Shown: positions 1 through 64,000 of the stretch, piece after piece
Numbering within the stretch: the stretch's first letter is position 1
Layout: every line of letters starts with the position of its first letter
Assembly: GCA_031409655.1 (NCBI GenBank)
Contig: JANNXQ010000012.1
Coordinates: 32,001-96,000, forward strand
DNA length: 64,000 nt
Direction of reading: 5' to 3'
Source of the DNA: Chthoniobacteraceae bacterium
Lineage (GTDB): Bacteria; Verrucomicrobiota; Verrucomicrobiia; Chthoniobacterales; Chthoniobacteraceae
Notes under the pieces: model-generated
Told to the model about the DNA's origin: nothing
Seen by the model: only the letters and a program-made list of their open reading frames with translations
The model's database searches: none
Position numbers and translations under genes: made by a program

Positions 1-702
1 GCCTTCTGGTTTCGTCGGATCGACCCGCTTGGGATCGTTGAAAATCTCCTTGGGTGCTTCTGCGAGGATGATGGCCACTTTGCGCTGCTCGTCGGTGAGG
101 GACTTCACCAGTTCGCGGGCGAGGTCTTCCTCCTTTCCGAGGATCCGGGTGCCTTCGCGGGGGCCGCTGCGCACTTCGCCGGGATTGGTGCCGAAGAAGG
201 AGGGCGTCATGGCCGGCGCCGCTTCGCCGACGGGCACGGTAAAATTCAGCGCAAGATGATGACCTTCGAGGCGCCAGCCCCAGGGACCCGCCGCACCGGG
301 TTTTCCGAAGATCGAGACGAAGTATTGCTCGGGATCGCGCACCGGTTTTCCGGGCTGCCCTTTTTCCAACTCCGCGAGGATCGCTTCGAGGCTCATGATG
401 GACGCGGCTTTGCTGTAGCCGCGGTGGCTCAAGCCTGTGGCCAAGAGCGCGTGCGCAAGCAACCGCTGCTCGTAATTCATCTCTTTCATCGGCAGCCCTT
501 TTCTGACGCGCGGGATGAAATGCCAGTTGGAGCGTTCCGTGTCGGCAAATTCAAACGAGACCTTCGTCTGCTGCTCCGGACGGAGAGCGGAGAGGAGATT
601 CTTTGCCGCCTGCGCCATTTCCTCACTGGCATCGTGGGCCCGGAGGGGTGCAGCCAGAGAGAATAAAAGGAGGAAGAGTGGCGAAACGCGCAGAGCTTTC
701 AT
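1..702 (-). CDS. DUF3500 domain protein with signal peptide (runs off window start)
   Basis: Not in ORF track; manual translation from ATG at 702: MKALRVSPLFLLLFSLAAPLRAHD...NWHFIPRVRKGL...WGWRLEGHHLALNFT...TPSFFGTNP, motifs typical of DUF3500. Confidence 0.8.
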   Translation of the reverse strand, partial: MKALRVSPLFLLLFSLAAPLRAHDASEEMAQAAKNLLSALRPEQQTKVSFEFADTERSNWHFIPRVRKGLPMKEMNYEQRLLAHALLATGLSHRGYSKAASIMSLEAILAELEKGQPGKPVRDPEQYFVSIFGKPGAAGPWGWRLEGHHLALNFTVPVGEAAPAMTPSFFGTNPGEVRSGPREGTRILGKEEDLARELVKSLTDEQRKVAIILAEAPKEIFNDPKRVDPTKPEG

Positions 703-796
703 GGAGCCGAACCTCACAGTCCGCCGGGACGGATGGCAAACCGAAAACACGCCGCGGGCGTTTCGCGGTGGATTGCGGAGGCGACGAGGGCAGCGG

Positions 797-2293
797 CTAC
801 GGATGGCTCACGCTGGCCTGAATCGCGGCGGGCGTCACCACCGGTTCACGCAGCATTTTTAAAATGGGCTGCGGAAAGATGCCGAAGACGAAGATGCCGA
901 GAGTGAGGGCTCCGACCGTGAGGCGGGTGAGTGGTGAAAAGGTGATGGCGCGGTCGTCGTTCGGCTCCTGCCAATACATGGCGGCGACGACGCGGAGGTA
1001 GAAGTAGAAGCCGGCGGCGACGGTGACGACACCGATGCCGACGAGGACGAAATGGTGCTCCTGCACGGCGGTCGCGAAGACGAGGAACTTTCCGATGAAG
1101 CCCGCGGTGAAAGGGATGCCAGCCAGGGAGAGCATCGCGGTGAGCATTCCGAAGGCGAGGAAGGGGCTGCGTTTGGCGAGGCCGTTGAAGTGCAGGATGT
1201 CGTCCCCGCGGGAGTGATTGGCGACGACGATCATGACGAGGAAGCTGAGCAGCGTCATCAGCAGGTAGCCCGCAAGGTAGAAGGCGATGGCGACGCGGGC
1301 GGAGCCGAAGGTGGAGATCGTCTCGTTCAGGCTCGCGACGGCGATGAGCAGGTAGCCCGCATGGCCGATGCTCGAGTAGGCGAGCAGCCGTTTCAGATTC
1401 TCCTGCGGCATGGCCGCGAGATTGCCGTAAAGGAGGCTCAAACCCGCGAGGACGGCGACGGCGGCGAGCACCTTTTCGCCGATGCCGGCAAGACCGACAA
1501 AGGGTTCGAGGACGCGGAGCAGGACCACGAAACCGGCGGCTTTCGAGCCCACGGAAAGGAAGGCGGTGATCGGGGTGGGCGCACCTTGATAGACATCGGG
1601 CACCCAGAATTGAAACGGTGCCGCGGCCACTTTGAAGCCGAGCGCGATGAGCAGGAGCATGAGGCCGAAGAGCAGCGGCGTCGGGGAGATCTGCTTGGTG
1701 GCGAGGACGTGGGCGATGGCCTCCAGATTCGTCTCACCGGTCAGGCCGAAGATCCAGGTGATCCCATAGACGAGGAAGCCGGTGCTCAGGGCGCCGAGGA
1801 TCAGATATTTCACGCCTGCCTCCAAGGATGCGGGATTTTTCCGCAGGTAGGCGACGAGCACGTAGAAGCTGATGGTGACGAGTTCCAGCGAGACGAAGAT
1901 CAGGATAAAATCCACGGCGGAGGCCATGAACATCAACCCGGCGCAGGTGAAGAGCGGCAGGCTGTAGAATTCACCAAGCCCTGATCCGAAGCGCTCGCCG
2001 GGGACGAGACGGGCGACTACGCCTCGGTATTCCACCGCCATCACCAGCACGACGATCGTGGTCACGAGCGCGATGCGTTTGAAAAAGAGCGCCGTGGGAT
2101 CGGCGACGTAAAAGCGGGCGAGGTCGCCGACATTCGCATCGGCAAAAAATGAAAAGCCGACCAGCGCCGCGAGGATGGCGATCGCGCCGTGAGCGAGACC
2201 GCGCTTGTCGTCGGTCTTGGAAAAGGACTCCACCAGCAGCATCAGGATGCCGAGGACGAGGACGGTGATTTCGAGGGAGATTGCGGGGATCAT
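797..2293 (-). CDS. nuoN: NADH-quinone oxidoreductase subunit N
   Basis: Highly hydrophobic; SLEAGVKYLILGA, FKVAAAPFQFWVPDVYQGAPTP, KRLLAYSSIGHAGY; ATG overlaps the nuoM stop (ATGA). Confidence 0.95.
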   Translation of the reverse strand: MIPAISLEITVLVLGILMLLVESFSKTDDKRGLAHGAIAILAALVGFSFFADANVGDLARFYVADPTALFFKRIALVTTIVVLVMAVEYRGVVARLVPGERFGSGLGEFYSLPLFTCAGLMFMASAVDFILIFVSLELVTISFYVLVAYLRKNPASLEAGVKYLILGALSTGFLVYGITWIFGLTGETNLEAIAHVLATKQISPTPLLFGLMLLLIALGFKVAAAPFQFWVPDVYQGAPTPITAFLSVGSKAAGFVVLLRVLEPFVGLAGIGEKVLAAVAVLAGLSLLYGNLAAMPQENLKRLLAYSSIGHAGYLLIAVASLNETISTFGSARVAIAFYLAGYLLMTLLSFLVMIVVANHSRGDDILHFNGLAKRSPFLAFGMLTAMLSLAGIPFTAGFIGKFLVFATAVQEHHFVLVGIGVVTVAAGFYFYLRVVAAMYWQEPNDDRAITFSPLTRLTVGALTLGIFVFGIFPQPILKMLREPVVTPAAIQASVSHP

Positions 2294-3765
2294 TTTACGA
2301 GCAGCGCCTCGACGCTCGGCTGGACGTAGCTGAGGAAAATTTTCGGGGCAAACCCGGCGACGAGGAGCACCGCGAGGAGCAGCGTCACGGGCCACCGAGC
2401 GGGCTTCACGACGTCGGTCCAGGTCGCGGTATCCTTGCCGGATTCACCCATGAAGATGGCGCGGTAGGCGCGCAGCATATAGACGGCGGAGATCACGACG
2501 CCCCAGAGCGCGAAGATCGTGGCGAGCTGAAAGTGCCAGGTCTGGGCGGGACCCGCGCCGGTCTTGAACGCCCCGAAAAAGACGAGCACCTCGCTGGCGA
2601 AGTTGGCAAATCCCGGAAGGCCGATCGAGGCGAAGGCCGCGCAGCCAAAGGCGGCCCCGAGCCACGGCATCGACCGGCCCACCCCGCCAAAGGAATCGAG
2701 GGCCAGCGTCGGGCGTTTTTCGCGGAGGATTCCCGCCATGGCAAAAAGCGCGGCGATCGAGAGGCCGTGGGCGAGCATGAGCAGCGCCGCGCCGCTGACC
2801 CCGAGGAGATTCATCGCGGCCACTCCGAGGAAGATGTAGCCCATGTGCATCACGCTCGAGTAGCCGAGCATCAGATCGAGATGTTTCTGCCCGATCGTGA
2901 CGAGACCGACATAGATGATATTTCCGACGAGCAGGAGCAGGAGCAGCCAGGACCACTCCTTCGCGCCTTCGGGGAGCAGGGGCAGCGCGACGCGGATCAA
3001 GCCGTAGAGGCCAAACTTTTTCAGCACGCCCGCATGCAGCATCGCCGCCGGAGTCGGGGCGCTGGCGTAGGCTTGCGGCGCCCACGAGTGGAAGGGGAAG
3101 AGCGAGACGAGAATCCCAAAGCCGATGAGCAGGATCAGGTAAGGCCGGCCCTGCGCCGAGGCCGGGATCACTTTGTCCATGCCGAGCTGCTGGAGCTTCG
3201 TCAGGTCAAAAGTCCGATAGACTTCGGGGATCGAAAAGTAGAGATCCGCCAGACCGATCAGCAGAATGAAAGATCCCAGCGCCAGATAGATCGTGATCTT
3301 CCAAGCCGCCGTCTGCCGCTCGCCCGTGCCCCAGAGACCGAGCAGGAGAAAGGTGGGGATGAGCGCGAGCTCGTGGAAGGCGTAGAAGAAGAATAGATCG
3401 AGCGAAGCAAACGCGCCCGCCGCGCCCGCCGCGATGAAGAGGATGCAGGCGTAGAAAAGGCTCTCGCGCTTCTCGATCTTCGGCGTCACCCAGACTGCGG
3501 CCAGGGTCACGATGCCGGTGAGGAAGAGCATCACCAGACTCAGGCCATCCGCACCGAGGAAGAAATTCAGTCCCCACTCAGGAACGATCGGCGAGACCTG
3601 CTTAAACTGAAAGCCGCCCGCCACTTTGTCATAAGAGAGCAGCGCGAAGACCGAGAGAAGAAAGGTCGCCGCCCCGGCCCCCAGCGCCGTCTTCCGCGCC
3701 GGAGCGCCGAGCAGGATCGCCAGTGCGCAGAGCAGCGGGATGAAAATGAGGAGACTCAAAAGCAT
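2290..3765 (-). CDS. nuoM: NADH-quinone oxidoreductase subunit M
   Basis: GADGLS, FFFYAFHELALIP, FPFHSWAP..Y..APT, YSSVMHMG, SIGLPGFANF motifs; coupled to nuoN. Confidence 0.93.
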   Translation of the reverse strand: MLLSLLIFIPLLCALAILLGAPARKTALGAGAATFLLSVFALLSYDKVAGGFQFKQVSPIVPEWGLNFFLGADGLSLVMLFLTGIVTLAAVWVTPKIEKRESLFYACILFIAAGAAGAFASLDLFFFYAFHELALIPTFLLLGLWGTGERQTAAWKITIYLALGSFILLIGLADLYFSIPEVYRTFDLTKLQQLGMDKVIPASAQGRPYLILLIGFGILVSLFPFHSWAPQAYASAPTPAAMLHAGVLKKFGLYGLIRVALPLLPEGAKEWSWLLLLLLVGNIIYVGLVTIGQKHLDLMLGYSSVMHMGYIFLGVAAMNLLGVSGAALLMLAHGLSIAALFAMAGILREKRPTLALDSFGGVGRSMPWLGAAFGCAAFASIGLPGFANFASEVLVFFGAFKTGAGPAQTWHFQLATIFALWGVVISAVYMLRAYRAIFMGESGKDTATWTDVVKPARWPVTLLLAVLLVAGFAPKIFLSYVQPSVEALLVK

Positions 3766-3988
3766 TGGCCCGGAGTGGGTATCTGATTACGCGGCAACGA
3801 AAAGATTTTTTCCTTCAATCTTTTCCCCCGCTGCCCGCCGCACTGGATGCGCCGTTCGCCAAGCCGTGGTGATCTCCAAAATCACGAGCGTCTGTCCGAC
3901 TGCCCCAACCGCTTCGAGCACCGGAGGGCGATGGGCATGGCCAGGTGATCATGGATCTGCTGGGGTGAGGGCCAATGCCCTTCCTGTC

Positions 3989-6043
3989 ATGACCCGGTAT
4001 CTCCTCGTCTTTCTCGCCGCCACCGCCTCCGTCTTTGCCGCGCCGCTCGAATTGTCGCTCGCGAACATCAAGACGACCGACGCGAAGATCGCGCGCACCG
4101 ACTCGGGTGCCGTGAGCGTCCAGACCGGGCGCAAGCATCAGTGGCCTGGAGTGACGGTCGTCGCGCCGGAGGGCCATTGGGATTTGTCGCCCTTCAGCTT
4201 TGTCGAGGTCGTGGTGAAGAACACCGGTGCGCAGGTCCTCAAGGTGGCGTGCCGCGTGGACAGTGAGAGGGTGAATGGCAAGGACCGTAACGTGAGCGGG
4301 AAGCTGGACATCGCACCGGGCAGCGCGGGCACGGTGCGCGTGGCGCTCTGGCGCACGAGCAAAGACACGCTCGGCGGCAAACTTTTCGGGATGCGTGGGA
4401 CGCCGGTGACCATCGGCGGCCCGTCCACGGTCGATCCGGCGCGCATCACCCAAGTGCTCGTCTTTGTCGCAAAGCCGGAAGTGGATCACGCCTTCGAGAT
4501 CACGAGTATCCGCGCCGACGGCACCTACACCGCGCCGACCGCCTCGACGCACGACGCGGATCCGTATTTTCCTTTCATCGATACCTTCGGCCAATACCGG
4601 CATCGCGACTGGTCGGGAAAGGTCCGCTCCTTCGACGAACTGCGCGCCCGTCGTGACGAAGAGGCGCAGGAACTCGCGGCGCAGCCCGGGCCGGCGGAGT
4701 GGGACCAATACGGCGGCTGGAAGGATGGGCCGCAGCTCCCGGCGACAGGATTTTTCCGCACGGAGAAGCACGAGGGCAAATGGTGGCTGGTCGATCCCGA
4801 GGGGCGGCTCTTTTTCTCCAATGGCATCGACGCCGCGGGCGTCGGCGTCGCGACCGTGACCGGAGAGCGCGAACACTTTTTCGCCGATTTTCCCGGCGCG
4901 CAGCCGGAGTTTGCGGAGTTCATCTCGAAAGCGGCGGTGATCAAGGGCCACTACGCGGGGCGCAAGATGAACGCGTTTTCCTTTGCCGGAGCCAACCTCG
5001 CCCGCAAATACGGCGCGGACTGGCGCCAGGTGAACGACGACCTGATCCAGCGCCGGATGCGAAGCTGGGGGCTGAACACGCTCGGCATGTGGAGCGAAGT
5101 GAAGGTGCGAGAGCTGCGCCGCACGCCCTACACCGATGCGCTCGGTTCCTGGGGCGTGCGCACGATCGCCGGCAGCGAGGGTTACTGGGGAAAATTTCCC
5201 GATCCGTTCGATCCCGGCTTCCGGAAAGCGCTGCTCAAGCAGATGGAAGCCAAGCGCGGCAAGAGCGTGGGCGATCCGTGGTGCCTCGGCTTTTTCTGCG
5301 ACAACGAATTGTCGTGGGGCGACGACACCTCGCTCGCGATCGGCGCGCTGCTGTCGCCCGCCGACCAGCCCGCGAAGCGCGCCTTCCTCGACGTGCTCCG
5401 CAAAAAATACGACGCCATCGCGAAGCTCAACGCCGCGTGGGGGAGCGCGCACGCGTCGTGGGAGGCACTCGCCGCGAGCACCACTGCGCCGGATTACGAG
5501 AAGGCCCGGCCCGACCTCACCGCCTTCTACACGCGCATCGCCGAGGAGTATTTTCGCAACGCGCGCGAGACGATCAAGGAGGTCGCACCGCAGCAGCTCT
5601 ACCTTGGCTGCCGCTTTGCCTGGGACAATGTGCTGGCGCAGGCTGCGGCGGCGAAGTTCTGCGACGTGGTCAGCTTCAATCTGTATTATAAAGATCTCGC
5701 GGATTTCACCTTTGAGGGCGGTGCCGACGTGCCGCTGATCGTCGGCGAGTTTCACTTCGGCGCCACGGACCGCGGAGTTTTTCACGCGGGTCTCAGAGCG
5801 GTGGAAAACCAGGACGCGCGCGCCGCCGCCTACACGAAGTATGTCCGCACCGCGCTGCGCGATCCGCAGTTCGTTGGTTGCCATTGGTTTGAATATCGCG
5901 ACGAGCCGACCACGGGGCGCGCCTTGGACGAGGAAAATTTCCAGATCGGCTTCGTCGATATCGCCGACACGCCTTACCGCGAGATGGTCGAGGCCAGCCG
6001 CGCACTCGGGCGCGAGATGTATCGACTGCGATCGGGACGCTGA
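3989..6043 (+). CDS. Secreted GH50-like (beta-agarase/beta-galactosidase-type) glycoside hydrolase
   Basis: Signal peptide; ATGFFRTEK..GKWWLVDPEG, RMRSWGLNTLG, GFFCDNELSWG, GEFHFGATDRG, VGCHWFEYRDEPTTGR. Confidence 0.8.
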   Translation: MTRYLLVFLAATASVFAAPLELSLANIKTTDAKIARTDSGAVSVQTGRKHQWPGVTVVAPEGHWDLSPFSFVEVVVKNTGAQVLKVACRVDSERVNGKDRNVSGKLDIAPGSAGTVRVALWRTSKDTLGGKLFGMRGTPVTIGGPSTVDPARITQVLVFVAKPEVDHAFEITSIRADGTYTAPTASTHDADPYFPFIDTFGQYRHRDWSGKVRSFDELRARRDEEAQELAAQPGPAEWDQYGGWKDGPQLPATGFFRTEKHEGKWWLVDPEGRLFFSNGIDAAGVGVATVTGEREHFFADFPGAQPEFAEFISKAAVIKGHYAGRKMNAFSFAGANLARKYGADWRQVNDDLIQRRMRSWGLNTLGMWSEVKVRELRRTPYTDALGSWGVRTIAGSEGYWGKFPDPFDPGFRKALLKQMEAKRGKSVGDPWCLGFFCDNELSWGDDTSLAIGALLSPADQPAKRAFLDVLRKKYDAIAKLNAAWGSAHASWEALAASTTAPDYEKARPDLTAFYTRIAEEYFRNARETIKEVAPQQLYLGCRFAWDNVLAQAAAAKFCDVVSFNLYYKDLADFTFEGGADVPLIVGEFHFGATDRGVFHAGLRAVENQDARAAAYTKYVRTALRDPQFVGCHWFEYRDEPTTGRALDEENFQIGFVDIADTPYREMVEASRALGREMYRLRSGR

Positions 6044-6086
6044 AGCTGGATGCCGGAAAGCCAGATCATCCCGCGCCATCAACCGC

Positions 6087-6114
6087 TGGCGATCGGTGGC
6101 GATCGGTGGCGATC
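6087..6114. repeat. Short 10-bp tandem repeat (TGGCGATCGG, about 2.8 copies)
   Basis: tggcgatcggtggcgatcggtggcgatc between the GH50 gene and the sulfatase. Confidence 0.6.
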
Positions 6115-6200
6115 ATGCTTGGAAATGTGGAGGCTGGGTAGGCAAACGTGCGTCGCCAGCATTCCCCGCCGACGAAACTCGGGAATGATCACCGAACCCC

Positions 6201-7796
6201 ATGCCACCAATCGCTCGCCTACTCCTCATCGCTCTCCTGGGCGCGTTTTGCACCCACAGCTTCGCCGCCAAGCCCAATTTCCTGCTCATCCTGGCCGACG
6301 ATCTCGGCTGGTCGGACCTCGGATGTTACGGGGGCGAAATCCAGACGCCGCAGCTTGATGCGCTGGCCCAGGGTGGTTTGCGGCTGACGCAGTTCTATAA
6401 CTCCACACGCTGCTCGCCGACCCGCGCGAGCATCCTCACGGGGCTGCATCCGCATCAGGCCGGGTTTCCGAATCTGAGCGGCACGTTGTCGAAGAGTTCC
6501 GTGACCATTCCCGAAGTGCTGAAGCCCGCGGGTTACCGCAGTTACCTGGTGGGTAAATGGCATCTCAATGCGAAGAACCCGCCGACGGAGCGCGGCTTCG
6601 ACGAGTTCTATGGCATGCTCGGTGGCTTCAATTCGTGTTGGCAGGAGACGCCATTTTACACCCGCTGGCCGCAGGACCGCACCAAGCGCGAGTATCCGCA
6701 GGACGGGTTTTACTCCACCGAGGTCTTCGCGGATTACGCAGTGGATTTCATTACCGACGGGCAGAAGAGCGGGCAGCCGTGGTTTCTCTATCTCGCGTTT
6801 AATGCGCCGCACTTTCCGCTCCATGCGCCGGAGGCGGACATTGCGAAGTATGAGGCGATGTATTTCGAGAAAGGCTGGGACCGCATCCGCGAGGAGCGGC
6901 TCGCGCGAATGAAAGAACTCGGCCTCGTGCCGCGCAACCTCGCACTTCCGCCGCGGAGCAATGTGCCAGCAAACAAGTTCAACACGCAGACGGCTTGGGC
7001 CGACCAGGACAACCCGGCGTGGGATTCACTGCCGGAGGATCGCCGCCGCGATCTCGCGCGTCGCATGGCGGTATTTGCGGCCATGGTGGATCGCATGGAT
7101 GCCAGCATCGGGCGGTTGGTGGCGCATTTGAAAAGGACGGGTCAGTTCGACAACACCGTGATTTTTTTCCTGAGCGACAATGGCGCATGCGCCGAGTGGG
7201 ACCCCTATGGATTCGACAAGAACAGCGGGCCGCAAAACGTGCTGCATACTGGCGATGAGTTGAAGAAAGTCGGCGGGCCGGAGAGTTACATTAGCTACGG
7301 CAGTGGCTGGGCGAATGTGGGCAATACGCCGTTCCGCCTCTACAAGCACTACAACCACGAGGGCGGCGTGCGCACCCCGTGCATCGTGCATTGGCCGGCG
7401 GGGCTGAAGGCGCGCGGACTCGCGTCGGGGCCGGGTTACATCACCGACTTCATGCCGACCCTCTGCGCGCTGGCCGGTGCGACTTATCCGCAGGAGCGCG
7501 CTGGCACCGCGATTTTGCCCGAGGAAGGCGTAAGTCTCCTGCCGGTGTTTCGCGGCGAGCCAATGCCGAAGCGGGAGATTTTCATCGAACACGAAGGCAA
7601 CCGCAGCGTGCGCGCCGGCGACTGGAAGCTCGTCGCCCTGCACGACCAGCCCTGGGAACTTTACCACATCGCCGCCGATCCGACCGAGATGACGAACCTC
7701 GCCGCCCACGAGTCGCCGCGCGTGAAATCCATGGCCGCCGCGTGGGAGGCGTGGGCCGAGCGTTGCGCGGTGCGGGAGAAAGGTGCGGCGAGGTAG
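6201..7796 (+). CDS. Arylsulfatase (Cys-type, secreted)
   Basis: Signal peptide; LADDLG, CSPTRASILTG (CxPxR), GKWHL, FLSDNG. Confidence 0.93.
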   Translation: MPPIARLLLIALLGAFCTHSFAAKPNFLLILADDLGWSDLGCYGGEIQTPQLDALAQGGLRLTQFYNSTRCSPTRASILTGLHPHQAGFPNLSGTLSKSSVTIPEVLKPAGYRSYLVGKWHLNAKNPPTERGFDEFYGMLGGFNSCWQETPFYTRWPQDRTKREYPQDGFYSTEVFADYAVDFITDGQKSGQPWFLYLAFNAPHFPLHAPEADIAKYEAMYFEKGWDRIREERLARMKELGLVPRNLALPPRSNVPANKFNTQTAWADQDNPAWDSLPEDRRRDLARRMAVFAAMVDRMDASIGRLVAHLKRTGQFDNTVIFFLSDNGACAEWDPYGFDKNSGPQNVLHTGDELKKVGGPESYISYGSGWANVGNTPFRLYKHYNHEGGVRTPCIVHWPAGLKARGLASGPGYITDFMPTLCALAGATYPQERAGTAILPEEGVSLLPVFRGEPMPKREIFIEHEGNRSVRAGDWKLVALHDQPWELYHIAADPTEMTNLAAHESPRVKSMAAAWEAWAERCAVREKGAAR

Positions 7797-7858
7797 GACG
7801 GTCAGCCACTGAGGACCTGGCCGGTCGGGAGGCGCCTGGGTCGCGCGGGCGTGGGTGA

Positions 7859-10165
<2,307 letters not shown>

Positions 10166-10228
10166 GGGAAAAGTGCGGCGGATGATGGCGGCGCGGCCCA
10201 TCGAGTCAATCGCGGCGACGGTCCGGCG

Positions 10229-10284
10229 CTGTTACACGATTGTCACAAGCTGTCCCTTGCCGCTCACGGGTCGGCCCTTACACT
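10229..10284 (+). promoter_or_regulatory. Pho-box-like direct repeats plus -10 (TACACT) upstream of the response regulator
   Basis: CTGTTAC / TTGTCAC / CTGTCCC / CGCTCAC at 11, 10 and 11 bp spacing, then TACACT at 10279-10284. Confidence 0.6.
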
Positions 10285-10299
10285 CCGCGCATCGCCACT

Positions 10300-11004
10300 A
10301 TGAGCAGCAAATCCGGACAAAAACGCATTCTCATCGCCGAAGACGAACCAGATGTCCGCAATCTCATCGCGATCAATCTGAAGAGCGCTGGCTTCACCGT
10401 GGTGGCGACGGAAGACGGGATGGCGGCGCTGAAAGAGGCGCGCGATTCGATCCCCGCACTGGTGATCCTCGATCTCATGCTGCCCGAGCTGTCCGGGCTC
10501 GAAGTGTGCAAGGTCTTAAAAAAGGAACCGGCCACGAGCGCGATCCCGATCATCATGCTCACCGCCAAGGCGGAGGAGGTGGACCGCATCGTGGGACTCG
10601 AACTCGGGGCGGACGATTACATCACGAAGCCTTTCAGTCCGCGCGAGTTGGTGCTGCGCGTGAAATCGGTGCTGCGGCGCGCGGCGGCGGCCAGTGATCC
10701 GTCGGATGAAATTTCGCTCGGCGATATCAAGATCGACCGGGCGCGCTGCGAGGTCACGGTGAAGGGAAAGCCGATCGAGTTCACGGCCACGGAGTTCAAG
10801 CTGCTCACCCTGCTCATCGAGCGCCGCGGCCGGGTGCAGAGTCGCGATGCGCTGCTCAATGACGTGTGGGGCTACGAGAGTGCGATCGATACGCGGACCG
10901 TGGATACGCACATTCGGCGCTTGCGGGAGAAGCTCGGGAAATCGGCGGATTGCATCGAGACCGTGCGGGGTTTCGGCTATCGGATTGCGGACCCGGCGCG
11001 GTGA
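10300..11004 (+). CDS. phoB: OmpR/PhoB-family response regulator (PhoB-like)
   Basis: REC domain (EDE, LDLMLP, GADDYITKPF) plus winged helix (RTVDTHIRRLREKL, ETVRGFGY); Pho-box-like repeats upstream. Confidence 0.8.
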   Translation: MSSKSGQKRILIAEDEPDVRNLIAINLKSAGFTVVATEDGMAALKEARDSIPALVILDLMLPELSGLEVCKVLKKEPATSAIPIIMLTAKAEEVDRIVGLELGADDYITKPFSPRELVLRVKSVLRRAAAASDPSDEISLGDIKIDRARCEVTVKGKPIEFTATEFKLLTLLIERRGRVQSRDALLNDVWGYESAIDTRTVDTHIRRLREKLGKSADCIETVRGFGYRIADPAR

Positions 11005-11100
11005 GGGACGCGGGGATCGAGGGAGCAGGGGAGTGAGTCCGGTTCGGACGTCCGGCATTGGATCGACGGCCCCGCAAAACCCGTCTAACCAAAGCAACCC

Positions 11101-12393
11101 ATGAGCTTTCCTGCGTACCAATGGATCCTCCTCGGTCTCGCCGCCGCGGCCGCCGCGGTCCTTTGGTGGAGACGCCGCCGGGTGCGGCAGGAGCGCTTCG
11201 ACCGTTTGGAAGCCGTGCTCCGCGATTTGGCTGAGGGTCGCACTCCGGGCAGTGTGGTGTTCTCGGGAGCCGTCGCGCACTTCGCCCGGCTGACCCCGTG
11301 GCTGGATCAGATCGGCGTGGATCTCGTGCGTCTGCGCGGGCAGGCCAGTCGCGACGAATCAAATCTTCAGACGATCCTTTCGAGCATGCAGGAGGGCGTG
11401 ATGGTGGTGGACGCGCATCATGTGCTCCGGATTGTGAATCCATCGTTCCTTTCGCTCTTCAAGATCGCGAAGGATCCTCGTGGGCAAAGTGTGCTGCACG
11501 CCTTGCGCGAGGCCGGATTTGATGCGCTCGTCTCGGCCACCCTCCGCACCGGCGAGGCGCAATCTGGCGAACTCGAACTGGCCGGCAGCAAGCCGAAGCT
11601 CTTCGTCTCGATGCACAGCAATCCGATGCGGGACGAAGCGGGTGCATCCGGGGCGGTGGTGATCTTCCGGGATATCACGCGGCTGCGGCAACTCGAGGAC
11701 GTGCGCCGTGAATTCGTCGCCAATGTTTCCCACGAATTGCGCACGCCGCTCTCGATTTTCCACGGCTACCTGGAAATGCTCGCCGACGCTCCGGACATGA
11801 AAGCGCCGGAGCGTTTGGAAGTGGTGGACGTCCTGCGGCGCCATTCGCGCCGGCTCAATGCGCTGCTCGAAGATCTGCTCATCCTCGCGCGCCTGGAGTC
11901 GCGGCACGAAGAACTCGTCTGTGAGTCCATCGCCGTGCCGGATTTGCTCCGCGACACGCTTCAGGATTGGGCGCCCGCGATTACCGAAAAAAAGCTCAAG
12001 GTGGAGCGCGATTGGCCTGGCGACTTTCCGCTGCTCAAGGCGAATCGCCTGCGGCTCGATCAGGTCTTCAACAACCTCCTCGACAACGCGACCAAGTATA
12101 CGGACGCCGAGGGGCGGATCGCGGTGCGGGCGCGGGCGGAAAACGGGTGGGTGGAATTCCGGGTGGAAGACAGTGGCCGCGGCATTCCGCCGACCGATGT
12201 GCCGCACATTTTCGAGCGCTTTTACCGGGCCGACAAAGCGCGCAGCCGCGAGCAGGGTGGCACCGGACTCGGGCTTTCGATCGTCAAACACATCGTGCAA
12301 TCCCACGGCGGCACGGTGACGGCGGAGAGCACCTATGGCAAAGGCACGGCGATCGTGGTCCGCCTGCCTCTTGCCGGGCCGGTCGAGCGTTGA
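11101..12393 (+). CDS. phoR: PhoR-like sensor histidine kinase (TM-PAS-HisKA-HATPase)
   Basis: RREFVANVSHELRTPL, NLLDNATKY, IFERFYRADKARSREQGGTGLGLSIVKH. Confidence 0.8.
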   Translation: MSFPAYQWILLGLAAAAAAVLWWRRRRVRQERFDRLEAVLRDLAEGRTPGSVVFSGAVAHFARLTPWLDQIGVDLVRLRGQASRDESNLQTILSSMQEGVMVVDAHHVLRIVNPSFLSLFKIAKDPRGQSVLHALREAGFDALVSATLRTGEAQSGELELAGSKPKLFVSMHSNPMRDEAGASGAVVIFRDITRLRQLEDVRREFVANVSHELRTPLSIFHGYLEMLADAPDMKAPERLEVVDVLRRHSRRLNALLEDLLILARLESRHEELVCESIAVPDLLRDTLQDWAPAITEKKLKVERDWPGDFPLLKANRLRLDQVFNNLLDNATKYTDAEGRIAVRARAENGWVEFRVEDSGRGIPPTDVPHIFERFYRADKARSREQGGTGLGLSIVKHIVQSHGGTVTAESTYGKGTAIVVRLPLAGPVER

Positions 12394-12395
12394 GT

Positions 12396-13067
12396 TCAGC
12401 GGAGCCGGGTGCGGAGCCAGACGGCGCCGTGCATGCCGCAGAAGATGGCCACGAGGAGCAGTCCGAGCCGGAGTTCATGGAGCGGGGCGGACCAGTCAAA
12501 GCGTTCCCGGCTTCCCTCCTGCCAAGGCTGGATGCGCGGCACGATCCGAGGCACATTTTCCCGGTAGCGCTGATACTCCTGCGCGAACTGCCGGGTGAGC
12601 ATCTCTTCCTCCGCCGGAACGATGGAGACATAGAGGAAAATAAAAACGCCGACGTAGGGCACGAGCATCCAGGGATCGCCGAGGAGTCCCACCATGCCCA
12701 GCCCGAGCACGATGCTCGCGAGATAGATGGGATTCCGGACGTGGGCGTAAGGGCCTCCGGTGACGAGATGCGGCGCCTCGATCGTCGCGCGCCGCGTGTG
12801 GCTCCCGGCCCACCCGGCTGCCCAGGCGCGTCCGGCGAGGCCGAGTAAAACCAGCAGGAAGGAGGCGACGGTGCCAGTGAACTGATGCGGGACGAAGAGC
12901 GGTCGCGGGCGGATAAAGAGCATGCCGAGCGCGACGACCGCGAGGCCGACGTGCATCCGCCGGTGGAAGATGCGCTGGCCGAGTGCGGCACAACGGGCTC
13001 GAAACGAGCCGTCAGGCGGAGGTGGGCCTCCGTTGGCTTCGTTGGAGAGGGGTTTGGCCGGTGGCAT
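12396..13067 (-). CDS. Isoprenylcysteine carboxyl-methyltransferase / PEMT-family membrane methyltransferase
   Basis: LVTGGPYAHVRNPIY and EEEMLTRQFAQEYQRYRENVPR motifs; start uncertain. Confidence 0.8.
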   Translation of the reverse strand: MPPAKPLSNEANGGPPPPDGSFRARCAALGQRIFHRRMHVGLAVVALGMLFIRPRPLFVPHQFTGTVASFLLVLLGLAGRAWAAGWAGSHTRRATIEAPHLVTGGPYAHVRNPIYLASIVLGLGMVGLLGDPWMLVPYVGVFIFLYVSIVPAEEEMLTRQFAQEYQRYRENVPRIVPRIQPWQEGSRERFDWSAPLHELRLGLLLVAIFCGMHGAVWLRTRLR

Positions 13068-13126
13068 CAGCGCAATGTCCCAAAGGCGCGCTGTGGCGAC
13101 AACGTCTGAAGTAAATCGAGGGTCGG

Positions 13127-13143
13127 TTGGAACGATATTTGCA
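13127..13143 (+). promoter_or_regulatory. Sigma54 -24/-12 promoter of the pilin-like cluster
   Basis: TTGGAACGATATTTGCA: GG(13129-30)-N10-GC(13141-42). Confidence 0.7.
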
Positions 13144-13157
13144 GTAAAAGCCATAAT

Positions 13158-13649
13158 ATGAATGCGCATTCCGAAACGCAGATGACCAGGCGCGTCCCGC
13201 GATGCAGTGCCGCGTTCACCATTCTTGAGGCTGCGATTGCCTCCGCCTTGCTCGTGATCCTCGTCTCGACCGTGGCCGTGGCCATGATCCAGATCAATCG
13301 TTGGGCGGCGTCTGCTCGCCTCCAGACGATCGCGCTGGCCGTCGCGCAGCAGAAGGTGGATGAGGTGCTCGCCGTCCCGTGGCTGATCCGCAATCCGCGC
13401 CCCACCGTGCTCGCGGCCAGCACCGTGACCGAGAGTAACCTGACGCTGAACAACGACACCTTTAACTCCCAGACCGCCCTGAGTAGCCTGTTCACGGACC
13501 TCGATACTCCCGTCACCGCCACCCGCGTCACGGAGATCACCGATCTGCCGCCGCGCGGGGTCCGGGCTTCAGTGACGGTCAGCTTCACCTATCGGCAGCA
13601 TACCTATCGGTCCCAACTGACCACGCTCCGCGTCACCGATGACATCTAG
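13158..13649 (+). CDS. Type IV minor pilin / pseudopilin (PilV-like)
   Basis: Class III signal A|FTILEAAIASALLVILV with E5 and a hydrophobic helix. Confidence 0.8.
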   Translation: MNAHSETQMTRRVPRCSAAFTILEAAIASALLVILVSTVAVAMIQINRWAASARLQTIALAVAQQKVDEVLAVPWLIRNPRPTVLAASTVTESNLTLNNDTFNSQTALSSLFTDLDTPVTATRVTEITDLPPRGVRASVTVSFTYRQHTYRSQLTTLRVTDDI

Positions 13650-14559
13650 GCGCTCAGCATCGAACTCGGGCGGGATTGCAGGCTTCACGCTTGTGGAAAT
13701 GCTGATGGCCATCAGCATCTTCACCGTGGTCACGGCAGGATTGATTTCATTCAGTTCCTTCACAACGCGGACGGTCGCACGCAATCTCGCAACCAACCGG
13801 ACGCACGAGACAGTCCGCATCTCGAACCTGCAGTTCTTGCGCTATTTCCACGAATCCGCCTCCGCATTCCGCTTGCTGGATTTTAATGGCACCACCTACA
13901 CGGATGCCACCCCCGCTGGGACATCGGATCGAGATGCCACGACGGGAAGTTACGCGAGCACGCGCTCAAATGGCGTGCGTTTCCGGCGTCTCGCAGGCGG
14001 GCCTTACGCCTTCACGGCCAACACGACTTCGGGAAGCACGAACCTCTCCTTCAATTTCGCGGTGAATGGTCAGGTGCCCTACGTGCCGAGTGTCGGCGAT
14101 AAGCTGGTCATCCCGCTGATTTCCCGGGAGTTCGATATCTCCGCCGTTCCGACGGCCCCGACCACGGGGAGTCCTACCGGAACGGTGACAATTTCCGAGG
14201 CCGGCGGTCTGGGCTTCACGATCAATGCCACAACCGCGGGGAACACGACCACGGCCTACTTTTACCGGTCAACCGCCTTCACGGTTTGGGGTAACACCCT
14301 GCGCTATCACAACGATTTCACTGGAGTGCGGAAGGCCAACTTCACGGTCGTAAGGACGAACGTAACCTCACCGAAGCCCTTCTCGCTCCTCTACACGAGC
14401 CCGACTGGGACCACCGATGGACTTTCCGTGCGCATCTCGCTCGAAGCACACGATGGCGACTATTCCGCCCGGCGCTTCAGCAATGGAACCGCAACCCTCC
14501 AGGCCGTCATCCCGACCCGTTTTCTGCCCACGCCGATCACCTCGACTAACTCCAACTAA
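13639..14559 (+). CDS. Type IV minor pilin / pseudopilin (PilW-like), Thr/Ser-rich
   Basis: G|FTLVEMLMAISIF prepilin motif; overlaps the previous gene. Confidence 0.85.
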   Translation: MTSRRSASNSGGIAGFTLVEMLMAISIFTVVTAGLISFSSFTTRTVARNLATNRTHETVRISNLQFLRYFHESASAFRLLDFNGTTYTDATPAGTSDRDATTGSYASTRSNGVRFRRLAGGPYAFTANTTSGSTNLSFNFAVNGQVPYVPSVGDKLVIPLISREFDISAVPTAPTTGSPTGTVTISEAGGLGFTINATTAGNTTTAYFYRSTAFTVWGNTLRYHNDFTGVRKANFTVVRTNVTSPKPFSLLYTSPTGTTDGLSVRISLEAHDGDYSARRFSNGTATLQAVIPTRFLPTPITSTNSN

Positions 14560-14564
14560 ATCAA

Positions 14565-16472
14565 ATGAAGACTCGATCCGATTCCGGGATGGCGCTCGTG
14601 GGCGTCATTTTCACGATGGCCATCGTCGCCGCGCTCGTCGCGACGGTTTTTGCGGTCACTAATACTCAGGTTCACGTGGCCCGGCGCACCTTGAATCGAG
14701 CAACCGCAGTCGCCTACGGCGATGCCGTCATTGAGAGCCTCTACGATCAATGGCGATCTGCCATGATCTCGGTCACGGACACGACCGATCGGAAAGAAGG
14801 CCTTTCCAGCGCCGCCCTCGCCACCGTTTTGACCGCGCCATCCAGCACGACATTGCCGCCGCCCACGGGGATCAGCCTCGGGAGCTGGAGCGTGGTCGCC
14901 TGCACCCCTTTCCTCGCGCCCACCACGCTGGCAAGTGGGCGCCCGGTGCCGGAGAACGGCACCAACTCGAGCCTCCGGATCCGGTTCTACTACCTCGCCT
15001 CGGCCACGGTGAACTACCCGACGCCGGGCGGACCCTCCTCCCTCACGATTCAGCGGGCCTTCGTTCGGGGTGGGCGCAATCTCTTCGATAACTTCTTTTT
15101 TGGAACGCAGGCGAAGACTGAGTTTCATCCCGGCCCGGACATGTATGTCTCCGGCACCGTCTACATCGGCGGCGACCTCTTTACGGCCCACGACTCGCTT
15201 CACTTCATGAAAGACGTCACCGTCACCGGTGCGCACTCGTTGAACTACCGAACCGAAGACTCCCGCTACGGGACGGCACCGACGATCACCAATGGTGGCA
15301 CTGGGAATAACTGGGACATCAACAATCCACCCCATGTCGGGCAACAGCAGAAGCTTCTCGATACGCCGGTCGCAAGTCTCGATCCAAACTTCCTCGATGA
15401 TCTCCTCAGCAACGACGCCGACTCTGACACGCCAAGCAATTTGAACAACGACGGCTACCACGAGCTGATCGAGCAAAAGAACGGCACGGGTGCAGACCCC
15501 CTGCAACTGGACTCTGCGACTTCGGAGCGACTGGCGGGAAACAGTGACTACCGCATCCTTGTTGATGCGGGCAATAATGTCACTGTCTTTAAGGGGTCTG
15601 CGACAACCGCGCTCTCCACCGCCAGCGCGGACTACATTGCCATTACCGCCGCACTGACCCTGAACACGGCCCTGCGTGACGTCCGGGATGGCGATAACGT
15701 GCGGGTCGTAACGATGGATGTAGCGGCAATCAAGGCTGCACATACCAGCGGCACCATCACCGATAACTTCGGGGGGGCTGATGGCCTGATGCTTTACGTC
15801 CAGGACACCAGCGCAGGAACGAATGTGAATACGAAAGTGGTGAATTCAGTGACGGCGGCGGTTACGAATGTGTCGAGTTCGCGTTCGCGCGGTGTAAAGC
15901 TCGTCAACGGAGCGCAATTGCCGAGCGTCGGCTTCAGTGTGGTCTCTCCCAATGCGGTGTACATCAAAGGTGACTACAACACCGGCACCAATGGCGGAAC
16001 TCAGCCCCCATCCAATACCGCGACTACTTACACTCCGCCGACCACCAACCCGAGCCCTGTAGTAAGCGGCTACACCCGAGTTCCCGCCGCCGTGGTCGGC
16101 GATGCGGTGAACATCCTTTCGAACGCTTGGAACGATGCCAATTCGCTCTCCGGGGTGAGCGCCAGAGTGGCGTCGAACACCACGGTGAACACGGCCATCG
16201 TCGCCGGTAACGTCCCGACGACCTCCAGTTCGTACAGTGGGGGGATTGAAAACTTCACGAGGTTTCATGAAAACTGGAGCTCGCGTTACTTCACGATCTA
16301 CGGCGCGCTGGCCCTGCTCTACAACAGCGACCAGGCGACGCGCCCTTGGTCGAGTGCGAGCTATGGTGCGCCGAGCCGGCGGTGGTATTACGACAGCATG
16401 CTTCAGGAATCCAACCCGCCAGGGTTCAGTGCGGCGCGCGTCTATGAGCGCGGGCGCTGGCTCCAGCGTTAG
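14565..16472 (+). CDS. PilX-like large minor pilin with extended Thr/Asn-rich C-terminal domain
   Basis: G|MALVGVIFTMAIV (no E5, typical of PilX/GspK); C-terminal GGIENFTRFHENW...RRWYYD. Confidence 0.7.
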   Translation: MKTRSDSGMALVGVIFTMAIVAALVATVFAVTNTQVHVARRTLNRATAVAYGDAVIESLYDQWRSAMISVTDTTDRKEGLSSAALATVLTAPSSTTLPPPTGISLGSWSVVACTPFLAPTTLASGRPVPENGTNSSLRIRFYYLASATVNYPTPGGPSSLTIQRAFVRGGRNLFDNFFFGTQAKTEFHPGPDMYVSGTVYIGGDLFTAHDSLHFMKDVTVTGAHSLNYRTEDSRYGTAPTITNGGTGNNWDINNPPHVGQQQKLLDTPVASLDPNFLDDLLSNDADSDTPSNLNNDGYHELIEQKNGTGADPLQLDSATSERLAGNSDYRILVDAGNNVTVFKGSATTALSTASADYIAITAALTLNTALRDVRDGDNVRVVTMDVAAIKAAHTSGTITDNFGGADGLMLYVQDTSAGTNVNTKVVNSVTAAVTNVSSSRSRGVKLVNGAQLPSVGFSVVSPNAVYIKGDYNTGTNGGTQPPSNTATTYTPPTTNPSPVVSGYTRVPAAVVGDAVNILSNAWNDANSLSGVSARVASNTTVNTAIVAGNVPTTSSSYSGGIENFTRFHENWSSRYFTIYGALALLYNSDQATRPWSSASYGAPSRRWYYDSMLQESNPPGFSAARVYERGRWLQR

Positions 16473-16478
16473 ACCTTT

Positions 16479-17039
16479 ATGAAAACCCATATCCTCTGCG
16501 CCGGCCTGGTCCTGGCCACTCAAGGCCTGCTCTCTGCACTCGATCTGACGCCCATCCAGAGCTTCCGGGAACTGGAAGGAATCAAGATCCCGATGGTTCG
16601 GTTTAGCGATGGTTCCCGCAGCGTGACTTTTCAACCGCCGTCGCAATGGCGCGTCAGTGGTGGTGGTGATCGCGTCCAGATTCTTCCCTCGGAGTTTCAG
16701 CGCGCCTTGTTTCAGCTTCACGTCTGCGAGCGGCCGGAGGTTTCGGCGGGGCAGGAAGAGGATCTCGGCAAGTGGACCCTGAGTCTTCTTCCAGACGGTG
16801 CCGAGGAAGTGGTGCCGAAAGGTGAGGCCGTGGGGCAGTTCACGCTCGGCGCAGTCCCGAGTAATGAGCGGACTTACTCATGCAATCTCGGCGGCCGTCC
16901 GAGTACGGTGTCAGTGGCGTGGGTGGATCTTGGGGAGAAAGAGCGTCTGGCGGTGCTGGTGATCGCCAGCGACAAGGATTTCAAGGCAGTCCATGAAGAG
17001 GCGATCCGCAGCCTCTTCAGTTGGAGTTGGAGCGACTGA
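16479..17039 (+). CDS. Exported hypothetical protein, last gene of the pilin-like operon
   Basis: 6 nt after the previous stop; N-terminal signal-peptide-like sequence. Confidence 0.7.
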   Translation: MKTHILCAGLVLATQGLLSALDLTPIQSFRELEGIKIPMVRFSDGSRSVTFQPPSQWRVSGGGDRVQILPSEFQRALFQLHVCERPEVSAGQEEDLGKWTLSLLPDGAEEVVPKGEAVGQFTLGAVPSNERTYSCNLGGRPSTVSVAWVDLGEKERLAVLVIASDKDFKAVHEEAIRSLFSWSWSD

Positions 17040-17062
17040 GCGTTCTCCGATTCCCGACAAAT

Positions 17063-17839
17063 CTATGGTGCTGGCAGGGCCGCGGGCGGGATGGGGCTCG
17101 GGGTGCCGGAGAAATTGCGCATGAGTTCAATGTGGCCGCTGAAGTCTTCGACGAGGGCAGAGTTACTCTCCACCCAGTCGCCACTGTTGAGATATTCCAC
17201 TCCGTCGATCATGCGTATGCACGGTGAGTGGATGTGGCCGCAGACGACGCCATCCACTTGATCGGTGCGGGAGTAACGGACGATCGTCTCTTCAAACTTC
17301 CCGATAAAATTCACCGCGACTTTGACCCGCTGTTTGGCGTAGGCGCTCAAGGACCAATAGCCGAGACCGAAAACGCGGCGCGCCCAATTCAGGGGATGAT
17401 TGAGGCGGAGCAACAGGTTGTAGCCAAAGTCGCCGAGATGGGCGAGCCAGCGGATGTTTTGCACGACGGCATCAAGCTCATGGCCGTGGATGACGAGCAG
17501 GCGCCGACCATCTGCCGTTTCGTGGATGGCGCGAGGTTCGATGGTCACAGCCCCAAAATCGCCAATGAATCCGGCGACGAACTCGTCGTGGTTGCCCGGG
17601 ATGTAGATGATGCGGGTGCCTTTTCTGCCCGCGCGGAGGAGTTTCTGGATGACGTCGTTGTGGGCCTGCGGCCAGTAGATGTTGCGGCGGAGTTGCCATA
17701 CATCGATGAGATCGCCGACGACATAGAGAGTCTCAAATTCGTTCAGGCGGAGGAATTCGAGCAGTGCTTCCGCTTTGCTCCCGCGGGTGCCGAGGTGGAC
17801 ATCCGAAATCCAACCGGTGCGATGGCATTTTGGCGACAT
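17063..17839 (-). CDS. plcP: Metallophosphoesterase, PlcP / UDP-2,3-diacylglucosamine diphosphatase-like
   Basis: ISDVHLG, VGDLIDVW, YWPQAHNDVIQKLLR, PGNHDE, HGH, CGHIH, NSGDWVES. Confidence 0.7.
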   Translation of the reverse strand: MSPKCHRTGWISDVHLGTRGSKAEALLEFLRLNEFETLYVVGDLIDVWQLRRNIYWPQAHNDVIQKLLRAGRKGTRIIYIPGNHDEFVAGFIGDFGAVTIEPRAIHETADGRRLLVIHGHELDAVVQNIRWLAHLGDFGYNLLLRLNHPLNWARRVFGLGYWSLSAYAKQRVKVAVNFIGKFEETIVRYSRTDQVDGVVCGHIHSPCIRMIDGVEYLNSGDWVESNSALVEDFSGHIELMRNFSGTPSPIPPAALPAP

Positions 17840-17900
17840 GATGATCTAAAGGGCGGATGGGTGGGCATTTGTCAAAGAATCCCCGGCCCGAGGTTTCAGA

Positions 17901-17928
17901 TTTTACATGTCTGTCACAATGAAGCCAC
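17901..17928 (+). promoter_or_regulatory. Second Pho-box-like 11-bp-period repeat
   Basis: TTTAC / GTCAC / GCCAC ending at 17906, 17917 and 17928, in the region upstream of the plcP-like gene. Confidence 0.4.
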
Positions 17929-17963
17929 CCGATCCGCGCATTAAACGTGCTCTATGGGGCGCC

Positions 17964-18122
17964 ATGCAATCGACAGCCTGTAAGGTTCCCCCACAAAGCG
18001 AGACCCGCCCGCGTTGCGCACGGAGTCGGCGCAGAGTCGTGTCGGAGGTGCTGCGCGCGGCCTATCGGCAGCACGTTCGCGACCGCTTCACGCGCATCGC
18101 GGTGAAGCAGGCGCTCGGCTAG
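17964..18122 (+). CDS. Possible small basic protein (52 aa)
   Basis: MQSTACKVPP...FTRIAVKQALG fills an otherwise empty gap; no recognisable family. Confidence 0.3.
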   Translation: MQSTACKVPPQSETRPRCARSRRRVVSEVLRAAYRQHVRDRFTRIAVKQALG

Positions 18123-18242
18123 GCGCACGGGTCACAAACCGGAGCGACTCGCTCCGCTTCCGCTGCGCGGAGGGCAAATGTTCACAAAAACCGAGTTGAC
18201 GACCAGAGGCACAGTCGTAAGCGTTTTTTCACTCCCGTTCCT

Positions 18243-18572
18243 GTGAAAAAAGAAGCCGCCAGTAAATCGACCGCCGATCTCCAGTATCAGCCTGTTGCTC
18301 AAGAGCTGGGCTTTCTGCGCAAGACGATGCGCGAACTCGTGGGCGCGTACTCCGATCAATTGGAAGGCGAGATCGCGGCCCTGGCTTCTGGGGTGAAAGC
18401 GGATGCGGAGGGGAAGAAAGTGGTCCCTTCGTCGAGGGCGCACGATTTGCGCGACATGCTCTCCTTGCTCCGCAGTCTCGAGGTGAAGCCGGCCAAAGGT
18501 CGGCGGCGCGACCTCAAGAAAGTCGAGGTCCTGGTGGAAGACCTACAGCGCATCGTAGAGCGTTGGGCCTAG
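18243..18572 (+). CDS. Hypothetical helical protein
   Basis: GTG-start ORF with genome-typical codon usage, convergent with the SseB-family gene. Confidence 0.7.
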   Translation: MKKEAASKSTADLQYQPVAQELGFLRKTMRELVGAYSDQLEGEIAALASGVKADAEGKKVVPSSRAHDLRDMLSLLRSLEVKPAKGRRRDLKKVEVLVEDLQRIVERWA

Positions 18573-18590
18573 CGGCAGCGGTTCCTTTCC

Positions 18591-19382
18591 TCAATCAACC
18601 GCGACGTAGAAAGGCGGCACGCGTTTGAACATGCTCTGTACATAGGGTGCGTCCGTCTCGTCGAGCAGGCCAAGTTCGACGAGGTCGATGTTTTTGGGCG
18701 CGGTGCCGGCGACCAGCCGCAGATCGTGGAAAATGGCGTCGTCGCGCGGATCCATGAGGACGAGCACCTGATAGTGTCGTCCCCCGGTCGGCAGTTTCTC
18801 GCCGCCCGGCACCCCGAAAATCCAGGCGGCGCGAAATTCACGGTGGCGCCGGAAAAGTTCGAAGAGGCGCTGCACGAGGGCGGTCGGGAAATCCGCGGGA
18901 TCAATGTGTTTGAGCGTGCCGGTGCGCGACTCGTCGTTGGCCAGGGGGTGCGGTTTCAGCGCGGTGCCGTTCCCCAGATCGCGCAGCAGTTCCGGGGAAA
19001 GGGTGATCTCGCCAGTGGCGCAACTCTTATTCAATACTGCGCGCAATCCGGCTCCGCCCAGGATCGTCAGGACCTGCTCCGCCTCCATGGCTCCCGCGGA
19101 ATAGGTGCGCGGAGGGACCTTGCCTTTCTCCAAACCTTCCTCGACGCGATCCTCAGACGAAAACAGCGGGACGACCGGGCCATGCGCATCCTGCAATTGC
19201 ACGAAAGGAAGCGGCATTCCCACTCTGAGTTCCATCATCTCGCCCTCGATCTCGGGATGATACCGGACCAGGAACCAAAGCTCGCCCTCGATCAGTTGTC
19301 GGAAGAGATCCGGCATCGCTGCCTGGCTGCGGATCGCTGCCATGATGGCGCGGTCAAGATCGTTCGTTGGAGAAAAGGCCAT
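18591..19382 (-). CDS. SseB-family protein (SseB + SseB_C domains)
   Basis: NDLDRAI start, VVPLFSSEDRV, AVLN, C-terminal FRAAWIF...VPPFY pattern. Confidence 0.7.
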   Translation of the reverse strand: MAFSPTNDLDRAIMAAIRSQAAMPDLFRQLIEGELWFLVRYHPEIEGEMMELRVGMPLPFVQLQDAHGPVVPLFSSEDRVEEGLEKGKVPPRTYSAGAMEAEQVLTILGGAGLRAVLNKSCATGEITLSPELLRDLGNGTALKPHPLANDESRTGTLKHIDPADFPTALVQRLFELFRRHREFRAAWIFGVPGGEKLPTGGRHYQVLVLMDPRDDAIFHDLRLVAGTAPKNIDLVELGLLDETDAPYVQSMFKRVPPFYVAVD

Positions 19383-19619
19383 GGGTCGAGATGGGCTCGG
19401 GGCGATCTTTCTACGACCGGATTTCAGAGGCAACACTGCTCTTCGACGGATCATGGTCACCATCGGCGGCGGTCGGGGGTCTTGAGAGTATGACTTTGCC
19501 GTCCTTCAAAAACCCTCTTGCCAACCCCGGTGCTCTCTTTCAGCTTGCACGCCCTCGAAAGGAAAAGCCCCTGCGCGTGCTCCGGGGCCCGATCTTCGTA
19601 AAACTGTTGTAATTACTTC

Positions 19620-22121
19620 ATGGCCAAGACTCTCGTTATCGCGGAAAAGCCCAGTGTCGCCGCTGATTTGGCCAAAGTGCTGGGGCGTTGTAAGAAGGAG
19701 ACCGACTACTACGAGAGCGATCAGTATGTGATCTCGTCGGCGGTCGGCCATCTGCTCGAACTCGCCCCGCCGGAGGGCTTTGAGCCCGCCCGGGGGAAGT
19801 GGAATATCGAGAATCTGCCGTCGCTGCCGCCCGAGTTTGCGCTCGTGCCGATCGAGAAAAATGTGAATCGGCTAAACGTCCTGAAGCGACTGCTGAAGCG
19901 GAAGGATGTGGATGAAGTCATCGATGCGTGCGACGCCGGGCGTGAGGGGGAACTCATTTTCCGCAATGTGATGCGACATACGGGCTGCAAGAAGCCGAGC
20001 AAGCGGCTGTGGCTCCAGTCGATGACCCCGGACGCCATCCGGACGGCTTTCAGTAATCTGCGGAGCGATGAGGAAATGCGGCCGCTGTCGGACGCGGCGA
20101 CTTCCCGGAGCGAGTCGGACTGGCTGGTCGGGATCAATTCCACGCGCGCCCTCACGGCCTTTAATACGAAGGCGATGGGCGGCTTTCAGAAGACCACCGC
20201 TGGGCGGGTGCAGACGCCGACGCTGGCGATCCTCGTGGAGCGGGAGGAGCGCATCCGGGCGTTTAAGGCGAAGACGTATTTTGAGGTCTATGGCGACTTT
20301 GGTGTAGATGCGGGGAGTTATCGCGGGCGCTGGTTTGACGATAAATTTACGAAGAAGACGGGAGAAGAGGAAGGTAAGGCGGAGCGCATCTGGGAGAAGG
20401 CCAAGGCAGAAACGATCAAGGCAAAGTGCGATGGAAAGCCGGGCACGATCACGGAGGAAAAGAAGCCGACCTCGCAGATCAGTCCGCAGCTCTACGACCT
20501 CACGACTTTGCAGCGGGAGGCAAATCAGCGGTTCGGTTTCCCGGCCCGGATGACGCTCCAGATCGCCCAGGCGCTCTACGAGAAGCACAAGGTGCTGACC
20601 TATCCGCGGACGGACTCGCGTTATCTGCCGGAGGATCACGTGGCGACGGCGAAGGAGGTGATGACGAGCTTCGACGATGTCTCACTTTCGACCCACGCGA
20701 CGAAGGCGCTCCAGCAGGGCTGGGTGAAGCCGAACAAGCGCATCTTCAATAATGCGAAGGTGAGTGATCACTTTGCCATCGTGCCGACAGGCACCTCGGC
20801 GAAGAGTCTGGACGAGAAGGAGCACAAAATTTTCGACATGGTCGCGCGCCGCTTTATCGCGGTGTTTTTCCCGGCGGCACAGTTTGAGGTGACGACGCGG
20901 ATCACGACAGTGGAGGCGGAGAAATTTAAGACTGATGGGAAGGTGATCGTCGATCCGGGCTGGCTCGCGGTCTATGGCCGGCAGGCGGAAGGCGATGGGG
21001 AGAATGACCGGGCCATCGTGCCGATCCGGGCGGGCGAGACGGCGCGCACCGAAGGGATCGAGATCAGGGAATGCGAGACGAAGCCGCCGGCGCGTTTTTC
21101 CGAAGCGACGCTGCTCTCCGCGATGGAAGGCGCGGGCAAACTCGTCGATGACGAGGAACTGCGCGAAGCGATGGCCGAGCGCGGGCTCGGCACACCCGCG
21201 ACGCGGGCGCAGACCATTGAGGGGTTGATTTACGAGGGCTATCTCTTGCGGCAGGGTCGGGAGCTTTTTGTGACGGCGAAGGGGATGTCGCTCATCACGC
21301 TGCTGCGCAATGTGCAGGCAGAAGCGCTGACCAAGCCGGAACTCACTGGCGAATGGGAGCACAAGCTCCGGCGGATGGAGCGCGGCGAGCTTTCGCGCGA
21401 TGTCTTCATGGGCGAGATCCGCAAGCTCACGACGGAGATCGTGGAGAAAGTGCGCAAGGGCATCGGTCAGGAAGTGCATGGGACCTTTGAGGCGCTGGCG
21501 GTGAAGTGTCCGCGCTGCGCCGAGGGGCCGTTCAAGGAAACCTTCCGCGCATTTGAGTGTCCGGGCTGCAAGCTCATCGTCTGGAAGACCATGGCGGGGC
21601 GGGAATTTGAGCGCGAGGAAGTGCTGAAGCTCCTGACGGAGAAGCGCGTCGGGCCGCTGGAGAATTTTCGGAGCAAACTCGGGCGCACCTTTTCCGCGAC
21701 GGTCATTTTCGACGAGCAGGAGTGGAAGCAGAAGTTCGACTTCGACAAAGGCGACGGTTCGGACAAACCGAACGGCGGGCTGGACATCACCCAAGCAAAG
21801 GCGCTCGGCGAATCGCCGGCGGGCGCAGTGTACGAAACGGACGCTGCCTACTTCTGCGTGCCGGCTGATCCGAAGGGGAAGACCGTCCGCATGGGCAAGC
21901 TGATCCTGCAAAAACACATCCCGCCAGAGCAGGCGTTGAAACTTTTCCGCGAAGGTAAGACGGACTTGCTTCCCCGCTTCATCTCGAAGAAGGGCAAGCC
22001 ATTTGCCGCGCATCTGAAGCTCGAAGGAGACAAGGTCGGCTTTGAGTTTGCGCCGCGGGCGCCGAAGAAGCCCGCGAAGTCGAAGAAGCCTCCTGAGGCC
22101 CCGGCTGAGGAAGCGGCCTAA
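19620..22121 (+). CDS. topB: DNA topoisomerase III (type IA)
   Basis: LVIAEKPSVA, DAGREGELIF, GRVQTPTL, LTYPRTDS, GLGTPATRA; C-terminal repeats. Confidence 0.92.
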   Translation: MAKTLVIAEKPSVAADLAKVLGRCKKETDYYESDQYVISSAVGHLLELAPPEGFEPARGKWNIENLPSLPPEFALVPIEKNVNRLNVLKRLLKRKDVDEVIDACDAGREGELIFRNVMRHTGCKKPSKRLWLQSMTPDAIRTAFSNLRSDEEMRPLSDAATSRSESDWLVGINSTRALTAFNTKAMGGFQKTTAGRVQTPTLAILVEREERIRAFKAKTYFEVYGDFGVDAGSYRGRWFDDKFTKKTGEEEGKAERIWEKAKAETIKAKCDGKPGTITEEKKPTSQISPQLYDLTTLQREANQRFGFPARMTLQIAQALYEKHKVLTYPRTDSRYLPEDHVATAKEVMTSFDDVSLSTHATKALQQGWVKPNKRIFNNAKVSDHFAIVPTGTSAKSLDEKEHKIFDMVARRFIAVFFPAAQFEVTTRITTVEAEKFKTDGKVIVDPGWLAVYGRQAEGDGENDRAIVPIRAGETARTEGIEIRECETKPPARFSEATLLSAMEGAGKLVDDEELREAMAERGLGTPATRAQTIEGLIYEGYLLRQGRELFVTAKGMSLITLLRNVQAEALTKPELTGEWEHKLRRMERGELSRDVFMGEIRKLTTEIVEKVRKGIGQEVHGTFEALAVKCPRCAEGPFKETFRAFECPGCKLIVWKTMAGREFEREEVLKLLTEKRVGPLENFRSKLGRTFSATVIFDEQEWKQKFDFDKGDGSDKPNGGLDITQAKALGESPAGAVYETDAAYFCVPADPKGKTVRMGKLILQKHIPPEQALKLFREGKTDLLPRFISKKGKPFAAHLKLEGDKVGFEFAPRAPKKPAKSKKPPEAPAEEAA

Positions 22122-22124
22122 CTC

Positions 22125-22253
22125 CTGGGAGCGCCGCCGTCCCGTGCGGCATCCTGATTTTCCGCGCGAAGCGTCTCGCTTGCTAGAAGACCGAAATGAA
22201 TTCGGCGCTGCGCGCCGCACACGGATTGCCGCACGGGACGGAGGCGCTCCCGG
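22125..22253. repeat. REP/MITE-like element with 27-bp terminal inverted repeats, copy 1
   Basis: CTGGGAGCGCCGCCGTCCCGTGCGGCA ... TGCCGCACGGGACGGAGGCGCTCCCGG between convergent topB and murA; second copy at 61902. Confidence 0.85.
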
Positions 22254-23513
22254 CTAGGCCTTCACCCGTTCGATGTGCGCGCCGAGGCCGTTGAGTTTTT
22301 CGTCAATGGACTCGTAACCGCGGTCGATGTGATAGACGCGGTTCACTTCGGTGACGCCTTCCGCTTGCAAGCCGGCGAGCACCAAGGCCGCAGACGCGCG
22401 AAGGTCGCTGGCCATCACGGGCGCGCCGCTCATGCGCTCGACGCCTTTGATGATCGCAGTCGGGCCGTTCAGCGAAATATCGGCGCCCATGCGCTTGAGT
22501 TCCGAGACGTGCATGTAGCGCTGCGGGAAGATCGTCTCCGTGATGACGCTGATGCCGCCGGTCTTTGAAAGGAGCGCACACATTTGCGCCTGCATGTCGG
22601 TGGGGAAGCCGGGATAGGGCTCGGTCGTAAGTTCGAGCGATTTGGTGGCGCCATTGCCGCTGATCGTCACGCTGTCACCGTCGATGGAAATGACATAACC
22701 CGACCGCCTCAGCGCATCGATGACCGAGGTCAGGTGGCTCGCGTCCACGCGGCGCAGCTTCACGTCCTGCCCGGCGATCGCGCCGGCGGCGAGGAAAGTG
22801 CCGGCTTCGATGCGATCGGGGATGACTTCGTGCTCGGCCCCGTGCAACTCCTTGACGCCTTCGATGAGGATGCGTCGCGTGCCCGCGCCTTCGATCTTGG
22901 CCCCCATCTTGTTCAGGAAATTAGCAAGGTCCACGACCTCCGGTTCGGCGGCCGCGCTCTCGATCACCGTCAAGCCATCCGCGAGCACTGCGGCCATCAT
23001 CACGTTATCCGTGCCGAGGACGGTGGGCCCTTGTTTTCCGCGCAGATTGATCACGCCGCCTTTGAGTTCACCGGCGAAGACTTTCACATTCCCGGCGTCG
23101 ATCCGGTGCGCGGCGCCGAGCGCCTCGAAGCCTTTCAAATGCAAATCGATTGGACGATCGCCGATGATGCAGCCACCCGGAAGCGAGACCGTCGCTTCTT
23201 TTTCCCGGCCGAGCAGCGGACCGAGCACGCAGACGGACGCCCGCATTTTCCGGACGATTTCGTAAGGCGCTTCTGTGATGATTTTCTCCGCCTGCACGGT
23301 GACGGTGCCGCTGGCCCGCTCCACCTGCGCGCCGAGATGCGAGAGGATCTGCAGCATATAGTGGATGTCGCTGAGGTCCGGCACGTGATGGACGACGCAT
23401 TGCTCTTTGGTGAGCAGCGTGGCGGCGAGGATCGGCAGCGCGGAGTTTTTTGAGCCGCTGATGCGGACGCTGCCGCTGAGTTTTTTGCCGCCGTGAACGA
23501 GAATCTTATCCAT
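22254..23513 (-). CDS. murA: UDP-N-acetylglucosamine 1-carboxyvinyltransferase
   Basis: [48 protein letters not shown]. Confidence 0.97.
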
Positions 23514-24333
23514 AGGTTGCGAAGAGGAATCGGTGGCGACCTTGGTAGTCGCTCACAGTGCGGATGTCTTGGAAATTGTGGGCCGCGAGTTCGGCGGTGA
23601 GCGGCGCGGATTGATCGTGGCCGATTTCCAGAGCGAGCCGGCCGCGCAAATGTTTCGGGGCTTCGGCGATGAGTCGGCGGAGAAGTTCGAGGCCGTCAGT
23701 GCCGCCGTCGAGTGCGCTGAGCGGATCGTGCTGAACTTCACGGGCGAGCGTCGGGATGATCGCGGAGTCGATGTAGGGCAGATTTGCGACGATGAGATCG
23801 TACTCCCCCTCGACTCCCGCGAGAAGGTCGCTACGGAAAAAGCGCACGCGATTGGCGAAACCGAGGCGTTCCGCATTTTCCGCAGCCAGGGCTAGCGCGT
23901 CTTCCGAGAGATCGACTGCTTCCACCTGCGTCTCTGGCCACGGCGCGGCGAGGGTGAGCGCGATGACGCCGCTCCCTGTGCCGACGTCGAGGAGGCGGCG
24001 CGGATGGCTATCGGCGAGGACGAGTTCGCAAAGCTGCTCCGTCTCGGGCCGGGGGATGAGAGCGCGTCGATCGCAGGCAAAGGTGCGTCCGCAAAACTCC
24101 ACGGTCCCGAGCAAATGCTGCAAAGGCTCACCCGCCGCGCGCCTTTTCACCAAGCCGCGCAAAGGCTCCAGCGCAGTCTCCTCGAGCGCGCGATCGAATT
24201 GCAGGTAAAGCTCCATCCGCTTCTGACCGAGTACGTGGGCGAGCAGGTGCTCGATATTCAGCCGGGCATTTTCGACCCCGCTTTTTTGAAAGTAAGCGGT
24301 GGTGGCCTGGATGACCTCGAGGACGGTTTTCAT
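23506..24333 (-). CDS. prmC: Release factor glutamine methyltransferase
   Basis: [35 protein letters not shown]. Confidence 0.93.
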
Positions 24334-24422
24334 GGAGCGCGCTGTTTTAGCGGCGAGTGCCAGTGGGAGCAAACGATACGGACGGAGGTGGGCCGAAAAG
24401 CGAGATATGGAAATTATAGATC

Positions 24423-24438
24423 AGGCACGCCTCTTGCA
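24423..24438 (+). promoter_or_regulatory. Sigma54 -24/-12 promoter
   Basis: AGGCACGCCTCTTGCA: GG(24424-25)-N10-GC(24436-37), 14 nt before ATG 24452. Confidence 0.7.
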
Positions 24439-24451
24439 TCAAGAAGGGTGC

Positions 24452-24781
24452 ATGAGCGCCTTTCCACAAAGCGCCTTGCAGTCCGGCCGATCTCCCATCG
24501 ACCCGCCTGCAAAGCCGCCGCGCGAAATTTTACCCGACCACAGCGGGCGCCGGGGCGCGGTGGTGCGCACGGATGCGGAGGCCGAGTATGCCGCGGTCTT
24601 CGGCGCTTTCGGTATCGTGCAGCAAGCGAAGGAAGGCTTCATCGCCGCGCGCTTCAGCCCGAATCAGCCGTTGCGGATGAAGCGCCTGAGCAATGCCCGG
24701 CGGGAACTGCCGATGCCTTACGCGGAGGTGGCGTGCGTTTTCTACTCCGCCACTCATTTCGAGAATTCGCTCGCGGCCTGA
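24452..24781 (+). CDS. Hypothetical protein (109 aa)
   Basis: Fills the gap between prmC and the hybrid kinase; sigma54 motif directly upstream, hairpin downstream. Confidence 0.6.
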   Translation: MSAFPQSALQSGRSPIDPPAKPPREILPDHSGRRGAVVRTDAEAEYAAVFGAFGIVQQAKEGFIAARFSPNQPLRMKRLSNARRELPMPYAEVACVFYSATHFENSLAA

Positions 24782-24799
24782 GTGGGTCGCCGATGTTTG

Positions 24800-24827
24800 G
24801 ATTGCGGCGCACTTTCACGCCGCAATC
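24800..24827. terminator. GC-rich hairpin between convergent genes
   Basis: GATTGCGGCG-cactttca-CGCCGCAATC, perfect 10-bp stem, no clear U tract. Confidence 0.5.
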
Positions 24828-24850
24828 TGCCGCCACCGCCGCTCGCGAGA

Positions 24851-27800
24851 TTAGCTCTGGAGCACGGACTTTGGCTGGCGCGGCAGCGCGAGGACTTCCG
24901 TGACCTTCCGGCACATGGCGTCGATCGGGTAGGGCTTCGCCAGCATGCCGGTGAAGCCGAAGTCCTGGTAGCGGCTGATCACGGGATCATTGGCATAGCC
25001 GCTCGAGACGATCGCGCGCACTTCCGGGTCGATTTCGCAGAGGCGCTTGATGGTCTCCTGGCCACCCATGCCGCCCGGGATGGTGAGATCCGAGATGACG
25101 AGGTCGAAGGTCTTCCCTTCTTTCATCGCGGCGTCGTAAGCGGCAACGGTGTCCTTGCCATCGCGGGTGATCGTCACCTGGTGTCCAAGATCCTCGAGCG
25201 CGTATTGGATGACCATGCAGATCGCCTCCTCGTCATCGAGGATGAGCACGCGAGCTGGCGTCTCCGCGACTGGCGGTGGCGGGAGTGGAGCGCTGGGCAG
25301 TTCCCTTTCCGACGCCGGCAGGTAGGTCGTGAATGCGGAGCCCATGCCGGGTTCGGACTCGAGCACGATCGAGCTGCCGTGATTGCGGATGATGCGGTGC
25401 GCCGTGGCGAGGCCGAGTCCAGCGCCCTTCGGTTTTGTGGTGAAATAGGGATCGAAAATTTTCTGCTGGTACTCCTCCGGAATGCCGATGCCTTCATCGC
25501 GGATGGAGACGCGCACCCAGCGTCCGGCGCGCAGCATGAGGTCCGGTTCGTCGTCCCCCAGTTCGAGATTTTCGGCCACGACGCGGATCGTGCCTCCGGC
25601 GGGCATAGCCTGATCGGCATTGAGGACGAGGTGATGGATGACCTGGCTCAACTGTCCAGGATCGGCATCCACTGGCCAGAGATTGTCGGGAAAGGTGGAT
25701 TCGCACCAGGCCTTGGATCCCTGAAGCGTGCAGGCCACGGTGTCGCGGATGAGCTGGGCGATCGAAATGGTCTGGAGCACCGGTGCGCCGCCTTTGGCAA
25801 AGGGCAGGAGTTGTTGCGCGAGTTCCTGGGCCCGCGCCGTGGCTTTCCCTGCTTCCTCCAGTTGCAGCCGGCTGCGTTCGCTGAGGCCTGGCGACTTGAG
25901 GACGAGCGAGACATTCCCCACAATCATGGTGAGGATGTTATTAAAATCGTGCGCGATCCCGCCGGCGAGGAGGCCGAGCGACTCGAGCTTCTCGGCTTTT
26001 TGCTGCTCCTCGGCGGCCCGCATTTTTTCGGTGACGTCGCGGAAGACGATCACGACGCCCTCTTTCCGGTTCGACTTGTTGCGGATGGGGGAAGTCGAGC
26101 ACTCCACGAGGCGTTCGTCCCCGGCGCTCGAGACGAGGATCGCCGGGTAGTTGATGTCTTCCGAAGTGCCGGTCTCGACGATCCGCGCGAGCGCGTGCTG
26201 GCAGCGTTTGCGCGTCCTTTCATGGAGCAGGTGGAAGATCTCGTAGAGCGGCTTCCCGATGGCGCGGGTTTGTGACAGACCGATGAGCTGTTCGGCCACG
26301 GCATTCAGCATGAGCACGTTGCCCTCGTTGTTCGTCGTGATGAATCCTTCACCAATCGAGCGCAGGGTCACCGCGAGTCGTTCCTTCTCCGCGGCGAGAT
26401 CTTCCTCAATGCGCTTGCGCACAATCTCCGCACCGGCCCGCGCGCCGATGATTTGGAGCGCCGATTCGATGACCTGCGTTTCCCCGAGCGGCTTGCGATC
26501 AATGACGCCGATGAGGCCGATCGTGCGCTGATTTTGATCCACAAGCGGCATGCCGACGAAGCTTTCGGCACCGAGGGTCTCGAGGATGGCATCCTCCGGA
26601 AACTTTGCGCGGACGCTGCTGGGGTAAATGCGGAAGCCTTTGTTGAGGGATTCGCCGCACGCGGTGTTGGCGAGATTCTCCTGCGAGGTCCGCTGGATCA
26701 CGCCCTTGGTGGCCAGGGTGAGATTGGTGGTCGCCTCCTCGCCCCGCCCAGTCATCTCGACGAGGAAGGCGAACTCTTGATCGAGTGCTTTCGAGAGCTC
26801 TTTGAGCAGCGAGCGCACGAACTCTTCGCCCGTCGCGGAGGACACGCCGAGGCCGATGTGTTTCAGCGTGTCTTCCGAACGGCTGCGCTCGGTGACGTCG
26901 CGGATGATCGCGACGAATTGCTTGCGCGTGCCGACGAGCATTTCGCTCAGGGAAATCTCGATCGGGAAGGGGTAGTAACCTTGCCGCTGCCCGATCGCCA
27001 TCATCGCGCCGCGGCTCAGGCCATTCATGTCGTGGAGGAGATGCCGCTGCGGGATCAGCGTCGAAATGTTTTGTCCGACCATGGCCTTCTCCTCTTGGAC
27101 GAAGATTTTCTCCGCAGCCGGATTCATCGAGAGGATCAGGCCGTGATCGTCCAGGGTGACGACCCCGTCGAGCGTGGTGAAAATGATGGCCCGCGTCTGC
27201 GCGTGGACCGCGTCGGATTTTTCGCGGTATTCGCGGAAGGATTTCCGACCCGTGACGGTGGCGGCAATGATGAAACCAATCGCCAGGACGGCGACGAGGG
27301 TGGCTCCGAGGGTCTGGATGGTTCGGGCGAGTTTCGTCGTCTGGCGGGCGGCTTCACTCGCGCCTTCATACTCTGCGAGAAGTTGTCCCGTGGAGGCGCG
27401 CAGACCGTCGAGGATCGGTTTGCCGGTATTTCGGGCAACGAGACTGGTCACTTCCTGGCTCCGTTTGCGGGCCTCAATCTCCGGGAGCGCTGCGGTGCTC
27501 AACCAGCGCTCCACCTCGCGCTCAAATCCGCGCACGGTGTCGTGGTGACCGTTCTTTTCGCGGAGCTGTGGGAGGAGTCGCAGGGTCGTCGCTTTGAGCG
27601 CCGCGGCAGCGTTGTGGAATGCTTCGAGTTGACCGCTTTGCCCGCCGAGAAGGTAGGCGTGCTGCGCTGCCTCCACCTTCGCCAGTGCGACCTCGAACTC
27701 CGCAAGATTGCGCATTGAGACGAGGGTGTCATTGCGGCGGCTTTCACTGGTCCGTTCGAGTTTGGCCACGAAAAGAGCGATCGCCGCGAGCACGACGATG

Positions 27801-27919
27801 ACGGTCGTGCCGATCAGCGCGACATTGATCAGCCGACCCTCCGGTCCACCATTCGTTCTCGAGAACCTGCGCAATTTACGCAGCGTCGGAATACGGTCGG
27901 CGGCTTCTGATTTCGGCAT
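24851..27919 (-). CDS. Hybrid sensor histidine kinase (CHASE3-like, PAS, GAF, PAS, HisKA, HATPase, REC)
   Basis: Two TM segments; LAGGIAHDFNNIL, IFDPYFTTKPKGAGLGL, C-terminal ILDDEE...SDLTIPGG...KP. Confidence 0.92.
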   Translation of the reverse strand: MPKSEAADRIPTLRKLRRFSRTNGGPEGRLINVALIGTTVIVVLAAIALFVAKLERTSESRRNDTLVSMRNLAEFEVALAKVEAAQHAYLLGGQSGQLEAFHNAAAALKATTLRLLPQLREKNGHHDTVRGFEREVERWLSTAALPEIEARKRSQEVTSLVARNTGKPILDGLRASTGQLLAEYEGASEAARQTTKLARTIQTLGATLVAVLAIGFIIAATVTGRKSFREYREKSDAVHAQTRAIIFTTLDGVVTLDDHGLILSMNPAAEKIFVQEEKAMVGQNISTLIPQRHLLHDMNGLSRGAMMAIGQRQGYYPFPIEISLSEMLVGTRKQFVAIIRDVTERSRSEDTLKHIGLGVSSATGEEFVRSLLKELSKALDQEFAFLVEMTGRGEEATTNLTLATKGVIQRTSQENLANTACGESLNKGFRIYPSSVRAKFPEDAILETLGAESFVGMPLVDQNQRTIGLIGVIDRKPLGETQVIESALQIIGARAGAEIVRKRIEEDLAAEKERLAVTLRSIGEGFITTNNEGNVLMLNAVAEQLIGLSQTRAIGKPLYEIFHLLHERTRKRCQHALARIVETGTSEDINYPAILVSSAGDERLVECSTSPIRNKSNRKEGVVIVFRDVTEKMRAAEEQQKAEKLESLGLLAGGIAHDFNNILTMIVGNVSLVLKSPGLSERSRLQLEEAGKATARAQELAQQLLPFAKGGAPVLQTISIAQLIRDTVACTLQGSKAWCESTFPDNLWPVDADPGQLSQVIHHLVLNADQAMPAGGTIRVVAENLELGDDEPDLMLRAGRWVRVSIRDEGIGIPEEYQQKIFDPYFTTKPKGAGLGLATAHRIIRNHGSSIVLESEPGMGSAFTTYLPASERELPSAPLPPPPVAETPARVLILDDEEAICMVIQYALEDLGHQVTITRDGKDTVAAYDAAMKEGKTFDLVISDLTIPGGMGGQETIKRLCEIDPEVRAIVSSGYANDPVISRYQDFGFTGMLAKPYPIDAMCRKVTEVLALPRQPKSVLQS

Positions 27920-27933
27920 TTGACCGATCCTCA

Positions 27934-27949
27934 AGCCGAATCCGTGCCT
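27934..27949 (-). promoter_or_regulatory. Sigma54-like -24/-12 promoter (weaker -12)
   Basis: Minus strand AGGCACGGATTCGGCT: GG-N10-GC, 15 nt before ATG 27919. Confidence 0.5.
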
Positions 27950-27973
27950 TGGCGGGCGGAAGCCGCTCGCGGG

Positions 27974-28504
27974 TCAGTAGGTCAAGAGTGCGCGGATGGG
28001 CGCATTTCCGAGCGCTTTCCGCCCTCCGAGAAACGCCAGTTCGATGAGGAACATGACCTCGACTAGATTGCCGCCCGCCCGCTGGATCAGCGCCAGCGCC
28101 GCTGCGGCCGTGCCGCCCGTGGCCAGCAGATCGTCGATCAGCACCACGCGCTCGCCCGGCGCGATCGCATCAGTATGCATCTCTACGGTCGCCTCCCCAT
28201 ACTCCAGCCGGTACGCCGCCGACTCGCAGTGGTAAGGCAGCTTGCCTTTCTTGCGCACCGGGACAAAGCCGACGCCCAGTTCATGCGCGACCGCCGCTCC
28301 GAAGATGAATCCCCGCGCGTCGATGGCGACGACTTTACCCACCGCCAGTTTGCGACAAGCGGCCACAAAGTGCGCGACGGCGATCCGAAACAACGCGGGA
28401 TCGGCAAGCACGGGAGTGATGTCTTTGAAGAGGATTCCCGGTTTGGGGAAGTCGGGCACATCACGGATGGCCGCGCGCAAGCGATCGAGATCGTCATTTT
28501 GCAT
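27974..28504 (-). CDS. apt: Adenine phosphoribosyltransferase
   Basis: IRDVPDFPKPGILFKDIT, DARGFIFG, RKKGKLP, LEYG, IDDLLATGGT. Confidence 0.97.
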   Translation of the reverse strand: MQNDDLDRLRAAIRDVPDFPKPGILFKDITPVLADPALFRIAVAHFVAACRKLAVGKVVAIDARGFIFGAAVAHELGVGFVPVRKKGKLPYHCESAAYRLEYGEATVEMHTDAIAPGERVVLIDDLLATGGTAAAALALIQRAGGNLVEVMFLIELAFLGGRKALGNAPIRALLTY

Positions 28505-28601
28505 ACCGGCGGTTTTCGCAGAGGGGTGGGGGAGATGGCAAGATGCGCAGTGCCCAGCGCCAAAAGATTCGCCCGACGCCCTTCCACTGCCTGCCGCGCC
28601 G

Positions 28602-29255
28602 CTAGGCCGGCTGGGTGTGGAAGTAGTAGTCGAGAATGCGCGCCGGGTCCGCAGGCTGCGCATGGTGGTGCGCCACCGCATCCGCCGTGGGACCGAGGAG
28701 CTCGGCTGGGAGGCCGAGATCGTCATTCCCGTGGAGGAAGAGCGCCTTCAGGGAGTGCAGCTTCCGCAGTGAGTCGGGCAGGGTGCAGAGGAAATTCTCA
28801 GTGAGATCCAGCGTCTCAAGGCTGGTGAGTTCCCCCATCGATTCCGGAAGGTCGGTCATTTCATTGCAGGCCACATCGAGATGCCTGAGACGCGTGAGCG
28901 CGCCGATGATCTGCGGCAGACTCGTCAGGAGATTGCAGGAAACATCGAAGGCTTCGAGCGCCGCGAGCCGGCCCAGCGAAGTCGGCAGCCAGGTGATGCG
29001 ATTCCCGGAGGCTTCGATGGAGCGCAGGTTCGCGAGCCGCCCGAGCGCCGGCGGCAGGGTCGAGAGGTTGCTGCCGTGGTGCTCGATCTGGATACTTTCC
29101 AAGTCCAAGTGCTCCAGAGACACCAAGTCCCCGATGGATTCAGGGATTTCGTGGATATTAAGATCCCCGAGGATCAGCGTTTTCGCACCCAGCTTCAGCA
29201 CCCGAGAGATGCGATCTTCGGCAGAGTAGGCGGCGATTTGCACAGGTTTTTCCAT
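28602..29255 (-). CDS. Leucine-rich repeat protein
   Basis: About six LPxxLGxLxxLxxLxxxxNxLxx repeats; ends LFLHGN.LGLPAELLG...ILDYYF. Confidence 0.85.
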   Translation of the reverse strand: MEKPVQIAAYSAEDRISRVLKLGAKTLILGDLNIHEIPESIGDLVSLEHLDLESIQIEHHGSNLSTLPPALGRLANLRSIEASGNRITWLPTSLGRLAALEAFDVSCNLLTSLPQIIGALTRLRHLDVACNEMTDLPESMGELTSLETLDLTENFLCTLPDSLRKLHSLKALFLHGNDDLGLPAELLGPTADAVAHHHAQPADPARILDYYFHTQPA

Positions 29256-29410
29256 TTTGGAGCCTCGGTTTCTGACCGTATTTACCTATTGAAATGCCGC
29301 TCCTTAGGCAAGGCCGAAGATATTTTTTGCGACGCCTGGCGCCCCGGGTTTTGGAATTGTCTGCGCCGCTGCATTGCGCTTCGTGCGAACCTCGCTATTT
29401 CATCCCCAAC

Positions 29411-30829
29411 GTGTTTGTCCTGCTTCGCCCTGCGTTTTGTGCCTTCCTGTGCTTGTTGTCGGGAGCTTTTGCCGCCGATTCAGGCGCTCTCAGTTTGCTG
29501 CGGCAGCTCGACGAGAGTTTCGTCCAAGTCTTCGAAAAGGTGGCGCCTTCGGTGGTGGTGATCGAAGCGGAGAAAAAGCCGGCGGAGGAGGAAGGCGATG
29601 AGGAGAAGGGCTTCGAGTTTTTCCTCCAGGGGGAAAAGGACGCGCGACGCGATGGCGCAGATCGCCAGTGGACGCTGCCGAATCGCAGCGAGGGCTCGGG
29701 TTTCATCATCCGCCCGGATGGGCTCATCCTCACGAATCACCATGTCGTCGCGGGCGCGAAGAGCATCAAGGTGCGGCTCAAGGACGGGCGGACTTTCCCT
29801 GCCAAGCCCTTTGCCGAGGACGAGAAAACCGATGTCGCCATCATCCGCATCGAAGCAAAAGGTCTCGTCGCCGCGGAGATCGGCGACAGCGATCGCGTGC
29901 GGGTCGGGCAGCTCGTCTGCGCGATCGGTGCGCCCTTCAGCCAAGCCTTCAGCTTCAGCGTCGGCTGGGTCAGCGGAAAAGGTCGCACGAACCTGCTCAG
30001 CCCGACCTCCAACACCATTTTGTACGAGGACTATTTGCAGACCGATACTTTCATCAATCCCGGGAACAGCGGCGGCCCGCTCTTTGATGTCGATGGCCGC
30101 GTCATCGGCATGAACACCCTGATCAATGGTATCGGGCGCGGCCTGGCCTTTGCCATCCCTTCAAACATGTTTCAGGAAGTCGTGAATGAATTGATCACCC
30201 ACGGAAAGGTCCATCGCGCGTGGCTCGGGGTGCGGATCGAGACCCTGAGTGAACACCCCGCGCTGCGCGGGCGGCTGGTCGGAATCGAACAAGGAGTCGT
30301 GGTCGAGACCATCGAGCCGAATTCGCCGGCCTTTATTAGTAACCTCCGCCCGGACGATGTGATCACCGAGGTGGACGGGGTGAAAGTGGTGGCGAAGCGC
30401 GAGCTGCAGAAGGAAATCTTGAAGAAGAAAGTCGGAGCCACCGTGCAGCTCACCGTCTGGCGGGCGGGCGGCAGTTTGCAAATCCCCGTGACCACCGGCG
30501 AACTGCCCAGCGATCCGGTTGTCGCGATAAAGGCGCGCCCCAAAAAATCTGGGAGCGACGCGAAATCCGAGAGCCTCGGCCTGAGACTCCGCGACGCCAA
30601 GCCCGACGGGGCGCTGGTGGAGAGCGTCACTCCTGGAAGCCCCGCGGATCGGGCGCTGATGCAGGGCGAAGATGTGATCAAAGAAGTGGAAGGTCGCGCC
30701 GTCCGGGACGCGGCCGCAGCGGCGGGAGCCATCGGCGATCGAGTCCGTACTGCGGGGGACAAGACCGTCTCGCTGTCCATCGAACGGAAGGGGAAACGGA
30801 TCCTCGTCGCGATCACGCCGGACGTTTAG
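29411..30829 (+). CDS. HtrA/DegP-family serine protease with two PDZ domains
   Basis: GSGFII, TNHHVV, TDVA, INPGNSGGPL; signal peptide; GTG start approximate. Confidence 0.92.
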   Translation: MFVLLRPAFCAFLCLLSGAFAADSGALSLLRQLDESFVQVFEKVAPSVVVIEAEKKPAEEEGDEEKGFEFFLQGEKDARRDGADRQWTLPNRSEGSGFIIRPDGLILTNHHVVAGAKSIKVRLKDGRTFPAKPFAEDEKTDVAIIRIEAKGLVAAEIGDSDRVRVGQLVCAIGAPFSQAFSFSVGWVSGKGRTNLLSPTSNTILYEDYLQTDTFINPGNSGGPLFDVDGRVIGMNTLINGIGRGLAFAIPSNMFQEVVNELITHGKVHRAWLGVRIETLSEHPALRGRLVGIEQGVVVETIEPNSPAFISNLRPDDVITEVDGVKVVAKRELQKEILKKKVGATVQLTVWRAGGSLQIPVTTGELPSDPVVAIKARPKKSGSDAKSESLGLRLRDAKPDGALVESVTPGSPADRALMQGEDVIKEVEGRAVRDAAAAAGAIGDRVRTAGDKTVSLSIERKGKRILVAITPDV

Positions 30830-30887
30830 TGCGGCGGCAGGGACGGGAAGCTTGGTATCTTCCCGCGGAAAGCTATTTGTCTGCTTT

Positions 30888-32357
30888 GTGCGTGAATCCA
30901 CCCCCAAGCCCGCTGGCCTCAATCTCCGGCTGAAGATCATTCTCGCGATGGCGGTCGTCGCGCTCGTCGTGGTGGCGGCGATCCTTTTCACGACCTACCG
31001 CGCCCGCCAGAAGCAACTGCTCACCGAGTTTCAGTACTTCGTGCGGAGCGCCGCGGGCACTACCGCGCTGGCCCTGCGGGGCGGAGATCTCGCTGGCATC
31101 CGCACGAATGACGATGCGCGCAAGCCAGAGTTCCTCCGCGTGCGCGCCATGCTCGAGCATTCCCGAAGGATCAATGGACTCGAGGAGCATGAAATTTACA
31201 TCCTCCGTCCCATCGACGAGGGACGGGAGACGGAGTTTGTGGTCATGCTGCAGCGCGAGCCTTTTATCGGGAATCGCTACCGCATCCGCGAAGAGAATGT
31301 CGCCCCGCTCCTCGCGGCTTGGCAGACTTTGGAACCCACGAGCACGGGCATCTACCGCGACGAGCACGGCACCTGGATCAGCGGCTACGCGCCGATCCTG
31401 GACGCGAGTGATAAGCCGGTGGCGATCATTGAAGTGGATGCCGAAATGAGCCGCTATTTCATGAAGCAGCGCGAGGAACTGCTCTTCTCCATCGCCGTCG
31501 CGGCCGGTGCCTTGCTCGTCGCCATGGTGCCGGGCTTGATCCTCGCCAGCGGGATCACCGGCGGCTTGAAGCGCCTCTCGGCTGGGATGCGCCGCTTCCA
31601 ATCCGGCGACCCTGGCGTGCGCGTCGAGGCGCGGAGCGGCGATGAGATCGGGCAGCTTGCGGGGGTTTTCAATGACATGATCATAGGCCTCGAGGAAAAG
31701 CTCGCGCTGCTCCCCTACGTCTCGCGTTTCACCGCCGAAGCCGTCCGCCGCAGCCGGGATCAGCCCGATCTGCTCACTGGCGCCGAGGCGGAAGTCTATG
31801 TGCTCTTCGCCGATCTCCGCGGGTTCACGCGCTTCAGCGAACAGCGCGCGGCGAGCGTGCTGGTGCGGGAACTCAACCAACTCCTCAGCGTGCAGGCCGA
31901 TGTGGTGATCGGCGCGGGCGGCGATGTGGATAAGTTCATCGGCGACGCGGTCATGGCCGTTTTCCTCGAGCAAGACGATGCGGCGGCCCGGGTCTTCGAA
32001 TGCGCGCAGCGACTGATTGCGCGCGTGCGCGCAGAAGTGGAGCGGAATGGCTGGCCGCTGGCCTTGGGGATCGGCATCCATCGGGGGAGCGCCGTCGTCG
32101 GCTCGATCGGCAGTGCTTCGCGGCGCGACTTTACCGCGATCGGCCACACCGTGAATCTCGCCGCACGCCTCTGCGACCACGCCGCTCCGTGGGAAATCCT
32201 CGTCACCTTGGATTTCCGCGATGCCCTGCCGCCTGCCGTCAGTGCGCAGTTCATCGTGACCGAGCCCATGGCCTTCAAGAATGTCGCGCAGCGGGTCGAG
32301 ACCTACCGCTGTTCCGGACTCCCGAAGGTTCCGGGAGCGACTTCGAGCGTCGCGTAG
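30888..32357 (+). CDS. Membrane-anchored class III adenylate cyclase with periplasmic sensor and HAMP domain
   Basis: TM-sensor-TM-HAMP (DEIGQLA..FN); LFADLRGFT, DKFIGDAVMA, DFTAIGHTVNLAARL. Confidence 0.9.
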   Translation: MRESTPKPAGLNLRLKIILAMAVVALVVVAAILFTTYRARQKQLLTEFQYFVRSAAGTTALALRGGDLAGIRTNDDARKPEFLRVRAMLEHSRRINGLEEHEIYILRPIDEGRETEFVVMLQREPFIGNRYRIREENVAPLLAAWQTLEPTSTGIYRDEHGTWISGYAPILDASDKPVAIIEVDAEMSRYFMKQREELLFSIAVAAGALLVAMVPGLILASGITGGLKRLSAGMRRFQSGDPGVRVEARSGDEIGQLAGVFNDMIIGLEEKLALLPYVSRFTAEAVRRSRDQPDLLTGAEAEVYVLFADLRGFTRFSEQRAASVLVRELNQLLSVQADVVIGAGGDVDKFIGDAVMAVFLEQDDAAARVFECAQRLIARVRAEVERNGWPLALGIGIHRGSAVVGSIGSASRRDFTAIGHTVNLAARLCDHAAPWEILVTLDFRDALPPAVSAQFIVTEPMAFKNVAQRVETYRCSGLPKVPGATSSVA

Positions 32358-32462
32358 CGCGGGCTTGCATTGGGGGAAGCCCTTCATTATGGAAATTACC
32401 GCCCGCGCTGGCGGCCTCCAGCTCAAAGCAGCTTTCGACACCTTCACTGACTCTCCCTAATC

Positions 32463-33743
32463 ATGCACCTTCCGACCCTCCGCGTGTTCACGGCGATCCT
32501 CGCCATCTCCCTCTTTCAGGTCCTCGCAGCCCAGGCGGATGTCGTGACGGATTGGAATACCATCGCCCTCCAGGCGATCAAAACGGACAAGACGCCGCCG
32601 CCAAAAGCTTCGCGCGCCCTCGCGATTCTCCACGTCGCGATCTATGACGCCATCGGCGCCACCACCAAGACGCATGACCCCTATCTCGTTAGTTGGCGGG
32701 CGCCGCGAGTCGTCTCCGTGGATGCGGCCGTGGCCGCCGCTGCGCGCGCCGTGCTCGTGCAGCTCTATCCCGCCCAAGCGCCCACCTTCGACACCGCCTA
32801 TGCAAATGCCATCGCGACCCTGCCGAAGAGCACCGGTCGCCAGGCCGGAATCGCGTGGGGCGAATACGTCGCCAAGCGAGTGCTCGCGCATCGCGCGAAT
32901 GATGGGGCCAGTGCCGTCGTTACTTACACGCCTGGCACTGCGCCTGGTGATTGGCAGCCCACGCCACCGGCACTCGCCGCCGCGCTCCTCCCCCAGTGGC
33001 CAAAGGTCCGCCCGTTCGTGATGAACAGCGGTCACCATTTTCGCCCGCCCCCACCGCCGCAGTTAGCCACCGCGCTCTACGCCTTTGACTTTAATCTCGT
33101 GAAAGATCTCGGCTCGAAAACCAGCACCACGCGCACTGCGGAGCAGTCCGCGATCGCGACTTTCTGGGCAGATGGTGGCGGGACGGTGACGCCTCCCGGG
33201 CACTGGAATGTGATCGCCCGCGATGTGGCGAATGTCCGCGGAAACACGGTCGCGCAAAATGCCCGCCTTTTCGCGCTCCTCAATGTCGCTCTCGCCGATG
33301 CCGCGATCTGCTCGTGGGATTGTAAATACTCGGACAATCTCTGGCGCCCGATCACCGCCATCCGCGCCGCCGACACCGATGGCAACAGCGCCACCAGCGC
33401 GGATCCCACCTGGACGCCGTTCCTCGTGACCCCGCCCTTTCCGGAGTACATCTCCGGTCACAGCACCTTCAGCGGCGCCGCCGCCACGGTTCTCGCGAGC
33501 TTCTTCGGGGCGGACGATATCCCCTTCACGACCACCTCCGAAGATTTGCCCGGCGTGACGCGTTCCTTTAACTCCTTCTGGGAAGCCGCTGCGGAAGCCG
33601 GCCTCAGCCGGGTCTTCGGAGGCATCCATTTCATGTCCGGCAATCAGCAGGGTCTCCAGTCCGGCGCGCGGCTCGGTGCCTTTGTCACGGAAAATGTCTT
33701 TGGTGAATGCGTGGGTCGCCCGCCCCGGACGGCTAAGCAGTAA
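32463..33743 (+). CDS. Secreted vanadium-dependent haloperoxidase / PAP2-family phosphatase
   Basis: Signal peptide; KYxxxxWRP, TPPFPEYISGHS, SRVFGGIHF. Confidence 0.85.
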   Translation: MHLPTLRVFTAILAISLFQVLAAQADVVTDWNTIALQAIKTDKTPPPKASRALAILHVAIYDAIGATTKTHDPYLVSWRAPRVVSVDAAVAAAARAVLVQLYPAQAPTFDTAYANAIATLPKSTGRQAGIAWGEYVAKRVLAHRANDGASAVVTYTPGTAPGDWQPTPPALAAALLPQWPKVRPFVMNSGHHFRPPPPPQLATALYAFDFNLVKDLGSKTSTTRTAEQSAIATFWADGGGTVTPPGHWNVIARDVANVRGNTVAQNARLFALLNVALADAAICSWDCKYSDNLWRPITAIRAADTDGNSATSADPTWTPFLVTPPFPEYISGHSTFSGAAATVLASFFGADDIPFTTTSEDLPGVTRSFNSFWEAAAEAGLSRVFGGIHFMSGNQQGLQSGARLGAFVTENVFGECVGRPPRTAKQ

Positions 33744-33801
33744 CCGCGGGCGCGGAGGTAGTCTGCGCAGCGAGGGCCGGTAGGCAGAAGTTGCCGGGCG
33801 G

Positions 33802-33817
33802 TGGCACCACCCTTGCT
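33802..33817 (+). promoter_or_regulatory. Sigma54 -24/-12 promoter of the glycosylation island
   Basis: TGGCACCACCCTTGCT: GG(33803-04)-N10-GC(33815-16), 14 nt before GTG 33831. Confidence 0.75.
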
Positions 33818-33830
33818 CTGCTAGGCGGGA

Positions 33831-36011
33831 GTGCGCCACCACTCCCCAACCTCCGACATTGCCGAAGGACTCCGCCATCATCAGGCAGGGCGTCTGGAAG
33901 AGGCGGCAAAAAATTACCGGCAAATCCTGACGGAAGACCCCGAGCAGCCGGATGCGCTGCACCTTCTCGGAGTGGTCGCGGGGAGCATCGGTCAGCTCGA
34001 TGAGGCCGTCGAACTCATCTCGCAGTCGCTGCGTGTGAACCCCAACAATGCCTCCGCGATTAACAATCTCGCAGGGGTGCTGAAGGATCAGGCGCGATAT
34101 CCCGAAGCCATCGAATTTTACGAAGCCGCCATCGCGGCGGCGCCGAACGAAAGCTACATCCACAGCAATCTCGGCAACGCCCTGCGTGACGCCGGACGAC
34201 TCGAAGAAGCAGGAACGTGCCATCGGCGCGCCCTCGAACTAAGTCCCGATTCGTACGCGGCGCTTAGCAATCTAGGCTCCGTGCTCGACGCCCAGGGTCG
34301 GCTCGCTGAGGCGGTGGAGTGCTTTCGTCGCGCCTTGCAGCTCAACCCCGACAGCCACGAGACGCACGTCAATCTTGGCGTGACTTTGAAACGGGAAGGT
34401 CGGCTCTCGGAGGCGGAGGAGTGCCTGCGCCGCGCGCTCGATCTTCAGCCGCGCTCCGATGCCGCGCTGGCAAATCTCGGTTCCCTAATGCTCCAGCAGG
34501 GGCGCGTGGAGGAAGCCTTCGTCACGCTGGAACTCGCCCTCAGCGTCAATCCGCGGTCGGCCGTCGCGCTGATCAACATGGGCAATGTCCTCAAGGACCT
34601 GGGCCGATTCGCGGCGGCGCTGGAGTGCCTGCAAGCGGCCGTCCAGCTCGCCCCGAGATCCCATCTCGCGCACAATAATCTCGGCACCGTTCTCAATGAA
34701 CTCGGTCGCGCTGCCGAAGCCGCGGAATGCTTCCGCCGCGCTCTCGAGCTTCAACCCGACTACCACTGGGCGCACAGCAACCTGCTTTTCACGCTGCAAT
34801 ATCTGCCGGGGATCGATCGCGCGGAACTCTTCGCTGACCACCGTCGCTACGACGAAAAATATGCGCGCCATTTTACCGAGCGCGCTGCGTCGCACCCGAA
34901 TGCGCGCGATCCGAATCGCCGCCTGCGCATTGGTTACGTCTCCGGTGATTTCCGCGAACACTCCGTCGCCTTCTTCATCGAGCCCGTCCTCGCCAGTCAT
35001 GATCGCGATCAGTTCGAGGTCTTCTGCTACGCGAACCAGGTCGGCAATGACGCGATGACCGCCCGCTTGCGGGCGCTGGTCCCGCATTGGCGCGAGGTTG
35101 CGTCGCTCAGTGACGACGCCCTCGCGGCCCGCATCCGCCGCGACGAGATCGACATCCTCGTCGATCTCTCCGGCCACACCGCGCGCCATCGCCTGCTCAC
35201 CTTTGCCCGCAAACCCGCGCCCATCCAGGTGACGATGATCGGCTACATGCACAACACGGGGCTGAGCGCGATGGACTATCGCATCACCGACGTGACTCTC
35301 GACCCGCCCGGCACGAGCGAGACCTTGAATTCCGAAGAACTCATCCGCCTCCCGGCAGGCGCTGCGACTTTCCGCCCGCCGGCCGAATGCCCTCCGGTCA
35401 ACGACCTCCCGGCACTGACGAGTGGTTACGTGACTTTTGGGTCGTTTAACAATCTCGCGAAGGTCACGCCCGAAGTGATCGCGACGTGGGCGCAAATCCT
35501 GACGGCGGTGCCAGGCTCGCGCCTTCTGGTCGTCGGTCGTGGCGGCAATGCTGTGAAGCCAGAGATGGAAGCGCACGGCATCGCCGCGGAGCGCGTTGAA
35601 GCGATCGATCGTCAGCCACTGCGGAAATTCCTCGAATTGCATCACCGCGTCGATCTTACCCTCGACACGTTTCCCTACAACGGCGGCACCACTGGCTTGA
35701 TCGCGATCTGGATGGGAGCGCCTTTTGTTACCCTCGACAGTGGCCACACCACGGGACAAGCGGGCGGCGGGCTGCTCCGCCCCATCGGGCTCGCTCAACT
35801 CATCGCTGCTGACCCTGCAGATTATGCGGCGAAGGCCGTGGAGGCCGTGTCCGATCTCCCTCGTCTCGGGGAGTGGCGGTGTTCCTTGCGCGGTCGCATC
35901 GCACCATTGCTCGGTGGTGGCGAGGCTTACACCGGTCAGCTCGAAGCCGCCTACCGCGACAAGTGGCGGACGTGGTGCGCCCGGGAGGTGCCCGTGAACA
36001 ACTACTCATGA
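33831..36011 (+). CDS. TPR-repeat GT41 (OGT/SPINDLY-like) protein glycosyltransferase
   Basis: About nine TPRs, then LRIGYVSGDFREHSV, IDILVDLSGHT, KPAPIQV, FGSFNNLAK, LDTFPYNGGTT. Confidence 0.92.
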   Translation: MRHHSPTSDIAEGLRHHQAGRLEEAAKNYRQILTEDPEQPDALHLLGVVAGSIGQLDEAVELISQSLRVNPNNASAINNLAGVLKDQARYPEAIEFYEAAIAAAPNESYIHSNLGNALRDAGRLEEAGTCHRRALELSPDSYAALSNLGSVLDAQGRLAEAVECFRRALQLNPDSHETHVNLGVTLKREGRLSEAEECLRRALDLQPRSDAALANLGSLMLQQGRVEEAFVTLELALSVNPRSAVALINMGNVLKDLGRFAAALECLQAAVQLAPRSHLAHNNLGTVLNELGRAAEAAECFRRALELQPDYHWAHSNLLFTLQYLPGIDRAELFADHRRYDEKYARHFTERAASHPNARDPNRRLRIGYVSGDFREHSVAFFIEPVLASHDRDQFEVFCYANQVGNDAMTARLRALVPHWREVASLSDDALAARIRRDEIDILVDLSGHTARHRLLTFARKPAPIQVTMIGYMHNTGLSAMDYRITDVTLDPPGTSETLNSEELIRLPAGAATFRPPAECPPVNDLPALTSGYVTFGSFNNLAKVTPEVIATWAQILTAVPGSRLLVVGRGGNAVKPEMEAHGIAAERVEAIDRQPLRKFLELHHRVDLTLDTFPYNGGTTGLIAIWMGAPFVTLDSGHTTGQAGGGLLRPIGLAQLIAADPADYAAKAVEAVSDLPRLGEWRCSLRGRIAPLLGGGEAYTGQLEAAYRDKWRTWCAREVPVNNYS

Positions 36012-37174
36012 AACGCATCGAACGTCTCAAGGCCCGCCTCGTCGCCGCCGCCGATCAAGCCCGCCGCAATCCCTCCTTTGGCCTGCCCTCCTGGGCTGAT
36101 GAGAGCGTGCTCGCATCGCTCTGCAGCCGTCCCATCGTCTGCTGCGGCACCGGGTTTTGGGCGCAGGAGTTTTTGCGGAATGCGCGCGATCTCGACGTGA
36201 TCGCGCTGGTCGATGATTGCCACGGCGGGAAGCAGATCCTCGGGCTGCCATGCCTCGACACCGCCGGCTTCCTGAAACTCCTGGCGAAGCGCCCTGACGT
36301 CGTCTGTATCAACACCGGCCAAAGCGACGCCGGCTACAGCCACTTTGAGCGCCTCGGTCTCGAGCACGGACTGAAGATGCTCGATTGTCTGCAAGCGGTG
36401 CGCGCGTTTCGTTTCACGCCCGACATTCGTGTGGCCGACTGGCTCAACCCGATTGTCACCCGCATAGACGAATTTCTCGCCGTCGGCGAACGCCTTGCCG
36501 ACCCACTCTCCGTCGAGACGCTCTACTCGGTGTTGCTCTATCACCTCGAGACCGACCGCGAGCACCTGCTCTCGGTCAATCGTCCTGGCGAGGCGACTTA
36601 CTTTCGTTCAGGTCTCTTCACCATTCGCGACCGCGAGTCCTATGTCGATTGCGGTGCGTTCGACGGCGATAGCGTGCAGCAATTTATTCGAGTTGCGAAG
36701 GGGAAGTTTCATCGCATCCACGCCTTCGAACCCGACCCTCAGAATTTCGCCGGGCTTTCCTCATGGCTCGCTTCGGAGCCGCGTTACACCGACCGCGTCT
36801 CGGTGCATCAAAAGGCTGTGGGCAGTTCCAACGGATCGATCCAACTGAGTTCGACCGGGGATGCCGGCGCCTGTGTGCCGCTCTCCTCGAACGGTGCTGC
36901 GACCTGCACCGTGGATCTTGTAACTTTGGACGGGGCGGTCGATGGCCCGATCTCCCTTTTGAAACTCGACGTCGAAGGACACGAAATCGAAATCCTGCGC
37001 GGCGCTGTCGGACACCTCGAACACAACGGGCCTCGCCTCGCCATCTGCGCCTATCATCTGCCTGGAGATCTGATCGATCTGCCCGCCTTCATCGAGCAAC
37101 TCGACATCGGCTATCGCATCGGTATTCGCCACCATAGCGCCACGCGCTACGACACCGTGCTCTACGCATTTTGA
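36008..37174 (+). CDS. FkbM-family methyltransferase
   Basis: YVDCGAFDGDS, FEPDPQN, LKLDVEGHE, LAICAYH; ATGA overlap with GT41. Confidence 0.9.
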   Translation: MKRIERLKARLVAAADQARRNPSFGLPSWADESVLASLCSRPIVCCGTGFWAQEFLRNARDLDVIALVDDCHGGKQILGLPCLDTAGFLKLLAKRPDVVCINTGQSDAGYSHFERLGLEHGLKMLDCLQAVRAFRFTPDIRVADWLNPIVTRIDEFLAVGERLADPLSVETLYSVLLYHLETDREHLLSVNRPGEATYFRSGLFTIRDRESYVDCGAFDGDSVQQFIRVAKGKFHRIHAFEPDPQNFAGLSSWLASEPRYTDRVSVHQKAVGSSNGSIQLSSTGDAGACVPLSSNGAATCTVDLVTLDGAVDGPISLLKLDVEGHEIEILRGAVGHLEHNGPRLAICAYHLPGDLIDLPAFIEQLDIGYRIGIRHHSATRYDTVLYAF

Positions 37175-37178
37175 GTCG

Positions 37179-38375
37179 ATGACGCCGCTCATTCCACCTG
37201 CTGGCTACTTTGATGCTGCGACGTTTGCCGCGGAACGCGAGCGTGTGTTTTTGCGGAATTGGCTCTTCGCTGGCACCACCGCGCAATTGCTGAATCATGA
37301 AGACTACCGGCGCATTGAGATCTGCGGCGTGTCCGTGATCCTGCAAAATTTCCACGGCGAGATAAAGGCGTTCAACAACGTCTGCACGCACCGCTTCGCC
37401 CGGATCCACGCGGAGCCCGCTGGCAACCGGCCCCTCAAGTGCCGGTATCACGGCTGGATCTACAATGGCGAAGGACTGCCCTACGCGATCCCACGCAAAC
37501 CGTTCATCTCCGAGATCACGCCCGCGACACTGTGCGACTACCGGCTAAGTCGCTGGCACGTCCGAACCGTCGGCCCGCTCATCTTCATCAAGAAGGAGGA
37601 TGCTGGCGAGGCGCTGGCCGACGACGACTTCGACGCGCAACTCGACGAATATGCCGCGCCCTTGGCGCAACTCGCCGCAGCTTGCGGAGAACTCGTCGAG
37701 CAGACGGATTACGAAGTGAAGGCAAACTGGAAGCTCGTCGTGGAAAACACGCTCGAGGGCTACCACGTCGATTGCGTTCATCCAAATACGATCCGCAAGC
37801 TCGGGATGAGTGGCCTGACAAAAGTAACGAACGACGAGGCGCCCAGTTCCGCGCCTGCTCTGGGCAGTCGCTTCGACTTCGCCGGACAAAACTCCGCCGT
37901 CTTCTCGCCGCTAAATCCCGAGGTCTCGGCTCGCATGGATCGAACTTACAAATTTCTCGCAGGCCGTCCGCAGCAGCTCGACGGCTACCGCCACTACTAC
38001 TTCTTCCCGAATTTTGTCATCGCCTCCACACGGGGCGAGTCCTTCAGCATCCAGCGCGTCCTGCCGATCGACGAGCAGACGACGCAACTCTCCAGCTTCC
38101 TTTTTGCCACGAATGGTCTCGGCGATCTCACGAAGATGGAAGCGGCACTGCGGAAGCAGTTCTACCAATCCGCCGCGGAGTTTGTGCAGGCCATTTTCGT
38201 CGAGGATGGCGCCATCTGTGAAGAGGTGCAGCGTGGCGTCGCCTTTGCGCACACGGCCGGGGTGCTCAGCGACGAAGAGGAACGTATCTGCGCCTTTCAC
38301 ACCGCCTACCGCCACGCCCTCAATCCGCGCTGGAGCACAGCCGTCCCGGCGGTGCTCCGTGGCGCGACCCGATAA
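37179..38375 (+). CDS. Rieske non-heme iron oxygenase alpha subunit
   Basis: CTH-x16-CRYHGW Rieske motif; NWKLVVENTLEGYHVDCVH; EDGAICEEVQRG. Confidence 0.9.
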   Translation: MTPLIPPAGYFDAATFAAERERVFLRNWLFAGTTAQLLNHEDYRRIEICGVSVILQNFHGEIKAFNNVCTHRFARIHAEPAGNRPLKCRYHGWIYNGEGLPYAIPRKPFISEITPATLCDYRLSRWHVRTVGPLIFIKKEDAGEALADDDFDAQLDEYAAPLAQLAAACGELVEQTDYEVKANWKLVVENTLEGYHVDCVHPNTIRKLGMSGLTKVTNDEAPSSAPALGSRFDFAGQNSAVFSPLNPEVSARMDRTYKFLAGRPQQLDGYRHYYFFPNFVIASTRGESFSIQRVLPIDEQTTQLSSFLFATNGLGDLTKMEAALRKQFYQSAAEFVQAIFVEDGAICEEVQRGVAFAHTAGVLSDEEERICAFHTAYRHALNPRWSTAVPAVLRGATR

Positions 38376-38396
38376 CTCACACCAAACATACAACCC

Positions 38397-38642
38397 ATGG
38401 AAATCCACCAATTCGTCCGCCACTTCGAAAACGCCATTGAAGGCATCGAGCCCGATTCACTGACGCCCGACACTAAGTACCATCTGCTCGCGCAGTGGGA
38501 TTCGCTCGGGCTCCTTTGCCTCCTCGCCATGATCGACTGCGAATACAATGCGCAGGTTCCCGGCATGGAGCTGAAGAGTTGCGACACCCTGCGCGACCTC
38601 TTCGATCTCGTCTGCTCAAAGCTCCACGTCCAGGCCGCCTGA
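38397..38642 (+). CDS. Acyl carrier protein
   Basis: 81 aa, acidic, WDSLG phosphopantetheine motif. Confidence 0.85.
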   Translation: MEIHQFVRHFENAIEGIEPDSLTPDTKYHLLAQWDSLGLLCLLAMIDCEYNAQVPGMELKSCDTLRDLFDLVCSKLHVQAA

Positions 38643-38643
38643 T

Positions 38644-39696
38644 ATGGCCCTCGCCGTCTTGCGCCGCGTGCGGATCGCCGGAGTCGCGTCCGCCGTCCCA
38701 AAGGAAGTGGTGTCCAATTCGGACTACACCGTCCTTTCTGAGGAGCAGCGCGAGAAGATCATCAAGTACACCGGCATCCGCTACCGCCGCTGGGCGCCGA
38801 AGGAGCTCTGCTGCTCCGATCTTTGCCAGGCCTCCGCTGAGAAGTTGATCGCGGAGCTTTCCTGGAATCGTGAAAGCATCGGCGCGGTCGTCTTTGTCTC
38901 GCAGACGCCGGACTATCCATTCCCCGCCACTGCACAGCTTCTCCAGCATCGACTCGGCCTTTCAAAGTCGTGCCTCGCCTTTGACGTGAATCTCGGTTGC
39001 TCCGGCTACACCTACGGCCTCCACATCCTCGGCAGTTTGCTCGAAGCCTCCGGCATGAAGCGCGGACTGCTGCTCGCGGGCGATGTCTCGAAAATGCACG
39101 GCGATAGCGATCCGGCGAGTGCGGTGCTCTTTGGCCACGCGGCCACGGCCACCGCGATGGAGTTCTCTCCCGGGACCAAGCCGCTCTACTTCGACATCGG
39201 CAGCGATGGCGGCGGACACAAAGTCATCTACGTGCCCGCCGGTGGCTGCCGGAATCCGGTCGGTGCGCAATCCTTCCAGAAAGCCTCGCTCGAAAGTGGC
39301 GGTGCGCGCGGCGAGACCGACGTCGTCCTCGACGCCGCGGAGATCATCAATTTCACCATGCGCGAAGTGAGCGTCTCCATTAAGCGGCTGTTGGAATTCG
39401 CGGGACGCACCGTGCCCGACATCGACGCCTACGTCTTTCATCAGGCGAATCAATTCATCAACAGCCAAGTCGCGCGGAAGATCGGCATCAAGGCCGATAA
39501 GGCACCCACGACGCTCTACGATTTTGGGAACACCAGCTCGGCGACCATCCCGCTCACCATCACCGCGAAGCTCCGCGAGCGCATCGCCGCCGGGCCGCAG
39601 AAAGTCGTGATGTCCGGTTTCGGCGTAGGGCTTTCGTGGGCCTCGACTTACTGGGAGGCGGAGGACGTGGCGTGTCCGGAACTCGTCGAAGTATGA
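38644..39696 (+). CDS. 3-oxoacyl-ACP synthase III (FabH-like), intact Cys-His-Asn triad
   Basis: DVNLGCSGY, FHQAN, FGNTSSATIP, GFGVGLSW. Confidence 0.92.
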   Translation: MALAVLRRVRIAGVASAVPKEVVSNSDYTVLSEEQREKIIKYTGIRYRRWAPKELCCSDLCQASAEKLIAELSWNRESIGAVVFVSQTPDYPFPATAQLLQHRLGLSKSCLAFDVNLGCSGYTYGLHILGSLLEASGMKRGLLLAGDVSKMHGDSDPASAVLFGHAATATAMEFSPGTKPLYFDIGSDGGGHKVIYVPAGGCRNPVGAQSFQKASLESGGARGETDVVLDAAEIINFTMREVSVSIKRLLEFAGRTVPDIDAYVFHQANQFINSQVARKIGIKADKAPTTLYDFGNTSSATIPLTITAKLRERIAAGPQKVVMSGFGVGLSWASTYWEAEDVACPELVEV

Positions 39697-40433
39697 CGCA
39701 TCCCTTTTCTCTCTCTGGCAAGACGGTGCTCATCACTGGCGCGACCGCGGGCCTCGGTCGGCAGACCGCGATCACTGCGGCGCAGATGGGTGCGCGGGTC
39801 CTCGTCACGGGGCGAAACGAAGAGCGTCTCGCCGCGACCCACAGGCAACTCGAAGGCTGTGGGCACCTGGCGATCGCCGCAAATCTCGTCGAGGAGAAGG
39901 AACGCGAAGCCCTTGTTAGTCAGCTTCCAGCGCTCGATGGCATCGTCCACTGCGCGGGGGTCACGTTGCTGCATCCGTTTAAGTTCAGCGACGAAAAGCG
40001 CTACCGCGAAGTGTACGCGATCAATGTCGAAGCGCCGCTTTTCCTCACTCAACGCCTCTTCAAAAGTAAGCGGCTCACCAATGGCGGGTCGATCGTCTTT
40101 ATCGCTTCGCTGGGGGCCTTCATCGGTGCGCGGGGGCACTCGATCTATGCGGGATCAAAGGCGGCCATCATCGGTATCATGAGGGTGCTGGCGCACGAAC
40201 TCGCCGGTAATGGCATCCGGGTGAATTGTCTCTCGCCCGGAATGGTAAAGACCGAGGTGGTCGATGGCTTTTCCCAGCAAGTCTCCGCCGAAGTCGTCGC
40301 TGCCGATGAAGCCCGCTACCCGCTCGGCTACGGCACGCCGGAGGATGTCGCCAATACCGCGGTCTTCTATCTCGCCCCCGCGAGCAAATGGATCACCGGC
40401 ACCAACCTCATCATGGATGGAGGCCTTACTTAA
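39693..40433 (+). CDS. SDR oxidoreductase (FabG-like)
   Basis: TGATAGLG, YAGSK (YxxxK), IRVNCLSPG, ITG..LIMDGG. Confidence 0.92.
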   Translation: MTHPFSLSGKTVLITGATAGLGRQTAITAAQMGARVLVTGRNEERLAATHRQLEGCGHLAIAANLVEEKEREALVSQLPALDGIVHCAGVTLLHPFKFSDEKRYREVYAINVEAPLFLTQRLFKSKRLTNGGSIVFIASLGAFIGARGHSIYAGSKAAIIGIMRVLAHELAGNGIRVNCLSPGMVKTEVVDGFSQQVSAEVVAADEARYPLGYGTPEDVANTAVFYLAPASKWITGTNLIMDGGLT

Positions 40434-40435
40434 TT

Positions 40436-40633
40436 ATGCCCATGTTCTCAATCGAACCCACCAAGCTCGGACGTTACATCTCAGGGACTGCTGCGGACGC
40501 GCGCATCCCGGATCCTGATGTGGAAATTCCCCTGAAACGAACTCCGGAACGAGGTGCCAAAGCCTCGCGTCGCAGTCTCGCTAAACCGTGCTCAAGCGCC
40601 GGCGACGAGGCTTCGGGCGCTCACCAAAGCTGA
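40436..40633 (+). CDS. Small hypothetical protein (65 aa) inside the operon
   Basis: ATG 2 nt after the SDR stop and TGA 1 nt before the next ATG, tiling the gap exactly. Confidence 0.5.
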   Translation: MPMFSIEPTKLGRYISGTAADARIPDPDVEIPLKRTPERGAKASRRSLAKPCSSAGDEASGAHQS

Positions 40634-40634
40634 T

Positions 40635-41678
40635 ATGCCCACGCTCTCGATTTCGAATGTCCGCTTCGCCGGACTCGCCGTCGCGGTGCCTCCAGTCGAA
40701 GAGGTTTCCTGGTCGGAAGTTTGGGGTGCGGATCACCTCCACGTCGCGCAACAGCGCCACGAAACGCCCTTTCGACGAATGGCGAAAGTCGAGCAGTGTC
40801 AGTCCGATCTCTGTGTCGATGCTGCACGGAGTCTTCTCGCCGATCTCAAGTGGGCTGCGGCGAGCGTTGACCTCGTCGTGATGGCTACGCTCACGCCTGA
40901 CTACCCGATTCCGGCGACGGCGATTATCGTGCAGGACCGTCTCGGTATTCCCAAGAGCGCCGCCGCCTTTGATCTCCCAAGTGGCTCGCTGGGCTTCATC
41001 CATGGCTTGCAACTCGTCGCCAGCATGCTGAATCCGGGTTCGTTTAAGCGCGCGTTGCTCCTCACTGGCGAGGTCTCGAAGACGCCGGATACTTCCGATC
41101 ACTGTGCGCCCCACCGCGCGATTCATGGCCATAGCGGGAGCGTGTGCGCTCTGGAGTTTTGGGAAGGGGCAGAGCCGATCTACTTCGATGCCGGCGGTGA
41201 CGGCGCGGATTTTGATGCGCTCTATATGCCCATCGGCGGCGTGCGCAATCCGCCTCGGCCCGAGATGTTCAATGACCCCGAAAGCGTGCGCGGGGCGAGC
41301 GAGTTTGTCCTGGATGCGGCGAAGCTTGGAGCACGGGCGCACGACGAATTGCCCGCGTCGATGCTGCGTGTCCTCGACGCGGCGGGTCACACTTCCCGGG
41401 AAGTAGATGCCTGTTACCTGAGCGAACTTCCGTTGCCAGTGGAGTCCGCGATCCGCCGGGAAATGCAGTTTCCGATCGACCGCTTGCACAGTGTCATTCC
41501 GGACTTCGGGGCGAGCGGATCGGGCACCATCCCACTCGCCATGCTGGCCCGCGAGGCTGCGCGTTTGCGCGCCGGTCGGCAGACCTCGCTACTCAGCGCC
41601 ATGGGCCCTGGCCTTGCCTGGGGAAGCGTGTTGCTCGCCACCGATTCCATCTCCTGCCCGGAACTCCTCGAAGTCTGA
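40635..41678 (+). CDS. FabH-like paralogue lacking the catalytic triad
   Basis: Aligns with 38644 (TPDYPIPATA..QDRLG, PIGGVRNP, CPELLEV) but has DLPSGSLGF, YLSELP and FGASGSGTIP at the Cys, His and Asn positions. Confidence 0.85.
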   Translation: MPTLSISNVRFAGLAVAVPPVEEVSWSEVWGADHLHVAQQRHETPFRRMAKVEQCQSDLCVDAARSLLADLKWAAASVDLVVMATLTPDYPIPATAIIVQDRLGIPKSAAAFDLPSGSLGFIHGLQLVASMLNPGSFKRALLLTGEVSKTPDTSDHCAPHRAIHGHSGSVCALEFWEGAEPIYFDAGGDGADFDALYMPIGGVRNPPRPEMFNDPESVRGASEFVLDAAKLGARAHDELPASMLRVLDAAGHTSREVDACYLSELPLPVESAIRREMQFPIDRLHSVIPDFGASGSGTIPLAMLAREAARLRAGRQTSLLSAMGPGLAWGSVLLATDSISCPELLEV

Positions 41679-41681
41679 CCC

Positions 41682-42668
41682 ATGCTTACTGGCATCCTCG
41701 ATAATCTGCTCCTCAACGGTGACTTCCTGCCTGATCTCTGGACCCGTCTGCCCGACCCACGCGCGTCCTTGGAATGCCCCAACTGGAGGCAGACCTTCGC
41801 CGTGGATCGCTGGAAGATCCGCTACGCGATGCCGCATGGCGCGGGCATTCGCCAGGCCATGTCCAGCGATGTGCCGATGCAAGCCGCCGCCGCGCGCAGT
41901 CTCGAACTACGGGGCGCCACAGGCGTCACTCAGCCGGTCTTTCTCGGACAGCGCATTGAGGCTGCGGAGGTTGTTCGTTACCGGCGGCGGATGATCTTTT
42001 CCGCCTGGGTACGAATCGAGCATCCCGACAAAGGCCCTAAAGAAGTGGACCTGACGATCGGTACCGCGCGGGACCCGGATGTCTTTGGTAATCCTTTCAA
42101 TGACAACGTCCGCAACGAAGTCAGCATTCGCTTTGAAGAAGCGCCGGTGGGCCGCTGGTGGCTTATCGAACGAGACATCGACGGTCGCGGCTTTGCCGCG
42201 AATGGGCTCTCGGTGGAACTGGAGTTTCCCGCGGACCTACTGGACACCCCGGATGCCCGCGTGCGGGTCGCGGCCCTGCGGCTCACGGATGCATCCGCGG
42301 CGGGCCGTTCCATGGAGCGGGCCGCTGGCGTCGAACGCCTCCTCGCGCGCCGTTTCTTCCAGCGCCATGATTCCAGCACCGTCAACTCCCTGGGCCGCGC
42401 GCTCGTGGTCAATGCGCACGAGCTGCACTTCCAATTCACCTTCGCCGAGATGCGCGCCTTTCCCGCCGTTACGCTGACGCAAGACGAATCCCAGCTCTGC
42501 GTCTTCAATCTCGAAGGCCTCCCGCAGACGGGCTTTACTTGTGACGTTACTTATCGCTCGTGTGGCTCTGTCATCCTCCGCGCCACCAAGGAAAACCACG
42601 GTTTGCGTGATGGCTTCCTTTCCTTTGTTGGCACCGGCGGCGCGATCCTTCTGGACGCGGAGTTATGA
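41682..42668 (+). CDS. Hypothetical protein resembling a phage tail-fibre C-terminal (carbohydrate-binding-like) domain
   Basis: NLLLNGDF..LW.R, FAVDRW, GQRIE, ERLLARRFFQR, EMRAFPAV, terminal LDAEL. Confidence 0.6.
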   Translation: MLTGILDNLLLNGDFLPDLWTRLPDPRASLECPNWRQTFAVDRWKIRYAMPHGAGIRQAMSSDVPMQAAAARSLELRGATGVTQPVFLGQRIEAAEVVRYRRRMIFSAWVRIEHPDKGPKEVDLTIGTARDPDVFGNPFNDNVRNEVSIRFEEAPVGRWWLIERDIDGRGFAANGLSVELEFPADLLDTPDARVRVAALRLTDASAAGRSMERAAGVERLLARRFFQRHDSSTVNSLGRALVVNAHELHFQFTFAEMRAFPAVTLTQDESQLCVFNLEGLPQTGFTCDVTYRSCGSVILRATKENHGLRDGFLSFVGTGGAILLDAEL

Positions 42669-43468
42669 CGACATTTCGTTTCGCGGAGTTCGGCGTGGAG
42701 CGCATTGAAAAGGGACGATCCACTTTCATCGCCGAAGACTCCCGGCAGCCAGCCTGGCGGGAATTTGAATCCTGGCGCGACGCCGGCAATCAGCCATTGC
42801 CGCTCGCGCGCCGTTCTCCGTTTGCAGTTGCCCGAGATCCCAAGCGTTTGTGGATCATCGGAGCCGGCGGCTTTGGTCGTGAGATTTTCGGAGCCGCACA
42901 ATCGGCCCTCGGACACCGGTCGGAGTGGGAGATCGCCGGGTTCCTGAATGACATCGTTGATTCGCTGGACGCCTTCCCGGAGTTCCCGCGGATCGCGGCC
43001 GGGACCGACTACGAACCAGAGGAAAATGACGTCTTCACTTGCGCGATTGGCGAACTGCCGGGGCGCCGTGATGTCTGCGAAAAATTCCGCGCGCGCGGAG
43101 CAAGGTTTGTCAATCTCATCCAGCCGATGGCCTGCGTCTCTCCGAGCGCGGAGCTGGGGCAGGGGATTATCGTCGAAGCCATGGCGGGCATCGGGGCGAA
43201 TGCGCACATCGGCGATTTTTCGACCGTCCTTAGTCACGCCAATGTCGGACACGATTCAAAGATCGGTGCGTATGTTTCCATCTCGCCGTTTGCCGCAATC
43301 CTCGGTCGCACCGAGATCGGCGAAGGCGTGGTCATCGGCAGCCACGCGGTCGTCTTGCCCGATGTGAAGATCGGTCCCGGTGCCACCGTCGGCGCCGGTA
43401 GTGTGGTGCTGAAGGATGTGCCTGCGGGCGCGACGGTCTTCGGCGTTCCGGCGATGCGGATCAAATGA
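42665..43468 (+). CDS. NeuD/PglD/VioB-like hexapeptide-repeat sugar acyltransferase with an extra ~55-aa N-terminal domain
   Basis: IIGAGGFGRE, IAGFLND, NVGHD, left-handed beta-helix repeats, VGAGSVVLKDV, GVPA; ATGA overlap. Confidence 0.88.
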   Translation: MTTFRFAEFGVERIEKGRSTFIAEDSRQPAWREFESWRDAGNQPLPLARRSPFAVARDPKRLWIIGAGGFGREIFGAAQSALGHRSEWEIAGFLNDIVDSLDAFPEFPRIAAGTDYEPEENDVFTCAIGELPGRRDVCEKFRARGARFVNLIQPMACVSPSAELGQGIIVEAMAGIGANAHIGDFSTVLSHANVGHDSKIGAYVSISPFAAILGRTEIGEGVVIGSHAVVLPDVKIGPGATVGAGSVVLKDVPAGATVFGVPAMRIK

Positions 43469-44727
43469 CCATGGCACCTACAACGGCACTCTTCGATTTG
43501 CCCGCTGCCGCGCTTACCGCGGGCGAGACCGTGGCGCCGCGGCTGTTGGGAATTCTCGGAGGCGAGCCTGCTTTTGCCGAACCGCTCCACGTCGGGCGGC
43601 CAAACATCGGCAACCGCGCGCGCCTCCAGGAGCGCATTGATGCGATGCTGGATGCACGGTGGTTTTCCAATGGCGGTCCGCTGGTCCGCGAATTCGAGGA
43701 CCGCATCGCGAAGTATCTCGGAGTGAAGCACTGCATCGCGACCTGCAATGGGACCACCGCGCTGATGCTCGCGATCCGCGGCCTCGACCTGAATGGGGAA
43801 GTCATCGTCCCGTCGTTCACTTTCATCGCCACCGCGCACGGCCTGCTCTGGCAGCAGACCAAGCCCGTCTTCTGCGACATCGATCCCGCAACGCACAATC
43901 TCGATCCTGTCTCCGTCGAGAAGCTGATCACGCCGTGGACCACCGGCATCATCGGCGTGCATCTGTGGGGTCGTCCGTGCCCGACTACCGCGCTCCAAGC
44001 TCTCGCAAAGAAACACCGACTGAAGCTGCTCTTCGACGCCAGCCATGCCTTCTCCTGCACGAATGACGGCGATTTCATTGGCCGATTCGGCGACGCCGAA
44101 GTCTTTAGCTTTCATGCGACGAAGTTCCTCAACGCCTTTGAAGGTGGCGCCGTGGTCACGCAGAACGATGCACTCGCAGAGAAGCTGCGGCTGATGCGCA
44201 ACTTTGGCTTCACTGGCTACGACAACGTCGAACACATCGGCATGAATGCGAAGATGACCGAGATCTGCGCGGCCATGGGCATCACGGGGCTCGAAAGCAT
44301 CGACGATTTCATCGCCGCCAATTTCCGCAACCACGCCGCCTACCGCAGCGCCCTCGCCGACTTGCCGGGAATCATTGTCGCCGAGTATGCGGAAGGCGAG
44401 AAGAGTAACTACCAATACGTGATCGTCGAAGTGGACCCCGATGAGTGCCCGCTGAATCGCGACGAACTCCTCCGCGTCCTCCACGCCGATCGCGTGCTGG
44501 CCCGCCGTTACTTTCATCCCGGCTGTCACCGCATGGAGCCCTACCGCACCCTTTATCCAGCTTCCGGCCTCGAACTCCCGGAGACCGAACTCCTCTCCGA
44601 GCGCATCCTTGCCCTCCCGACCGGCACCGCGGTGAGTCAGGACGATGTGGAGAGGGTCGGCACAATCATCCGCACCGCCCTCGTCAGCGCGGCAGAAGTG
44701 CGCGCGACCATTGCCCAGATGGGCTAG
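43465..44727 (+). CDS. DegT/DnrJ/EryC1/StrS aminotransferase (VioA/DesI-like NDP-4-keto-6-deoxyhexose aminotransferase)
   Basis: LHVGRPNIG, CNGT, VPSFTFIAT, FDASHA, SFHATKFLNAFEGG, ARRYF, LALPTG. Confidence 0.92.
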   Translation: MTMAPTTALFDLPAAALTAGETVAPRLLGILGGEPAFAEPLHVGRPNIGNRARLQERIDAMLDARWFSNGGPLVREFEDRIAKYLGVKHCIATCNGTTALMLAIRGLDLNGEVIVPSFTFIATAHGLLWQQTKPVFCDIDPATHNLDPVSVEKLITPWTTGIIGVHLWGRPCPTTALQALAKKHRLKLLFDASHAFSCTNDGDFIGRFGDAEVFSFHATKFLNAFEGGAVVTQNDALAEKLRLMRNFGFTGYDNVEHIGMNAKMTEICAAMGITGLESIDDFIAANFRNHAAYRSALADLPGIIVAEYAEGEKSNYQYVIVEVDPDECPLNRDELLRVLHADRVLARRYFHPGCHRMEPYRTLYPASGLELPETELLSERILALPTGTAVSQDDVERVGTIIRTALVSAAEVRATIAQMG

Positions 44728-46992
44728 CTAGAAGGAAAGCGAGAAGCCGACGTAGTAGTTCCGTCCGTAGGCGGGGTCGATGCCGTCGTCGCGGATGCGG
44801 TTGTAGTAGTCTTCATCGAAGAGATTGTTAATCCCGGCCTGCACGCTCACGAAGTCTTTGTAGACCTTGGCTTCGGCGGTGAGATCCCAGGTCATGTAGG
44901 CGGGGACGGAGCGCTCGAGGGTATTCGCGTCGTCGGCAAAGGTGTCGCCGACGAAGGTGCCGAGCAGGGCGACTTTCACGCGATCCTGCCAGCGGTAGAT
45001 CATGCCGGCGCGGACGAGATAGTCGGGGGCGAAGCGCGGGGTGAGGCCGTCGAGCGGGCCGCTCACAAACTCCGCGTCGAGGATCGTGGCATTCGCGTAG
45101 AGGCTCAGCGAACCGAAGCGCTCAGTGAGGGAGCGCTCGACGGGCACGACGGCTTTGTCCTTGCCCATCGGCGCGGTGGTAGGCGTGCCGCGGAGCGCGT
45201 CGGCGAGGCCGATGATATCGAGTTCGACCGCCGCTTCGACGCCGCGATGCTGCGCGCGGCCGACATTCGCCACGGTACTAAAGCCGCCGGGCAACGCGAT
45301 GGTCCCGACCTGATTGTCGAAATCGAGGAGGAAGGCGCTGACATCCCACGAGACCCACGACGCGGGCCGTCCGCGGAAGCCGACTTCGTATTGCCAGGCC
45401 TTGCCGGCTTCGAGGTCGCTTGGCACGAGCACGGTGCCGCCGGTCGGCACGGCTTGGGTGTAAATCTTCGGGCGATAGCTCTGCGCGACGTTGCCGTAGA
45501 TCTCGACGCTCTTCGCGACTTCGTAGGAGATGCCGAGGCCGAAGAGCGGTTCGAATTCTCCATCCTGCTCATCGGCGAGCGGCTGGCCGTCGTTGGTCTT
45601 CGAGACGTTCACGTTCTCCTGCACTTCCTGCCAGAAGTTCTCGAAGCGCACGCCGGGCGTGACCGAGAGCGCGCCCCACTGGAAACGATTTTCCAGGAAG
45701 ACCGGGAGATAGAGCACTTCGCGATCGGCGTCGTACCGCACCACGCCGTCGCGGTCGTTCTTCGATTGCCCGCGGCGCTCCTGCCGTGGCGACTCCGTGC
45801 GATAGACCTGCATCCCGCCGGCGATGGTGTGGGTGCCGCCGAGCCACTGGTAGTCGTGCCGGAGCCGCGCTTCGAGACCGAGGGTGTAGAATTCCTGCTC
45901 CTCGTTCGTCGTCGAATTCGCATCCGGGCCTGTTGGCACGGTGCCAAAGCCGCCGCCGCGCTGCCGCGAACTCCACCGCGAATAATAGCCGCCCCACGCG
46001 GTCGCGGTCAGCTTGGTCTCCGGCGAAAAATCCCGCTCCCAGGCGAGCGAGGCAAAGTACCGCTTCAGCTCGAAACGATCGTAGAGCCGCGAGGCGGCAT
46101 CGCGATTCGCGTCGTAGTTCACCGCATTCGGGCCGGTGGCAAAGGTCAGGCCGCCGGGTTCGCCGTGTTCTTCCTCGTAACCTTCGAGGCTCAGGATCCA
46201 GCGACTGTCGGTGTTGCCATCAAGCACGAGCTTAATGTTCGCGGCGTTGAGCTCAAAGTCGCTGTTCGTCGTGCGGAAGCCATCGCCCTGGCGGCGATTG
46301 TAATAGGCGTAGTAACCGAGACGGCCCGAGGTGCCGTCGAGGTAGGTGAAGTTCGAGTAATAGTTGTCGCTGCCGAAGGTGTTCGTCGTGCCGAAAGAAA
46401 ACGGGCGATCGAGCCGCGGGCGATGGGTCACGTAGTTCAGCGCGCCGCCGGGCTGCGGACCAAACTGGAGCGCCGCGCCGCCGCGAAGGAACTCGATGCG
46501 ATCCACGGTGTCGAGCGGCGGCGTGTAATAGGCCTCGGGGTAGCCAAATTGATCCGCGTGAATCGGCACGCCGTCCTTGAGCATCTGCGTGAATTGCACG
46601 CGATGCGGATCGAGGCCGCGATAGCCGATGCTGACGAGCGGCGTGGTCTCTTCGCTGAGGTAAAGTCCGGGCGTGAGCGCGAGCGCCTGGCGGTAGTTGT
46701 TGTTGGTGATCCGCGGGAAGGCATCGAGGTCGATCAGCGAACTCTTTTTGCCCGAATTGATCCGCGTGCCTTCGACCGCCGGGAGGAAGGGCCCCTGCAC
46801 GAGAGCATCGGCCTCGGCCTCGACGACGACTTCGGAGAGAGTTGCGCTGGGGGTCGATTCCTGCGCCTCGCCCGACATGGCAAGCAAGCCACCGATCAGA
46901 GCAGGAGCCCAAGTGGCAACCGTCTTGGCAAAAAGTGGTGGACGCGGGAGAAGGAGAGACGGGGGCAGAGAGCGGCGGGCAGATGCATTCAT
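44728..46992 (-). CDS. TonB-dependent receptor (FecA-like)
   Basis: Signal peptide, LSEVVV TonB box, plug (RIEFLRGGAALQFG), INNLFDEDY, C-terminal Phe. Confidence 0.92.
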   Translation of the reverse strand: MNASARRSLPPSLLLPRPPLFAKTVATWAPALIGGLLAMSGEAQESTPSATLSEVVVEAEADALVQGPFLPAVEGTRINSGKKSSLIDLDAFPRITNNNYRQALALTPGLYLSEETTPLVSIGYRGLDPHRVQFTQMLKDGVPIHADQFGYPEAYYTPPLDTVDRIEFLRGGAALQFGPQPGGALNYVTHRPRLDRPFSFGTTNTFGSDNYYSNFTYLDGTSGRLGYYAYYNRRQGDGFRTTNSDFELNAANIKLVLDGNTDSRWILSLEGYEEEHGEPGGLTFATGPNAVNYDANRDAASRLYDRFELKRYFASLAWERDFSPETKLTATAWGGYYSRWSSRQRGGGFGTVPTGPDANSTTNEEQEFYTLGLEARLRHDYQWLGGTHTIAGGMQVYRTESPRQERRGQSKNDRDGVVRYDADREVLYLPVFLENRFQWGALSVTPGVRFENFWQEVQENVNVSKTNDGQPLADEQDGEFEPLFGLGISYEVAKSVEIYGNVAQSYRPKIYTQAVPTGGTVLVPSDLEAGKAWQYEVGFRGRPASWVSWDVSAFLLDFDNQVGTIALPGGFSTVANVGRAQHRGVEAAVELDIIGLADALRGTPTTAPMGKDKAVVPVERSLTERFGSLSLYANATILDAEFVSGPLDGLTPRFAPDYLVRAGMIYRWQDRVKVALLGTFVGDTFADDANTLERSVPAYMTWDLTAEAKVYKDFVSVQAGINNLFDEDYYNRIRDDGIDPAYGRNYYVGFSLSF

Positions 46993-46998
46993 GGCGGG

Positions 46999-47029
46999 CA
47001 GGTTTATTGCGACTGATTCTCATGTGCAA
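46999..47029 (-). promoter_or_regulatory. Fur-box-like operator within a sigma70-like promoter
   Basis: Minus strand TTGCAC-(17 bp: ATGAGAATCAGTCGCAA)-TAAACC; 7-1-7 TGAGAAT-C-AGTCGCA at 47008-47022. Confidence 0.6.
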
Positions 47030-47331
47030 TAAGTATCCGCGGAATTCTTCGCTCTTTGGAAGCTGGGCGGGACGGCGGAAATCTCGGGCATTCATCCGCA
47101 CTCAGGGTGGTGGCCGTGGTCGGCGATCGCGGGTGCGGTAGCCTGTGGCGAGCGCGGGTGTCGTCTGGGGAAGTTGGAGGCGGTGCGTCCGCTGCTCGGT
47201 CCGAGCGGCTTCTCCATCGGCGGTGATTGCGGCGCGTCGCGGCGAGCGCGGGATCGCTTGCGGGGTTGACCTCGCGCGCGGCAGCAGGATACTGCGCGGC
47301 CCTTTTCCACTCACCAAAAGCCAACTCCTCG

Positions 47332-48405
47332 ATGCCCGCCAAGCTCTACATTCCCGGTCCGATCCAAGTCTCTGAAAAAACCTTCCGTGCTTTTTGCCAG
47401 CCGATGATCGGGCATCGCAGTGGGGATTTTAAGAAGCTCTATGCGTCGATTCATCCGCGGTTGCAGGAGCTGTATGGGACGAAGCAGCCAGTGTTTCTTT
47501 CGACCTCGAGTGCCTGGGGGGTGATGGAGGGGGCGATCCGGAATCTCGTAGGTTCGGGCAAGGTCTTGAACTGCATGAAAGGGGCGTTTTCGGACAAGTG
47601 GTTCGATGTCGCGAAGAAGTGCGGGCGCGAAGCGGTGGCGCTCCAGGCGGAGTGGGGGCAGCCGATCCGGCCGGAGGCGCTGGATGCGGCTTTGAGCGCG
47701 GGTGGGTTTGATGCAGTGACGATCATTCACAATGAAACTTCGACGGGCGTGATGTCGGATATCGCGGGGCTCGCGGCGGTGCTGCGGAAATATCCCGAGG
47801 TGTGCTCGATCGTGGACAGCGTCTCGTCGTTTTCGGTGCTGCCGATCCCGATGGATGAGCTCGGGCTCGATGTACTGCTGACGGGTTCGCAGAAAGCGCT
47901 GGCGATGCCGCCCGGGCTCGCGCTTTTTTCGGCGAGTGAGAAGGCCTTTGCGCGGGCCGAGAAGGTGCAGGGCCGCGGTTACTATTTTGACTTCCTCGAA
48001 TTCAAAAAGAATCAGGCCGATGACATGACCCCATCGACGCCGTCGATCTCGCACATCTACGCGCTGCAATCGAAGCTCGACGACATCTTCGCCGAAGGCG
48101 TGGCCGCACGGCACGCGCGGCACACGGAACTCAATGACATGATCCACGATTGGGTGCGCCGGCATGGGTTCGAGTTTTTCGCGCCGCAGGGCTATCGGTC
48201 AAAGTCGCTGACCTGTGTGGCGAATAACAAGGGCATCGATGTGGCGGCCTTCGTCGCGAAGCTGAAAGCGGCGCACGGCATCATCATCGATGGCGGCTAC
48301 GGAAAGCTGAAAGGCGCGACCTTCCGCATCTCAAACATGGGCGACGAAACCCGCGCGACGATGACGGAGCTGATCGCGGCGCTGGACGATTCGCTGCCGG
48401 GCTGA
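47332..48405 (+). CDS. Class V aminotransferase (alanine-glyoxylate / serine-pyruvate family)
   Basis: IPGP, IGHRS, HNETSTG, VDSVSS, GSQKALAMPPG, FRISNMG. Confidence 0.9.
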   Translation: MPAKLYIPGPIQVSEKTFRAFCQPMIGHRSGDFKKLYASIHPRLQELYGTKQPVFLSTSSAWGVMEGAIRNLVGSGKVLNCMKGAFSDKWFDVAKKCGREAVALQAEWGQPIRPEALDAALSAGGFDAVTIIHNETSTGVMSDIAGLAAVLRKYPEVCSIVDSVSSFSVLPIPMDELGLDVLLTGSQKALAMPPGLALFSASEKAFARAEKVQGRGYYFDFLEFKKNQADDMTPSTPSISHIYALQSKLDDIFAEGVAARHARHTELNDMIHDWVRRHGFEFFAPQGYRSKSLTCVANNKGIDVAAFVAKLKAAHGIIIDGGYGKLKGATFRISNMGDETRATMTELIAALDDSLPG

Positions 48406-48427
48406 GCGGGACAGAGCGGTGGACTAA

Positions 48428-48443
48428 GGGCACGAGGGGTGCG
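48428..48443 (+). promoter_or_regulatory. Sigma54-like -24/-12 promoter
   Basis: GGGCACGAGGGGTGCG: GG(48429-30)-N10-GC(48441-42), 28 nt before ATG 48471. Confidence 0.5.
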
Positions 48444-48470
48444 TAAGTCGGCTCGTTCACGGAACCCATT

Positions 48471-49514
48471 ATGAGCCGCAAGACTATCGTCATCCTTTCA
48501 TTGCTGGTGCTCGCGGTCGCGGGGCTCTTTTTTGTCGGGCCCGTGGAGAGGGTGCTGAATGATCCCGCGCCATCACCCGAGGCCATGGCCGGGACGGAAG
48601 TGATCGATAAACCGCTGACCGTGCCGCTGCCGGAGCCAGTGCCCGAAATCGAGCCAGTGCCGCTTTCGACCCCCCTCAGCAAACGACTCGTGATCCGGGA
48701 GTCGGTGGATGTGCCGGTGCCGGAAGGCTCGGTGCGGCTGCTGCGCGGCATGGCGGTGTCGCTCGCGAAGGATGGCGGCGAAAAGGTGGACGTGAAATTT
48801 GGCAATGTCCGCAAGCCCACTCAGGTGACGGTGCCGCGGGGTGCGTTGGCGAATCGCGAGCAGCAGAGTGAGCCATCGACCTTCGGGCCGGTCGTCGCCC
48901 TGCAGAAGACGGTGAACAATATCTTCCAGGCGCCAGCCGGGAGCCTGGCGGTCGAGGCAAAGGAGATCGGGACGGGGCGCGGCGTCGCGCGCAGTTATGG
49001 CGTCGGATCGGAGTGGGATCGCACGGACAAGGAAACCTTCCGGACGAAAGGGCTCGCGGTGACGTTTCGGAATCTGAGCCGGCGGCCGACGGGGGATTGC
49101 GAGATCGTCGTCTGCTGGGTGGGCCGACGGCTCGCCGATGATACGCGCCACATCAGCCACGCGGAGACCTTCCGGGTGAATCTCGCGCCGCTCTCCGAGC
49201 ATCAGGCCACGAGTTGGTGCCCGCTGCTCGATGGGCGGCAGACGAAGTACTCGACGACCGGCGCGACGTTCCTTTCGGGGAGCAAGTTTGACGGTTGGTT
49301 TGCGATCGTGAAGCGGGACAGCCAGGTGCTCGTGGGGCGCGGCGGCACGGACGCTTACGCTACGATCCTCCGCGACCCCGCGCAGCTCGATCTGCTGCTC
49401 GCGAGCTGGGGTGGATCGACGCAGGGAGCGACCAGTTCGATGCCGAAGTGGCGGGACGAGCGTCCCGGTGCGAGCGCGATCCCGAGGCCGCGCACACCAC
49501 CGACGACTTACTGA
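48471..49514 (+). CDS. Membrane-anchored hypothetical protein
   Basis: N-terminal TM/signal, Pro-rich linker, beta-rich C-terminal region. Confidence 0.75.
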   Translation: MSRKTIVILSLLVLAVAGLFFVGPVERVLNDPAPSPEAMAGTEVIDKPLTVPLPEPVPEIEPVPLSTPLSKRLVIRESVDVPVPEGSVRLLRGMAVSLAKDGGEKVDVKFGNVRKPTQVTVPRGALANREQQSEPSTFGPVVALQKTVNNIFQAPAGSLAVEAKEIGTGRGVARSYGVGSEWDRTDKETFRTKGLAVTFRNLSRRPTGDCEIVVCWVGRRLADDTRHISHAETFRVNLAPLSEHQATSWCPLLDGRQTKYSTTGATFLSGSKFDGWFAIVKRDSQVLVGRGGTDAYATILRDPAQLDLLLASWGGSTQGATSSMPKWRDERPGASAIPRPRTPPTTY

Positions 49515-49611
49515 AGTCGGAGCCAGCGCTGGACGGCTGCCCCGTCCACCTTTCGCTATTCGAGACGCACAAAGGCTTTTCAGAAAGCACTGTTCCGGGT
49601 TGCATCACGCC

Positions 49612-50487
49612 ATGCCAAATCCCTGGACCGGAAAAGGAAACCCCTACACTCGACAAGAAGTCTGCGATCGCCTGCGGGCTGCGCTGGAGCGTGGCGAACC
49701 CATCATCGCTGCCGGCGCGGGCACGGGGATCAGCGCGAAATTCATCGAGAAGGGCGGCGCGGACCTCATCATCATTTACAATTCCGGACGCTTCCGCATG
49801 GCGGGTCACGGCTCCACCTGCGGGCTCATGGCTTACGGCGATGCGAATCAGGTGGCCATGGACATCGGGGAATATGAAGTCCTGCCGATCGTCGAAGAGA
49901 TCCCGGTGATCTGCGGCGTGCATGCCACAGACCCGCGCCGCCGGATGTGGCACTGGCTCGGGCGGGTGAAAGAGATGGGTTTCTCCGGGGTGAATAATTT
50001 TCCCACGCACACGATCGTCGATGGCCAATTCCGGCGGGTGCTCGAAGAGACCGGGATGGGTGTGCAGAAGGAGTTTGAAATGGTGGCGCTGGCGCATCGC
50101 ATGGATCTCTTCACCATCGTCTATGTGGCCACGCCGGAGGAGGCGAAGGCCATGGCCGAGGCGGGTGCGGATGCGATCATCGCGCATGTCGGGACGACGG
50201 TCGGCGGGTCGATCGGCGTGACCGGCGCGGTCGTGCCGATGGATGACGCGGTGCGGCGGACGCAGGCGATCATCGAAGCCGCACGGACGGTGCGGAAGGA
50301 CATCTTCTTCCTGAGCCACGGTGGGCCGATCGCCACGCCGGAAGACGCGACGTATGTGAACGAACACACGGACTGCGTGGGCTTCGTCGGCGCGAGTTCG
50401 CTGGAGCGGCTGGGCGTCGAAGCATCGCTCACAGCGTTGACGCGGGAGTTTAAGAAAATCCCGGCCCCCGCGGCGAAGCGCGGCTGA
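49612..50487 (+). CDS. Phosphoenolpyruvate hydrolase-like TIM-barrel protein
   Basis: GAGTGISAKF..GGADLIIIYNSGRFRMAG, GVNNFPT, HGGPI, GFVGASSLER. Confidence 0.88.
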   Translation: MPNPWTGKGNPYTRQEVCDRLRAALERGEPIIAAGAGTGISAKFIEKGGADLIIIYNSGRFRMAGHGSTCGLMAYGDANQVAMDIGEYEVLPIVEEIPVICGVHATDPRRRMWHWLGRVKEMGFSGVNNFPTHTIVDGQFRRVLEETGMGVQKEFEMVALAHRMDLFTIVYVATPEEAKAMAEAGADAIIAHVGTTVGGSIGVTGAVVPMDDAVRRTQAIIEAARTVRKDIFFLSHGGPIATPEDATYVNEHTDCVGFVGASSLERLGVEASLTALTREFKKIPAPAAKRG

Positions 50488-50502
50488 GGGCGGTCCGGGG
50501 AG

Positions 50503-51702
50503 CTACAGCGTCTCGGGAGCCTGGAAGAGCTCGGCGATGCGGGCGAGGAGGCGGCCAGCGGCGCCGCCGTCGAGTACGCGGTGGTCGAAGCTGAGGGTCA
50601 TCTGCGCTTCGGTGGCGGGACGGAATTCCTTTTTCGCCGCATCCCACACCGGGACGACGCGACCGGCGCCGAGGCCGAGGACCATGGTCTGCTCGGGGAG
50701 CGGGATGGGTGTGGCCCACTCGAGGGCGAAGCTGCCGAAGTTGGTGACGGTGCCGACGGAGCCGCCTTGCGCATTGGCGGGGAGGCGGCGCTGGCGGGCG
50801 AGTTCGACGAGTTCATTGTAGCGGGCGACCATGTCGCGGAGCAGCGTCTGGTCGGCATTGCGGATGACGGGAACGAGCACGCCGTCTTCGGCTTCGACGG
50901 CGAAACCGACATCGACGGATTTCGGATGCACGATGTGGCCACCGATGAGGCGGCCGGCCGGCGCGCTGTTTTCACCGAGCGCGAGCGCGAGCGCGCGCAG
51001 GGCGTAGAGCGCGGGGCCGGCCTTCGGCGAGCTGGCTTTGCGATGCGCGAGCAGGAGGTCGAGTTGCACGCTGCGACCGACGGTGGCGAGGGGTCGCGCC
51101 CAGGAGCGGCGCATGGCATCGGCCACGGCGACGCGCATGGTGGAGGCGGGCGTGAGTTTGTGTTCGTTGAGGCGATCGAGAAATTTTTCAAAGTCCTCGA
51201 CCGTCACGCGGCCAGCGGCGCCGCTGCCGGCGATGCCCGCGAGGTCCGCGGCGTGCAGACCGAGTTCATTCATCCGCGCCTTCATCCGCGGGGACATGTA
51301 ACTCGCCCCGGCAGCGTGGGCGGGGACGGGCAATCCGCGCACCGTGGGAGCGACGCCTGGGCGCGGCTTGGCGGCTTCCGCATTCTTCGGGTGTCCGTTC
51401 TGCGGTTGCACGTCGCGGTCGGGCGGGAGCGTGTCGAGGCCAAGCCGCCGGGCTTCCGCCTCGCTTACTTCGAGCCAGCCGAGGGTCGCGCCGACGGGAT
51501 AACTTTGCTGCAACTCGACGGTGAGTTCCGCGAGCTTGCCGGTGCAGGGTGCGGTCACGCCCATCGTCGCCTTATTCGTCTCCACCTCGATGATCTCCTG
51601 ATCGCTGGTGATCTCCGCGCCGACCTCGAAAGGGATACGGACGATCGTGGCCTCGGCGATGGACTCGCCGAGCTGCGGCATGATGATGGGGATGCGGGGC
51701 AT
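50503..51702 (-). CDS. 2-oxoacid dehydrogenase E2 (dihydrolipoamide acyltransferase)
   Basis: Lipoyl domain (MPQLGES, EVETNKA), subunit-binding domain (GSGAAGRVTVED), SFDHRVLDG. Confidence 0.92.
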   Translation of the reverse strand: MPRIPIIMPQLGESIAEATIVRIPFEVGAEITSDQEIIEVETNKATMGVTAPCTGKLAELTVELQQSYPVGATLGWLEVSEAEARRLGLDTLPPDRDVQPQNGHPKNAEAAKPRPGVAPTVRGLPVPAHAAGASYMSPRMKARMNELGLHAADLAGIAGSGAAGRVTVEDFEKFLDRLNEHKLTPASTMRVAVADAMRRSWARPLATVGRSVQLDLLLAHRKASSPKAGPALYALRALALALGENSAPAGRLIGGHIVHPKSVDVGFAVEAEDGVLVPVIRNADQTLLRDMVARYNELVELARQRRLPANAQGGSVGTVTNFGSFALEWATPIPLPEQTMVLGLGAGRVVPVWDAAKKEFRPATEAQMTLSFDHRVLDGGAAGRLLARIAELFQAPETL

Positions 51703-51705
51703 GGC

Positions 51706-52144
51706 GAAAGGATGAAGGATGAAGGATGAAGGATGAGGGATGAAGTGGGCTAGCGTGCTGTTGCCTTTTTCACGATCGTGACCAGCATGGCGGTGAGTTC
51801 CTCAGTTTCCTGATGAAGCAATTCCAGTCGTTCGGGTGCGACGATTTTCCCCTCGCCGAGCAGCTCTAGCCAATAGCCGGTTTCTTCGAGTTCCTGCAAT
51901 GCACCTTCTATCTTGCTCACGAAATCGGCGTCCGACTTGGCGCGCTTCGCCTCACGATAGTGCGCGCCCACCGAAGTGGCAGATCGCAGCATCTGTCTGC
52001 CGAGGATTCGGGCCTCCTCTGTTTTTGGAAGGGACACGAACAGCTTGATACAACGGAGGGCGAATCGCTTGGTGCGCTGACGCAAGTCGCCTTCCGTTGC
52101 TCCACTCTTTTCTTCATCCTTCATCCTTCATCCCTAATCCTTTC
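51706..52144 (-). mobile_element. Heptamer-inverted-repeat element carrying a four-helix-bundle ORF
   Basis: Left arm GAAAGGAT(GAAGGAT)3GAGGGATGAAG, right arm CTTCATCCTTCATCCTTCATCCCTAATCCTTTC; sits between E1b and E2; sibling at 55458. Mobility is inferred. Confidence 0.6.
51750..52124 (-). CDS. Four helix bundle protein (23S rRNA IVP / Avd-like family)
   Basis: DLRQRTKRFALR, RQMLRSATSVGAHYREA.RAKS.ADF.SK, ELEETGYWLELL. Confidence 0.92.
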   Translation of the reverse strand: MKDEEKSGATEGDLRQRTKRFALRCIKLFVSLPKTEEARILGRQMLRSATSVGAHYREAKRAKSDADFVSKIEGALQELEETGYWLELLGEGKIVAPERLELLHQETEELTAMLVTIVKKATAR

Positions 52145-53106
52145 TAACTGCGGAGCAAATCGCGCATGGCCACGGCGATGGTCCGCGCGGTCGGGCGATG
52201 GGTGCCCCAGAGGTTCGGGTGATAGGGGACGGGCGTGTCTTTGGCGTTGAGACGTTTTGGTGGGGCGTCGAGGAGATCGAAGCCATCCGTGGCCACGCGG
52301 GCGACGATTTCCGCGGTGACGCCGCCCCAGGGCCAGGCTTCGCCGACGGCGAGCAGGCGGCCGGTGCGGGCGACGCTGGCGAGGACGGTGTCGGTGTCGA
52401 GCGGTTTGATGGAACGCAGGTCGATCACTTCGATCTCCGAGCCTTCGGTGGCGAGTTCTTCGGCACAGGCAAGGGCTTCGTGGACCATGGCGCTGTAGGT
52501 CACGATGGTCGCGTCGCGGCCCATGCGCGCGATGCGGGCTTTGCCGGTGGGCACGGCTTCCTTCGGGAGCGCTTCGGCTTTGAGGTGATAGTACAGGTAC
52601 TTGTGCTCGCAGAAGACGACGGGGTCATCGATGGCGACCGCTTCGAGGAGCATGGAGTAAGCGTCCTCGACGGTCGCCGGTGTCATGACGATGAGGCCAG
52701 GGTAGTGCGCATAGAGACCCTCCATGCTCTGGCTGTGAAAAGGGCCGCCGCCCGAGGTGCCGCCGCTCGGCAGGCGCACGGTGATGGGGCAGGGGACGCG
52801 GGTGCGCCAGTGCATGGTCGCGGCGTGGTTGACGATCTGGTTGAAGCCCACGGTCGAGAAATCCGCGAACTGCATCTCGACGATCGGCCTCATGCCTTCG
52901 ATGGCCGCGCCGATGGCTGCGCCGATGATCGCATCTTCGCTGATCGGCGCATCGAGCACGCGTCCGGGAAATTCCTTCGCGAGTCCTTTCGTCGCCTTGA
53001 AGGCCCCGCCGAACTGCCCCACGTCCTGACCGTAAACGAAGACCCGCGGATCTTCACTCAGCGCCCGGGCTTGGGCTTCGCGGATGGCTTCGAGATAGGT
53101 GATCAT
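52144..53106 (-). CDS. 2-oxoacid dehydrogenase E1 beta subunit
   Basis: GQDVG.FGGAF, DAPISE, EMQFADF, FHSQS, EHK, IDLRSIKPLD. Confidence 0.93.
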   Translation of the reverse strand: MITYLEAIREAQARALSEDPRVFVYGQDVGQFGGAFKATKGLAKEFPGRVLDAPISEDAIIGAAIGAAIEGMRPIVEMQFADFSTVGFNQIVNHAATMHWRTRVPCPITVRLPSGGTSGGGPFHSQSMEGLYAHYPGLIVMTPATVEDAYSMLLEAVAIDDPVVFCEHKYLYYHLKAEALPKEAVPTGKARIARMGRDATIVTYSAMVHEALACAEELATEGSEIEVIDLRSIKPLDTDTVLASVARTGRLLAVGEAWPWGGVTAEIVARVATDGFDLLDAPPKRLNAKDTPVPYHPNLWGTHRPTARTIAVAMRDLLRS

Positions 53107-54137
53107 TCGCCGCTGAACCCATCGGTGAGTTGGCGATTGGAAAGCGCGCACCAGTCCTCTTCATCGGGATCGGGGAGGGGCTCGCGGATCGTGGTGGCGA
53201 TGGCGGCTTCCACCTGCGCGCTCGCTTCGGTCTGCCATTGGCGGAGCGTCGCGGCATCCGTCCAGCCTTCGCTGAGAAAGCGCTGCTCCGCGACTTTCAG
53301 GCAATCGCGCCCCGTCGCGGATTGCTTTAAGCGGGGATCGACGTAGCCCGCGTCATCATGCTCGCCGTGGCCGACGAGGCGCAGGAGCGTGGCGACGACG
53401 AGTTGCGGACCGTGGCCGGAGCGTGCGCGCTCGACGGCGCGCCCGACGACGGTGAGACAGGCCGCGAGGTCGGTGCCATCCACGGTGTGTCCCTCGACGC
53501 CGTAGCCGATCGCTTTATCGACGAGGTGCCGACAGGCAAACTGCCGCGCGTTCGGCGTGGAGTAGGCGTATTGATTATTCGCGACGACGACGACCAGCGG
53601 CAGCTTCTCGACCGCCGCAAGATTGAGCCCTTCGTGGAAAGCGCCGGTCGAGGTGCCTCCCTCGCCAATACACGTCGCGCCGACCGCGCCGGTGAGACCT
53701 TGAAAACGCCGCGCCATGAGTGCGCCGGCGACGGTGGGGATCATCGCGCCGAGATGGCTGATCATCGCGTAGTAGCCTTCGCGCGGGCGGCCGCGGTGAA
53801 TATTCCCATCGCGACCGAGCATCGGGCCGAGGCGCGAGCCGAGATAGGTGCGCGTGTAGTCGAGCAAGGCCTCGCCGAAGGCAAAGCGTCCGGCCTGATC
53901 GCGGATCAGCGGCGCGAAGATGTCGCCTTCGCGCAAGGCCACGCCGACGGAGGCGCTGAGCGCTTCCTGGCCTTTCCCGAGAAAGACGCCGCCGATTATT
54001 TTCCCGCCCCGATAGAGATTGGCGATCCGATCCTCGGCGGTCCGCGCGAGCAACATCCAGCGATACGCTTGGAGGCAAGCGTCTTTGAGATCGGTAGGCT
54101 CTGCGCAGGATGCGCGGGCCGCGGTCGTTTGAACCAT
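53103..54137 (-). CDS. 2-oxoacid dehydrogenase E1 alpha subunit (TPP-dependent)
   Basis: GQEA, GEGGTSTGAFHEGLN...NNQYAYST, RLVGHGEHDD; substrate not determinable. Confidence 0.92.
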   Translation of the reverse strand: MVQTTAARASCAEPTDLKDACLQAYRWMLLARTAEDRIANLYRGGKIIGGVFLGKGQEALSASVGVALREGDIFAPLIRDQAGRFAFGEALLDYTRTYLGSRLGPMLGRDGNIHRGRPREGYYAMISHLGAMIPTVAGALMARRFQGLTGAVGATCIGEGGTSTGAFHEGLNLAAVEKLPLVVVVANNQYAYSTPNARQFACRHLVDKAIGYGVEGHTVDGTDLAACLTVVGRAVERARSGHGPQLVVATLLRLVGHGEHDDAGYVDPRLKQSATGRDCLKVAEQRFLSEGWTDAATLRQWQTEASAQVEAAIATTIREPLPDPDEEDWCALSNRQLTDGFSGE

Positions 54138-54327
54138 GCGCGGGATAGTAGGGAGCGTGGTGCGACGCGTGCAATTGAAGAAATGGCGGATGCGGCGGGT
54201 GGTCATCCTGGCATCCGCAACGCTCCGCGCCAGAGCTGATGAAGATGACGATGCTGAGAATGAGCAGGAGCGAGCCGCCCACTTTCTCTTGGCAAGGCCC
54301 GTCCCGTCTCCGTTTAATCCCCGTCCC

Positions 54328-55467
54328 TTGAAGCTCCTCGACCGTTACGTCCTCCGCAATTTCCTGGAGCCCTTCCTCATCTGCTTCTTCGGGTTCATCG
54401 CCATCTGGCTCATTTTCGATCTGGCGGATAACGGGCCCGACTTCACGCAGGCGAAGGCGTCTTTCAAGGCGGTCGCCTTTTTCTACCTCACGCAACTCCC
54501 GCAGACGGTGGTGATCTCGCTGCCGATCGGCTTGCTCCTCGGCCTGCTCTATTCGCTGAGCCAGATGTCGCGCTCGCAGGAGATCATCTCCATGCTCACC
54601 GCTGGGCGCAGTGTGCCGCGGGTGATCCTGCCTTTGATCGTCGTGGGGCTCATCGCCACGGCGGTCTGCATGGTGCTGAACTACCGCCTCGCGCCCCACG
54701 CCGAATCGATCCGCAAAATTGCCCTCGAGCAGATCAGCCGCGGGCGGCGGGCCGGGGAGATTGAGCCGGTGAAAGGGCATCTCTTTCGCGATCGGCTCAC
54801 GAATCGCATCTGGTTCGCGCGTCGCTTCACGCCAGGCTCCTTGCAGCTCGATGGCGTCCAAGTCGCGCAGCAGGACGCCGCTGGCCGGATCACGAAGAAG
54901 TGGTACGCGCTGCGGGCGGTCTATGATCCGCGGGCGCGGGAGTGGACGCTCAATCGCGGGATCTCTGTCGAGTTTTCGGAAAATGGCGACATCGCGAAGA
55001 CGGACGATTTTCAGGATTCCTATCGCACCATCAAAGACTGGAGCGAAACGCCGTGGCGGGTGGGCAGTGTGCGGCTGGATGCGCAGGGGCTCTCGGTGCC
55101 GGAGTTGCGCGAGTATCTCCAGCACAATGTCGATTTCCCCGACGTGCAACTCGCGCCCTACCGCGCCACCCTGTCCGATCGCTGGGCGCTGCCCTGGACC
55201 TGTCTGATCGTCGTCTTCGTGGCCGCGCCGCTCGGCATCGTCTTCTCGCGGCAGGGAGTACTCGCGGGCGTCGCCAGCTCCATCTTCATCTTCTTCGGCA
55301 TGGTCATGGTCCGTTACCTTTTCCTCGCACTGGGCAAAGGCAACCGCATCGACCCTTGGATCGCGCCGTGGGTGCCGAATGCGATCTTCCTCTTCGTCGG
55401 CCTCGTGCTGCTTTGGTTCCGCACGACGAACCGCGATCTCCCGAGGCTGCGCCTGCGGAAAGGATGA
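54328..55467 (+). CDS. LptF/LptG-family permease
   Basis: LLDRYVLRNFL start (TTG), three TM + periplasmic domain + three TM, APWVPNAIF. Confidence 0.88.
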   Translation: MKLLDRYVLRNFLEPFLICFFGFIAIWLIFDLADNGPDFTQAKASFKAVAFFYLTQLPQTVVISLPIGLLLGLLYSLSQMSRSQEIISMLTAGRSVPRVILPLIVVGLIATAVCMVLNYRLAPHAESIRKIALEQISRGRRAGEIEPVKGHLFRDRLTNRIWFARRFTPGSLQLDGVQVAQQDAAGRITKKWYALRAVYDPRAREWTLNRGISVEFSENGDIAKTDDFQDSYRTIKDWSETPWRVGSVRLDAQGLSVPELREYLQHNVDFPDVQLAPYRATLSDRWALPWTCLIVVFVAAPLGIVFSRQGVLAGVASSIFIFFGMVMVRYLFLALGKGNRIDPWIAPWVPNAIFLFVGLVLLWFRTTNRDLPRLRLRKG

Positions 55468-55568
55468 AGGCGGAAGGATGAAGGCTGAAGTAGTCAGCGC
55501 TGCGCGCCGCGGTGTCGATTTTCCACCACTCTTCACTTCATCCTTCATCCTTCATCCTTCATCCTTTC
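55458..55568. repeat. ORF-less copy of the GAAGGAT heptamer inverted-repeat element
   Basis: GAAAGGATGAAGGCGGAAGGATGAAGGCTGAAG ... CTTCATCCTTCATCCTTCATCCTTCATCCTTTC. Confidence 0.85.
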
Positions 55569-55571
55569 CCC

Positions 55572-56147
55572 ATGACTCAAGACTGGACCATCCAAGGCCG
55601 CTCGCATTCCTGCTCCTCCACGGGGCGGGATTTTAGTGAGGGCGAATTTTTTTACACGTTGCTCTTCGATGAACCGGCGGGCTTTCGGCGCGAAGATTGG
55701 TGCGAGGAGGCCTTCAAAGCGCGGCCTGCGGAGGCGGCCGCACCGTATTCGCAGTGGCGGGCGAAGTATCAGCCGCCCGCGCCCCCGCCGCCGGAAGCGC
55801 TCGGCAAGCAGACCGCGGAAGACCTGCTCCGCCGCTACATGGACGAGGACACGCCGCAGCACACGAATGCGCGCTACCTGCTCGGGGTCATGCTCGAACG
55901 TAAACGCTTGCTCAAAGAGGTGGAGGTGAAAAAGGGCGACGATGGGCAGATCGTCCGCATCTACGTCCACAACAAGACGGGCGAGGTTTTCATCGTGCCT
56001 GACCCGCAGCTCCGGCTCGATCAACTCGCGGCCTTGCAGGTGGAGCTGTCCGGCCTGCTTTCGCCCGAGGCCGCTGCCGCGCCGATGGCGCCCCCGGAAG
56101 AGTCGCCGGTCCCCGCAGAGACCTCCGAAACTCCCGCTGAGCCATGA
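55572..56147 (+). CDS. Hypothetical protein
   Basis: MTQDWTIQGRSHSC...LERKRLLKEV; coupled (ATGA) to the RidA gene. Confidence 0.8.
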   Translation: MTQDWTIQGRSHSCSSTGRDFSEGEFFYTLLFDEPAGFRREDWCEEAFKARPAEAAAPYSQWRAKYQPPAPPPPEALGKQTAEDLLRRYMDEDTPQHTNARYLLGVMLERKRLLKEVEVKKGDDGQIVRIYVHNKTGEVFIVPDPQLRLDQLAALQVELSGLLSPEAAAAPMAPPEESPVPAETSETPAEP

Positions 56148-56608
56148 GCCACGAAGCCCGTCTCGCCGCGCTCGGCGTCGAACTCCCCGCCGCGCCTGTG
56201 CCCGTCGCCGTTTACCAGCCGCTCGTCATCGCGGGCGGACTCGCCTACGTGTCCGGTCACGGACCCGTGCTGCCCGATGGGAGCAAGATCACCGGAGTCG
56301 TCGGACGCGATCTGGGCATCGCTGGCGGGCACGGCGCAGCGCGGCAAGTCGGCCTCGCGATCCTCGCCACGCTGCGTTCGGAGCTGGGTTCACTGGACCG
56401 GGTGGCGCGGGTGGTGAAGGTGCTCGGGATGGTGAATTCCGCGCCGGATTTCTACGAGCATCCGAAGGTCATCAATGGCTGCAGCGAGCTTTTCGCCGAT
56501 GTCTTCGGCCCCGCTGCCGGGGTCGGTGCGCGCAGCGCCGTGGGCCTGGGACCGCTGCCCGGAAACATCGCTGTGGAGATCGAGGCCATCTTCGAACTCG
56601 TCCCATGA
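56144..56608 (+). CDS. RidA/YjgF-family protein
   Basis: YVSGHGP, VVKVLGMVN, INGCSEL, ARSAVG, VEIEAIF. Confidence 0.9.
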   Translation: MSHEARLAALGVELPAAPVPVAVYQPLVIAGGLAYVSGHGPVLPDGSKITGVVGRDLGIAGGHGAARQVGLAILATLRSELGSLDRVARVVKVLGMVNSAPDFYEHPKVINGCSELFADVFGPAAGVGARSAVGLGPLPGNIAVEIEAIFELVP

Positions 56609-57714
56609 TGTCCGACTGGTTCCGCCCGGAAAATGAGCGCGACATTCCCTCGCCGGGACTGCTGCTCATCTCCGAGCGCATCGACGCGAATCTCCGGTTG
56701 ATGGTCGAACTCGCGGGCGATCCCGCGCGGCTCCGGCCGCACGTAAAAACGCACAAGCTCGGCCCGATCGTGCAGCGCCAACTCGCGCTCGGCATCACGA
56801 AGTACAAATGCGCGACCATCGCCGAGGCCGAGATGACGGCGGAGGCGGGCGCGCCGGAGGTGCTCCTTTCCTTCCCCGCAGTCGGTCCGAACATCGCGCG
56901 CCTCTGCGCCCTCGTGCGCCATTTCCCGGCCACGAAATTCTCCGCGATCGCCGACAACGCGCCGACCATCCGTGGTCTGAGCGCGGGCGCGCGCGCCGCT
57001 GGTCTCGCGCTCGACGTCTTCCTCGATCTCGATTGCGACATGCAGCGCACCGGCATCGCGCCCGGCCCGGAAGCCGTCACCCTCTATCGCCTCCTCACCA
57101 CCACGCCCGCCCTCCGCGCTGCGGGCCTGCACGCTTACGACGGGCACATTCAAGAATCCGATCCCGCTGCGCGCGCGGCCAAGTGCGACGCGGATTTCGC
57201 GCCAGTGCTGGCCTTGCGCGATCAACTCACCGCCGCTGGCCTGCCCGTGCCCGCGCTCATCGCCGCCGGCTCGCCTACCTTTCCGTGCCATGCGCGCTTT
57301 CCCGATCGCGAACTCAGCCCCGGCACCACGGTCCTCTGGGATTTCGGCTACGGCGACAAATTCCCCGACCTCGCTTTCCAGCCCGCCGCGGTGCTGCTCA
57401 CACGCGTCATCAGCAAGCCCGGCGCGAATCGGCTCTGCCTCGATCTCGGACACAAAGCGGTGGCCTCCGAAATGCCGCATCCCCGCGTGCGCCTCCTCGA
57501 ACTCCCCGACGCCGTGCCCGTGGTGCATAGCGAAGAACATCTCGTGATCGAGACCCCGCGGGCCAGCGAGTTCTCCATCGGCGCCACCCTCCACGGCATC
57601 CCGCGGCACATCTGCCCGACCGTCGCGCTGCACAGCGAAGCCTGGCTGGTGGAAGGCGGCGTGGCCCGCGCACGCTGGCCGATCCTCGCGCGGGCTCGAC
57701 GGCTGACGGTGTAG
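56605..57714 (+). CDS. D-threonine aldolase / D-serine dehydratase-family PLP enzyme
   Basis: LRPHVKTHK, RTG, HAYDGH, DLGHKAV, SEEH, PRHICPTV. Confidence 0.9.
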   Translation: MMSDWFRPENERDIPSPGLLLISERIDANLRLMVELAGDPARLRPHVKTHKLGPIVQRQLALGITKYKCATIAEAEMTAEAGAPEVLLSFPAVGPNIARLCALVRHFPATKFSAIADNAPTIRGLSAGARAAGLALDVFLDLDCDMQRTGIAPGPEAVTLYRLLTTTPALRAAGLHAYDGHIQESDPAARAAKCDADFAPVLALRDQLTAAGLPVPALIAAGSPTFPCHARFPDRELSPGTTVLWDFGYGDKFPDLAFQPAAVLLTRVISKPGANRLCLDLGHKAVASEMPHPRVRLLELPDAVPVVHSEEHLVIETPRASEFSIGATLHGIPRHICPTVALHSEAWLVEGGVARARWPILARARRLTV

Positions 57715-57807
57715 GCGGAAAATCTCAGGCTTCCCCCTTGTGACCTCCACGGCCTGGCCATTGATCGCGCGCGGCTGCGGCTCCCTTTGCCTTTCACTGA
57801 AGCAGCT

Positions 57808-58791
57808 TCAGCTTCGACGCAGCAGGCTGCCGGCGCGGGTGAAGTGTTCAGCGCGGAATCCCATGGCCAGTTTGAGCTGATAGTCACGCTCGATGACGTT
57901 CGTGATCGCCCGGCAGCGGCGGTAGTCCTCGCCGCTGATCAGCCCGCGCAACCGCGCCCACAGGCCGTGGACCGGCACCGGAAAATCGCTGCCATGCACG
58001 AGCCGCTCCGCGAGCAATCCCGTGTGACATTTTCCCGCATGACGACCGCGCAGCGGAACGTGCCACGCACTCGTGTCGCCGTAGAGCTTTGCGTGCTTCC
58101 CGACCATCTCCGCGAAGACGTGGAAATACTCCGGATCGCCGAGACCGCTCTTCGTCGCGGAGTGCGCGGCGATCACCGTCACGCCGCACTCGAGCGGCTG
58201 CGTGAGCACGCGCGGATCGGCGTAGGCTTTGTTGATCACGGGCACGGTGTGCTCGCCGCCGGTGTGCGCGAGCAGCGGCAAGCGCGCCGCCGCCATGCGC
58301 TCCCAAAACTTCCGGTAACGCCGATCATTGCAATCCACGTTGTGGCAGTTGGGCAGAAGCTTCAGCACCACCGCGCCACTGGCGATGCAGCGGTCGAGTT
58401 CTTCCAGCGCATCCCGGCGCGCGGGATGGATGGAGACGGCAGGGAGAAATTCGGGATGCTTGCGGGCGAGCTGCAGCACGTAGTCATTCGGCACGTGAAA
58501 GGAACCCACACCTTCCAGGCGCCGCCCCTCAGCGTCATAGACCTCCTCTTGCGCCAGGATCACCGCGTGGCTGCATGAAGATTCGCGCACGAGCCGGACG
58601 AGATGCGTCACGTAGCGTTCGTCAAAGTCCGGCGCATCGAGCGCCAATCCCGCGAGCCCGATGTGCCGCATCATGTAAGCAGCCAGGGGTCGGTGCCAGA
58701 ACCCCGACACGCGCAACCAGCAACCGCTGCCGCCCCGGCCATTGCCGACGATGTGAATGTGGGCGTCGATGTGCGGGGTGGGCTGGCTCAT
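57808..58791 (-). CDS. Amidohydrolase family protein
   Basis: IDAHIH, SIHP, LKLLP, AHTGGE, AAH, HGSDFP. Confidence 0.88.
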   Translation of the reverse strand: MSQPTPHIDAHIHIVGNGRGGSGCWLRVSGFWHRPLAAYMMRHIGLAGLALDAPDFDERYVTHLVRLVRESSCSHAVILAQEEVYDAEGRRLEGVGSFHVPNDYVLQLARKHPEFLPAVSIHPARRDALEELDRCIASGAVVLKLLPNCHNVDCNDRRYRKFWERMAAARLPLLAHTGGEHTVPVINKAYADPRVLTQPLECGVTVIAAHSATKSGLGDPEYFHVFAEMVGKHAKLYGDTSAWHVPLRGRHAGKCHTGLLAERLVHGSDFPVPVHGLWARLRGLISGEDYRRCRAITNVIERDYQLKLAMGFRAEHFTRAGSLLRRS

Positions 58792-58813
58792 GGGAAACTC
58801 GTGGACTGATTCT

Positions 58814-58935
58814 GAAAAAGCACCAAGCAGCAAGAACCAAGCACCAACGATCGCGCACGCAGTCGCGAGAGCGAAAATTGGAATTTGGTGCTTGGCGCTT
58901 CTTTGGAGCTTGATGCTTGGTTCCTGGTGCTTCTC
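58814..58935. repeat. Inverted heptamer arrays (AAGCACC family)
   Basis: AAGCACC AAGCAGC AAGAACC AAGCACC ... TTGGTGC TTGGCGC ... TTGGAGC TTGATGC TTGGTTC CTGGTGC TT. Confidence 0.8.
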
Positions 58936-58947
58936 ACCACGACCTCC

Positions 58948-60009
58948 ATGAAAATTCTCGCTCTCCTCCTCGCCCTCACGTTCTCCGCCAGCGCCGCGCG
59001 CATCGAACTCGTCGCCGGCGGCGGCAGCAAAGACCAAGACGCCCCGGCTAGGGAGTGCGAACTGCGCGAACCATTCGGAGTCGAGTTCACGGCAGCGGGC
59101 GAAATGATCATCGCCGAAATGACGAAAGGTCAGCGTGTGCTGAAAGTGGGTGCGCAGGGTTTGCTCAGCGTGATCGCGGGCACTGGCGCGAAGGGCTACT
59201 CCGGCGACGGCGGCCCGGCGACCGCCGCGACCTTCAATGGCATCCACAATCTCGCCATCACCTCCGAAGGCGACTTGCTCATCGCGGACAGTTTCAACCA
59301 CACCCTGCGCCGGATCGACGCGAAGACCGGGGTGGTGAAAACGATCGCCGGCAACGGAACGTCCGGCTTCGCCGGCGACGGAGGCCCCGCAGCCGAAGCG
59401 AAATTCGCGACGCTCATTCAGATCGCCCTCGATCCCGCGGGCCGGCAGCTTTTCCTCGCCGACATCGGCAACAAGCGCATCCGCCGGCTCGATCTCGCGA
59501 GCGGAAAAATCACGACTGTCGCGGGCCATGGAAAGAGCGGCGTGCCGGCAGATGGAGCCGACGCCGCGACTTCATCGCTCGTCGATCCCCGCGCCGTCGT
59601 GCCGGATGCGGTCGGCGGATTCTACATCCTCGAGCGCAACGGTAACGCCCTGCGCTACGTCGATCCCGCGGGCAAAATCAAGACCGTGGCCGGGACCGGC
59701 GCGAAGGGTGCGAGCGGCGATGGCGGCCCTGCCCTGCAAGCCACGCTGAACGGCCCGAAACATCTCTGCCTGGATCAGGACGGCACCGTCCTCATCGCCG
59801 ACGCCGAGAATCACCTCATCCGCCGCTACCATCCGAAGGACGGAAAAATCACCCGCGTCGCCGGCACCGGAAAGCGCGGCACCGCCGGCCTCGGCGGCGA
59901 CCCGCTGCAATGCGAACTCGCCCGCCCCCACGGCGTCACCGTCCACCGCGACGGCACCCTTTACATCACCGACAGCTACAACGACCGCATCCTCAAGATC
60001 GTCCCCTGA
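58948..60009 (+). CDS. Secreted NHL-repeat beta-propeller protein
   Basis: Signal peptide; repeated IAGTG..G.SGDGGPA..A..N.P and IAD..NH.IRR units. Confidence 0.9.
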   Translation: MKILALLLALTFSASAARIELVAGGGSKDQDAPARECELREPFGVEFTAAGEMIIAEMTKGQRVLKVGAQGLLSVIAGTGAKGYSGDGGPATAATFNGIHNLAITSEGDLLIADSFNHTLRRIDAKTGVVKTIAGNGTSGFAGDGGPAAEAKFATLIQIALDPAGRQLFLADIGNKRIRRLDLASGKITTVAGHGKSGVPADGADAATSSLVDPRAVVPDAVGGFYILERNGNALRYVDPAGKIKTVAGTGAKGASGDGGPALQATLNGPKHLCLDQDGTVLIADAENHLIRRYHPKDGKITRVAGTGKRGTAGLGGDPLQCELARPHGVTVHRDGTLYITDSYNDRILKIVP

Positions 60010-60088
60010 CCGATGGCTAGAGCGGACAGTCCCGCAGCGAATTGCAGTGCAAAAGCCCAGCGCAGGACGGTATCCGTAGCCGTGCCAC

Positions 60089-60161
<73 letters not shown>

Positions 60162-60163
60162 TT

Positions 60164-60198
60164 GCATTTAGGATTTAGCATTTTGGATTTAGGATTTA
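60164..60198 (+). repeat. Tandem heptamer array (GGATTTA family, 5 units)
   Basis: GCATTTA GGATTTA GCATTTT GGATTTA GGATTTA immediately after the tRNA. Confidence 0.8.
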
Positions 60199-60208
60199 TC
60201 CCATCTTC

Positions 60209-61144
60209 GTGAATCCAACTATTCTCGGAAAAATCGCGGTCGTCGGATCCGGGGCGGTGGGGTGCTATTATGGCGGGATGCTGGCGCACCTGGGGTGTGA
60301 TGTGCGGTTTCTCATGCGGGCGGATTTGGCGGCGGTGCGGGCGCAGGGGCTGACGATTCGGACGGGGGGGGACGAGGTGCGGGTGCGGGTGGAGGCGTTT
60401 GGATCGACGCAGGAGATCGGGCCAGCGGACTTTGTGATCATTGCCCTGAAGGCAACGGGGAATGCGTTGCTGGAGACTTTGCTCCCGCCTTTGCTGCATG
60501 AAAATACGGCGCTGGTGACTTTGCAGAATGGGTTGGGAAATGAGGAGTATCTCGCGGAGCGCTGGGGGGCGGAGCGGGTGCTGGGGGCGTTGTGTTTTGT
60601 GTGTCTGAATCGGACGGCACCGGGGGTGGTCGAACATTTCGATCATGGGTCGATCTCGGTGGGGGAGTTCGGGCGCGCGCCTTGGCCGCGGACGCGAGAT
60701 CTTGTGGCGGGGCTACTGGCGGCGGGGATCGAGGCGAAGGTGGTCGAGAATCTCGTGGAGGAGCGCTGGCGGAAATTGCTCTGGAATATCCCTTTCAACG
60801 GACTGGCGATCGCCGCCGGCGGGGCGACGGTTGCGGAGGTGCTCGCGGACTCGGGGCTGCGCAAGGTGGCGCGCGATCTGATGAGCGAAGGGCTCGACGC
60901 CGCGCGGCGCATCGGGCACGACATCCCGGACAGTTTCGCCGACTTTCAAATCGAACGCAGCTACAGCATGGGACCTTATCAACCTTCCAGCATGATCGAT
61001 TGGAAATTTGGACGACCGGTGGAAGTGGAGGCGATCTGGGGTGAGCCGTGGCGGCAGGGGGTGCGCGCCGGGGCGACGATGCCGCGGCTGGAAATGCTCT
61101 ATCAATTGCTCCGCCAGGTGACGGCACGGGAGGTGGGACGATGA
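60209..61144 (+). CDS. panE: 2-dehydropantoate 2-reductase
   Basis: GSGAVGCYYGG, LQNGLGNEE, WRKLLWNIPFN, PSSMIDW, EVEAI. Confidence 0.88.
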   Translation: MNPTILGKIAVVGSGAVGCYYGGMLAHLGCDVRFLMRADLAAVRAQGLTIRTGGDEVRVRVEAFGSTQEIGPADFVIIALKATGNALLETLLPPLLHENTALVTLQNGLGNEEYLAERWGAERVLGALCFVCLNRTAPGVVEHFDHGSISVGEFGRAPWPRTRDLVAGLLAAGIEAKVVENLVEERWRKLLWNIPFNGLAIAAGGATVAEVLADSGLRKVARDLMSEGLDAARRIGHDIPDSFADFQIERSYSMGPYQPSSMIDWKFGRPVEVEAIWGEPWRQGVRAGATMPRLEMLYQLLRQVTAREVGR

Positions 61145-61899
61145 GCGACTGGCGCGAGCTGCGACCGGAGTGGGGGATCGTGTTGGGCTCGGGGCTCGGC
61201 GCGATGATCGAGCGGGTGGAGGTGCTCGCGGAGGTGCCCTACGCGGAGGTCGAGGGGCTGCCGGTGTCGCGCGTGCCGGGCCATGCGGGGAAGTTTCTCT
61301 TTGGCACGCTGGCCGGAGTGCCGGTGCTAATCGCGCAGGGTCGGGTCCATCTTTATGAAGGGCGCACGGCGGCGGAGGTGACGGCGGGGGTGCGCTTCAT
61401 GGCGACGTGCGGGGTGAAGCGGCTGGTGCTGACGAATGCGGCGGGGACGGCGAATCGCGAATTTGCGCCGGGGACCTGGATGATGCTGGCGGATCATCTG
61501 AACCTCACGGGCGCGACGCCGCTGCTCGGTGGGCCGAATTTTGTGGACATGAGTGAAGTGTACTCGGCGCGGCTGCGGGAGCGGTTTGCGGCGGTGGCGG
61601 CGGCTGAGGAGATCGCGCTGCATTCCGGCGTCTATGCGGGTTTGCTCGGGCCGCAGTACGAGACGCCGGCGGAGGTGCGGATGTTTCAGCGTCTGGGCGC
61701 GGATGCGGTGGGAATGTCCACGGTGCTGGAGGCGATCCAGGCGCGGGCGCTGGGCTTGGAAGTGGCGGGGTTTTCGTGTCTCACGAACTGGGCCGCGGGG
61801 CTGAACACCGAACCGCTCGCGCACGAAGAAGTGCTCACGATGGGCAAGCGCGCGGCGGGAGACATGGTCCGGCTGCTGGAGCGAGTGATCGGGGGGTGA
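61141..61899 (+). CDS. punA: Purine-nucleoside phosphorylase (trimeric type)
   Basis: VLGSGLG, VPGHAG, GRVHLYEG, TNAAG, GPQYETPAE, VGMST. Confidence 0.92.
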   Translation: MSDWRELRPEWGIVLGSGLGAMIERVEVLAEVPYAEVEGLPVSRVPGHAGKFLFGTLAGVPVLIAQGRVHLYEGRTAAEVTAGVRFMATCGVKRLVLTNAAGTANREFAPGTWMMLADHLNLTGATPLLGGPNFVDMSEVYSARLRERFAAVAAAEEIALHSGVYAGLLGPQYETPAEVRMFQRLGADAVGMSTVLEAIQARALGLEVAGFSCLTNWAAGLNTEPLAHEEVLTMGKRAAGDMVRLLERVIGG

Positions 61900-61901
61900 A
61901 G

Positions 61902-62013
61902 CTGGGAGCGCCGCCGTCTCGTGCGGCAAACGGATCCCTCGGCGAAGCCGCATTTATCAATGTGGCGCTACGCGCGGCGCGCACGATGCCGCACGGGACG
62001 GCGGCGGTCCCAG
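61902..62013. repeat. REP/MITE-like element with 27-bp terminal inverted repeats, copy 2
   Basis: CTGGGAGCGCCGCCGTCTCGTGCGGCA ... TGCCGCACGGGACGGCGGCGGTCCCAG between convergent punA and trmD. Confidence 0.85.
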
Positions 62014-62040
62014 GTTTCGCTTCCGAAAGTTTTTCCCAGC

Positions 62041-62730
62041 TTACTGCTCCTGCGGCGGGGGCGGTGAGAGCAGATCGGGGCGGACGCGTTGAGTCTTTTC
62101 CAGGGCGCGCTCGCGGCGCCATTTGGCCACTGCGCCGTGATGGCCGCTGAGCAGGATGTCCGGCACGCGCGCGCCGCGGAAGTCCACGGGCCGCGTGTAT
62201 TGCGGGAACTCGAGCAGGCCCGTGGAAAAGCTGTCGTCGGCGGCGCTCTGGTCGTCGCCGAGCACGCCGGGGATCAGCCGTACCACAGCATCGGAAAAGA
62301 CCGCGGCGGCGAGCGCGCCATTCGTGAGCACGTAGTCGCCGATGGAAATTTCCTCATCCACGAGCTGATCGATGACGCGCTGATCCACCCCTTCATAGTG
62401 CCCGCAGAGAATGATGAGATGCGGCATCTTCGAGAACTCCAGCGCCGCGCGCTGATCAAAGCGCCGGCCAGCAGGCGACATGAAGATGACGCGCGACTCC
62501 GGCGTGCGCAGCGCTTCGAGCGCGGCGAAGATCGGCTCGCATTTCATCACCATGCCCTGGCCGCCGCCGTAGGGCATGTCGTCCACGGTGCGGCGCTTGT
62601 CGGTGGTCCAGTCGCGGAGATCGTGCGCGCGGATGGTGGCGAGGCCGCGCTCCTGCGCGCGTTTCATCATGCTCTCGGCGAGCGGGGCCGCGGCGATGGC
62701 GGGGAAAAGGGTGACGATGTCGATCTTCAC
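62041..62730 (-). CDS. trmD: tRNA (guanine37-N1)-methyltransferase
   Basis: [48 protein letters not shown]; start GTG 62730 or ATG 62742. Confidence 0.96.
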
Positions 62731-62736
62731 GGGAGG

Positions 62737-62840
62737 GAGCATCGAACGCCGAACGTCGAACGTCGAACCTCCAGTGGATCTCCCGCCCGCTCGCCGCGCG
62801 CATTCGAGGTTGGATGTTCGACGTTCGATGTTGGATGTTC
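62737..62840. repeat. Inverted heptamer arrays (GAACGTC family)
   Basis: GAGCATC GAACGCC GAACGTC GAACGTC GAACCTC ... GAGGTTG GATGTTC GACGTTC GATGTTG GATGTTC. Confidence 0.85.
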
Positions 62841-62849
62841 TGCGCCGCC

Positions 62850-64000
62850 TTGGCCAAGAAACCCTCCCGCACTAGCAATCGCACCCGCGCCCCCCGCCGC
62901 CGCTTGAAACGCTGGCTGCTCTGGGGCGGGCTCGCGGCGTTCCTCATCGTCGCGGCGGTCGTCACCACCTACGGCTTCTGGGCTTCGACCTTCGAGATCC
63001 ACGACGTGCGCACGATGCGCGAGCGCTCCACAGTCTTCGACATGGACGGAAAAATGTACGCGCGGCTGCAAGGCGAGAATCGCATCACCGTGCCGCTCGC
63101 CGAAGTGTCGCCGCACTTCGTGAAGGCGCTGCTCGCGCGGGAAGACTCGCGCTTTTACAATCACCGCGGCGTCGATCCCATCGGCATCGCGCGGGCCATC
63201 GTGCGCAATGTCACCTCCGGTTCCGCGGCGCAGGGCGCCAGCACCATCACCCAGCAACTCGCGCGGAATTCCTTTGTGCTCGGCGGCAAAAATCTGCACC
63301 GCAAATTACTTGAAGCCTTCGTCGCCGCGCGCATCGAGCAGCATTACGCAAAGGACGAAATCCTCGAGCACTACATGAACCGCATCTACTTCGGTTCCGG
63401 CGTCTATGGCATCGAGACCGCGAGCCAGGCTTACTTCGGGAAACGCGCCCGTGACCTGACTCTGAGCGAGGCCGCGATGATCGCCGGTATCATCCGCGGC
63501 CCCACGCGTTTCTCGCCTTTTCGCAATCCCAAAGGCGCGCGCCGCGAGCGCGACGACGTGCTGGATCGGCTGGTGAAGTTGGAGAAAATCCAACCCGGCG
63601 AGGCGCGCACGGCCAAGGCCGCGCCGCTCACCCTCGCCCGCAAACGGCAGCTCGGGACGCAGGAAAACTACGGCATGGACATGGTCCAGCGCGAACTCGA
63701 CATCCTGCTCACCGACGATCAACAGGCGCTCGGCGGCTTCAAGATTTACACGACCATCGATCCTGATTTGCAAAATGCCGCGCAGATTGCCGTGGATGCG
63801 CAGCTCCGGAAGATCGAAGCGAAGCCCGGCTACGTGCATCCGAAGCGCGCCGACTTTTCCGACGAAGCGCGCAAGGAGGAACTGCCCACGCCTTACCTCC
63901 AGGGCGCATTGGTCGCGATCGACAACCGCAGCGGCGGCATCCGCGCCCTCGTGGGCGGGCGCGACTATGCGGAAAGTAAGTTGAACCGTGCCGTGCAATC
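62850..64000 (+). CDS. Class A penicillin-binding protein (PBP1A family), runs off window end
   Basis: Not in ORF track; manual translation gives a basic N-terminus, a TM helix, [47 protein letters not shown] start approximate. Confidence 0.92.

Follow-up and report, generated by a model that had tools for sequence, protein, structure and literature searches.

Some bacteria of soil and fresh water appear to have acquired two phage genes, one for the tip of a tail fibre and one for the small partner protein that goes with it, and to carry both inside a viosamine-type glycosylation operon. In the operon described here, from a member of the Verrucomicrobiota, the tip module is a separate protein of 328 aa, which we call X, and the partner, a peptide of about 50 residues, forms the N-terminus of a sugar N-acyltransferase encoded immediately downstream. 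Taken by themselves, the phage origin of this pair and its retention by the cell are claims that we hold with high confidence. An earlier note on this DNA had recognised the two parts by their resemblance to phage motifs and proposed that they had been domesticated; the analysis below bears this out through purifying selection, a single clade and retention of the pair after relocation of X.

Gene content of the operon

The window, that is, the whole stretch of 64,000 nucleotides that was analysed, contains on its forward strand an operon in the order TPR-GT41, FkbM, Rieske, ACP, FabH1, SDR, FabH2, X, peptide-acyltransferase, DegT/VioA (X, FabH1 and FabH2 are names coined here, and the Vio names are given by enzyme class after PMC3927599). 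The first gene encodes a predicted TPR and GT41 protein glycosyltransferase (33831..36011, Pfam) and is followed by genes for an FkbM methyltransferase (36008..37174, family profiles, with the start inferred from relatives), a Rieske ring-hydroxylating-type oxygenase (37179..38375, Pfam) and an acyl carrier protein (38397..38642, PF00550, scanned from residue 2). Family profiles assign the next two to a VioS-like KAS III with an intact NLGCSG motif, FabH1 (38644..39696), and a FabG/VioR-like SDR (39693..40433). FabH2 (40635..41678) is a KAS III homologue without the catalytic Cys motif, which is absent in 13 of 13 loci. X (41682..42668) comes next, and after the fused gene the operon ends with a VioA/DesI-like DegT aminotransferase (43465..44727; PF01041, and TIGR04427 at E 1e-157, which lies below that family's own cut-off).

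The fused gene (ORF 42665-43468, 267 aa) overlaps X by ATGA and begins with the phage-derived peptide, approximately residues 1–50 (42665..42814), delimited from profiles, viral loci and a complex model. The VioB/NeuD/PglD-type acyltransferase (42836..43468), with PglD_N and hexapeptide repeats, follows: PglD_N starts at residue 61 and TIGR03570 (NeuD/PglB/VioB) spans residues 62–263 at 185.1 bits against a cut-off of 160.8, with the GAGGFG and HD motifs conserved. This agrees with the earlier reading of an overlapping start, a peptide and then an acyltransferase from about residue 58. An internal start of the acyltransferase, at the in-frame GTG/TTG codons 11, 45 or 62, was considered and rejected, because in relatives the upstream frame is open, of equal length and under purifying selection.

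In composition the pair is similar to its surroundings, with GC and GC3 of 0.62 and 0.72 for X and 0.61 and 0.67 for the peptide, next to a GC3 of 0.71–0.80 in the neighbours. The absence of other phage genes, remarked on before, holds as regards structural genes for the 43 ORFs scanned against Pfam and the 14 scanned against PHROGs; outside the operon these were ORFs of about 250 aa or more, and they took in a minority of those beyond 56 kb. X is present in a single copy in the host genome. A search of that genome with phrog_4492 gave no match, but its controls also gave none, so that it is uninformative.

X is related to the tips of phage tail fibres

Every motif previously listed for the ORF occurs in X in the order given, with LDAEL at the end. 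Seventy-one homologues at 43–92% identity, 68 of which cover at least 98% of the query in a word-index search, indicate that the ORF is not a chance one; most are 310–338 aa long, and the two with source names come from Opitutaceae and Chthoniobacteraceae. The kinship of X with phage proteins is visible only through profiles and folds. As a single sequence it matches no family in Pfam (best E 0.16), PHROGs or NCBIfam, tblastn against phage sequences returned nothing for X and only matches at E ≥ 0.1 for the peptide, and neither single-sequence X searched against genomes nor the X alignment searched against viral contigs yielded any loci. A profile of 69 X sequences retrieved 945 cluster representatives at E ≤ 0.001. 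Among the 76 of 150 listed matches that were scanned against PHROGs, a tail family was found in 54 and phrog_4492 in 48, with the phrog_4492 matches falling mostly on the last 300 positions of the family; phrog_17105 alone was found in 12 and nothing in 10. Two deep members, P0074 and P0075, match phrog_4492 directly, and an hhalign comparison of the X profile with 31 short distant modules gave 100% at E 4e-45 over 307 columns.

The structural evidence points the same way. The AlphaFold2 model of X has a pLDDT of 93.5, with only residues 1–5 disordered, and a Foldseek search of BFVD with this model returned at least 500 predicted viral proteins; in the best 50 rows TMq is 0.60–0.79, and every functionally named row is a tail-fibre or carbohydrate-binding protein. 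The resemblance to a tail-fibre tip that had first been noticed by eye is thus upheld by profile and by predicted fold. Residues 7–204 (41700..42293) are predicted to form a CBM4/16/22-like β-jelly-roll, according to VIA and to Foldseek against the PDB; the VIA alignment with CBM4-2 (4bj0) has a Z-score of 14.6 and an rmsd of 2.7 Å over 163 aligned residues at 10% identity, a likeness of fold that is no proof of sugar binding. The PF02018 profile does not match X, and one neighbour cluster of X in the ESM Atlas has PF02018 in 37% of its members; viral clusters were returned there at 0.95–0.96. The remaining part, residues 226–328 (42357..42665), is a C-terminal β domain, delimited from the complex model and from conservation, that contains MRxxP (257–261) and the final DAEL. 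Alone it has no clear match among solved folds: the best Z-score is 4.8, with tied weak rows that include tailspike C-termini and H-type lectins. An xAEL-like terminus is found in 74 of 139 distant module matches.

Since the module starts at residue 7, there is no room in X for a shaft or baseplate anchor. The 70 distant modules that were kept carry N-terminal extensions of 1–663 residues, fewer than 10 residues in four of them. Neither a signal peptide nor a membrane segment is found in X, whose hydropathy over 19 residues peaks at 1.03. Profiles and the fold model together confirm X as a stand-alone tip module of a widespread, unnamed class of phage tail fibres with a CBM4-like domain; it is not a working phage or tailocin tail fibre, as it has no shaft or anchor and no tail genes accompany it among the ORFs scanned.

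The peptide and its phage counterparts

In an alignment of 17 bacterial peptides, 10 members match phrog_34019 and 10 match phrog_20370, with best E-values of 5.4e-7 and 2.8e-5, respectively. The peptide HMM, searched against the cyanophage S-2L, ranks gp51 at the top of 48 CDS with E 2.4e-8; there the fibre gene, gp50, and gp51 share a 4-nt overlap. As a test of homology to the phage partners, hhalign gave 96.4% and E 1e-9 for the peptide. Two phage peptide-like proteins, used as queries, retrieved 33 viral loci, some of them near-duplicates, and an X-like module lies immediately upstream in 32 of the 32 that have an upstream ORF. The bacterial HMM matches 29 of the 33 viral partner ORFs. These partners are either about 50 aa long and alone, or form the N-terminus of proteins with varied cargo (DUF4376 in Silvanus gp20). 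When seven annotated phage loci were instead picked by their fibre, the HMM was significant only at S-2L gp51, three more resembled the peptide by alignment and three had no such next gene; the link from fibre to peptide is not universal among phages.

By sequence, then, the peptide is a homologue of the small phage gene that follows fibre modules, and that part of its earlier description stands. The other part, its identification as a chaperone, is unproven: Pfam gave no family for residues 1–57 at E up to 1, and hence no Tfa family, and no PDB chain, Tfa chains included, matched at E up to 10. A protein search with the peptide profile gave a single match, at E 0.085. The 'assembly-like' name of gp51 derives from a likeness to an S-CRM01 protein, which, as judged by eye, resembles the C-terminal part of gp51, so that this name does not establish the peptide as a chaperone.

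A predicted complex of X and the peptide

A docking arrangement had been suggested before, and the predicted complex of X with the peptide supports it, scoring 0.88 where the best control scored 0.01; the score mark is reached by 116 of 157 solved complexes and by 2 of 215 mismatched pairs, counts that are only approximate with the present alignments. At least 97% of the contacts recur between runs, and the pLDDT of the partner is at least 83. In the model, a strand (residues 17–23) and a helix (residues ~28–40) of the peptide touch X: residues 18–22 contact X 262–267, right after MRxxP, and further contacts are made at X 133–139, 286–292 and 323–328. No solved chain resembles X or the peptide by sequence, and recall of a similar complex by the predictor is therefore unlikely. 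The modelled interface lies mostly on the C-terminal domain, which is more conserved than the CBM domain in the X clade; the interface residues are not conserved above the rest of their own domain (0.76 vs 0.76 and 0.57 vs 0.58), which speaks against the modelled binding. Contacts beside MRxxP and the terminal xAEL would offer a reason for the persistence of these motifs in phages. Judging from the model, we consider it probable that X binds the peptide in vivo.

Retention of the pair in bacteria

Scans with the X alignment found 20 bacterial loci, among them the near-duplicates L012/L013 and L016/L020. In 18 of the 20, X is followed by a peptide in one open frame with the acyltransferase, and in the other two X lies apart. 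The fusion is thus real, as had been claimed: wherever the peptide comes after X it is fused (18 of 18 loci), and three more loci have the fusion too. The fused protein has 267–268 aa where complete, three copies being cut by locus ends. The upstream operon order is retained wherever the contig extends (18 loci). In the two exceptions, L009 and L011 (genomes G311 and G313), FabH2 is followed directly by an intact peptide fusion and X lies ~3.3 kb past vioA; these genomes are close kin, so that the relocation of X counts as one event. Whether homologues recur beside operon enzymes or in prophages had been proposed as a check, and they sit beside operon enzymes in 18 of the 20 loci, not solely in prophage remnants.

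Genomes were also selected by FabH1, independently of X: 12 of 150 genomes of the family match, 11 of them at 70–92% identity. Ten of the latter carry X, and in the eleventh the contig breaks off 13 nt after FabH2. The distant operons of G803 and G206 have neither X nor peptide. X was found in 0 of 300 genomes of a sample of the order and in 0 of 400 of a phylum sample, with only 5–7 candidates scored per genome.

Nei–Gojobori dN/dS values, which are rough because dS is high (~0.7–2.9), are 0.14–0.37 for the CBM domain of X and 0.07–0.21 for its C-terminal part (8 of 9 pairs, one being saturated), 0.09–0.43 for the peptide and 0.08–0.15 for the acyltransferase (9 of 11 pairs, with one saturated and one near-identical pair set aside). 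X is frameshifted in one of the 20 loci (L019). In a quick unrooted tree, with a contrast set of 70 of the 139 distant modules kept by length and end motif, the X clade, whose 25 rows are made up of 21 from the alignment of 69 and four deeper ones, stands behind one branch with an SH-aLRT of 100. From the contrast between this one narrow clade and hundreds of diverse tail-associated relatives we infer, the tree being unrooted, a transfer from phage to cell; most proteins of the clade are presumably bacterial. After MRxxP the mean identity is 0.19 among phage-like modules (0.39 in the CBM domain) and 0.64 among X orthologues (0.46 in the CBM domain); as the phage modules were taken as representatives of 50% clusters, it is the contrast within each set that counts. 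A conserved tip in X, set against a variable tip in phages, fits a fixed ligand or partner and not an arms race. Three outcomes had been named beforehand as fatal to the captured-pair reading, namely lack of any similarity to fibre or assembly proteins, an acyltransferase that starts downstream of the peptide, and homologues known only as decaying remnants; none of them was found.

Proposed role and alternative explanations

We propose that the phage tip module and its small binding partner entered a viosamine-type protein-glycosylation operon of Verrucomicrobiota in a single capture and were kept as an intracellular dock, the partner peptide having become the new N-terminus of the sugar N-acyltransferase. 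The β-strand of the peptide would join the C-terminal domain of X and its helix would lie against the CBM domain, holding X on the enzyme. As X has no signal, membrane segment or anchor, it would be expected to meet the enzyme in the cytoplasm. Hexapeptide acyltransferases are trimers, so that the stoichiometry of X and acyltransferase is probably 3:3. X itself may be a non-catalytic subunit that binds a sugar or substrate; it would present or hold the NDP-amino sugar, the product of its acylation, or the acceptor once glycosylated. In the putative pathway, VioA would carry out the amination, ACP, FabH1–FabH2 and FabG would supply the acyl group, the Rieske oxygenase and FkbM would tailor the product, and GT41 would transfer it to protein, most likely flagellin. 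Docking with a role in sugar handling seems to us about evenly balanced between right and wrong, with binding drawn from the model and stoichiometry, ligand, acceptor and direction of transfer from reasoning. A little less assured is the more specific proposal of a plug-and-socket tag, in which the fused partner recruits a former receptor-binding protein as a substrate-binding subunit, possibly for the very flagellar receptor glycan of the ancestral phage.

The peptide may instead be a true assembly chaperone of X, the acyltransferase serving only as a trimeric carrier in place of the C-terminal domain of the phage partner, while X works elsewhere, for instance as a lectin, binding flagellin that has been glycosylated or checking it. 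Mu Tfa and Pam3 gp25 combine a fibre-binding N-terminal domain with a trimerising C-terminal domain (PMC9608196), phage peptides occur alone or N-terminal to varied cargo domains, and the modelled peptide fills out a sheet of X, all of which suits such a chaperone. However, a free peptide of 50 aa is enough in many phages, so that a fusion held fixed over 43–92% identity of X would be needless for folding alone, and the confident folding of X by itself in AlphaFold2 argues weakly in the same direction; we regard this explanation as unlikely. A trimeric enzyme could also fill the trimerising role of the Tfa C-terminal domain while gaining X as a subunit. Less plausible still, in our view, is a functionless prophage remnant carried along with the operon, which we think hardly credible at all: it would fit the patchy spread in the order and phylum samples and the one frameshifted copy, but dN/dS is well below 1 at high dS, most homologues have kept their length, GC3 is like that of the host, the pair was kept after X had relocated, and the ORFs scanned include no phage neighbours.

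Two further readings, both raised in outline by the earlier note, are less likely than docking. Loci for surface glycans are natural sites for phage-resistance functions, and X without a shaft, together with the tethered peptide, might poison or titrate the fibre assembly of an incoming phage, since the cell, as X lacks any hydrophobic segment, would have both sides of such an assembly interaction in its cytoplasm; Tai systems do block tail assembly (PMC11364771). We find this distinctly improbable: conservation is higher, not lower, in the tip domain than elsewhere in X, the gene is single-copy at a fixed site in a metabolic operon, PADLOC 2.0 (2023 library) assigned no family to any of the five proteins submitted, and X would be occupied by its own peptide, as the peptide would be by X. 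The other reading makes X a substrate of GT41 or an adhesin of the cell surface or flagellum, which the peptide would retain until it is exported. Its descent from a receptor-binding protein with a CBM-like fold and its place beside a protein glycosyltransferase agree with this, whereas the lack of a signal peptide, membrane segment or anchor, and of disorder beyond residues 1–5, does not; nor was a tail sheath gene matched in the 95%-complete host genome, in a search whose control matched in 3 of 14. To this reading we assign marginally less credence than to the decoy.

Pathway and flagellin context

As judged by enzyme class, the operon contains the full set of the viosamine island (vioA, vioB, KAS III, reductase, ACP, methyltransferase and glycosyltransferase), and an RmlB for the precursor is encoded in the host genome (above cut-off). 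The same enzyme classes make up the P. syringae viosamine island (PMC3927599), and like classes occur with GT41 in enterobacterial flagellin glycosylation islands (PMC4875605). Unfused VioB suffices in the characterised viosamine islands, which have no X-like subunit (PMC3927599); X is thus not chemically required in general.

Flagellin_N is encoded in 11 of 12 X-bearing genomes (the host, 9 of the 10 behind loci L002–L011, and G754), compared with 31 of the 300 genomes sampled across the order and 10 of the 39 among them that belong to the family, counts that come from non-independent kin and make flagellin a likely, not an established, acceptor. In locus L002, fliD and fliS follow directly after vioA; their counterparts in the host genome sit on another contig. 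Against a link with flagellin, an operon-bearing genome that is 93% complete (G761) has no flagellin match, and genus g7 is flagellated (5 of 5) yet has the operon FabH1 in 0 of 22; the host genome, moreover, encodes six further full-length GT41 paralogues.

Comparison with known systems

The phage counterpart consists of a phrog_4492 C-terminal tip, as in S-2L gp50, and a small gene (phrog_34019, phrog_20370; the N-terminus of gp51), with homology over the whole length, a CBM-like and a β domain, MRxxP, a terminal xAEL, and the same gene order and 4-nt overlap. In contrast to it, the bacterial pair has no shaft, anchor or phage neighbours, its tip is conserved and not variable, and its partner has become part of a metabolic enzyme. 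The peptide would work like the small N-terminal module of Mu Tfa or Pam3 gp25, which is encoded right after the fibre and binds its distal part, with a separate C-terminal domain, but it has no sequence match to Tfa families or structures and is much shorter.

The operon shares its enzyme classes and single-operon layout with the viosamine islands of Pseudomonas syringae and P. aeruginosa PAK (vioA, vioB, vioS, vioR, acp, vioM, vioT), and GT41, FkbM, NeuD, DegT, ACP and FabG with the enterobacterial flagellin islands. It differs from the viosamine islands in having X, a peptide-fused VioB, a second FabH without Cys and a Rieske oxygenase, and in usually not lying beside flagellar genes (L002 alone does); its product and acceptor are putative. 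It is a variant of these known islands, and what is novel is the captured pair, which matches no kind described in the literature we found: no account of the fibre/partner pair or of its fusion was met in a search of largely open-access main texts, and the terms 'CBM' and 'carbohydrate-binding' are absent from the main text of the RBPseg atlas (PMC12143355).

Cells keep phage tail genes under selection in tailocins, GTAs and contractile injection systems, and MYRF has kept a tailspike-chaperone domain, a single self-cleaving domain and not a two-protein pair. The phage-tail domestications known to us keep a tail machine; here only a two-gene interaction pair would have been kept, inside a sugar pathway. 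Such reuse of a bare two-protein tail interaction as intracellular wiring in biosynthesis would, if true, be a new way for viral parts to enter the metabolism of cells. The module is shared by at least 500 predicted viral structures, yet module and partner have no Pfam family or solved sequence relative, and the soluble, shaft-less bacterial pair could serve as a model for the structure and ligand of the module and for whether the partner acts as a chaperone or a permanent cap. The complex model supplies a predicted binding mode for this very common, uncharacterised pair of phage genes, and the combination of a 50-residue tag and a domain dedicated to binding it could be of use as a docking tool.

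The fabH2 gene of the glycosylation operon (window positions 40635–41678) encodes a homologue of ketoacyl synthase III (KAS III) that lacks the catalytic cysteine motif, and this motif is missing from FabH2 at all 13 loci examined; FabH1 retains NLGCSG. FabH2 is probably the non-catalytic member of a KAS III heterodimer resembling PqsBC. Between the SDR gene and fabH2 lies an insert of 199 nt (40434–40633) that is not present in the relatives and that contains a 65-codon open reading frame. The insert opens by repeating, at 83% identity, the initial 18 nt of fabH2; a comparable remnant of a fabH2 start occurs at relative locus L016, there sited between two SDR genes. The insert is likely to be a duplication that has since decayed.

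Many relatives carry an additional Rieske oxygenase gene 3' of the GT41 gene (L004, 1500–5717; L005, 2638–5697; L007, L015 and L055), accompanied on that side, where examined, by a second hexapeptide transferase. L004 has a second FkbM gene as well, and two SDR genes are found at each of L007, L016 and L057. We read these extra copies as variable glycan tailoring. The genome that holds the window encodes six more TPR-GT41 paralogues (contigs C195, C274, C186, C25, C139 and C131), none of which is on either flagellin contig (C243 and C89). Directly upstream of the operon is a gene for a secreted PAP2/vanadium-haloperoxidase-like protein (32463–33743), which is missing from the corresponding place at L003.

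The tip subtype of the fibre-like protein X, the part following MRxxP, is common to seven proteins outside the X clade (P0078, P0097, P0106, P0182, P0200, P0206 and P0209), which are candidates for the donor lineage. A family of about 700 aa (P0079–P0082, P0085 and similar proteins) contains the CBM-like domain twice in tandem and a phrog_17105-like C-terminus; a Pfam search with P0079 gave no match. Phage S-N03 has a single cluster with four annotated fibre genes (L024, 910–9763) whose products terminate in AEL or AEF. No peptide-like gene adjoins them; the gene for the S-N03 fibre partner may lie at another site, or these fibres may not need a partner.

Elsewhere in the window, the open reading frames at 13639–16721, 48471–49514 and 55512–56147 had no match in Pfam and PHROG scans at the thresholds used. 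A four-helix-bundle gene of the 23S rRNA IVP family (51750–52124, minus strand) splits E1-beta from E2 in a 2-oxoacid dehydrogenase operon.
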